Source: a virus (lineage: Duplodnaviria; Heunggongvirae; Uroviricota; Caudoviricetes). From it: DNA of 39,939 nt. How positions within the stretch are numbered: position 1 is the stretch's first letter; every line of letters begins with the position of its first letter. Of this stretch, positions 1-39,939 are shown in pieces. Location of the stretch: IMG/VR virus record IMGVR_UViG_2671180758_000025; one strand, written 5' to 3'. Both the position numbers and the translations under genes were made by a program. The notes beneath the pieces were generated by a model. The model was not told the DNA's origin, made no database searches, and saw nothing but the letters and a program-made list of their open reading frames with translations.

Positions 1-483
1 ATGACGAAGAAAAAAGCACATAAACCTGGTTCAGCGACCATCGCGCTTAACAAGCGCGCCCGTCACGAATACTTTATCGAAGAAGAGTTCGAAGCGGGAC
101 TTGCCCTGCAAGGCTGGGAGGTTAAATCCCTGCGCGCAGGAAAAGCCAATATCAGCGACAGCTACGTCCTTCTGCGTGACGGAGAGGCATTTCTGTTTGG
201 CGCTAACATCACGCCAATGGCCGTGGCCTCCACGCATGTGGTGTGCGATCCTACCCGTACCCGCAAGTTACTTCTCAACCAACGCGAACTGGACTCATTG
301 TACGGTCGCGTCAATCGAGAAGGCTATACCGTAGTGGCGCTCTCCCTGTACTGGAAAAATGCCTGGTGCAAAGTGAAAATCGGCGTCGCCAAAGGTAAAA
401 AACAGCACGATAAACGTTCAGATATCAAAGAACGCGAATGGCAGGTGGATAAAGCACGTATCATGAAAAACGCCCACCGTTAA
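1..483 (+). CDS. smpB: SsrA-binding protein SmpB
   Basis: 160-aa ORF whose translation I recognise as enterobacterial SmpB; sits immediately upstream of the tmRNA gene as in E. coli. Confidence 0.95.
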
Positions 484-697
484 ACCTGCACTCCAATTAT
501 TGACCAGTTCCTCACCGCGCCTCCCTCTCCGGCGGCGCGAATGAACATCTTATTGGCTATCACATCCGACACAAATGTTGCCATCCCATTGCTTAATCGA
601 ATAAAAATCAGGCTACATGGGTGCTAAATCTTTAACGATAACGCCATTGAGGCTGGTCATGGCGCTCATAAATCTGGTATACTTACCTTTACACATT

Positions 698-1060
698 GGG
701 GCTGATTCTGGATTCGACGGGATTTGCGAAACCCAAGGTGCATGCCGAGGGGCGGTTGGCCTCGTAAAAAGCCGCAAAAAATAGTCGCAAACGACGAAAA
801 CTACGCTTTAGCAGCTTAATAACCTGCTTAGAGCCCTCTCTCCCTAGCCTCCGCTCTTAGGACGGGGATCAAGAGAGGTCAAACCCAAAAGAGATCGCGT
901 GGAAGCCCTGCCTGGGGTTGAAGCGTTAAAACTTAATCAGGCTAGTTTGTTAGTGGCGTGTCCGTCCGCAGCTGGCAAGCGAATGTAAAGACTGACTAAG
1001 CATGTAGTACCGAGGATGTAGGAATTTCGGACGCGGGTTCAACTCCCGCCAGCTCCACCA
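698..1060 (+). ncRNA. ssrA: tmRNA (SsrA), 363 nt
   Basis: Starts GGGGCTGATTCTGGATTCGACGGG and ends ...GGTTCAACTCCCGCCAGCTCCACCA, with the tag-peptide reading frame region in between; matches E. coli ssrA from memory. Confidence 0.95.
1016..1060. repeat. att core, copy 1 (within the 3' end of ssrA)
   Basis: 45 bp ATGTAGGAATTTCGGACGCGGGTTCAACTCCCGCCAGCTCCACCA repeated exactly at 33191-33235. Confidence 0.85.
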
Positions 1061-1070
1061 AATAAATCAA

Positions 1071-1103
1071 GGGGTTACGTGAAAGCGTAGCCCCTTTTTC
1101 TTT
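1071..1103 (+). terminator. Putative intrinsic terminator just after ssrA
   Basis: GGGGTTACG / loop TGAAAG / CGTAGCCCC hairpin (one G-U pair) followed by TTTTTCTTT. Confidence 0.5.
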
Positions 1104-1183
1104 GGTAGTGGCGGCAAAATGGCGACAGACTTTTGCGTCTATCTTGCCTGTCGCCATCTTGAAATCATGCAAAGAGGTTTCAC

Positions 1184-1666
1184 ATGGAAGAACTTCACTT
1201 TGTTTACATCAATGCAAATGGTCGTATCGGTGTTCACTCTATACAGAGCATCAGTTATAGCGAAAATCATATACAGGGCATTTGTAAGAACACCGATCGA
1301 ATAAAAACCTTCCGAAAAGACCGCATTCTTAAACAGTACGATTCACCAGAACAAGCCATTCAGGAATGCGCGTCATTCCTCCCCGAAAACTACTCACATC
1401 TCACTAAGCAGTCTGGTCCGAAAAAAAATACATTCGATGTGTGTTTCACCGGATTTAAGAAAGCAGATAAAGAAAGATTGGTTGATAAGGCGAATGAACA
1501 AGGATTAACGGTAAGAACCTCTGTAACCCAAAGCCTTCAGATGCTCTGTTGCGGTTACAATGCAGGCCCATCAAAAGTATCGGCAGCCAGGATGAAAGGC
1601 ACAATCATCATAGATGAGCCTGGCTTTATACATTTTCTTGAAACGGGTGAGATCCCAGATGAATAA
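1184..1666 (+). CDS. Cargo protein with WYL-like N-terminal and BRCT-like C-terminal region
   Basis: 160-aa ORF with AGAGG upstream of the ATG. N-terminus has a ...GRIGVHSI...KTFRKDRI... pattern like WYL domains; C-terminus (FDVCFTGF...GTIIIDEPGF) resembles the BRCT domain of NAD-dependent ligases. Visibly AT-rich; lies between the att core and ogr. Confidence 0.6.
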   Translation: MEELHFVYINANGRIGVHSIQSISYSENHIQGICKNTDRIKTFRKDRILKQYDSPEQAIQECASFLPENYSHLTKQSGPKKNTFDVCFTGFKKADKERLVDKANEQGLTVRTSVTQSLQMLCCGYNAGPSKVSAARMKGTIIIDEPGFIHFLETGEIPDE

Positions 1667-1694
1667 AAACCTGCCGTAGCAGGTTCTCTTTCTC
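1660..1694. terminator. Putative bidirectional terminator between the cargo gene and ogr
   Basis: AACCTGC / CGTA / GCAGGTT hairpin (1668-1685) flanked by a T-rich tract on each strand (TTTTATTC on the minus strand after the ogr stop). Confidence 0.4.
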
Positions 1695-1911
1695 AAAAAT
1701 TCATATGCCCCTGACCACCTGGCAATGGATGTGGAGGAGCAGTAGCAATCAGTGCGGGTGTCACAATAAACCGGACCACTGTTTCATGGGTAACAAAAGT
1801 GCTCCCGCAGTTAATATTTTGGCACTGGCAGTAACGCTCTTTGGTGCTTTCAGTTACTTGAAAACTGCTCCTTGTGTGTGCCGCATGACCACACTTTGGA
1901 CAATTCATCAT
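1693..1911 (-). CDS. ogr: Late-gene activator Ogr (zinc-finger)
   Basis: Translation MMNCPKCGHAAHTRSSF...ERYCQCQNINCGSTF has the Ogr/Delta Cys4 pattern; start placed at the internal ATGATG preceded by AGGGA. The supplied ORF extends to 1956. Confidence 0.85.
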   Translation of the reverse strand: MMNCPKCGHAAHTRSSFQVTESTKERYCQCQNINCGSTFVTHETVVRFIVTPALIATAPPHPLPGGQGHMNF

Positions 1912-1979
1912 ATCCAGATCCCTACCTTTGCTATCAGAATCATTGTAATGATACACAAAATACCAATATTGAGAACACT

Positions 1980-3080
1980 TTATTCCATTTCAAGATCATC
2001 AATCTTCACTTCGAGTTCAATACTGGTTGTAAAACCGTTATCTGGGCTGACGGTATGTGTCAGAGTCGTAATGGTCCATTCCGCATCATCTATCGGCTGT
2101 TTAAAACCACTGACTTTCACTGGCATTTCCGTGTAGAGATCTGCCCGACCTTCCGCCAGTTGTAGCGATAATGACGCAACGCCGCGTTGCAGGCGTTCCC
2201 ACTGCATTTTCGCTGCCCGTTCAGCGTTGCTCCGGTTGGCATAAGTGCGATTAAGTACCAGCACGTTTTCATCCGTACCCACCAGGTAATCGCCCTGCTT
2301 CGCTTCCGGCTCTTTCTTCTGATTCTTAGTCCTGCGCTTACGCTTCACCGTTGTGCTTTCTTTCTTCGCGGGTTCGCGGGTATGCAACCAACTGGCAATT
2401 ACGCCCGTATAGGCTCCGCGATCTGCCAGGGTAAAGCGGTGACTGTCGCCGTCCTTACGTGTGATAGTGATCACCGGTAGTGGTTTACCGCTGGCACTTT
2501 TACCCTGTCCCTGCCGGATGAATAACAGATTGCCATTTTTCACCGACGCAATAGCACCGTACTGGCGCGCCAGCCGCATCAAAAAACTGCCGTCACTCTC
2601 ATTAGTCTGGTCTATATGCTCCACGGGTTTATCCGACAAGTCTTTAGCCAGTGCCATCTTCAGTTTGTGCCGCGCGGCTATTTCCTTCACCACTTCCCCG
2701 ACCGTGGTCTTGTGCCACGACTTTTCACGGCGGGTATTCAGCGTTTCCCGAAAATCAGCACTTCGCGCCCGGATAGTCAGGCGGTCCGGTGCGCCAGTGT
2801 GTTCAATCTCGTCCACCGTGAATGCCCCTTTCGGGAAAAGCGGCTGCCCCTTCCAGCCCAGCGCCAGCGTAATGACCGCACCACGGCGCGGCAGCACGAT
2901 TTTTCCGTCAGCGTCGTCCAGCTCCAGATCAAGCTGGTCCGCTTCAAAGCCCCGGTTATCCGTCAGCGTAAGCCCCATCAGGCGGTTATCCAGCACAGTA
3001 GTGATATCCCTGCCCTCAATACTGATGCTGAATGCGGGAGTTTTGTTGCCCTTGTTAAGCAGTTCAGAGCTGAAATTCAC
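1980..3080 (-). CDS. D: Tail protein D (P2 gpD homolog)
   Basis: 366-aa ORF at the end of the tail operon, overlapping the upstream U gene by 4 nt; translation recognised as gpD family. Confidence 0.9.
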   Translation of the reverse strand: MNFSSELLNKGNKTPAFSISIEGRDITTVLDNRLMGLTLTDNRGFEADQLDLELDDADGKIVLPRRGAVITLALGWKGQPLFPKGAFTVDEIEHTGAPDRLTIRARSADFRETLNTRREKSWHKTTVGEVVKEIAARHKLKMALAKDLSDKPVEHIDQTNESDGSFLMRLARQYGAIASVKNGNLLFIRQGQGKSASGKPLPVITITRKDGDSHRFTLADRGAYTGVIASWLHTREPAKKESTTVKRKRRTKNQKKEPEAKQGDYLVGTDENVLVLNRTYANRSNAERAAKMQWERLQRGVASLSLQLAEGRADLYTEMPVKVSGFKQPIDDAEWTITTLTHTVSPDNGFTTSIELEVKIDDLEME

Positions 3081-3562
3081 GACAGCAGCCCTCCCACCGT
3101 TTTACTGATATCGCTTAAAGCAGATGTTGCCGTTTCCTGCAGATTATTCAGTTGCGCACTGAGATCACCGAACATATCGGACAGGGATTCATCCACTCGT
3201 TTGAGCGACAGGGTGAACTCAATCCGGCGCGGCATACCGTCGCGGAAAAACTCCGTTTTAGTCTGATTCAGTCCCTCAATCACATACATGCCGTAAATCG
3301 TGCCGCTGCCTTCAATCAGGGGCCATGCTTTCCCCTGTTCTGCCATCTGCTCCAGTGCCAGCAACGACAGCCTGCCGCCTGTTATCTCCGGCATAAGAAC
3401 GCCAGAAAGCGTCAGCATGTCGTTATCCGGTCCCAGAAACTGCGTTGACGGGCGTCGGTTAACCCGGCTGTTTGCCGCATGTCGCCAGCTGCGTTGATAC
3501 TGCAGTTCCTGATACGGAACGGTGCGCAGCATAAACACGTACAATCCCAGCACCATCATCAT
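3077..3562 (-). CDS. U: Tail protein U (P2 gpU homolog)
   Basis: 161-aa ORF between T and D with 4-nt overlaps on both sides. Confidence 0.88.
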   Translation of the reverse strand: MMMVLGLYVFMLRTVPYQELQYQRSWRHAANSRVNRRPSTQFLGPDNDMLTLSGVLMPEITGGRLSLLALEQMAEQGKAWPLIEGSGTIYGMYVIEGLNQTKTEFFRDGMPRRIEFTLSLKRVDESLSDMFGDLSAQLNNLQETATSALSDISKTVGGLLS

Positions 3563-6500
3563 GCGTCGTATCCCCCCTGATCGCTGTAGTTACTCCTGGC
3601 TTTTGCCTTCAGCCTGCGTTCACGTTCATCAAGCTGGCGTGCCACCTCCCGCGCAATATCCTGCGCACTTTGTCCTGGCTGCGTCTGAATGATGATCTGC
3701 GTCGGTGCCTCAATCCGTTGAACGAGCGGCACAGTGGCTGCGCGACTCACAATTGCTTCTCCACCTTTCGCGGGAAGTGCCAAAGGGTGCAACGGTGGAA
3801 GCTCTGCTGGCGCGGCAGCAACGCCCATCATTCCGGCAACAACGGCAGCCAGTGCAGCTGTATTTCTCCGGCTGGTCACATTTGCCGGGCCGTTAACAAT
3901 TTCCGGCCCGTTTTCACCGACGATGCCAAACTGCCCGCGCGGGATATACCCGCCGCTGTCATACAACCCCGCAAAGCCATATCCCCATGACGGAAAACCA
4001 CCCGATGTCATCATCACTTTACCGTCTGCATTCACCGTCGCAGGTTGCTGACGCGTCACGCTTTCCGGCAGTTTTGCCTTTGCGGCTTCTTTACTGACAA
4101 TGCCGAGTTTTTCCAGCAACCAGGATACGCCGGATTTGAGGGAGTCCAGCGGATGCATAACCATATTCAGCCCTTCCGCCAGCGCCTCCCCGAATCGTCG
4201 CCCCATTTCCGCTGCGCTCTGCAGTTCGGCAGAAGTCGACTTAACGGGTGTCAGCAGATCAGTAAACCAGCCCCACAACGCCTGCACTTTATCACCAATC
4301 CACTGGAACACAGGCTTAAGTGGTTCGAACGCGGCACTGACGGGACCTGCCGCTGCTTTGAATCCCTCCACCACACCACCGAGAAACGCGGTGATGGGTT
4401 GCCAGTATTTCCAGACAACCAGCGCCACACCCGCCAGTGCAGTAACCACAAGACCTATCGGACTGAGCAGAGCACCTAACAGACCAGACACGGCATACAG
4501 GGCAACGCGCAGCATCACCAGCGGACCGGATGCCAGTACTCGTAGCACCGCGCCTGCGGCAGTCAGCCCGCCGCGTAGTGCTGCCAGTGGATTCATAAAC
4601 ATCACAGCAACAGCACGTAAACCGGATAATCCAGACCGCAAAAGTGCAACCGGCGCACCTGCTACAGTTTTCAGGACATTTCCCGTCAGTGATGCCGTGC
4701 GGCGCAAAGACGACAACGGCGCAGTAAGTAAACCCGCTGCGCTGCCCGTTGAAGCAAGCCCGCGTCGCTGCAGTGCAAGTGGTGCGCCAGCCAGCCAGGA
4801 CAACGCGCTGCTGGTTCGTGTTACTGCTGCCGTAACGGAAGGTAACGTTTTGATACCCAGCACAGAGAATCCCAGACGGATCACTGCCAGCGGCCCCAGC
4901 ACTGCAGCCAGCGCCACCGCTAAGGTGCCGAGGCCTACGGTAACCGCAGCCACCACAGCGGCTACTTTCATCAGTGTGCCTGTCAGTTCCGGGTTAGCTT
5001 CCACCCAGCGGCGCAACGCCCCCGTGATGCTTTTCACCGTGTACAGAATATCCATCAGCGGCTGGCGCAGCGTTTCGCCCAGGCTGCTGAAGGTGTTCTG
5101 CGCTCCGGTTTTGACCAGCAACCACTGAGCAGAAAGTGAGTCTTTGTTGATGTCGGATTCTTTCTGCATGGAACCGAGCGCATCATTGCCCGCAGTCAGT
5201 TTTAGCTGGCGCTGCAGTTCCGGCAGGTTGTTTGCCAGTTTCGCCGCGTCATCGCCAAACTCTTTACCAAACAACATGGTCATGGCAGACAGGCGCTTAT
5301 CCTGCGGCAGTGCGTTCACCTTCTCCAGCACACGCTGGATAGTTCCCATCGCATCCTTCGTCATCTGCTTTTCAATCACTTCAGGATTGAGCTTCAGCAG
5401 ATTCATTCCTTCAAAGAAACTCTTGCTTTGCATGGTGGCAATGGACAATTCACGCACCATCGCGTTTGCTGCACTGGCTGCAACCTCTGGCGCAGCACCC
5501 AGTGTCAGGAAGGTGGAACCCAGCGCCGCCGCTTTACGATAATCCAGACGGTCAGCCACACCGCCCAGGCGTTGCATGACATCAATGATGTCCGCCCCTT
5601 TCGACATGGCGTTATCATCCAGATAGTTCAGCGCATCACCGAGCTGTTCAATATTGCGGGTAGGTATTTTGTAGAGCTGGGCGATTTTCCCCAGACTTTC
5701 TGACAGTTCATCCGCTGGCAGCTCAAAGGCTGTTGCCGCCTTTGCCGCCGTGCTGGCGAAGGCCAGCAGGTCACGTTTCTGGTCTTCCCAGCTGTCGTCA
5801 GGGTTTGCGACGTTCATGCGCGCCCCACCTTCAACCAGTGCGGCGAAGTCCACAGCACCGTTTTCCATCGGCAACTGTTCGCTGGCAGCCTTGATGGCAT
5901 CCTGCATTTCATAAAAACGCGCAGTGCGATTGCCATTATCGTCACGCAGACCATTGACCTGCTTTGCCACACCTTTCATGGCATCTTCCATGTTGGTATA
6001 GCTTTTTACTGCCGCCATCACTGGTGCGCCCATTGCCAGCCCTGCAGCCGTGGTGGTGGCTCCGGCACCTGCAATCCGATCCCTTACTTCAAGACGCCTG
6101 GCGTAAGCCCCCCGGGCGGCGTGCATTTTTCGCTGTTGCTCCCCGACACGTCGTAACCTCGCTTCCTGCTCAGAAAGCTGCCTGTTATAACGCATCGTTT
6201 CACGGGTAATGCGGGCCGTCGCACTGGCGCCATCATTAGCTGAAATACCAGCACGATAAAGTTCTGCACGCACAAGCGCCGTCTGCTGCTGCAGCTTTTT
6301 CTGGCGTTCTTCCAGGCGCTGAACAGCCAGCCGTTGACGGCCCATAGCAACAACCTGACGTTGCGAAGGCGGCCCCATCGCTCCCAGTTCCTGACTGAGC
6401 AAATTTGCACGCTGGCGGGCATAGTTCAGCCTGTCGCCTAATTTCTGATTTTCTGCCTGCAGCTTTCGGAAGCTGTCCAGACTGCTCCCGGCCTGATCAA

Positions 6501-6636
6501 GCTGCTTTATTGCATCGCGGGATTTTTTGACAGCAGCAGCCAGTTCTCTTGAACTGGCCTGCGCAGATCGAAATGGGCGGGTGAGCTTGTCAACCGCATT
6601 AAGAATGACCTGCAGACGCAGGTTGTTATCACTCAT
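3559..6636 (-). CDS. T: Tail tape measure protein (P2 gpT homolog)
   Basis: 1025-aa ORF with coiled-coil N-terminal half and Ala/Gly-rich hydrophobic central region; located after the E/E' chaperone pair. Confidence 0.9.
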   Translation of the reverse strand: MSDNNLRLQVILNAVDKLTRPFRSAQASSRELAAAVKKSRDAIKQLDQAGSSLDSFRKLQAENQKLGDRLNYARQRANLLSQELGAMGPPSQRQVVAMGRQRLAVQRLEERQKKLQQQTALVRAELYRAGISANDGASATARITRETMRYNRQLSEQEARLRRVGEQQRKMHAARGAYARRLEVRDRIAGAGATTTAAGLAMGAPVMAAVKSYTNMEDAMKGVAKQVNGLRDDNGNRTARFYEMQDAIKAASEQLPMENGAVDFAALVEGGARMNVANPDDSWEDQKRDLLAFASTAAKAATAFELPADELSESLGKIAQLYKIPTRNIEQLGDALNYLDDNAMSKGADIIDVMQRLGGVADRLDYRKAAALGSTFLTLGAAPEVAASAANAMVRELSIATMQSKSFFEGMNLLKLNPEVIEKQMTKDAMGTIQRVLEKVNALPQDKRLSAMTMLFGKEFGDDAAKLANNLPELQRQLKLTAGNDALGSMQKESDINKDSLSAQWLLVKTGAQNTFSSLGETLRQPLMDILYTVKSITGALRRWVEANPELTGTLMKVAAVVAAVTVGLGTLAVALAAVLGPLAVIRLGFSVLGIKTLPSVTAAVTRTSSALSWLAGAPLALQRRGLASTGSAAGLLTAPLSSLRRTASLTGNVLKTVAGAPVALLRSGLSGLRAVAVMFMNPLAALRGGLTAAGAVLRVLASGPLVMLRVALYAVSGLLGALLSPIGLVVTALAGVALVVWKYWQPITAFLGGVVEGFKAAAGPVSAAFEPLKPVFQWIGDKVQALWGWFTDLLTPVKSTSAELQSAAEMGRRFGEALAEGLNMVMHPLDSLKSGVSWLLEKLGIVSKEAAKAKLPESVTRQQPATVNADGKVMMTSGGFPSWGYGFAGLYDSGGYIPRGQFGIVGENGPEIVNGPANVTSRRNTAALAAVVAGMMGVAAAPAELPPLHPLALPAKGGEAIVSRAATVPLVQRIEAPTQIIIQTQPGQSAQDIAREVARQLDERERRLKAKARSNYSDQGGYDA

Positions 6637-7065
6637 CGTTGGCCCCGCTTCTCTGAATCGCTTTATACCGCCATTCCAGCACTTCGGTCAGCGGCATAAC
6701 GTCAGTAACGGATGGCGGCCAGTGAAAAATGGTGGCGATATCTGCCACCAGATCGTCAACCGTCAGGCTGTCGGTAAACCGGCAAGCACCGACTTCTTCA
6801 ACAAAAAAGTGACAACCTCAACCGACATGGCAGTGAGATCTGCCGGGTCCATCTCTGCAATTTCCTGTGCAGTCAGTGCCGGACTGGAGATGCGGGGGAT
6901 CACGGTCATCATCGCGTTTACATCCATATCCATAATGGCCTGCAGGCGTGTACCGCGCAGCGCACCGGACTGCGGTTTACGCAGCACAATTTCGGTGATT
7001 TCTGTTTTACCGCGCTTGATGGGGGTATCCAGTTGAATGGTCTTTTCAGTCTGCTTATCGCTCAT
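6629..7065 (-). CDS. E+E' tail chaperone made by programmed -1 frameshift (slip at 6808-6802)
   Basis: After a -1 slip at TTTTTTG the -1 frame stays open for 59 codons and stops at TGA 6631-6629, overlapping the T start codon (6636-6634). Total span 437 nt, i.e. 3n-1. Confidence 0.75.
6763..7065 (-). CDS. E: Tail assembly chaperone E (P2 gpE homolog)
   Basis: 100-aa ORF containing the slippery heptamer T-TTT-TTG near its 3' end. Confidence 0.88.
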   Translation of the reverse strand: MSDKQTEKTIQLDTPIKRGKTEITEIVLRKPQSGALRGTRLQAIMDMDVNAMMTVIPRISSPALTAQEIAEMDPADLTAMSVEVVTFLLKKSVLAGLPTA

Positions 7066-7119
7066 TTTGCTGTCCTGTCAATTGGGTTCTGGCGCGGTAT
7101 TCCGCGCCGTTCAGATATA

Positions 7120-7635
7120 TCAGAGGCCGAGGGCGTTGCGGTGCGCTTCCATCAGGTCCACACCGTCCACAATTTCCACCATGTTGATAAGGTCCACTTC
7201 ATAGAGCACCTCACCATTGATGGTCAGCTTCGCGTAGCTGTTGGTACTGGTCACTTTGGTGGTGTTGCTTTCGCCCGTCTTCCACTCGCCGGAATCCACT
7301 TCTTTGTGACGTCCACGCACGACAAGCTCCACGGCCTGCACTTCCCCGGTATCGTCACGCTGAATAGAGCCAGTAAAGCGCAGCTGGATGCCATCCACCG
7401 TGGCTTTACCCATCTGTTTAAACAGCAGCAATTCAGTACCACCAATGGAAAATTCTGTGTCCAGCGCACTGTCATCAAGCCCCAGATCCACATCCACCGC
7501 ACCCGGCATTCCGCCGCCGCGATACTTCTCATATTTGCGGGTAAATTTCGGCAGCGTCAGCGACTCAACGATCCCCTGCCAGTTGTTCCCGTCGTTAAAC
7601 AGGTTCAGGTGTTTTAATTTGCGTGGTAAAGCCAT
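7120..7635 (-). CDS. FII: Tail tube protein (P2 gpFII homolog)
   Basis: 171-aa ORF directly downstream of the sheath gene; translation recognised as FII family. Confidence 0.9.
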   Translation of the reverse strand: MALPRKLKHLNLFNDGNNWQGIVESLTLPKFTRKYEKYRGGGMPGAVDVDLGLDDSALDTEFSIGGTELLLFKQMGKATVDGIQLRFTGSIQRDDTGEVQAVELVVRGRHKEVDSGEWKTGESNTTKVTSTNSYAKLTINGEVLYEVDLINMVEIVDGVDLMEAHRNALGL

Positions 7636-7644
7636 GTTGTCCCC

Positions 7645-8817
7645 TTACGCGCTGACCTGGCTGGCGAAATTCACCAGGTACTGATCGGTGATGCGCTGAC
7701 GCAGCATCAGGTTTTCAAGTGGCGGCACTGGCGTGTAGTCGTAGTCGATGGTGAGTTTTCCGGCTTTCAGCGTGTCTTTGTCGTTCACCGACTCATCCAG
7801 CCAGCAATCACCACCAATGAGATAGCCCTGACTGACCAGGCTGCGCATTTTGGCGCGGATACCTTCGATAATGTCGCGGGCCAGCGACGGGTTAAGCGGT
7901 TTATCCACCGCCCACATGTGTGCTTCTGCCATCGTGTCCATCAGCACCTGCGCCGTGCGGGTGTAGTTTTCGAAGGCAAAGAGCGGGTCATCACTCAGGC
8001 AGCGGGAACCCCAGAAGCGGAAACCGTCTTTACGCACAAGCGTGGTGACGTCGTTCTGGTTCAGCAGACCTGCATCGGTTGCCGGGTCCTGCAGATCCCA
8101 GAACACATCTGCAGAAATTCCGGTGACACCGTTCACGCCCACGTTGGACAGGCTTTTGTGCCATCCGGTCTGCTCGTCAATTTTGGCGCGCAGACCAAGC
8201 GCACGGGCGGTGGCATATGCCGTTGCTTCGGCATTCAGCACCGTGTCCCAGCCAGTAAAGTCAGGCCAGATCAGCATCCCTTCGCGCTGGCTGAAGTTTT
8301 CGCGGTAAGTGATCGCCTCCTGCACTGTCTTGCAGCCATACGCTGACAGGTAAGCAAATCCACGCAGGCTTTGCGCCACGCTCAGCAACTCAGTAGCTAC
8401 CGCCTTGGTGTCGTGGCCTGGCACGCCGAGAATGCGCGGTTTAACGCCGAGCTGTGACTGGGCAGATAACAGGGCTTTCATACCTGTTTTTTTACCTTCA
8501 GCAGTCACTGCGCCGATGATATTGGTCGTGGTTTCGTCTTCCGTTTCACCCTGCGGCACACGCACAACAATGGTCACGGGTTTTGCCTGGTCAGCGATGG
8601 CATCCAGCGAACGGGCCAGAGTACCGGACTCACCCGCTTTACCGCTGGCAGTCAGCACATCAGTGATCAGCACTGGTTTATTAAGAGGAAACATTTTTGC
8701 ATCGGCATCATCGCCCGTGCAGACCATACCCACGATGGCGGTGCTCACCGTGGTAATGGATCGGGTGCCTTCGTTGACTTCAACAACGCGCACCCCGTGG
8801 TGGTAATCCTGAGCCAT
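7645..8817 (-). CDS. FI: Tail sheath protein (P2 gpFI homolog)
   Basis: 390-aa ORF; translation recognised as contractile sheath; first gene after a TGT-N12-ACA box. Confidence 0.92.
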
Positions 8818-8892
8818 AAGGCAGTCTCTCCGGTAGTAGAGGGGGTCTGCCTATGTTCTGGTTGATACGAGCAGGATGCACGTTATGTGGTT

Positions 8893-8910
8893 TGTATGAA
8901 AAATGGCACA
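8893..8910. promoter_or_regulatory. Ogr-type activator box (TGT-N12-ACA) of the F operon late promoter
   Basis: TGTATGAAAAATGGCACA, centred about 85 bp upstream of the FI start codon. Confidence 0.55.
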
Positions 8911-8949
8911 ACGGCGGATACAGGAATCCCCGCAGACGCGGGGATGTAT

Positions 8950-9384
8950 TCAGACTTCTGGTGATAAAGGCCAGACTATATCCGGGGCATCACTTACATT
9001 AATATTTTCAAGTAACTCAAGATAATCCAGCATCGCATTAAATCTGGTTGTCTCCATTTCGTTCAGCCTGCCAAGCTGTAATTTTGATGGCCATTGTTTT
9101 TCATTAATCAGGTTGTTAGCCTCATTAATGCGCATCTGTTTCATCATTTCTGCCTGTTCCACCTGTTCCTCATGGGTCAATGGTGGACGTTCTTCCCATG
9201 ATGGCTGGTTATCAGTGCCTGCAACCATTTTGTACCCTTCCCGATAACCAAGATAAAACTCCTGATAGACTGCATCACTTACCTCAATACAGTCATCCGG
9301 CCACGCATCGAGAGCATCGTAATAATCAGATTTCAGTTCACTGTTATAAAATGCATTTCTTGATGGACTGTAAAAATAACTCAT
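8950..9384 (-). CDS. Tail fibre assembly protein (Tfa family)
   Basis: C-terminus ...NVSDAPDIVWPLSPEV matches the Tfa C-terminal motif. Start placed at the ATG that overlaps the tail-fibre stop (ATGA); the supplied ORF extends to 9417. Confidence 0.75.
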   Translation of the reverse strand: MSYFYSPSRNAFYNSELKSDYYDALDAWPDDCIEVSDAVYQEFYLGYREGYKMVAGTDNQPSWEERPPLTHEEQVEQAEMMKQMRINEANNLINEKQWPSKLQLGRLNEMETTRFNAMLDYLELLENINVSDAPDIVWPLSPEV

Positions 9385-11114
9385 CAGACCCCCTCCGCAA
9401 TAAACCCAATATTCCATCCACCGTTATCTCCGGTGATGCTCAGAGTAAAGCCAGTTGCAGTAATAGCTGTAATGGCGACACCCTCAACACTCCCACCGTG
9501 TGACGAACGGAAAACGGGGATCACGTACCAGCACTGACGGGCAAATGGTGTCGGAAAATTCACCTGATACTCTTTATTCACCACACCAGTTGCCCCGGAA
9601 AAATAACTGTTAAAAAACTGCTTCAGCACACCGCCAGTTATTCGGTGATAATTGCTGCCAAATGAAAATTCATCTTCACAAACACCCCGACGCCATAGTG
9701 TTGTATTGTCTTTAACCGTATCAGAGCCGCTGAAACGGTGATACATTTCCCCTGCTCCGGTGATGAAAATCTGCGCGCGTCTGTTCTTGTTATACGCAGC
9801 CTGAAAACCTGCACCATTCGATGGCACTTCATCTGCATTACCTGAATATGCAAGAAACTGTGAAACCTCACCCATTTCGTAGTTATTATTGCTACCGATT
9901 CCGTATGCTCCCTGTTGCAGAGCACTTTCAGCCTTATCAACCGTCGGTTTAAGTCCCAGATTCTGAATAAACAAAGTCGGGTCAGGAATATCAGCACCAT
10001 TGCGGTCCTTTGCCAGTCTCGCGCTGGCGTTGTCCATCGCAATTTTTACCGCTTTCAATGTCGCCGCAACATTTTCTGACACGCTGTTTACATCGTTCCC
10101 CAGTTGCACCATTCCTTTAACACTCACTGATGCTTCTGGATAATGTGCACTGGTGAACACCTGATTCCACGGTGTTTCATCATCGGCAATTTTCGATAAC
10201 ATGCTGAATCGACAGTACATCTTGCCATCATTAGCGACATAAATCTGTGCACGTCGATTGTCGTTGTAACAGGCCTGGAAACCAGCACCATGTGTTGGCA
10301 CTTCTGGATAGCCGACAGCTGTACCATAAGCAAAAAATTGCGATTTGGTTCCCATGGTTTTCAGATAAGCCAGGCCAATTCCATAATCTCCTGGCTGAAT
10401 CGCTGATGCAGCTTTATCAACAGTCGTTTTCAATCCCAGATTCTGAACAAACAGTGCCGGATTGGGAATATCAGAACCATTGCGGTCTTTTGCCAGTCTG
10501 GCGCTGGCATTATCCATCGCTATTTTCACTGCTTTTGGCGTTGCAGCGACTGTTTCATCATTGCTTTCCACACCGCTATACAGACGTACAAATCCCTTTT
10601 CTGTCAAAGACGCAGAAGGATGGAGGCGCGATTGCTCATGAATTTCTATTTGTTGATCTACATAATGACGGGTTGCCAGCACGACAGCAGGGTCGATTTT
10701 CAGGGTGATATTATCCGTACTGCTGGTAATCAGCACCATGCGCACGGTCTGGGTGCGCCCGCTGCCTTCAGCCAGTTGTGGCTTATAGCTTTCCGGGCAG
10801 TTGCCCACGGCAATCAATGCCCCGGACTCATCAAACAGGCCCACTTCACGTATCCACCAACCGCCCTCGTTTTCTGGGATCACCTGTTCGGCAATAATCT
10901 GGCTGCTGTTCTGCGGGTCGATATAGAGCATATTCAGCGCAGCCCGGCGTTTCTCATTTACCAATGCTGTCTGCTTTGCGTCCGGCGTTGGCAATGTTCC
11001 GCCGCCATCGCCGACCGCCATATGGGTAATTTTTAAAGGCACACCGAGCGCGGCGGCGCTGGCAAGTTTCGCCGCGCCAATATCCGTCAGCAGGGTATAA
11101 AATTTTGTGCTCAT
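9384..11114 (-). CDS. H: Tail fibre protein (P2 gpH homolog) with an internal tandem duplication
   Basis: 576-aa ORF; N-terminus MSTKFYTLLTDIGAAKLA... is gpH-like. Two ~120-aa repeat units (ETVAATPKAVKIAMDNASARLAKDRNG...) lie 480 nt apart. Confidence 0.9.
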   Translation of the reverse strand: MSTKFYTLLTDIGAAKLASAAALGVPLKITHMAVGDGGGTLPTPDAKQTALVNEKRRAALNMLYIDPQNSSQIIAEQVIPENEGGWWIREVGLFDESGALIAVGNCPESYKPQLAEGSGRTQTVRMVLITSSTDNITLKIDPAVVLATRHYVDQQIEIHEQSRLHPSASLTEKGFVRLYSGVESNDETVAATPKAVKIAMDNASARLAKDRNGSDIPNPALFVQNLGLKTTVDKAASAIQPGDYGIGLAYLKTMGTKSQFFAYGTAVGYPEVPTHGAGFQACYNDNRRAQIYVANDGKMYCRFSMLSKIADDETPWNQVFTSAHYPEASVSVKGMVQLGNDVNSVSENVAATLKAVKIAMDNASARLAKDRNGADIPDPTLFIQNLGLKPTVDKAESALQQGAYGIGSNNNYEMGEVSQFLAYSGNADEVPSNGAGFQAAYNKNRRAQIFITGAGEMYHRFSGSDTVKDNTTLWRRGVCEDEFSFGSNYHRITGGVLKQFFNSYFSGATGVVNKEYQVNFPTPFARQCWYVIPVFRSSHGGSVEGVAITAITATGFTLSITGDNGGWNIGFIAEGV

Positions 11115-11716
11115 GGATTCACTCTCATTGTGTCAATAACATGGACCGCCCCACCTTCATGCGCGGTGCCGCCGGAAATAATTGTTTCGTTGATATACGG
11201 ATAGATCGTGATTTCTTCGCCAAGATAGCTGGCGGCCCCCACCCAATGCGGACCGCTGGTCTGCAGATTGATGGACATGCCGATCATGTGACGGCTACAT
11301 GGTTTGGCATCGCTTATCAGCCGCTCAAGTTCCAGATAGGTATCTTCAGTGATGCCCTGGTCCTGCACGCCGATATCCACACGAAACGTGCCCGGTGCCT
11401 CTCCGGTCTGCCACCACTCAATAATGCGGATCAGAAAGCCGAACGGCTCCACCACCCGCCGCACGGCACTGGTGGTCCCTTTATGCTGATGAATATAAAA
11501 AGCATCCTTCACCACCTGGCGCTTGACGCTTTCTGTCCAGCCTTCGTCCCAGCGATCCACAGAGAACGCCCAGGCGAGATAAGGCAGGAAGCTGACCGGG
11601 CAGGTAGCCGGATTCCACAAGTCACGCAGCGGCACCTGCAGATCAGAAATCCCGCTACAGGTCTGCGCCAGTCGGCGCTCCAGTGAAGTTGACCCCGATG
11701 GCAGCAGACTATTCAT
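11111..11716 (-). CDS. I: Baseplate protein I (P2 gpI homolog)
   Basis: 201-aa ORF; ATGA overlap with the H start; translation recognised as gpI family. Confidence 0.88.
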   Translation of the reverse strand: MNSLLPSGSTSLERRLAQTCSGISDLQVPLRDLWNPATCPVSFLPYLAWAFSVDRWDEGWTESVKRQVVKDAFYIHQHKGTTSAVRRVVEPFGFLIRIIEWWQTGEAPGTFRVDIGVQDQGITEDTYLELERLISDAKPCSRHMIGMSINLQTSGPHWVGAASYLGEEITIYPYINETIISGGTAHEGGAVHVIDTMRVNP

Positions 11717-12617
11717 CCGTTCCCCCGTTGGTCACGCTCCACTCCGTACATGATGCCGCCTGCGTTTTGTTCAAAACCACATCCGCCAGCGGCGAAGCCA
11801 GCTCCACACGCTGCACACCCTCAACATGCAGGGCGGCAAAGATGGCGCTACGGCGAATATCCCGACCAAGACGCGTCTGACTGGCGATGTACTTCTGCAG
11901 GCTGGCTTTTGCCGCTGCCATTACCGGCTCTGCTTCCGGTCCCGGATAGAGAAAAATGGTGGCTTCCACGCGATACGGGATGATTTCTGCGCTGCGAACC
12001 GTCAGACGGTCAGCCACCGGGCGGACGTTCTCACTGTTCAGAGCTTTTTCCACCACGTCCAGCAGGTCTTTTTCTGCAGTTCCATCGCCTTCGCGGCTAA
12101 GGACAGTCAGCACCACCTCTGCAGGTGCCGGGCTGGTTGCACTGGCATCCGCCACCCGACCGTCGGCGCTTCGGGCATGAAATTCATAAGCTGCAGTTGG
12201 CCCCGCAACAGAAAGCCCTTCAAAGGCTGCAGGCACACGCAGGCGTAACGCTTCATCGCTTTCCATCACAGCTGCAACGGGCGGCACAGCATCATTATCA
12301 GCAGGCGTCACCGTCAGGCGTGTCACGTTGTAGTTGGCAGCGAGCTGGTCAAGATCGCCGCCCATCGCGTAAGCCACCATCACCGCCTGCGCGGCTTCGT
12401 TAATGCGCTGGCGCAGAAGCAACTCACGGTAAGCGTTCTCCTGCAACAATTTAGTGACGGGTTCAGATTCCAGTTCCAGCGTTCGGATCACGGCTTCCTG
12501 CTCATCTTTCGGATGAAGCGCCACAAATTCTGCCTTGCGTTCGGCAAGCAGCGTCTCAAAGTCCGGCACATCCACAATCTGCGGTGCAGGCAACTGCGAA
12601 AGGTCAATCACTGCCAT
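11709..12617 (-). CDS. J: Baseplate protein J (P2 gpJ homolog)
   Basis: Start placed at internal ATG giving MAVIDLSQLPAP..., matching the gpJ N-terminus; the supplied ORF extends to 12656. Confidence 0.88.
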   Translation of the reverse strand: MAVIDLSQLPAPQIVDVPDFETLLAERKAEFVALHPKDEQEAVIRTLELESEPVTKLLQENAYRELLLRQRINEAAQAVMVAYAMGGDLDQLAANYNVTRLTVTPADNDAVPPVAAVMESDEALRLRVPAAFEGLSVAGPTAAYEFHARSADGRVADASATSPAPAEVVLTVLSREGDGTAEKDLLDVVEKALNSENVRPVADRLTVRSAEIIPYRVEATIFLYPGPEAEPVMAAAKASLQKYIASQTRLGRDIRRSAIFAALHVEGVQRVELASPLADVVLNKTQAASCTEWSVTNGGTDE

Positions 12618-12963
12618 TCTCTGCTCCTGTTGATACGGAAAGGGACACAGGCACACCGTTATTCCGCCGCCCGGTCAGCTCCACCACCATAGAACCGTCA
12701 AAGTTGCTGTTGATGGTGATGGAATCCAGCGTCAGCCGTGGCTCCCAGCGACTCAGCGCCACATACACTGCCGACATGACCTGCAGGCGTAATGCCGGAT
12801 TTTGTGGCTGATCTATTAAAACCGACAGGAGGGAACCATATTCCCGGCGGGCAATACGGCTACCCTGCGGTGTCAGCAGAATGTCCCGCACCGACTGGCG
12901 CAGATGATCAATATCAGTAATGACTTTGCCGCTGGTATTGTTCATCCCGCTATAAAGCGTCAT
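12604..12963 (-). CDS. W: Baseplate protein W (P2 gpW homolog)
   Basis: 119-aa ORF between V and J with short overlaps. Confidence 0.88.
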   Translation of the reverse strand: MTLYSGMNNTSGKVITDIDHLRQSVRDILLTPQGSRIARREYGSLLSVLIDQPQNPALRLQVMSAVYVALSRWEPRLTLDSITINSNFDGSMVVELTGRRNNGVPVSLSVSTGAENGSD

Positions 12964-13538
12964 ACCGGGCCTCCGGTTGTATCGCCGCCTTTCAGGACGC
13001 CAGTATGCTGATGCGCATCAACCACGATCCCGTTAGAACTCATCGCTCCGCCGCCCTGGGTAACGCCACCATTGATCACCACTTCGCTGTTAATGCGCGT
13101 GCGGTCAGCCTCCAGTACAAACTCACTGGTTTTCATGGTGATGTTGTCAGCAGCCTCAATGACCATTGATTTGATGCCCCTGACATACCAGCGCCCGGTG
13201 GCGGGTTCGTATTCAAACCAGCCACCGTCAGGATGTTCTGTCACGCAGGCGTCCGCCGACGTCGACGGTGGTGCGAACTGATTCGAATAGACAGCGGGCA
13301 GCGCAAAGGCGGTTTCCAGATTGCCGCCCAGACTCAGCAGCACCACCTGCTCACCTTCCGATGGTCGCCACCATGTACGGGCATTCCCGGCACGCAGCGT
13401 CAGCCAGCTGATCCAGTTGGTTTCAAGCTCGCCCGTTTTCACCCGGCAAAGCCAGTTTTCCCTGTCCACTTCGGTGACTACCCCTGTGCGGATCAGGTTG
13501 GTGATAAGGCGCATGATTTCGGTTAATTGTGCGTTCAT
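12960..13538 (-). CDS. V: Baseplate spike protein V (P2 gpV homolog)
   Basis: 192-aa ORF, first gene after a palindromic TGT-N12-ACA box. Confidence 0.88.
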   Translation of the reverse strand: MNAQLTEIMRLITNLIRTGVVTEVDRENWLCRVKTGELETNWISWLTLRAGNARTWWRPSEGEQVVLLSLGGNLETAFALPAVYSNQFAPPSTSADACVTEHPDGGWFEYEPATGRWYVRGIKSMVIEAADNITMKTSEFVLEADRTRINSEVVINGGVTQGGGAMSSNGIVVDAHQHTGVLKGGDTTGGPV

Positions 13539-13584
13539 AGGGAAAGGTTGCCATCAGGGGAAGAAAGGCGGCAGTGCTGCAACT

Positions 13585-13602
13585 TGTATCAGTGCTGATA
13601 CA
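13585..13602. promoter_or_regulatory. Ogr-type activator box (TGT-N12-ACA) of the V operon late promoter
   Basis: TGTATCAGTGCTGATACA, a perfect palindrome, between S and V. Confidence 0.55.
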
Positions 13603-13606
13603 AAGA

Positions 13607-14053
13607 TCACCCCGCCAGCCATTGCAGAATCATGTCACGGGTCATTGCCTCAACATCATCATTTACACCCAGAAGGCGACGCTCTGCGTAACGCACCTCC
13701 GGTCCCTTACGACTGACGCGATCTCGCAGGCCGTAATGGTGAACGCGGGCAATGCGCTGCACCTTGCCTTCAAACTGCACGCTGGCAGAGTCGGTGCTGG
13801 CGGCAGTTTTCAGGTATTTTGTGGTGCGCAGCTTTGCAAACATCTGACGTTTGATACGGCCTTTTTTACTGCGTGCTGTTACCCGTCGCGGTTCATAGCT
13901 GCTGCCGTCAGGGTTGCGCTGCATCCTGATATTCTGCTGCTGTGTCCGGCGAAGTTCCTGCGCCAGCTGGCGCATCATGCGGCTTCTCGTGGCTGGTTCC
14001 AGATTCGCCAGCAAGGCACTCAGCCAGTCGTCCACCTTCTGCAGTTCAGCCAC
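13607..14053 (-). CDS. S: Tail completion protein S (P2 gpS homolog)
   Basis: 148-aa ORF; position and translation consistent with gpS. Confidence 0.85.
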   Translation of the reverse strand: MAELQKVDDWLSALLANLEPATRSRMMRQLAQELRRTQQQNIRMQRNPDGSSYEPRRVTARSKKGRIKRQMFAKLRTTKYLKTAASTDSASVQFEGKVQRIARVHHYGLRDRVSRKGPEVRYAERRLLGVNDDVEAMTRDMILQWLAG

Positions 14054-14498
14054 GTTTCACCGTCCACATTTCTTCAGGTGCATCAGGTTCCGCTATAGCT
14101 TCAACGCTCGACACACTGCCGTCAGTGCTGACCAGCACACGCTCCGTCAGTTGCAGGTTCAGGCTGATATCACAGACATCGTTGCGCAGAATATCCACCT
14201 CAAAGGTGAATAGCTTTTCCCGTAACGCCGGGTTATTGATGGCATCGGGCTGGTTATCCCTCAGCCACAGCAAAACCGGGGCCATCAGCAGATTCTGGTC
14301 GCCGCTGAAATCCTCAATCACCGCGTTCAGTGTGTAACGGTACTCCCACGACATGGAGCTGGCTCCCGTGGCAACCAGCGAACCGTTATCCACAAACAGA
14401 TGCAGTTTGTCCGGGTTATTGCGGACATAAGGCACCGCTTTATTGAGGGCGTGGCGCAGGGATTGTGGTTTGTTCACTGTTTCGCTCCTGACACGCAA
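14046..14498 (-). CDS. R: Tail completion protein R (P2 gpR homolog)
   Basis: 150-aa ORF between the lysis cassette and S. Confidence 0.85.
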   Translation of the reverse strand: MRVRSETVNKPQSLRHALNKAVPYVRNNPDKLHLFVDNGSLVATGASSMSWEYRYTLNAVIEDFSGDQNLLMAPVLLWLRDNQPDAINNPALREKLFTFEVDILRNDVCDISLNLQLTERVLVSTDGSVSSVEAIAEPDAPEEMWTVKRG

Positions 14499-14730
14499 TA
14501 ATCATGTCCACTTTGTCTGCACAGACCGCCCAGGCGGCCTCCGTTTCATCCAGCAACGCGTTCAGATCACCGTTAGTGCGCGGCGTTGCCTGATCCAGCC
14601 GACACGGCGTCACTCGCGGACAACCACTGACGGTAAGCCATACCTCCGGTGAGTGCCGGACGTTTCCGCAGCCGGATAATGTCAGCAGGCAAAGGAGTAT
14701 CAGCCCAGCGGCGTAAATCCTCGTTCTCAC
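14440..14730 (-). CDS. Outer-membrane spanin lipoprotein (Rz1/LysC-like)
   Basis: N-terminus MRTRIYAAGLILLCLLTLSGC carries a lipoprotein signal with lipobox LSGC; out of frame with, and overlapping, the 3' end of the Rz-like gene. Confidence 0.6.
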   Translation of the reverse strand: MRTRIYAAGLILLCLLTLSGCGNVRHSPEVWLTVSGCPRVTPCRLDQATPRTNGDLNALLDETEAAWAVCADKVDMIIACQERNSEQTTIPAPRPQ

Positions 14731-15001
14731 GTTTCAGTTCCTCGATCCGGTGTTGTCGTTGTCTCAGCAGCGTGCTGGTCTGTTCTGCTTCGGCATAGAG
14801 CCGCGCCTGCTCCCGGTTATTGGTTTCAGTCAGAATGGACAGGCTGATAAGCTGGCTGTTGCTCTTTGCCAGTGCCTGGCTTTTGCTCTGCAGCTCGTCT
14901 GCCTGCGTGCTGATGGTCTGGCTGGCATCAGCCAGCCGCCACGTCTGCCAGCCCAGCGCCGCCAGTAATAACGCCAGCACAACCAGCAGCAACCGGTTCA
15001 T
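14573..15001 (-). CDS. Inner-membrane spanin (Rz/LysB-like)
   Basis: 142-aa ORF with N-terminal TM segment (LLLVVLALLLAALGW) followed by a coiled-coil region. Confidence 0.7.
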   Translation of the reverse strand: MNRLLLVVLALLLAALGWQTWRLADASQTISTQADELQSKSQALAKSNSQLISLSILTETNNREQARLYAEAEQTSTLLRQRQHRIEELKRENEDLRRWADTPLPADIIRLRKRPALTGGMAYRQWLSASDAVSAGSGNAAH

Positions 15002-15375
15002 GCTGATACCTGTTGCGCAATCTGATTACGGGTGATCCAGAAGGCAATAACGGTCAGTAGATAAAAGACCAGGGTAATAGCCCACCCCGTCCAGGCGAGA
15101 CTTACAACAATCAGCAATCGCATCACCCAACTGGTAAATACGTTTTCTTTTCGGGTAATTGTCTTCAGCAAAGATGCCCTTAACTCCTGCCAGAGCGGGC
15201 CATTCTTAATTAACGCAGCCAGTGCTACCGGAATTACCGCCCATGTCAGCAAACAGGCTACCCAAACGCCGGACGCTGCCAGTACCGGAAAAATCCCCTG
15301 CGAATACACCATTGCTGCGATTAACAGCGCCATCCATAACATCAGAAACAGTCCGCTGATTAATTTCTTTTTCAT
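14998..15375 (-). CDS. Lysis-timing membrane protein (LysA-like)
   Basis: Multi-TM protein; start placed at MKKKLISGLF..., directly after the endolysin stop. The supplied ORF extends to 15447. Confidence 0.65.
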   Translation of the reverse strand: MKKKLISGLFLMLWMALLIAAMVYSQGIFPVLAASGVWVACLLTWAVIPVALAALIKNGPLWQELRASLLKTITRKENVFTSWVMRLLIVVSLAWTGWAITLVFYLLTVIAFWITRNQIAQQVSA

Positions 15376-15376
15376 T

Positions 15377-15889
15377 TCAGTTTGCTCCCTGTAAGCACCA
15401 GGCCATCTCCCGCGCACGGCGGTTATCCAGCCCCTGATTAAAAACACCTTTCACATAAACCCAGCGCGGCAACTGTCGGCACGCATCTGCCCAGCGCCGC
15501 TGATTGAGTAATTTCACCAGCGTGGAACTGCAGGCATTGCCCGTTCCCACGTTGAAGGCAAACGACACCGCAGCGTCATACACCTTCTGCGGCGGCTGTT
15601 GCTTCACACACCTTTCCAGCGCCCGCTCCACACGCAGCACGTTGGAGATCAGCCCTTCTGCTGCCTGTCGCTCCGTAATGGTTTTGCCGGGAATGACGCC
15701 TGACGTATTACCAATGCCGTCGGTCCAGACACCCGCGCTGCACTGATACGGCTGCAGACGACAACCTTCGTAATCGGCAATCAGTTTCAGCCCCTCCACG
15801 GAGGTGTGAAGCTGCTGAAAACCCGGCAGCGTGGCAGCAATAGCCAGCACGGCCCCGACAAGGCAGCGTTTAACGATTGATGGATTCAT
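15377..15889 (-). CDS. K: Endolysin (lysozyme family, P2 gpK-like) with hydrophobic N-terminus
   Basis: 170-aa ORF; hydrophobic N-terminus CLVGAVLAIAATLPG suggests a signal-anchor-release type endolysin. Confidence 0.85.
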   Translation of the reverse strand: MNPSIVKRCLVGAVLAIAATLPGFQQLHTSVEGLKLIADYEGCRLQPYQCSAGVWTDGIGNTSGVIPGKTITERQAAEGLISNVLRVERALERCVKQQPPQKVYDAAVSFAFNVGTGNACSSTLVKLLNQRRWADACRQLPRWVYVKGVFNQGLDNRRAREMAWCLQGAN

Positions 15890-16085
15890 AGTCCTCCCGC
15901 GAGATCTGCCCGTCGCGCAGAAGCTGGTAGGCTTTGTGTTTGTAGTACCAGTTGATAGCCAGCATCAGCACACCAATCATCAGGCCGCCCAGCGTTGAGG
16001 CATCCTTGATGGACAAATCGCCCAGCCAGGCCAGCACGACGGCGATGCAATACGTGATAAAGGCGCTGATTCGCTCAAGCGTCAT
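15870..16085 (-). CDS. Holin
   Basis: 71-aa protein with two hydrophobic segments and a charged C-terminus, immediately upstream of the endolysin. Confidence 0.7.
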   Translation of the reverse strand: MTLERISAFITYCIAVVLAWLGDLSIKDASTLGGLMIGVLMLAINWYYKHKAYQLLRDGQISREDYESINR

Positions 16086-16088
16086 AAT

Positions 16089-16292
16089 TCAGTCCCATAG
16101 CTGGACGGTCTGCACGGTGGTGGTGGTCGGAATGTCCGGCAGCTCCACCTGCAGCCCGTGAGGTAAAAAGGGGCCGTATTCGGCAAGCCCCGGATTTGCC
16201 TTCAGTACCTGCTCCGTGACACCCTGCGTGCGCCCGTAATGACGCCAGCAAAGCGCGTCCACCGTGTCATACTGATGCGCACGCACTTTCAT
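16089..16292 (-). CDS. X: Tail protein X (P2 gpX homolog)
   Basis: 67-aa ORF; ATGA overlap with the L stop. Confidence 0.8.
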   Translation of the reverse strand: MKVRAHQYDTVDALCWRHYGRTQGVTEQVLKANPGLAEYGPFLPHGLQVELPDIPTTTTVQTVQLWD

Positions 16293-16756
16293 CAGATAAG
16301 CTCCACTGTGCAGTGCGGCGCATCCTGCACCCGGCTGATGGCCCAGCGGGCGTCACGCCACAAATCACCGCTGGCTTCTGCCAGTTCTTCGCCCCGCTTC
16401 ACACCGGATGCCGTGGCGTCATAGTCCTGGTATCGTTCGTTGAGCATGGCGCGTGCCCAGCAGTAAACCGCGTTGAAATAGTGCTGAATGCGCTCACTTT
16501 TGCCGTCCAGCTGCTCCGCCGGAACCTCAGCCAGCGAGGCATATCCCAGCATCTGCTGGCGTCTGCGAAACTCATACAGCTCTGCGTTGACCTCCGAAAT
16601 TGCCGACAGCGCAACCTGCTTTAAACGCGGCTGCGTCACCGTGCCGTCAGTGCGCATGACACTGCGAAACTCCGACAGGTCCACATCAGGCCAGAACGGC
16701 GTGTTTCTGATGATTTCCGCCTGTTCCAGTGCCTGTTCTGGCGCAACAAACTTCAT
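16292..16756 (-). CDS. L: Head completion protein L (P2 gpL homolog)
   Basis: Start placed at the ATG preceded by AGGAG (MKFVAPEQ...); the supplied ORF extends to 16819. Confidence 0.85.
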   Translation of the reverse strand: MKFVAPEQALEQAEIIRNTPFWPDVDLSEFRSVMRTDGTVTQPRLKQVALSAISEVNAELYEFRRRQQMLGYASLAEVPAEQLDGKSERIQHYFNAVYCWARAMLNERYQDYDATASGVKRGEELAEASGDLWRDARWAISRVQDAPHCTVELI

Positions 16757-16851
16757 GCTGCTTTCTCCTGAAATAAAGGGCGGTGGACGGGGTTTTGATG
16801 TGGCAGTGCCTTTCGCCACCCCGTGCCGCCCGTGCGCGGGGGCACGTTCTG

Positions 16852-17502
16852 TCAGCGGCTGTCATTGCGCAGTCTGCGCTCCAGCTGCTGTTTGTCTTTT
16901 TTCACGCCACAGCGGGGATCGAGCTGTAACGCATGGTTGAGATGATTAAGGGCGGAAGCCGGATTTCTTTCACTCAGGACAGCGCCAATCGCTTTATGCA
17001 GACGTGCCCGTGACTGGTCCGGCATATCCAGACCGTCTGTCAGCTCCAGCGTCTGCAGCAACAGATCAGCATCAAAGCCGGTGGCGGCAAGCATTGCGCT
17101 CTGCGCCGCGTCTGCCATTTCCTCTGCCAGCACGGTCTGCACGTTGCGGTTACCCAACGGCATCACCCAGCCATGACGCAGGGCGTGACGCCCGATCTCC
17201 AGCGCCCCGGCATAATCTCCGGCATCAATGCGCCACAGCATCACGTACATCAGCACGTCATCCTGTTGAGCGCCTCCGCCAGCCAGGACACCCTCTGCCC
17301 AGGCGGCGTATTTCGGCAGCAGTTCCACCTTGATTTCCGCTTTTTTGACCGTGGACTGAACGCCCTTGAGACGGCGGCGGTCTTCCGCCAGTTGCAGCAG
17401 CATCAGGTCATAGCCCGACGCGTGGCGAACGCTGCCGCCCTCACGGGCGGCCTGTTCAGCCTGAACGCGCAGGCGATGCTGCCGTGCGGGACTCAGGCTC
17501 AT
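16852..17502 (-). CDS. M: Terminase small (endonuclease) subunit (P2 gpM homolog)
   Basis: 216-aa ORF between capsid gene N and L. Confidence 0.85.
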   Translation of the reverse strand: MSLSPARQHRLRVQAEQAAREGGSVRHASGYDLMLLQLAEDRRRLKGVQSTVKKAEIKVELLPKYAAWAEGVLAGGGAQQDDVLMYVMLWRIDAGDYAGALEIGRHALRHGWVMPLGNRNVQTVLAEEMADAAQSAMLAATGFDADLLLQTLELTDGLDMPDQSRARLHKAIGAVLSERNPASALNHLNHALQLDPRCGVKKDKQQLERRLRNDSR

Positions 17503-17505
17503 GGG

Positions 17506-18564
17506 TTACGCTCCGACTTCTGCTGCGGCGGCGCTGAAATCGCCAATCTGGATGTTTTCCACCAGTGCAGCGCAGCGGTAGTCCTCAACCACATAGGCTT
17601 CGTTAACAGATTCAAAGTTTTCAATCCGGTCACGTTTCGGGTTGTCGATAACTGAACGGCGGCGGGAGTCTTCCTGCCAGTAGATGGACAAGTTATCCAG
17701 ACGGGTGATCAGCAGCGCATTCGGCGGGAAGAACGGCGCACGCACGGCCTGCAGACCGCCCATGCGTTTCTGACTGATGATCATATCGGCAGCCAGTTTT
17801 TCACTGTTTTCCTGCTCTTTGTTGACCAGCGGGAAATACTTGTCAGACAGCAGTTCACGCCCGCAAATCACCACCAGATCGTCATCGTCCTGGTAGACCA
17901 CGTCGATAAGCTCATTGACGGCATCCATCACCACTGCGTCCAGGTTGGCATATTCGCCACCTTTACCGACTTTCACCGCACCCGGTGTGGTTTCACCGCC
18001 CGTGGTGCTGCTGCCCATGACGTGATCCGGTGCATCCTCACGGATTTTCTGTAACCAGCCTTTGTTCACATCCTGCAGCAGCGGGTTTTCGCTACGGTTG
18101 GAGGTTTTCGCACGCTTCACGCCGTTAAAGCCGATCATGATGCGGTCCAGTGCCTGACGTTTCACGATGGCGTCACGGATACGCACCTGGAAATCCTGAA
18201 ACTTCGCCCACAGGTCCAGCTTCGCGTAGGTCAGTACCGTGTCAAAGTTGGTCTGCTCGCATTTGTATTCCACATCGACCATCAGCGTAGGATCGACAGG
18301 TTCACGCTCTTTCGCGGTGGTGTCAGTGGTTCCGGCAATGGTGCTACCAACACCCAACCCCAGCAGCTGACCGGACTGCTCAGTCACTGGCGTGACGTTA
18401 ATCAGCGTCAGGAAAGCGGCGGACTGCTGGATCTGGTCTTCCAGCGTCTGCTGTACAGACGGCTCCACGGTGAACTTGCTGGACAGTTCTTCAACTGCCA
18501 CACCGTTCAGACGCGCCAGCTGCTGCAGGTAAGCGTTAAAAGCAAAGCGGGTATTCTTCTTCAT
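17506..18564 (-). CDS. N: Major capsid protein (P2 gpN homolog)
   Basis: 352-aa ORF; translation aligns along its length with P2 gpN as I recall it. Confidence 0.92.
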   Translation of the reverse strand: MKKNTRFAFNAYLQQLARLNGVAVEELSSKFTVEPSVQQTLEDQIQQSAAFLTLINVTPVTEQSGQLLGLGVGSTIAGTTDTTAKEREPVDPTLMVDVEYKCEQTNFDTVLTYAKLDLWAKFQDFQVRIRDAIVKRQALDRIMIGFNGVKRAKTSNRSENPLLQDVNKGWLQKIREDAPDHVMGSSTTGGETTPGAVKVGKGGEYANLDAVVMDAVNELIDVVYQDDDDLVVICGRELLSDKYFPLVNKEQENSEKLAADMIISQKRMGGLQAVRAPFFPPNALLITRLDNLSIYWQEDSRRRSVIDNPKRDRIENFESVNEAYVVEDYRCAALVENIQIGDFSAAAAEVGA

Positions 18565-18580
18565 CAGGTTTTGTGCTCCA

Positions 18581-19414
18581 TCAGCAATTGGTCAGAGTGT
18601 CAGCGGGGGCGTTACCGCCTGTTGCACGCTGGCGGTAGTCCTGGCGGCTGTCTTCATGACTCAGCTTATTCACCAGTTCGTTAAAGGCGGTTTGCTGTTC
18701 CTGCAGAGCAGTCTCCAGTTCAGACAGGCGTTCTTCCTGCTCAGACAGGGATTTTTCGGTGCGTGCGCTCAGGTTCTGCTGCTCAGTGGCGACCAGCTCC
18801 ACGGCCTTATACACATCAGAGAACCGGACATCGTCGGACTGCTCTTTTTTGGTAAACAGCGCCGTGACGCGGGCAAACAGGGACGGTTTGTCATCCTGGA
18901 TTTCTTCCAGTTCGATCACCGTTTCCTCTGCGGCGGTAAAGAGATTGGCGGGATTCTGCTTGCGGTTTGCCAGCGGGTTATGGGCTGCACTGCCGCTGAA
19001 TGTCAGCATTTCCGTACCCAGACTGGCGGGATCATCAGTGGCGGCCAGGCCAACCAGGTAGGCTTTGCCCGTATCAGCGAACTTCGGGCTGACTTCCATA
19101 GAGGTGAATAATTTCTGGCCTTTTTTCACCAGTTCCACCAGGGACTCCGTTGGCTCAACATCGGCATACAGCGCCATCTTGCCTGCCAGCGGGCCCTCCG
19201 TGATTTCTTCAGCAAACAGCGCCGTCACCTTGCCGTAGCGGTTAAAGGTGCTGTCCGGCAGATAAGACTTGATGTGCTCAAGGTTAATCAGCGCGGTATA
19301 CACCGCCGGGTTGTAGCTGGCTGCCATCTGTTCCAACCATTCACGCTGGATTTCGCGTCCGTCGGTGGTGGCACCTTCCACCCCGATGCGAAAACGCTTT
19401 GCTTTCACTGTCAT
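18581..19414 (-). CDS. O: Capsid scaffolding protein (P2 gpO homolog)
   Basis: 277-aa ORF, first gene of the leftward capsid operon, divergent from P. Confidence 0.9.
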   Translation of the reverse strand: MTVKAKRFRIGVEGATTDGREIQREWLEQMAASYNPAVYTALINLEHIKSYLPDSTFNRYGKVTALFAEEITEGPLAGKMALYADVEPTESLVELVKKGQKLFTSMEVSPKFADTGKAYLVGLAATDDPASLGTEMLTFSGSAAHNPLANRKQNPANLFTAAEETVIELEEIQDDKPSLFARVTALFTKKEQSDDVRFSDVYKAVELVATEQQNLSARTEKSLSEQEERLSELETALQEQQTAFNELVNKLSHEDSRQDYRQRATGGNAPADTLTNC

Positions 19415-19492
19415 GAGCCGTGCTCCGTTAGAAAAAACTTACTGGAGCCTTATGGTTGCGGTGATGGGGGTAGTGAAACAATGCGCGGTATT

Positions 19493-19510
19493 TGTACCGA
19501 CAACCACACA
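19493..19510. promoter_or_regulatory. Ogr-type activator box (TGT-N12-ACA) in the divergent O/P late promoter region
   Basis: TGTACCGACAACCACACA in the 142-bp gap between O and P. Confidence 0.5.
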
Positions 19511-19556
19511 AACCGCAGGCGGGGAAAGCCTTCATTCAAGGCTGTAGGTTTGTGCC

Positions 19557-21323
19557 ATGAACACCACACTGACACCCGCAGATCTCGATCCCCGTCGGCA
19601 GGCCATGCTGCTGTACTTTCAGGGATACCGCGTAGCCCGCATTGCTGAAATGCTGGGCGAGAAAGTTGCAACCGTTCACAGCTGGAAAAAACGCGACAAG
19701 TGGGGTGACTATGGGCCGCTGGATCAGATGCAGCTCACCACCGCCGCACGCTACTGCCAGCTCATTATGAAGGAGCACAAAGAAGGGAAAGATTTCAAAG
19801 AAATTGACCTGCTGGCACGCCAGTCTGAGCGCCACGCGCGGATCGGCAAGTTTAACAATGGCGGCAACGAAGCCGACTTAAACCCTAACGTTGCCAACCG
19901 CAACAAAGGCCCACGTCGTCAGCCGGAAAAGAATGTTTTCACCGATGAACAGATTGAGAAACTGGAAGAAATCTTCCATTCCTCTATGTTCAACTACCAG
20001 CGCCACTGGTGGGAAGCCGGAAAAACCAACCGCATCCGCAACCTGCTGAAGTCACGCCAGATCGGCGCGACCTTTTACTTTGCCCGTGAAGCCCTGATTG
20101 ACGCCCTGCTGACCGGGCGTAACCAGATTTTCCTTTCTGCCAGCAAGGCTCAGGCCCACGTCTTTAAACAGTACATCATCGACTTTGCCAAAGAAGTGGA
20201 GGTGGAGCTGAAAGGCGATCCGATGGTGCTTCCTAACGGGGCCACGCTTTACTTCCTCGGCACCAATGCCCGCACGGCCCAGAGTTACCACGGCAACCTG
20301 TATCTGGATGAATATTTCTGGATACCGAAATTCCAGGAGCTGCGCAAAGTGGCTTCCGGTATGGCTATTCACAAAAAATGGCGACAAACCTATTTTTCCA
20401 CGCCATCCAGTCTGACACACAGTGCTTATCCGTTCTGGTCCGGTGCGCTGTTCAACCGTGGGCGCAACAAAGCCGATAAGGTGGACATCGACCTGTCCCA
20501 CAGCAATCTGGCCCCCGGCCTGCTGTGCGCAGACGGGCAATACCGCCAGATAGTCACCGTGGAAGATGCGGTGCGCGGCGGCTGTAACCTGTTCGACCTC
20601 GACCAGCTACGCATGGAGTACAGCCCAGACGAATACCAGAACCTGCTGATGTGCGAGTTTGTGGACGATCTCGCGTCCGTGTTTCCGCTCAGCGAGCTGC
20701 AGGCGTGCATGGTGGACAGTTGGGAAGTCTGGACCGACTTTCATGCACTGGCGCTGCGCCCGTTTGGCTGGCGCGAAGTGTGGATCGGTTATGACCCGGC
20801 AAAAGGTACGCAAAACGGCGACAGCGCTGGATGCGTGGTGGTGGCACCGCCAGCCGTGCCGGGTGGTAAGTTCCGCATTCTTGAGCGTCACCAGTGGCGC
20901 GGGATGGACTTCCGCGCCCAGGCTGACGCCATCAAAAAACTTACCGAACAGTACAACGTGACTTATATCGGTATCGACTCAACCGGCGTTGGTCACGGGG
21001 TTTACGAGAACGTGAAAGCGTTTTTTCCTGCCGTCCGGGAGTTTGTCTACAACCCCAACGTTAAAAACGCCCTGGTACTCAAGGCCTACGACATTATCAG
21101 CCACCGCCGTCTGGAGTTTGACGCCGGACACACCGACATAGCGCAGTCCTTTATGGCAATCCGTCGCGCCACCACCGCCAGTGGCAACCGCCCGACCTAT
21201 GAAGCCAGCCGCAGCGAAGAAGCCAGCCACGCCGATCTGGCCTGGGCAACGATGCACGCACTGTTTAACGAACCGCTGCAGGGCGAGTCCGCCAATACCA
21301 GTAATATTGTGGAGATTTTTTGA
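19557..21323 (+). CDS. P: Terminase large (ATPase) subunit (P2 gpP homolog)
   Basis: 588-aa ORF; translation recognised as gpP family. Confidence 0.93.
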   Translation: MNTTLTPADLDPRRQAMLLYFQGYRVARIAEMLGEKVATVHSWKKRDKWGDYGPLDQMQLTTAARYCQLIMKEHKEGKDFKEIDLLARQSERHARIGKFNNGGNEADLNPNVANRNKGPRRQPEKNVFTDEQIEKLEEIFHSSMFNYQRHWWEAGKTNRIRNLLKSRQIGATFYFAREALIDALLTGRNQIFLSASKAQAHVFKQYIIDFAKEVEVELKGDPMVLPNGATLYFLGTNARTAQSYHGNLYLDEYFWIPKFQELRKVASGMAIHKKWRQTYFSTPSSLTHSAYPFWSGALFNRGRNKADKVDIDLSHSNLAPGLLCADGQYRQIVTVEDAVRGGCNLFDLDQLRMEYSPDEYQNLLMCEFVDDLASVFPLSELQACMVDSWEVWTDFHALALRPFGWREVWIGYDPAKGTQNGDSAGCVVVAPPAVPGGKFRILERHQWRGMDFRAQADAIKKLTEQYNVTYIGIDSTGVGHGVYENVKAFFPAVREFVYNPNVKNALVLKAYDIISHRRLEFDAGHTDIAQSFMAIRRATTASGNRPTYEASRSEEASHADLAWATMHALFNEPLQGESANTSNIVEIF

Positions 21324-22357
21324 TGGGAAAGAGTAAGAAGAACCGCGCTGCGGCGACGAATCAGATCCAGCATAAAAACCAAACTTCAGCCGAAGCATTC
21401 AGCTTCGGTGATCCCGTTCCTGTTCTGGACCGCCGGGAACTGCTGGACTATGTGGAATGCGTACAGACAGATCGTTGGTATGAGCCGCCAGTGAGTTTCG
21501 ACGGGCTGGCGCGTACCTTTCGCGCTGCCGTGCATCACAGTTCACCAATTGCGGTGAAATGCAACATTCTGACCAGTACCTACATCCCTCACCCGCTGCT
21601 CAGCCAGCAGGCTTTTTCACGTTTTGTGCAGGACTATCTGGTATTTGGTAACGCCTACCTGGAGAAACGCACGAACCGCTTCGGTGAAGTTATCGCCCTT
21701 GAGCCTGCTCTGGCAAAATACACCCGACGCGGGTTAGACCTGAATACCTACTGGTTTGTGCAATACGGTATGACAACCCAGCCGTATCAGTTCACGAAAG
21801 GCAGCATTTTTCATCTGATGGAACCGGACATCAACCAGGAGATCTACGGCCTGCCCGGCTATCTTTCTGCCATTCCGTCCGCCCTGCTCAATGAGTCCGC
21901 CACGCTGTTCCGCCGTAAGTATTACATCAACGGCAGTCATGCTGGTTTCATCATGTACATGACCGACGCTGCGCAGAACCAGGAGGACGTGAACAACCTC
22001 CGCAACGCGATGAAAAGCGCCAAAGGCCCTGGCAACTTCCGCAATCTGTTTATGTACTCGCCTAACGGCAAAAAGGACGGGCTTCAGATTATCCCGTTGT
22101 CAGAAGTCGCAGCGAAGGATGAGTTTCTGAATATCAAAAACGTGAGCCGTGACGACATGATGGCTGCGCACCGCGTGCCGCCGCAAATGATGGGGATAAT
22201 GCCTAATAATGTCGGGGGGTTTGGGGATGTGGAGAAAGCCAGTCGCGTATTTGTACGTAATGAATTAACGCCCTTGCAAAAAAGGCTACAAGAGCTGAAC
22301 GACTGGCTGGGCGAAGAAGTGATTAAATTTACGCCCTATATTCTTTCAGAAGAATAA
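21323..22357 (+). CDS. Q: Portal protein (P2 gpQ homolog)
   Basis: Start placed at the ATG overlapping the P stop (TGATG); the supplied ORF begins 3 nt earlier at TTG. Confidence 0.9.
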   Translation: MGKSKKNRAAATNQIQHKNQTSAEAFSFGDPVPVLDRRELLDYVECVQTDRWYEPPVSFDGLARTFRAAVHHSSPIAVKCNILTSTYIPHPLLSQQAFSRFVQDYLVFGNAYLEKRTNRFGEVIALEPALAKYTRRGLDLNTYWFVQYGMTTQPYQFTKGSIFHLMEPDINQEIYGLPGYLSAIPSALLNESATLFRRKYYINGSHAGFIMYMTDAAQNQEDVNNLRNAMKSAKGPGNFRNLFMYSPNGKKDGLQIIPLSEVAAKDEFLNIKNVSRDDMMAAHRVPPQMMGIMPNNVGGFGDVEKASRVFVRNELTPLQKRLQELNDWLGEEVIKFTPYILSEE

Positions 22358-22365
22358 TTCCGAAC

Positions 22366-23064
22366 TTATTTGTTTCTTCTTTGTTCACGCCTTGTCTTGG
22401 CTTCGATAAGGCGTTGAGGTTCAGTGTAAAGCCGTTCTAAAAAAAGATAGGTAAAATCTTCAAGATCCTCAGCAGCAGCTTTATCCAAAATACCTTCATG
22501 CGCTCCATCATTTCCGTCATCTTTAACGCATTCAGCTAGTTCCCTTAAAGCTTCAGGCAGTAGATGATTATCAAATAACCACTCCATTCTTAACCCTAGG
22601 CTTCTCCTTATTTTTTGCGCAGGCCCTTGCTCCCCATCAGGAAGAAGTCCTTTTGTGGCATAATCAAGGCAAAGCCTAAACATGGTTGCTGCTGCATTAT
22701 AACAACCTATAGCCAAACATTTCGCCCCTTCCTCATATGCACTATTGATATGCTCAGGTAAGAACTCTGGTGGCTCCTCTACTGCTAAGTCTGCTGGTGA
22801 TATAGGCCTAACAACCTCTGCAACTTCCTTTAAGCCGAATATTCCACTTTCCCAATTATAGCCATCTAAAGTTTTATTTTTCGTTAAAGGTCTGCAAAGA
22901 AACATTGTCGTTTTATGACACTCTCGGCAAACACAATAGACCTCGTACTCGTATGTTTTACCCCCGCCCAATGCATTGTAAACCCTAGTGCAATTCAGCC
23001 CATTAACATCAAACGCTATTTTTTGTGATCCACATCGTGGACAGTCATCCACTAACATAACCAT
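22366..23064 (-). CDS. Hypothetical cargo protein with N-terminal Cys4 zinc ribbon
   Basis: 232-aa ORF; CPRCGS...CVCRECHKT pattern at the N-terminus, then an acidic helical C-terminal region of no family I can name. Visibly AT-rich; converges on Q. Confidence 0.6.
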   Translation of the reverse strand: MVMLVDDCPRCGSQKIAFDVNGLNCTRVYNALGGGKTYEYEVYCVCRECHKTTMFLCRPLTKNKTLDGYNWESGIFGLKEVAEVVRPISPADLAVEEPPEFLPEHINSAYEEGAKCLAIGCYNAAATMFRLCLDYATKGLLPDGEQGPAQKIRRSLGLRMEWLFDNHLLPEALRELAECVKDDGNDGAHEGILDKAAAEDLEDFTYLFLERLYTEPQRLIEAKTRREQRRNK

Positions 23065-23174
23065 GTCAATTACTTCTCCCTATGAAAAAAATGAGTTGAA
23101 AAATTGAATATTCACGACTTAAAAAGCTAGCCTATTTAACACCATAATTTCATTAATTCAACCATGAGCGCGCG

Positions 23175-23193
23175 CTCGTATCCCCGCCACGCC
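23175..23193. other. Putative cos cohesive-end site
   Basis: Minus-strand GGCGTGGCGGGGATACGAG; the first 13 nt match the 186/P2 cohesive-end sequence as I recall it (GGCGTGGCGGGGAAAGCAT / GGCGAGGCGGGGAAAGCAC). Sits in a GC-rich non-coding gap. Confidence 0.35.
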
Positions 23194-23353
23194 TGCCCGC
23201 TTTATGTAGCGGTTTTCATGCGCCTGCATGACATAAGCAAAATCCCGCCACTCCTGGCGGGCCTCAGCTAAAACGATCCTCAAACGATCATGCGGATTCA
23301 TGCGGCATAGACATGCACAATCTCCAAAGCGGGCATCGAGACTTTTTGGAAAC

Positions 23354-23965
23354 CTACGTAACCACAGTTAATGTGTGCATCCTGTCTCGAATTGCATCAC
23401 ACGTCTCATCAAAAAGCTTGGTGATGGTTGTATGGTTCAACTCCGCCTCTTTCCAATAATTTTGCCCGTCAAATTCTGGATCGCTATGCTTAAACGATAT
23501 TGACTCTGAAAGGCATTCCTTCCGGAAACGGTCCAAGATTATATAAACCTCTGGTGAGATGAACGGTTTGTTAGATTCAACACTTGTAACAAAAGTGTTA
23601 AATGCATCAAAAAAAACTTTCAACCTTCTAAATTTTCTCTCTTCAAATGGTTCGTTGGGGTCAACATGATCCAGCGCAGGCCTCAGCTTAAGCACGCTTT
23701 CTCTAGTTTCAAACATCGAATTCCAAATGAGACTATATGCTGATAACTCCTTATCAAAATACGCTTTCGTTACATAAACAGAATTGTCTAACTTAGCCTT
23801 TATTCTTTCATTAGTTGCACTCAGTTGTGATTGAAATTCAGCAATATCTTTGTTTAGCCGCGACTTATATCTTTCTAAATAAACTTTCCCGATCCAAACA
23901 AATATGCCAGATGCAACAAAAGACACCCCACCCAACGAAGCCAGAACTTTAAAGACTAAATCCAT
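23354..23965 (-). CDS. Hypothetical membrane-anchored cargo protein
   Basis: 203-aa ORF with a single N-terminal TM helix (VLASLGGVSFVASGIFVWIG) and a soluble domain of unknown family; AT-rich. Confidence 0.6.
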   Translation of the reverse strand: MDLVFKVLASLGGVSFVASGIFVWIGKVYLERYKSRLNKDIAEFQSQLSATNERIKAKLDNSVYVTKAYFDKELSAYSLIWNSMFETRESVLKLRPALDHVDPNEPFEERKFRRLKVFFDAFNTFVTSVESNKPFISPEVYIILDRFRKECLSESISFKHSDPEFDGQNYWKEAELNHTTITKLFDETCDAIRDRMHTLTVVT

Positions 23966-24013
23966 TGCGCCCCCACCTGCAAAAATAGTATTCCATTATA
24001 AGCTAATACATTT

Positions 24014-24229
24014 TTAATCAAACGGGGGATAATTCGCGTCAACCTCATCACTTCTCTGCTCTACCCTAGTGACTTCCATCAAAAACCCCAGGCCGTCATA
24101 TAGCGAAACGGGGAATTCCAGCTCAAGCCAGAAGCAGTCTTCATAGATGCGGCCCAACCAAAAACCTCCGCCACACTCCTTTGGGCGTTGAAAGAAGACC
24201 CAGTCGCCAAGGGTTAAACGTTCCAGCAC
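24014..24229 (-). CDS. Small hypothetical protein
   Basis: 71-aa ORF between the DinI-like gene and the membrane-anchored gene; coding status uncertain. Confidence 0.4.
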   Translation of the reverse strand: MLERLTLGDWVFFQRPKECGGGFWLGRIYEDCFWLELEFPVSLYDGLGFLMEVTRVEQRSDEVDANYPPFD

Positions 24230-24347
24230 CTAGCCCCGATAAATAATCTGGTGATTACTGTCTTTTTTACCCATGGCTAACGCCTCGCTACTCTCGTTGT
24301 TCAACCTTGCTGACGTCAGATTCAAGTTCTTACATCAGGAACGTTCC

Positions 24348-24581
24348 TTAGTGCAGCCAGCTGTCGTCTTCCCAAACCTGTTGCATAATTTCCATCACCC
24401 GCTTTTTGTCTTCATCAAGCTTTAAGCCACTCAGCTCAACGCCGTTTGCCGACCCTTTACGGATGCGGATAGCGGTCTTGGGATAGATGGGTTGCAGGTT
24501 GCGGTAAAGCTCGGACTCCAGAGCGTCCAGGGTAGACTGGCTAATCTTCTGCTCTTTATCGATCATTATTTCAATGCGCAT
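24348..24581 (-). CDS. DinI-family protein
   Basis: Translation from internal start MRIEIMIDKEQ...EDDSWL aligns with E. coli DinI (MRIEVTIAK...WESADDW) from memory. The supplied ORF extends to 24653. Confidence 0.75.
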   Translation of the reverse strand: MRIEIMIDKEQKISQSTLDALESELYRNLQPIYPKTAIRIRKGSANGVELSGLKLDEDKKRVMEIMQQVWEDDSWLH

Positions 24582-24591
24582 AAAAGTCACC

Positions 24592-24780
24592 TCAGCTGAT
24601 GACATCCATTGAGCGGTTGTATTCGTGGCTTCTGATTTTTGCCATGAGTTCATCAGTCAATTCAGAAACCCACTGCAGGGCCAGCCCCTTCTCTTCATCA
24701 CTACACTCACTAGCCGCTACAAGCTTAAGAAAAAAATCAATGCGCTGGAGCTTCAAAGACTCCAAAAAATAGTCCTGCAT
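24592..24780 (-). CDS. Small SOS-controlled protein (possible antirepressor-like module)
   Basis: 62-aa ORF from the ATG preceded by AGGAGG, with a LexA box 44-59 nt upstream; the supplied ORF extends to 24882. Confidence 0.5.
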   Translation of the reverse strand: MQDYFLESLKLQRIDFFLKLVAASECSDEEKGLALQWVSELTDELMAKIRSHEYNRSMDVIS

Positions 24781-24823
24781 CTTTCCTCCTATGACACCGC
24801 AAACAATACTGTATAGATAACCA

Positions 24824-24839
24824 CTGTTTATATTTACAG
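24824..24839. promoter_or_regulatory. LexA (SOS) box over a putative promoter
   Basis: CTGTTTATATTTACAG (CTGT-N8-ACAG) with A/T-rich flanks, overlapping TTTACA / TATACT-like promoter elements on the minus strand. Confidence 0.6.
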
Positions 24840-24933
24840 TATATAATAATCTTACTGATGTAAAACGTTTTTTTACGTTCATCAGCCTGATATGCCTGGT
24901 ATTATTAAGAGCACGAATTGTTAACCCGCGTAA

Positions 24934-27348
24934 TTAATACAGGTTCCGCCACTTATCATCTTCCTGCAAACGCTGGTTCCGATAGAAGACACGCAGGCCT
25001 GCTCCTGACGGAATACTGCCGCCGCGAAGGAGTAAATCGACCTCTTTCTCGCTGCCATCAAATCCTCTGGACTTCAGTTCATAGACGAGCTGCTGTCGTT
25101 GATGGTCTGTAATTCGCTGTTTGTAGTCTCTACGCCGTTTCGGTTTCACCAGGCGTAACCTTGCAGCCAGTTCCCGGCGCTCTTTTTTGTTCATACTGTG
25201 CAGGTAATCGTGCAACTCCTTGTCATCCATGTGGGTAATGTCCGTTCTGGTATCCCCATCAGCTGATTTGTCTTTCCCTTGTTGGTTCAAATTTTCAGCA
25301 AGGGGACAGTTATTGCCACGAGTCCAAGGGGCGCAAGCGCCCTGGTCGGCTGCCGCCTCCTGAATGTCAACGGCCTTACGAACCATTTTCCACTTCACCG
25401 CATGAGTGCAGATCTTGCCCTCTGCAATGGGTGACCAGATGCCATAAATACGAATACCGTGATCGCCATAGGCGGTCGGCTCTTCGTTGATTTCATAAGC
25501 GGTTCTGATGAGGTGATATTTGCGGGGAACTAGTACGCCGCCCTGCTTCATGATGTAGGTGGCAAAACAACCAGCATCAGCAGCGGCTAGGATGGCATCA
25601 AGGCGCGGGTTATCCAGTACCGGCGCACCTGCTTTTTTGTCCCCCTGTTGCCTTGCCGCCTGACCAGCCAGCAATCGCAGTTCACGGTAAGCCTGACGCC
25701 CCGGAATGCCAAAGAAGCGGAATTGCTGAACACGATGCAGAGACGCCCAGGCATTAACGTATTCAGCGTTATCACGCAGGGATTTACCCGTTTCCTTGCT
25801 GATCTCGCCAGCCAGACCACGCCCGTCAATGTTCTTACTGATGTATTTCGCGATGTAGCTTGTTGGCGTACCTTTGCGCGGGTTTATCAGCTCAGACTTA
25901 AAGCGTGGTTCCGTGTTATTACCCAGCTCCTCGCGGTCTTCACGAATGGCAAACTTACGCAACAAAGCAGTAATGGCGCGGCGATCTTTTTTGCGCATAA
26001 AACACAACAGGTGCCAGTGAACTGTACCGTCATGATGCGGCTCAGCCACCCGCACGCCATACCAGCGTAATCCGGCTTTGTGCATCGCCTTACGAAATGC
26101 AGCAAACATACCGACCAGATAATCACTGCTTTGTCTTACCGTCGCATTTGTCCAGGTCGGGTTGGGCCTGCCGTTATTTAGCGTGGAATGGAAACGTGAC
26201 GGACAGGTGATGGTGTAGAAAACGGCGCAGTCACCGCGCATTTCCGCGATAAGCTCCAGACCTTTAACACAGGCCATCATCTCATTGCGGCGATGTGCAG
26301 GGTTGCTGCTGCTGGCGTTTACCACGTCTTCCATATCCAGCGTGTCGCCGTCTTCGTTCACCAGTTCATGAGAACGGAAAAACTCCAGCGACTTACGGCG
26401 CTGCTCACGTTTATGCATCACGGCTTCATAGCTGACATAGGGAGATGCTTTTTTGCTGACCAGGCAAACAGCACGCAACTGCTCTTCCCGCCATTCGCAA
26501 CGCATCTTCCATAATTTCCGATACCACCAGTCGGCGCATAACATACGCGCCAGCGAACCCGGAATGAGTTCATAAGGCACGGGTTTACGGCGGTTTCTTT
26601 TCCGACGGAGTTGCTCAAACGCAGGCGGGATAACATCCAGACGCAGGGTTTCCGCTGCCACCTTTTCCCATGTTTTGCGGATTTCTTCTGGCTTAATGTC
26701 ATCGGTGACATACAAATCACCACAAGCTGCATCAAGGCACATGCTCATATGCGCGGCGACAAGGGTAGACAGGCGCTTCACCTGATCCTGACTCATTTCA
26801 GGCAGGATCAGCAGGCCGTCCAGCCCTTCATGGCTTGCCATAAAGCGAAAAGAAGTGGATAGCTGACAGTCGCGTACATGCTCCAGTCGTTCCAGACATG
26901 GCTTAATCGTCTCACGCAAATAGCGGGAATAAGCCTTTGGCCTGCCCAGGCTGCTGAAGTATTCAATACGTTGCATCAGCGACTTGCTGATATGGGAAGG
27001 CTGGGCGTTAACGTCCGCCAGAATGACCATGTCTGGATTAAAACGCTGCTGCTCATGCGCCAGCTTTGCCCGGCTAATGAGCTTATCCTGCTCCATTTCG
27101 CGTTGGACAGGATCACGGGATTCATTAAAGAAATAACGCTCCCAGACCTGATCACTCAGTGCCTCGCGGCGCAGCTGTTCCTGCTCGTTATCGGCAGCGT
27201 ACAGAGTGATCAGGTTTGAAAGCGCAGAAACCGGCGCAACTTCCGCCGGGTCCAGATAAGGGTTAATGGCCTTTTTCGGGCTGTTCCATGAGAACGCTGC
27301 GGCAGCCTCGTTAAAGCCGCAGCAGTTGTTCATATCGGCATGGCTCAT
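24934..27348 (-). CDS. A: Replication initiation endonuclease (P2 gpA family)
   Basis: 804-aa ORF; start overlaps the dam stop (ATGA); position and translation consistent with rolling-circle initiator A. Confidence 0.88.
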
Positions 27349-28202
27349 GCACGTACTCCGTACACGGCAGAACTATCCACGCCACGCGAATAATCAAATC
27401 CCACCCAGCAGCGCGGCCCGGAAACAGCAATGATTTCTGTTGCTGATTTACCCTCGCCAGCTGCCACACCGATGCTGCGTTTTACCTTGATATAGTGGTG
27501 AGTAAAATTGCGATACAGCGAACGGATCAGGGATGTGTCACTGTTAGAAACAATGACCGGATGTCCTTCTGATGACCGATGTTCAAGAACGGATGCCAGG
27601 TGATACTGGTCATCTTCAGTGAAACCATCAGTGTGATAGCCGGAAAACGTACCGTCATACGGCGGATCGCAATACACCACATCCCCCGCCTTCAACATCG
27701 CCAGCGTTTCATCAAAGCTGGCGCAGATAAACATTGCTCGCTGGGCTTTTTCTGCAAATGCGCGAATTTCTTTTTCAGGGAAATACGGATTTTTATAATT
27801 ACCGTAGGGAATGTTGAAATGCCCGCTCTTGTTATAGCGACATAAACCACGGTAACCGTGACGATTGAGATACAGGAAATATACCGCTTTCATGAAATCA
27901 GTAATTTCAGTTGAGTAATTAAACTCCTGCCTTATGTTGTAATAAGCCACCTCCCTGTTTGCGATCTCAAATAAAACTCTGGCGCGAGATATAAACGATT
28001 CACAATCAGCAGCAACCTTTTTATAGAGGTTGATTAAATCAGGATTAATATCCGCAACAAGATAGCTGGGGTACTCCGTCTCCATCATCACAGCACAGGA
28101 ACCCGCGAAAGGTTCAACCAGTCGCGGGCCAGCAGGAAGATGCTTTTTCAGTTCGAACATAATGGCGGTTTTATTTCCCGCCCATTTCAGGATGGTGCTC
28201 AT
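27345..28202 (-). CDS. DNA adenine methyltransferase (Dam family)
   Basis: N-terminus [11 protein letters not shown] and a DPPY catalytic motif; start placed at the internal ATG. The supplied ORF extends to 28262. Confidence 0.85.
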
Positions 28203-28426
28203 ACAGCACCTCCGTTGTAATGTTTGCCTTTCAGCTCTGCGATTTCCTGACAGGTAATGCAAAGCTGCACACCTGGAATGGCACGGCGGCGTGCTGGCGG
28301 AATTGGCGCTTCACACTCAATGCAAAGCACGCGGGACACGCCCGGCGTTTTGGCACGGGCAGCACGGATATGACGCTGGCGTTCTTCTTCAACGCGCTGC
28401 TGTACGAGATCCATTGCATCAGCCAT
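28199..28426 (-). CDS. TraR/DksA-type C4 zinc-finger protein
   Basis: 75-aa ORF with CIEC...CITC zinc-finger spacing. Confidence 0.7.
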   Translation of the reverse strand: MADAMDLVQQRVEEERQRHIRAARAKTPGVSRVLCIECEAPIPPARRRAIPGVQLCITCQEIAELKGKHYNGGAV

Positions 28427-28665
28427 TAGTGGATCTCCTGCGCTTCGTTCTGGATTGCTTCAGCTGCCACACGCAGCAGTTCAGCCGCTTCAACGTGGTT
28501 TAGCTGGCGGGATGTGATATGGCACGCAAGGCTATCAAGGCGAGCTGCCATTGCTTCAGCTCTTGCCCGACGTTCTTCCAGACGAGCCTCTGTCAGTAAA
28601 ATATTAAGTCCTGCGTCATCCGGTCCGGTTTTAGTCGAGAGGGTTTCAATATTACGCATAATCAA
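28426..28665 (-). CDS. Hypothetical early-operon protein
   Basis: 79-aa ORF, tightly packed in the early operon. Confidence 0.5.
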   Translation of the reverse strand: MIMRNIETLSTKTGPDDAGLNILLTEARLEERRARAEAMAARLDSLACHITSRQLNHVEAAELLRVAAEAIQNEAQEIH

Positions 28666-28726
28666 TTCTCCTGAATTTAGATAAAGGAATGCCCGGCGGG
28701 TTTACGCCATGAATTTCATTAATTGG

Positions 28727-29068
28727 TTAATTCGGCATGGCTAGCCGTCTGGGAAATAAGCTCACCACTGCACGAAGATGATTCATTACTTTAATCAACT
28801 CCCGCTTTTCGTCAGTGGTCAGCTCATTAATGCTGATGCTATGACGTTCAGCTGGAATTTTTGCTATAAAGAATATGGCAGCCAGTGCCCGTTTATTTTG
28901 TTCGCTATTAATATCCCGTGAATCACGCATATCTTTAATAAACCGCTCAAGCTCTGACTCAATATTCAGACCAAAAACTTTCGCCCTTAACTCCGCAATG
29001 TGATTAAGTCCATTCAGGCGTTCACCGGGGCTTAATGGAACAGTCGCCGCAGCGCCATTAATTGCCAT
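28727..29068 (-). CDS. Hypothetical early-operon protein
   Basis: 113-aa ORF in the early operon. Confidence 0.55.
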   Translation of the reverse strand: MAINGAAATVPLSPGERLNGLNHIAELRAKVFGLNIESELERFIKDMRDSRDINSEQNKRALAAIFFIAKIPAERHSISINELTTDEKRELIKVMNHLRAVVSLFPRRLAMPN

Positions 29069-29090
29069 AATTCATATCCCCAAAACGCAA

Positions 29091-29315
29091 CTATCGTTCT
29101 TTGTTCTTACGGTAACGTTCAAGAGGTGATACATTTTTTCGTATCGTCTCTTTAACCTGCTCTCCCCGTAAAAACGTCCCATCATTTAGCGTGAAAAAGT
29201 AACTGCCATCGCCAGACAACGACGGATAACAACACAGCAAATCATCTTCAGGTACTGAATAACTCTCCCCTCTGTAACGAAACTGATAAACCACTTCACT
29301 TTCCGCTGCATACAT
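29091..29315 (-). CDS. Hypothetical early-operon protein
   Basis: 74-aa ORF; overlaps the 3' part of the 29186-29482 ORF in another frame. Confidence 0.45.
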   Translation of the reverse strand: MYAAESEVVYQFRYRGESYSVPEDDLLCCYPSLSGDGSYFFTLNDGTFLRGEQVKETIRKNVSPLERYRKNKER

Positions 29316-29482
29316 TTTGACTTTCTCCGTTTCCTCGTGGTCAATTCAGACAGCAATTCATCTTGTGAATGACATGGATGCCAGCGTTTACCATCCTCAC
29401 CCATGATCCAGCCGTGACCGTAGTGCATTGCCGGACTTTGTTTTACCAGCAGCGATGCAAATGATGGTTCTTTCGTCAGCAT
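29186..29482 (-). CDS. Hypothetical early-operon protein (3' end uncertain)
   Basis: Start at MLTKEPSF... directly after cII; the C-terminal ~45 residues look low-complexity and overlap the next ORF. Confidence 0.4.
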   Translation of the reverse strand: MLTKEPSFASLLVKQSPAMHYGHGWIMGEDGKRWHPCHSQDELLSELTTRKRRKSKCMQRKVKWFISFVTEGRVIQYLKMICCVVIRRCLAMAVTFSR

Positions 29483-29489
29483 AAGCACC

Positions 29490-29999
29490 TCACAGCAATC
29501 CGAATGAAGCACCGAGGCCAGTCACGGTATCAACTGCACTCGCCATCGCAGGATTAGCCTGTAAACGGGCCTGCAATGAAACAGCCGCCAGCGCCATCAG
29601 TCGTGTTACAGAGTTAATGCTGCTGATAGCATCACGACGACCGGCACAGGTTTTTACATCGCCAGATACCGCACCTGCCGCGACACGCCCGATCTCTGCG
29701 GTTGCACTCATGACGTAATGTGGCAGTTTCTCTTTTGCCACCTCATTAATCGGTACACATGGTAGGCAGTGAATCTGTGCCAGAAAGCCATCTACCAGCG
29801 TTGAATCTTCAGTCAGATCGGTAAGCAACCAGATTTCTGGCGCTGTGAGCTGATGCGGTTGATCTGGGTTGAGTTTGTTTCGCAGTGTCTGAACATTCAT
29901 TCCTGCACGTTCTGCCAGCTTCGCCATATTGTGGCGTAGTGCAAAAGCTCTACAGGCTTCATCAAAATGCGGATGTTTGGAAATCTTGTAATCAAACAT
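29490..29999 (-). CDS. cII: CII-like lysogeny-establishment activator (186 type)
   Basis: 169-aa ORF directly downstream of apl; translation resembles phage 186 CII as I recall it. Confidence 0.75.
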   Translation of the reverse strand: MFDYKISKHPHFDEACRAFALRHNMAKLAERAGMNVQTLRNKLNPDQPHQLTAPEIWLLTDLTEDSTLVDGFLAQIHCLPCVPINEVAKEKLPHYVMSATAEIGRVAAGAVSGDVKTCAGRRDAISSINSVTRLMALAAVSLQARLQANPAMASAVDTVTGLGASFGLL

Positions 30000-30031
30000 G
30001 CTGCCCCCTTAGAAAGTTCTCATAATTGAAC

Positions 30032-30280
30032 TTAGCCACCAACGATGACATTAAAGTTGAAATTGGATTGGCCCATGTTTTTCCTGACTTGTTCCTTTTT
30101 GTACTCAAGGTAACGTATACATACTCTGTCTTTCGGTTTTTCCTTTTTTTCTAAAAACTTAGCGAGCTTACCATTATGAATCATTTGATATACCGAACCG
30201 CGAGAGTAGCCTTCCCATTCCGCGAACTCAGCTGGTGTCGCCATCACTTTTGGTACACGAATTGAAATGTCGTTGCTCAT
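30032..30280 (-). CDS. apl: Apl/Cox-like excisionase-repressor (small HTH protein)
   Basis: First gene of the leftward early operon, divergent from cI; start placed at MSNDISIR.... The supplied ORF extends to 30313. Confidence 0.7.
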   Translation of the reverse strand: MSNDISIRVPKVMATPAEFAEWEGYSRGSVYQMIHNGKLAKFLEKKEKPKDRVCIRYLEYKKEQVRKNMGQSNFNFNVIVGG

Positions 30281-30334
30281 AGTGCAGTATCTCTTAGTTT
30301 GTAATCGTCTCATCTCGTTTTATGTGGTTTGGTT

Positions 30335-30385
30335 TTGCTTTTCAAACCATGAATGGATATTAAGATCGCATTTTATATGCGTCAA
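30335..30385. promoter_or_regulatory. Immunity switch region with back-to-back lytic and lysogenic promoters
   Basis: Minus strand TTGACG-17-TAATAT reading toward apl; plus strand TTGCTT-17-TATTAA reading toward cI; the two -10 hexamers overlap. Confidence 0.4.
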
Positions 30386-30396
30386 GGGGTTTGATT

Positions 30397-31029
30397 ATGA
30401 GTCTAATCAAGGGTGGAAACGATAGTGGGGGTCGTGATGCCATCAACAGGCTGATAAAAGCCTACAATTTCAGCTCACGCCAACAACTCTGCGAACACTT
30501 AAAAGTATCAAAAAGCACCATGGCAAACAGATACTTAAGAGATAGTTTTCCAGCAGAATGGGTAATTCAATGTGCACTAGAAACCGGGATCTCGCTTCTT
30601 TGGTTGGCAACCGGACAGGGTGATATGTATGCAGATAACAGTGACGTAAACATTCTCAAAAATGATAATGACGTCACGATTAGACCACTTTCTAAAATCG
30701 TAGCTCCCAGTATCAAATACACAGAGTTAAGAAATGGTGAACTTCAATCATATGACGAAATTTTATTAGATAGCAGGTTGGTTGAGGGCGACTCGTCAAA
30801 CTATCTATTCATACAAACGACAACAGAAAGTTTTATTGTTGATGTATCTGTAAAACAGATCAGTAATGGCTCCTGGCTTGTTGATATTGATGGAGTGAAA
30901 AGCATCGTAAAAGTAGCTCGAATTCCCGGAAATAAGCTTGTTGTTCATCAGGAAGAAACAACCTTTGAATGTGCAGTTGATGACGTAGACGTTGTAGGGC
31001 GTGTGGTAAAAGTGATTAAGAGCATCTAA
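30397..31029 (+). CDS. cI: CI immunity repressor (186 type)
   Basis: Start at the ATG with AAGGGG 7 nt upstream; N-terminal HTH-like region plus C-terminal domain; followed 3 nt later by int. Confidence 0.8.
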   Translation: MSLIKGGNDSGGRDAINRLIKAYNFSSRQQLCEHLKVSKSTMANRYLRDSFPAEWVIQCALETGISLLWLATGQGDMYADNSDVNILKNDNDVTIRPLSKIVAPSIKYTELRNGELQSYDEILLDSRLVEGDSSNYLFIQTTTESFIVDVSVKQISNGSWLVDIDGVKSIVKVARIPGNKLVVHQEETTFECAVDDVDVVGRVVKVIKSI

Positions 31030-31031
31030 TC

Positions 31032-32060
31032 ATGACGATCAGAAAACAGCCGAACGGAAAGTGGTTATGTGAATGCTACCCAAACGGGAGAGATGGCAAA
31101 CGCGTACGCAAACAATTTGCGACGAAAGGCGAAGCCATTGCGTTTGAGAATTTCACCATGGATGAGGTAAACAAGAAACCTTGGCTGGGAGAAAAGGAAG
31201 ATCGGCGACCACTGTCAGAAGTGATTGAGCAATGGTATTCCCTGTACGGTCAGACACTCGCTGACCCTAAGCGATTAATGGCTAAGCTAAAAATCATTTG
31301 TAATGGGCTTGGCGATCCCATCGCTTCTGAATTGACAGCAGGTGATTTCACAAAGTACCGGGAAGCCAGATTAAAAGGTGAGATCAAAAACGAAGATGGC
31401 GTGCTCATGTCACCGGTTAAGCCCCGCACGGTAAACCTTGAACAACGCAATCTGTCATCGGTGTTCGGTACATTGAAAAAACTAGGGCACTGGTCCGCAC
31501 CAAACCCACTGGCAGGGCTTCCAACCTTCAAAATTGCTGAAGGTGAATTGGCTTTTCTTTCCACGGACGAAATCAAACGCCTGCTTAATGCCTGCGCCGA
31601 ATCTCAAAACACCAGCCTACTAATGATTGCAAAAATATGCCTGGCTACTGGTGCGCGATGGAGTGAAGCAGAAAACCTACAGGGCCACCAAATATCGAAA
31701 TACCGAATTACTTATACAAAGACCAAAGGCAAGAAAAACAGAACAGTACCCATATCACAGGAGCTGTATGACGAACTCCCAAAGAACAGAGGGAAGTTAT
31801 TCTCACCATGTAGAAAAGCCTTTGAACGAGCAGTAAAACGGGCAGGTATAGATCTACCGGAGGGCCAATGCACCCACGTACTGCGCCATACATTCGCTAG
31901 CCATTTTATGATGAACGGCGGAAACATACTCGTGTTGCGCGACATCCTTGGTCACTCGGATATAAAAATGACTATGGTTTATGCACATTTTGCACCTGAT
32001 CATTTAGAGGATGCAGTATCAAAAAACCCTTTATATAGATTAAAATGGACCACACCATGA
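31032..32060 (+). CDS. int: Tyrosine integrase (P2/186 type)
   Basis: 342-aa ORF with the C-terminal catalytic signature ...HVLRHTFASHFMMNGGNILVLRDILGHSDIKMTMVYAHF. Confidence 0.92.
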   Translation: MTIRKQPNGKWLCECYPNGRDGKRVRKQFATKGEAIAFENFTMDEVNKKPWLGEKEDRRPLSEVIEQWYSLYGQTLADPKRLMAKLKIICNGLGDPIASELTAGDFTKYREARLKGEIKNEDGVLMSPVKPRTVNLEQRNLSSVFGTLKKLGHWSAPNPLAGLPTFKIAEGELAFLSTDEIKRLLNACAESQNTSLLMIAKICLATGARWSEAENLQGHQISKYRITYTKTKGKKNRTVPISQELYDELPKNRGKLFSPCRKAFERAVKRAGIDLPEGQCTHVLRHTFASHFMMNGGNILVLRDILGHSDIKMTMVYAHFAPDHLEDAVSKNPLYRLKWTTP

Positions 32061-33076
32061 CTCAAGAATTCGTAATTAGCTATATAAAAAAACCAGAAAC
32101 ATCTACTTTCCTTATAATTTTTTATTTAATATATCTATTTATTGAATACACAAAAAACAAAAATAATAATTATTTCGAAATGACTGAGGAAAGGCTAACA
32201 AAACAAAATTTATTTAAACAATCCATCAGAATACCTATTATCTCATCCTTATACTTCGGTATATTCTCATGGATGGGACACTCTCCTCAATTTGATGCTG
32301 ATGGATTTTCAAACTTCATTGAAATAAGCAAGTTGCCTATCGCTCTTCTTTCCCTTTCGATACCCTTTGTAGCTATAGTCGCTAACATTCACAGAACAAT
32401 ACAAACGGAAAATCAAATTAGGAAAACACAGCAACAGATAGATCTAGTGACTGAGAAAAACCGCAGTGATGCTTACTACGCTCACCTCAAGAATTATTCG
32501 GATATGTTTAAAACGTTACCGTCATTTACCCTTTCTCGTCGAGATAATACAACTTTCGAAAAAGACACAATTAAACTATCTGTAGATCATACCTACTCAT
32601 TATATAAAAAAATATTCACAAAATCCTCAATCTCTACTGGATATAATAATGAAGTTGATAAATCATTCCTTGAAAAATTAGAAAATATATATAACAGCAT
32701 TGGGCATGAAATAGCAAGATACAATCAGCTTTACCCAAAACAAGTTAACATATCTAATTTAGAGAACATTGAAGCACAAGTGGTATGGCTGTGTAGAGAA
32801 CTAGGAGTTAATTATGAAAGAGAAGTCAACAAATTTGAGATTTTTGATCCGATATCAAACTTAGGAATAGAAACATCATTTTCAGATGAAAAAGAAATAA
32901 AAGAAATGCTTCGTGGATTACGAGATATATTGATATCTCTGTACATGCTAATTGATCAAAATACAATTATTTTCCAAGCAACTGCCAATAACGGTGATTT
33001 TTTAGCCAATTATGCTTACGATCCAGATTTTTTGATTTTTAAGGGGATCTTACCTATAGATTCTCAAGGTAAATAA
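32057..33076 (+). CDS. Hypothetical AT-rich membrane protein between int and the att core
   Basis: Three predicted TM segments in the first ~115 residues, then a ~220-aa soluble region of unknown family. Start chosen at the ATG overlapping the int stop (ATGA); an upstream ATG at 32045 is also possible. Confidence 0.6.
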   Translation: MTQEFVISYIKKPETSTFLIIFYLIYLFIEYTKNKNNNYFEMTEERLTKQNLFKQSIRIPIISSLYFGIFSWMGHSPQFDADGFSNFIEISKLPIALLSLSIPFVAIVANIHRTIQTENQIRKTQQQIDLVTEKNRSDAYYAHLKNYSDMFKTLPSFTLSRRDNTTFEKDTIKLSVDHTYSLYKKIFTKSSISTGYNNEVDKSFLEKLENIYNSIGHEIARYNQLYPKQVNISNLENIEAQVVWLCRELGVNYEREVNKFEIFDPISNLGIETSFSDEKEIKEMLRGLRDILISLYMLIDQNTIIFQATANNGDFLANYAYDPDFLIFKGILPIDSQGK

Positions 33077-33190
33077 GTGGCGGCATTTTGGCGGCAGAGC
33101 ATTAAAAATGCCTAAAACGGACAAACACCGCAAAATACTAACATTCTGTTTTTAAATATAAATAACTGTTTTCACTATATTAAAAATGGT

Positions 33191-33235
33191 ATGTAGGAAT
33201 TTCGGACGCGGGTTCAACTCCCGCCAGCTCCACCA
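33191..33235. repeat. att core, copy 2 (junction between the prophage and the second island)
   Basis: Exact 45-bp copy of ssrA positions 1016-1060. Confidence 0.85.
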
Positions 33236-33400
33236 CTTTTTAGTTGTTTGAAGTTCAATGAAGTCTACTAAGCCCACACAGCACAAGCTCTGCGGGCTTT
33301 TTTACGTCTATTGTCGTCCAGTGAGAATTGCTGAGAACTACGAGTTATGGCACCCTGAATGGGACCCATTAAGAAGGGTCCAAAAACCGAGGGTCCCAAA

Positions 33401-34630
33401 ATGGCAAAAATCGCTAAGAAGCTCACTGACACTGAAATCAAAAGCACCAAGCCAGCCGATAAAGAAATCAACTTGTTTGACGGTGATGGTCTGATTCTAC
33501 GAATCGCTCCTTTGGCGAAAGGAGGCAAGAAAAATTGGTATTTCAGGTATGCAGTACCAGTGAGCAAGAAAAGAACCAAAATGAGCCTTGGGACATATCC
33601 TCACCTTACCCTTGCAAGAGCCAGAGCCTTACGTGATGAATATCTCTCCTTTCTGGCAAATGGTGTTGATCCCCAAATCCATAACAACGATAAGGCGAAG
33701 GCATTAAAGAGTGCTACTGAGCACACTCTCCAAGCCGTAGCGCGGAAATGGTTAGATGAGAAGGTAAAGACATCAGGTATCTCACAAGACCATGCAGCAG
33801 ACATCTGGCGCAGCTTAGAGAGAAATGTCTTTCCCGGTCTGGGTAATGTCCCTATCAATGAGATCCGACCTAAGCTCTTAAAACAACACCTTGATCCTAT
33901 TGAGCAACGAGGCGTATTGGAAACTCTACGCCGTATCATTTCACGTCTGAATGAAATCTTCCGGTGGGCAGCTACTGAAGAACTTATTGAGTTCAACCCG
34001 GCTGACAACCTTGGTCAAAGATTCAGTAAACCAAAAAAGCAAAATATGCCTGCCCTTCCCCCAAGCGAATTGCCAAGGTTTATGGAATCTTTGACGAATG
34101 CGTCAATCCGGTTGGAAACACGTATGCTAATTGAATGGCAATTGTTGACATGGGTTCGTCCGGGTGAAGCCGTTCGCGCAAGGTGGTCTGATATTGATAC
34201 AACCAACAGCATTTGGAACATTCCTGCTGATTTCATGAAAATGAAAAAGCTTCACAAAGTTCCTTTGAGTAAAGAAGCTTTGCGCATCCTTGAATTAATG
34301 AAATCAATAAGTGGGCATAGAGAATGGGTTTTCCCCAGCATAAAAGCGCCTCTTAATCATATGCATGAACAAACAGCCAACGCAGCTATCATCCGAATGG
34401 GGTTCGGAGGCGAGCTTGTAGCTCACGGTATGCGTTCTATTGCACGAACAGCGGCAGAGGAGTCTGGTAAATTCAGAGCTGAAGTTCTTGAGGCAGCGCT
34501 TGCCCACTCGAAAAAAGATGAAATTATCGCAGCATACAATCGTGCAGAATATCTGATAGAGCGACAGAGTTTGATGCAATGGTGGAGTGATTACGTTCAA
34601 GCTCAAAGATCAAATGCTCTGGTAGCCTAA
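33401..34630 (+). CDS. intA: P4-type tyrosine integrase (IntA-like, CP4-57 family)
   Basis: Start at MAKIAKKLTDTEIKSTKP... with GAGGG upstream; typical P4-family N-terminus; 165 bp from the att core. The supplied ORF begins at 33359. Confidence 0.88.
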   Translation: MAKIAKKLTDTEIKSTKPADKEINLFDGDGLILRIAPLAKGGKKNWYFRYAVPVSKKRTKMSLGTYPHLTLARARALRDEYLSFLANGVDPQIHNNDKAKALKSATEHTLQAVARKWLDEKVKTSGISQDHAADIWRSLERNVFPGLGNVPINEIRPKLLKQHLDPIEQRGVLETLRRIISRLNEIFRWAATEELIEFNPADNLGQRFSKPKKQNMPALPPSELPRFMESLTNASIRLETRMLIEWQLLTWVRPGEAVRARWSDIDTTNSIWNIPADFMKMKKLHKVPLSKEALRILELMKSISGHREWVFPSIKAPLNHMHEQTANAAIIRMGFGGELVAHGMRSIARTAAEESGKFRAEVLEAALAHSKKDEIIAAYNRAEYLIERQSLMQWWSDYVQAQRSNALVA

Positions 34631-34668
34631 GTATCAGAATAGCTAATATAATCCTGAAGGTAAAGAAA

Positions 34669-35085
34669 ATGGAAACCCTATTCAAAGTTTTTGAAAAATT
34701 TAGTTCCAGACCACTTTTTTTTATTTTTTTCGGACTCTCACTTTGTGAATTTTTTCAGAAACAATCTGTTCTGATGAATCCATCAGCAGATAACATCGCG
34801 AAATTATTCGCAGCCATGATATTAGTTGTTTTTTTTACTTGGGGATTTGAATGGCTAATCTTCAAGTTCAATGTAAACCTTGAACCTCATGATCAAGGCG
34901 ATATTGGACCAACAATTGGAACGGCTACTTTAGCTGTATACTTAGTTTATGCCTTTCACTTTCTCAGTGAAAATCCTGAAGCATTAAATTTAAAGTTATT
35001 AACTAACTCTGGCTTTATATACAGCACAACTCTATTATTATTCTCATTAGAATGCATGAAGCTTAGAAGACTTAAACAAAAATAA
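34669..35085 (+). CDS. Small hypothetical membrane protein
   Basis: 138-aa ORF with 3-4 hydrophobic segments; AT-rich; convergent with the kinase/receiver pair. Confidence 0.45.
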   Translation: METLFKVFEKFSSRPLFFIFFGLSLCEFFQKQSVLMNPSADNIAKLFAAMILVVFFTWGFEWLIFKFNVNLEPHDQGDIGPTIGTATLAVYLVYAFHFLSENPEALNLKLLTNSGFIYSTTLLLFSLECMKLRRLKQK

Positions 35086-35156
35086 ACAACATCATTGTGA
35101 TGATAAATATAAAATAGGCATGGCGAAAAAAAATCACCACGCCTAAAATATAATAA

Positions 35157-36905
35157 TTATGGTAGCATCATTGATACATAATCCACACCAATCCTTGAGC
35201 TATACTGAGACGCTATAGCCTGATATCTTTCTGCATAACCAGTTCTCAGTTGAGATTTAAGTTTGAGTCGGACAGGAACATTTTGCACGTTGCCATCCAT
35301 ATTACTTAAAAACACGGCAGAAATAATATTTTTTTCTTCGCCATCAACTGTTGTTCCATGATTCAACACCACCATATAATCAACAACAGGAAGCGTTTTA
35401 TCCCCTTCGAAAATAGAGAGATATTTTCTTTGATTTTTATGCATTACATATATATATTTCGAATGTTCAGCAAATGGCAATGCTTTACTCTGACTGGCGT
35501 TAAAAAGCTCCAGAACTTTAATGAGCCTGTGCGGACTTAATCTTACATGGTGAGGGTCGTTACCCTGAGTAGGAACCAAATCACATGCCGCAGATACACA
35601 TAAATACCATTTGTTCGACTCTGTATCAAAGAAAATAGTGCCAGTAGAAATATGACCATCTTCAAAATTCTTTGAAGACAAATTCATATTTAAAGCATGA
35701 TACATTTCGTGATAAGTATCATTATTTGATGGCAGATCCATTTTTGAAGAGCAATATTGGAGCAATGCAGCAACTCCGCTGTTAGCGTATTCATTTGAAT
35801 AGCTATCAAAAACACTTTTGATAAATTCATCCAGCGTATTATTATTTTTAAGTCTTTGATAAAGCTCTTCTGATAAATTACCAAATACAAAGTCAATATT
35901 TCTACATCTAATATCAGGCGAGTCTGATTTTAATATCTCATTTAACCACGCAGCTTGACCGTAATGATCGTTAGCCAAATGATTTACAAAAGATAAAGCC
36001 TCAGCTTCGATTGCATTCTGAATTTCAGATTTTATTAACTGATAATAAGATGGTTTCCATTCAATGAGAGAATCATTGAGAGTTTGCCAAATCCTATCTC
36101 CATCGTTTTCATGATCATCTTGAACCTTATGAAATAGGGAGACAAAGATATTACCACATTGAATCCATTTTACTCCGCTTTCATCACCCCGAATGACATT
36201 GCCAGATGTGTTGCTAGAAATAATTGCATTTCTAGACACAGCATATTCTGCAATCATTTTTGCAATGAAGTTTTTATCCTTTTGATCCTCCAACACAGCA
36301 TCATCATGTATTAATCTTTTAATTCTTCTACAAGGCTTACTGTCTTTAATATAGGCTATTGTTTCATCTCTTGTGAGAGCTTTATTACCATTATCATTTA
36401 AGTTCGGTAATACAACGTCTTCCCAATAACTTTGGACATCTTCATTATCGTAGTCAATGATCAAGCTGTTGATATCCAGAGCACCTTTGAGAGTCGATGA
36501 TATCTGCATCCAAACCGTTTCTAAATTCTCTCTAGTATATATTACAATCATATTTAAATGATCGGAGTCTTTCAAATCTTGTAATAGTTTAAGTGTTTTA
36601 TCAGGTGCATTATTATCAAGATGATAATCTACAATAATAAGATCTGATTTTCTAATCCGATCCACATCGAAATTAACAGAACCATTGTCAACATCACAAA
36701 TCATATTTTTAGATTGAAAAAAGCTCTCAAGAGTAGCGGCTCGTTTAGATGAGTCAATTTTGTTGTAGTCTAAATCAACTTCGTTATTCAACGCCCTGAT
36801 TGATTCAGAATACGTCAGAAAATCGTCATCAATCATGACAACGGAACGAATTGCATTTTCGCAGAAAGTTTTCTGGACAAGAGAATTATAATTTGCCACT
36901 GTCAT
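35157..36905 (-). CDS. Receiver (REC)-domain protein with large unrecognised C-terminal domain
   Basis: N-terminus has CheY-like landmarks (VVMIDDD, LIIVDYHL, MIVIYT); about 450 aa follow with no motif I can name. Start chosen 1 nt after the kinase stop, with GGAG upstream; an ATG at 36923 is also possible. Confidence 0.7.
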   Translation of the reverse strand: MTVANYNSLVQKTFCENAIRSVVMIDDDFLTYSESIRALNNEVDLDYNKIDSSKRAATLESFFQSKNMICDVDNGSVNFDVDRIRKSDLIIVDYHLDNNAPDKTLKLLQDLKDSDHLNMIVIYTRENLETVWMQISSTLKGALDINSLIIDYDNEDVQSYWEDVVLPNLNDNGNKALTRDETIAYIKDSKPCRRIKRLIHDDAVLEDQKDKNFIAKMIAEYAVSRNAIISSNTSGNVIRGDESGVKWIQCGNIFVSLFHKVQDDHENDGDRIWQTLNDSLIEWKPSYYQLIKSEIQNAIEAEALSFVNHLANDHYGQAAWLNEILKSDSPDIRCRNIDFVFGNLSEELYQRLKNNNTLDEFIKSVFDSYSNEYANSGVAALLQYCSSKMDLPSNNDTYHEMYHALNMNLSSKNFEDGHISTGTIFFDTESNKWYLCVSAACDLVPTQGNDPHHVRLSPHRLIKVLELFNASQSKALPFAEHSKYIYVMHKNQRKYLSIFEGDKTLPVVDYMVVLNHGTTVDGEEKNIISAVFLSNMDGNVQNVPVRLKLKSQLRTGYAERYQAIASQYSSRIGVDYVSMMLP

Positions 36906-36906
36906 A

Positions 36907-38625
36907 TTAGAACTCCACTCCATTGAACTGGATCACAAAATTAGCGCCATCTTTTATTAAATAGTTATCGCCTTCATCAGGTTCTGAATACCATATTTTA
37001 TGATGTGCAACAGCAAGGTTTTCTCGACATAGATACAGACCTACCCCATGTCCATTTGCTCTTTTGCTATAAAATAGTTCAAATAGTCGCGGGATATCAT
37101 CGGTATCAATTGCCGGACCAGAATTTGCTATGATAACCAAAGAATTCACAAAACCAATATTTATGAGCCTATTATTTGACAGACTGACCCAATACATTGC
37201 ATTGTTGATAATATTAGTAAAAACAGGATAGATCCTTGATGGTATATCTGTTATTGCGATTTGCTTAAACTCTTCACTAAATTCAATAGTTATTCGTTGC
37301 CGTTCGAAACGCTCCCCAAAGAACTTCAGGACATAATCCATGATATTTTTTCCAGTTATTCTCTGCCTGGATTGATAACCTGATATTTTCAAAGGTGATA
37401 AGAAACGTATTTGTTGAGTAAGCGATCTGTGAGCATTTAACGCCAATGAAAAACCAGGGTGTTCTTTTACAGAAGTAGGAAGAGAGTTTAGTCCTCTGGT
37501 TACCATAGAATCCATTTCTTCAAGTTCATGAGATATTATCTCAACACTAATACCTAACTGTGCAAGCGCGTTTAAACTTTTAGCTTTTTCTTCAAAATAT
37601 GAGCGTTCTTCTTCAGATAATGAGAATGCTGAATCTAAGTTTATACCTTCAAATAATCTATCGAGACCTTTTATTATTGATTGATATTTGAAAGTTAGGG
37701 TATCAACTGACTCAACATATAAACTATCGAGCAAATTAAACACATTTTCAATTTGTGAATCATTATCTATTGAATCAACAACTGATATAGTTTTAGCATA
37801 ATAATCACTTCGATCAACCTTTATTTCATCGGCCCATTTTTTTAAAAGAGAATGTATCTTCTCCTCTATCGTGTTATTAAACTTAGTTAGTTTAGAATTA
37901 ATAATACCTTGATTTTTTTCAAGGTGATTTTTCGCTGACAATGAAGGCTCAAGTTTATTTAATTCAGAATCAAGTTTATTAATTGCTAACTTCATTTGTA
38001 GAATATACGCAGAGAATTCATTAAATTTATCTCTGTAGTCTCTATATTTCTCTTCATACATTCCAAGTTTTGGAGGTTTGATAGGCGTTTTAATTTCACT
38101 GCGCAACGCATCTAAGTTTGTAAGATCACTGTCTATAATTTTAAGATAGTTTAAATCTAACGAACCATCAGTTTTATCAAGCTTAGTTTTCAGCCTTTTA
38201 ACAGCCTCCAAGGAAGCATCAAGAACTGGTGTCTGATTCTTCAAAGCTTCTGAAAAACTTTTTTGTGTTGATTTTCGAGCTTGTTGTTGAGCAGATTTTC
38301 TTAACTCTTTTTCACGCTTAACTTGTTCTAAAAGCTCTTTACGGTCATCAGAACGTGAACCAAAAAATCTATCAGCAAGTTCAGTTAACAAATTAGATAT
38401 AATAGTTTTCAGTTCTCTTGCAGCCTGGTTTCTTATGAATCCCTCTCTCCCCGACTTATCTTTCAGCTCTTTATTACTGGATTGAGTAATTCCAATATAA
38501 CCAAAAATCCTTCTATTAGACCAATAATATCGCCCTGCATTCCATGAACGTCTTTCTTCTATCTGGAAGAAATCATTATCTACTCGACCATAAGGTAATA
38601 CTCTCAAGCTATCCCTAAAAATCAT
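36907..38625 (-). CDS. Cytoplasmic histidine-kinase-like protein (HisKA + HATPase_c core); 5' end may be disrupted
   Basis: C-terminal third carries H-box-like ISHELEEM, N-box NIINNAMYW, G1-like ANSGPAID, F-box FELFYS and G2 GHGVGLYLC. No TM helices; Lys/Glu-rich coiled-coil N-terminal region. The frame stays open upstream to the IS3 end. Confidence 0.7.
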   Translation of the reverse strand: MIFRDSLRVLPYGRVDNDFFQIEERRSWNAGRYYWSNRRIFGYIGITQSSNKELKDKSGREGFIRNQAARELKTIISNLLTELADRFFGSRSDDRKELLEQVKREKELRKSAQQQARKSTQKSFSEALKNQTPVLDASLEAVKRLKTKLDKTDGSLDLNYLKIIDSDLTNLDALRSEIKTPIKPPKLGMYEEKYRDYRDKFNEFSAYILQMKLAINKLDSELNKLEPSLSAKNHLEKNQGIINSKLTKFNNTIEEKIHSLLKKWADEIKVDRSDYYAKTISVVDSIDNDSQIENVFNLLDSLYVESVDTLTFKYQSIIKGLDRLFEGINLDSAFSLSEEERSYFEEKAKSLNALAQLGISVEIISHELEEMDSMVTRGLNSLPTSVKEHPGFSLALNAHRSLTQQIRFLSPLKISGYQSRQRITGKNIMDYVLKFFGERFERQRITIEFSEEFKQIAITDIPSRIYPVFTNIINNAMYWVSLSNNRLINIGFVNSLVIIANSGPAIDTDDIPRLFELFYSKRANGHGVGLYLCRENLAVAHHKIWYSEPDEGDNYLIKDGANFVIQFNGVEF

Positions 38626-38776
38626 TAGTCCTGCATACTTTTTGGCCTTAAGATCAAAGTGGGAATGTTCACGTTCAGTATGTGATGTATTTTGTGAAAG
38701 GAATTCAAACGTTCCTATCTGAAGCTCAAATGGGCCGACCCCTGCGTGATCCTACCCACGTAATATGGACACAGGC

Positions 38777-39643
38777 CTAAGCGAGGTTCTTGTTTTCAAA
38801 TTGTTCCGGACTGAGGCCGCCACACCAACTGTGCCGCCGCCACCGATTGTAATCACATTCGATATAATTAAACACCGTTGCCCGCATTATTTCCCGGCTG
38901 ATAAAGTGTTCTCCATGGATACATTCCACTTTCAGCGAATGAAAGAAGCTTTCCACGCAGGCATTATCGTAGCAGCAACCTTTTGCGCTCATACTTCCAC
39001 GCAGATTATGCCGCTTCAGTTGCGCCTGATAATCTGCTGAACAGTACTGGCCTCCACGGTCCGTGTGAACGATAACGTTCCGGGGCCTCTTACGCCGCCA
39101 CAGCGCCATCTGCAGGGCATCGCAGGCCAGTTGCGCCGTCATGCGTGGCGACATTGACCAGCCAATAACGGCACGTGACCACAGGTCAATGACCACTGCC
39201 AGATACAGCCAGCCTTCATCTGTACGTAAGTACGTGATGTCTCCTGCCCACTTCTGGTTCGGGCCACTGGCGTAAAAATCCTGCTCCAACAGATTTTCTG
39301 ACACAGGCAGACCGTGTGCGCGGTAGCAGACCGGGCTGAACTTCCGGGAGGCCTTTGCCCTCAGTCCCTGACGGCGCAGGCTTGCCGCCACGGTTTTTAC
39401 GTTAAAGGGGTAACCCTGAGCACGCAGTTCATCCGTCAGGCGTGGGGCACCGTAACGCTGTTTTGACCGGGTAAAAGCCGCGAGGACAACGCTGTCGCAG
39501 TGTTGGCGGAACTGCTGACGCGTGCTTATCCTTGTCCGCCGCTGACACCACGTATACCAGCCGCCGCGGGCCACCCGGAGCACGCGGCACATTGCTTTGA
39601 TGCTGAACTCAGCCTGATGTTTTTCAATAAAGACATACTTCAT
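38777..39643 (-). CDS. insF: IS3 transposase OrfB (integrase core)
   Basis: 288-aa ORF recognised as IS3 InsF; normally expressed as an OrfAB fusion by -1 frameshift. Confidence 0.9.
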
Positions 39644-39939
39644 TTCAGGCGCTTCGCGAAGTATGTCGCGGCCTTTTGGAGGATAGCCAGCTCTTCATCC
39701 CGTTCTGCCAGCTGGCGTTTGAGACGTGCAATCTCGGTAGACATCTCCAGTTCACGTTCAGAAGACGTCTGCTGATTTTGCTGTTTACTGCGCCAGTTGT
39801 AGAGCTGTGATTCATACAGGCTGAGTTCACGGGCTGCGGCAGTAACACCGATGCGTTCAGCAAGCTTCAGGGCTTCACTGCGAAATTCAGGCGAATGCTG
39901 TTTACGGGGTTTTTTACTGGTTGATACTGTTTTTGTCAT
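39640..39939 (-). CDS. insE: IS3 transposase OrfA (HTH)
   Basis: 99-aa ORF recognised as IS3 InsE; its start codon is the last triplet of the window. Confidence 0.9.

Follow-up and report, generated by a model that had tools for sequence, protein, structure and literature searches.

At one end of the window (the whole stretch of DNA that was analysed, 39,939 nucleotides long) lies the ssrA tmRNA gene (698-1060), followed by a P2-like prophage (about 1180-33190) that carries a P2-family capsid, terminase, GPA replication protein, CI-type repressor and integrase, and that is integrated in tandem ahead of an island remnant. Between the prophage integrase and the att repeat of the island is a 343-aa open reading frame (32045-33076) with no Pfam match; PGAP labels a shorter call of it in another E. 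coli locus (L002) DUF4760, and it may be cargo of the prophage. A 46-bp copy of the ssrA 3' end (att; 33191..33236, plus strand), an exact repeat of window positions 1016-1061, bounds the 5.56-kb island remnant (33191-38746) on its proximal side. The remnant keeps a P4-type tyrosine integrase (33359..34630, plus strand; NCBIfam PRK09692, 440 bits), for which PGAP calls a 409-aa form; a conserved 138-aa hypothetical gene (34669..35085, plus strand), found in the same place in intact loci and without a match in Pfam, PADLOC or NCBIfam; an intact gene for a 582-aa Response_reg_2 protein (35157..36905, minus strand); and the 3' part of a kinase-like gene, with the Response_reg_2 gene starting 1 nt after the kinase stop. 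The Response_reg_2 protein consists of an N-terminal receiver domain and a C-terminal region of roughly 350 aa, and a sequence search of the PDB with it gave no matches. A cluster of 'partial' receiver proteins was considered as evidence of decay and rejected, its members being contig-end fragments. No methylase gene is present within 33191-38746, and the rest of the ssrA island is likewise absent.

The kinase-like open reading frame (36907..38625, minus strand), delimited from the ORF list, Pfam and homolog alignment, encodes 572 aa and is annotated 'ATP-binding protein'. Its product matches HATPase_c (PF02518) in the C-terminal part, at 44.2 bits against a cut-off of 26.4, and the DHp-like HEF_HK domain (PF19191) at 26.1 bits against a cut-off of 24.1. 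The H-E pair of HEF_HK (SHELEE), a conserved histidine and acidic residue, is invariant across an alignment of 7 homologs. By alignment, the 572 residues correspond to positions 417-988 of an intact 988-aa paraMORC-type histidine-kinase-like protein, for which a PDB sequence search with an intact homolog returned generic sensor-kinase matches only, in the HATPase_c region. The N-terminal HATPase_c_3 domain (paraMORC-type GHKL) of that protein is absent from the window copy, residues 1-376 having been deleted.

The last 1193 bp of the window (38747..39939, minus strand) are the right-hand part of an IS3 element that runs off the window end, recognized from its orfA/orfB domains and from PGAP annotation of identical loci, where it is labelled 'IS3-like element IS3 family transposase, programmed frameshift'. 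The two ORFs overlap: orfA (39939-39640) carries HTH_Tnp_1 and orfB (39643-38777) carries rve, rve_2 and HTH_21 in Pfam. The terminal repeat TGATCCTACCC begins at 38747 with the bases TGATCC. The left end lies outside the window and was read from locus L001, where it is ...GGGTAAGATCA at about 8005; taken together, the right end from the window and the left end from L001 fit the TG...CA inverted-repeat pattern. The element and the kinase remnant share a direction of transcription, and neither IS3 ORF is interrupted within the window. In L002 (6778-7940; E. coli E2865, with a junction identical to that of the window), the IS3 transposase is flagged as a pseudogene with an internal stop.

Upstream of the ATG at 38625, the kinase frame continues through 40 non-IS codons and a further 2 codons lying partly or wholly in IS3, and is closed by TAG at 38754-38752, inside the IS3 inverted repeat; its translation reads DHAGVGPFELQIGTFEFLSQNTSHTEREHSHFDLKAKKYAGL-M. 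A reading made earlier from the sequence alone (the sequence-only reading) had pointed out that the frame stays open for 40 codons up to the IS3 repeat at 38747 with no ATG, GTG or TTG, and that the ATG at 38625 is preceded by AGGA at 3 nt. Both observations were borne out. None of the three start codons occurs among the 42 upstream in-frame codons, the sole near-cognate codon being ATA at 38718, and the spacer between AGGA and ATG is CTA, a poor Shine-Dalgarno spacing. An open stretch of 42 codons has a chance probability of about 0.13 in random sequence by our own estimate, (61/64)^42, and a lower one in the AT-rich DNA found here. The frame is nonetheless more than a chance opening, because its 40 non-IS codons (38626-38745) are identical, by translation and alignment, to residues 377-416 of the intact 988-aa homologs. 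The interval 38626..38746 (minus strand) is thus leftover coding sequence without a start codon, made up of 40 codons and 1 nt of codon 376. As the remnant has no start codon of its own, gene callers choose the first internal ATG, that of Met417, and report 572 aa.

A protein search with the 614-aa extended frame, which includes the upstream open codons, returned 13 homologs from Salmonella, Klebsiella and Serratia (P0003-P0013 and others) with 98-99% identity over 100% of the query. These homologs are 988-991 aa long and have the extra N-terminal HATPase_c_3 domain (PF13589) of paraMORC-type GHKL. More distant homologs, at 61-89% identity, are mostly 975-998 aa, with a few shorter forms of about 715-752 aa and 572 aa. 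The DNA agrees with the protein alignment: in BLASTN, window positions 33192-38747 match the intact locus L003 (14681-9127) with 98.9% identity over 5556 bp, the homology beginning at 33192 and stopping exactly at the IS3 end, where window 38747 equals L003 9127. The breakpoint falls between nt 1126 and 1127 of the 2967-nt kinase gene and at 38746/38747 in the window, with a 1-nt ambiguity arising from base 38747, which is common to IS3 and the intact gene. Lost from the kinase gene are its first 376 codons (38%), including the entire paraMORC-type GHKL ATPase domain; the 3' 62% is retained and begins with Ala377.

The sequence-only reading had offered two alternatives, that the native N-terminus was gone or that the gene starts at 38625, and had proposed aligning IS-free homologs to choose between them. 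With that alignment in hand the first is upheld, since the homologs extend N-terminally (988-994 aa), the 40 upstream codons are those of the 988-aa proteins and DNA identity reaches the IS3 edge. The second falls away, the equivalent of 38625 being the internal Met417 in IS-free homologs of 988-994 aa; homologs neither start at this position nor differ from the window in the upstream frame. The kinase-like ORF is accordingly best regarded, with a probability of about 0.93, as a 5'-truncated remnant of a 988-aa gene that arose through an IS3-associated deletion.

The setting from which the remnant derives can be seen in the intact loci L003-L005, where the gene order is DNA_methylase (402 aa), the 988-aa kinase, Response_reg_2, the 138-aa gene and the integrase. 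The 402-aa C5 DNA methylase gene overlaps the kinase start in these loci, and the 582-aa Response_reg_2 gene begins 1 nt after the kinase stop; in L003 the three genes occupy 6812-12717. In L003 the P4-type integrase is next to ssrA/smpB, and a relaxase is found further upstream in both L003 and L004. The intact operon is best explained as a three-gene, restriction-modification-associated unit on a mobilisable island integrated at ssrA. When DNA of the methylase and the 5' part of the kinase gene was compared by megablast with 5426 complete E. coli genomes and with PLSDB plasmids, no match was obtained. PADLOC v2 does not cover the system: its models gave no match to the kinase and nothing beyond a weak, meaningless one to the receiver protein.

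The kinase remnant was found in 561 complete E. coli genomes, and in 483 of them it meets IS3 at the identical junction. Sequence identity among carriers is at least 99%, and one sequence variant of the remnant is recorded on at least 1000 contigs. The window ends within IS3, and the far flank of the element is known from other genomes with the identical near junction. In two of these, the far IS3 end adjoins an alpha-amylase gene annotated as a pseudogene ('missing N-terminus'), beyond which lie glaH, lhgO and gabD. By comparison with the IS-free E. coli locus, in which the amylase gene measures 2253 nt, about 1144 nt of its 5' end is missing in carriers, as are ileY and DNA on the ypjA side. 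The sequence-only reading had suggested looking for a 3-bp target duplication at the IS3 flanks, and L001 and L002 have none (GCG versus AGA). An IS-associated deletion is indicated by a single IS3 that lies between two unrelated genes, both truncated, with no target duplication, the arrangement known from IS-mediated deletion. Of the proposal that IS3 inserted into the coding region and removed the native N-terminus, the removal (376 codons) therefore stands, and a simple insertion does not, given the truncated amylase gene at the far flank and the lack of a duplication.

The upstream C5 methylase gene was removed by the same IS3-bounded deletion, which was either an adjacent deletion by intramolecular transposition or the product of recombination between two IS3 copies. 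On the favoured explanation, about 10% of the E. coli sequenced so far descend from the strain in which it arose, and it took out the DNA from kinase codon 376 through the methylase gene and the distal island to the middle of a chromosomal ygaQ-like alpha-amylase gene, leaving a single IS3 copy at the junction. Residues 377-988 were left with neither a promoter nor a start codon of their own. The deletion may have been tolerated because methylase and sensor were lost simultaneously. At the other IS3 end of the source strain, this model leads to the expectation of ...GGGTAAGATCA and then AGATAACATCTCTAAGG of the alpha-amylase remnant.

About 65-78 carrier genomes are without the exact kinase/IS3 junction. 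Three IS3-free carriers among them were inspected. In these the kinase remnant runs straight into the alpha-amylase remnant, the element having been lost through imprecise deletions of at least two kinds: the junction is CCCTGCG-CG-CATCTC in two and CCCTGC-GGGAAAACC in the third. The kinase 5' end is restored in none of the inspected IS3-free carriers. Such forms are secondary rather than ancestral, because less of the native amylase sequence (AGATAACATCTC...) is kept in them than in the IS3-bearing form. The three strains are E. coli O111:H2 08-3342, 2013C-4361 and 2011C-4251, with the junction at about 3115-3130 in L007 and L008 and at about 3118-3125 in L009.

The system is most likely inactive in these E. 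coli, as they lack both the N-terminal GHKL module and the methylase, each a conserved component of the family. Loss of the promoter-proximal methylase, of the native promoter and start codon, and of the entire N-terminal ATPase should disable it, and any residual expression would depend on read-out transcription from IS3 and on a poorly placed ribosome-binding site. Two outward promoter-like elements directed toward the remnant were located by motif position (38798..38872, minus strand), TTTAAT-15-TACAAT at 38872-38846 and TTGGTG...CAATTT at 38828-38798, both of which have been described for IS3 '3R(+)' (PMC12095673). The same study mapped a pause/termination site to the terminal 50 bp at the right end of IS3, and deleting these 50 bp raised reporter output about 1.9-fold (PMC12095673). 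A simple sigma-70 scan across the junction called no promoter-like site, and the two published elements were likewise not called; a simple scan for terminator-like sites between orfB and the ATG at 38625 found none. The arrangement resembles the mobile promoter role of IS3 reported by Charlier et al. (1982), as cited in PMC12095673, in that a right end with outward elements faces a downstream ORF, and differs in that read-out into the remnant is here a possibility suggested by sequence elements. The proposal of the sequence-only reading that the gene is now driven from the IS is thus possible.

The reading that fares best against an inactive remnant holds that the gene is truncated and not dead, with IS3 read-out yielding a 572-aa kinase core that forms a working two-gene module with the Response_reg_2 protein. 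In its favour, IS3 and the remnant share one orientation, nothing like a terminator was found between them, and the published outward elements are in place; the DHp histidine and HATPase_c domain are also retained. Almost every carrier has an uninterrupted remnant ORF, which is intact on at least 1000 contigs. Relative to the intact locus, the Response_reg_2 gene has 13 differences (12 synonymous and 1 non-synonymous) and the remnant 11 (5 synonymous and 6 non-synonymous), in each case too few to judge constraint or its relaxation; the counts were polarised with a K. pneumoniae outgroup, and most changes fall on the other lineage. The 12:1 ratio in the partner gene and the intact remnant ORF are compatible with continued constraint. 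Against this, the pause/termination site at the IS3 right end halves outward expression, the Shine-Dalgarno spacer is 3 nt, and some lineages have lost IS3 through sloppy deletions with no evident effect; moreover, with carriers at least 99% identical, integrity of the ORF may only reflect recency. Expression of a functional core is on balance unlikely.

A bolder form of the same idea, and a somewhat more doubtful one, is that the deletion created a new module, in which a sensor-less core (417-988) constitutively phosphorylates, or fails to phosphorylate, the Response_reg_2 protein and is retained for defence or stress physiology. [quoted passage not shown]

It is very improbable that the ATG at 38625 is a native start, i.e., that the gene encodes a short 'group 2' kinase of HEF_HK and HATPase_c architecture and that IS3 lies merely in its upstream intergenic region. 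The idea draws on the PGAP annotation of a 572-aa protein in hundreds of genomes, on the 'group 2' architecture described in PMC8011034, and on 572-aa entries, found by protein search at 82-84% identity, for Salmonella, Klebsiella, Yersinia, Morganella and Pectobacterium. It is contradicted by the identity of the 40 upstream codons to residues 377-416, by DNA homology that runs on to the IS3 edge, by the poor Shine-Dalgarno spacing and by the alignment, in which the Met417 position is occupied by Leu in the Acinetobacter homolog. The 572-aa entries that were checked proved, in addition, to be either a frameshift product or start mis-calls within intact 994-codon ORFs.

Those entries were accordingly rejected as a native short form in other species. 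The K. pneumoniae entry comes from a kinase gene that would be full-length but for a frameshift near residue 309. In CP141543.1 (L006, 4734-7719) the gene is thereby divided into one part of 314 aa, with HATPase_c_3, and one of 572 aa, which represents an independent inactivation or possibly a sequencing error. The Salmonella entries sit inside a completely open 994-codon ORF of which the first 422 codons are unannotated. In the two Salmonella enterica contigs examined, AAMKBH010000009.1 (L011, ORF at 2729-5719) and AAMORO010000065.1 (L012, ORF at 2247-5237), the ORF is annotated from the internal Met only, so that about 1.25 kb after the methylase gene is left unannotated, and the start called is that of the E. 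coli protein truncated by IS3. This abundant short form seems to influence start calls in other species, as in these two contigs.

That IS3 simply inserted and split the gene, leaving the 5' half and the methylase intact beyond its other end and outside the window, is hardly credible: simple insertion is the commonest IS event and the far flank of this particular copy is unseen, as the window stops inside IS3, but genomes with the identical junction have the truncated alpha-amylase pseudogene and then glaH at that flank, the 3-bp duplication is missing, and the 5' part and methylase occur in 0 of 5426 complete E. coli genomes.

The truncated gene belongs to a family that is already described, computationally rather than experimentally. 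The HEF_HK/Response_reg_2 family was defined by computation by Bellieny-Rabelo et al. (2021; PMC8011034), who found the HEF_HK and Response_reg_2 genes adjacent in 91.6% of 644 regions and HEF_HK regions enriched for C5 methylases and type II restriction-modification genes. In their classification, the predominant 'group 1' combines HATPase_c_3, HEF_HK and HATPase_c (174 of 222 unique HEF_HK proteins), and 'group 2', without HATPase_c_3 (34 of 222 sequences), is listed as a natural architecture; the paper makes no mention of truncation, IS elements or pseudogenes. The window resembles these pairs in having HEF_HK and HATPase_c beside an adjacent Response_reg_2 gene, and its near-identical intact loci show the 'group 1' architecture beside a C5 methylase. 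The window copy differs in being without HATPase_c_3 and the methylase, and its 'group 2' appearance is an artefact of truncation.

The lost domain can be placed among the paraMORC GHKL ATPases of restriction-modification systems (Iyer, Abhiman and Aravind 2008; PMC2292703), with which it shares linkage to a Dcm-type methylase. The HATPase_c_3 domain also weakly matches the N-terminus of the model for BbrUII/HgiDII restriction enzymes (E 1.5e-13, 50 bits against a cut-off of 550), which agrees with the picture of paraMORC proteins in restriction-modification (PMC2292703). Unlike in those proteins, the domain is here fused to a histidine-kinase core and not to a nuclease, and it is missing from the window copy.

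A literature search for an experimentally characterised equivalent found VcSduA/Shedu and Ambrosia. VcSduA/Shedu was rejected for its unrelated architecture. Ambrosia is an analogous, experimentally tested anti-phage system comprising an XRE regulator, an N6 methylase, a HATPase kinase, a REC-wHTH regulator and an HNH endonuclease (bioRxiv 10.1101/2025.09.30.679545). Compared by gene content, the two are alike in clustering a methylase with a HATPase-type kinase and a receiver protein. They differ in that the intact relatives here have a C5 and not an N6 methylase, that no XRE or HNH gene is found in the window or in the 99%-identical intact loci, and that the C-terminal region of the receiver protein has no wHTH match, whereas a wHTH is reported for AbrC. 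An 83%-identity Salmonella allele (L011, 8511-9386) has a gene for a ScoMcrA-type DNA-SBD + HNH_2 endonuclease beside the operon, which recalls the Ambrosia HNH; neither the 99%-identical loci nor the window has this gene. By analogy with Ambrosia, the intact system would most likely work as follows: the GHKL-kinase protein would sense a DNA-related signal, phosphotransfer would control an effector domain on the receiver protein, and the methylase would mark self DNA or belong to the effector logic.

In summary, what is new here is modest: a widespread E. coli 'ATP-binding protein' is a pseudogene remnant, and Salmonella annotations contain mis-called starts that agree with its short form. The annotation of this remnant as an intact 572-aa protein in hundreds of complete E. 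coli genomes is a misannotation, and in the sole paper on the family the remnant would count as 'group 2', a natural variant without HATPase_c_3. The value of the finding lies mainly in annotation and interpretation, as the biology is that of ordinary IS-mediated decay of a horizontally acquired island. If the deletion did create a new module, a rewired pair that does not need the methylase would be kept in about 10% of E. coli, and many of these are STEC O26/O103/O111. For the family itself, the methylase-kinase-receiver system would have to be cloned for defence testing from intact Serratia, Salmonella or Klebsiella loci, and not from E. coli.
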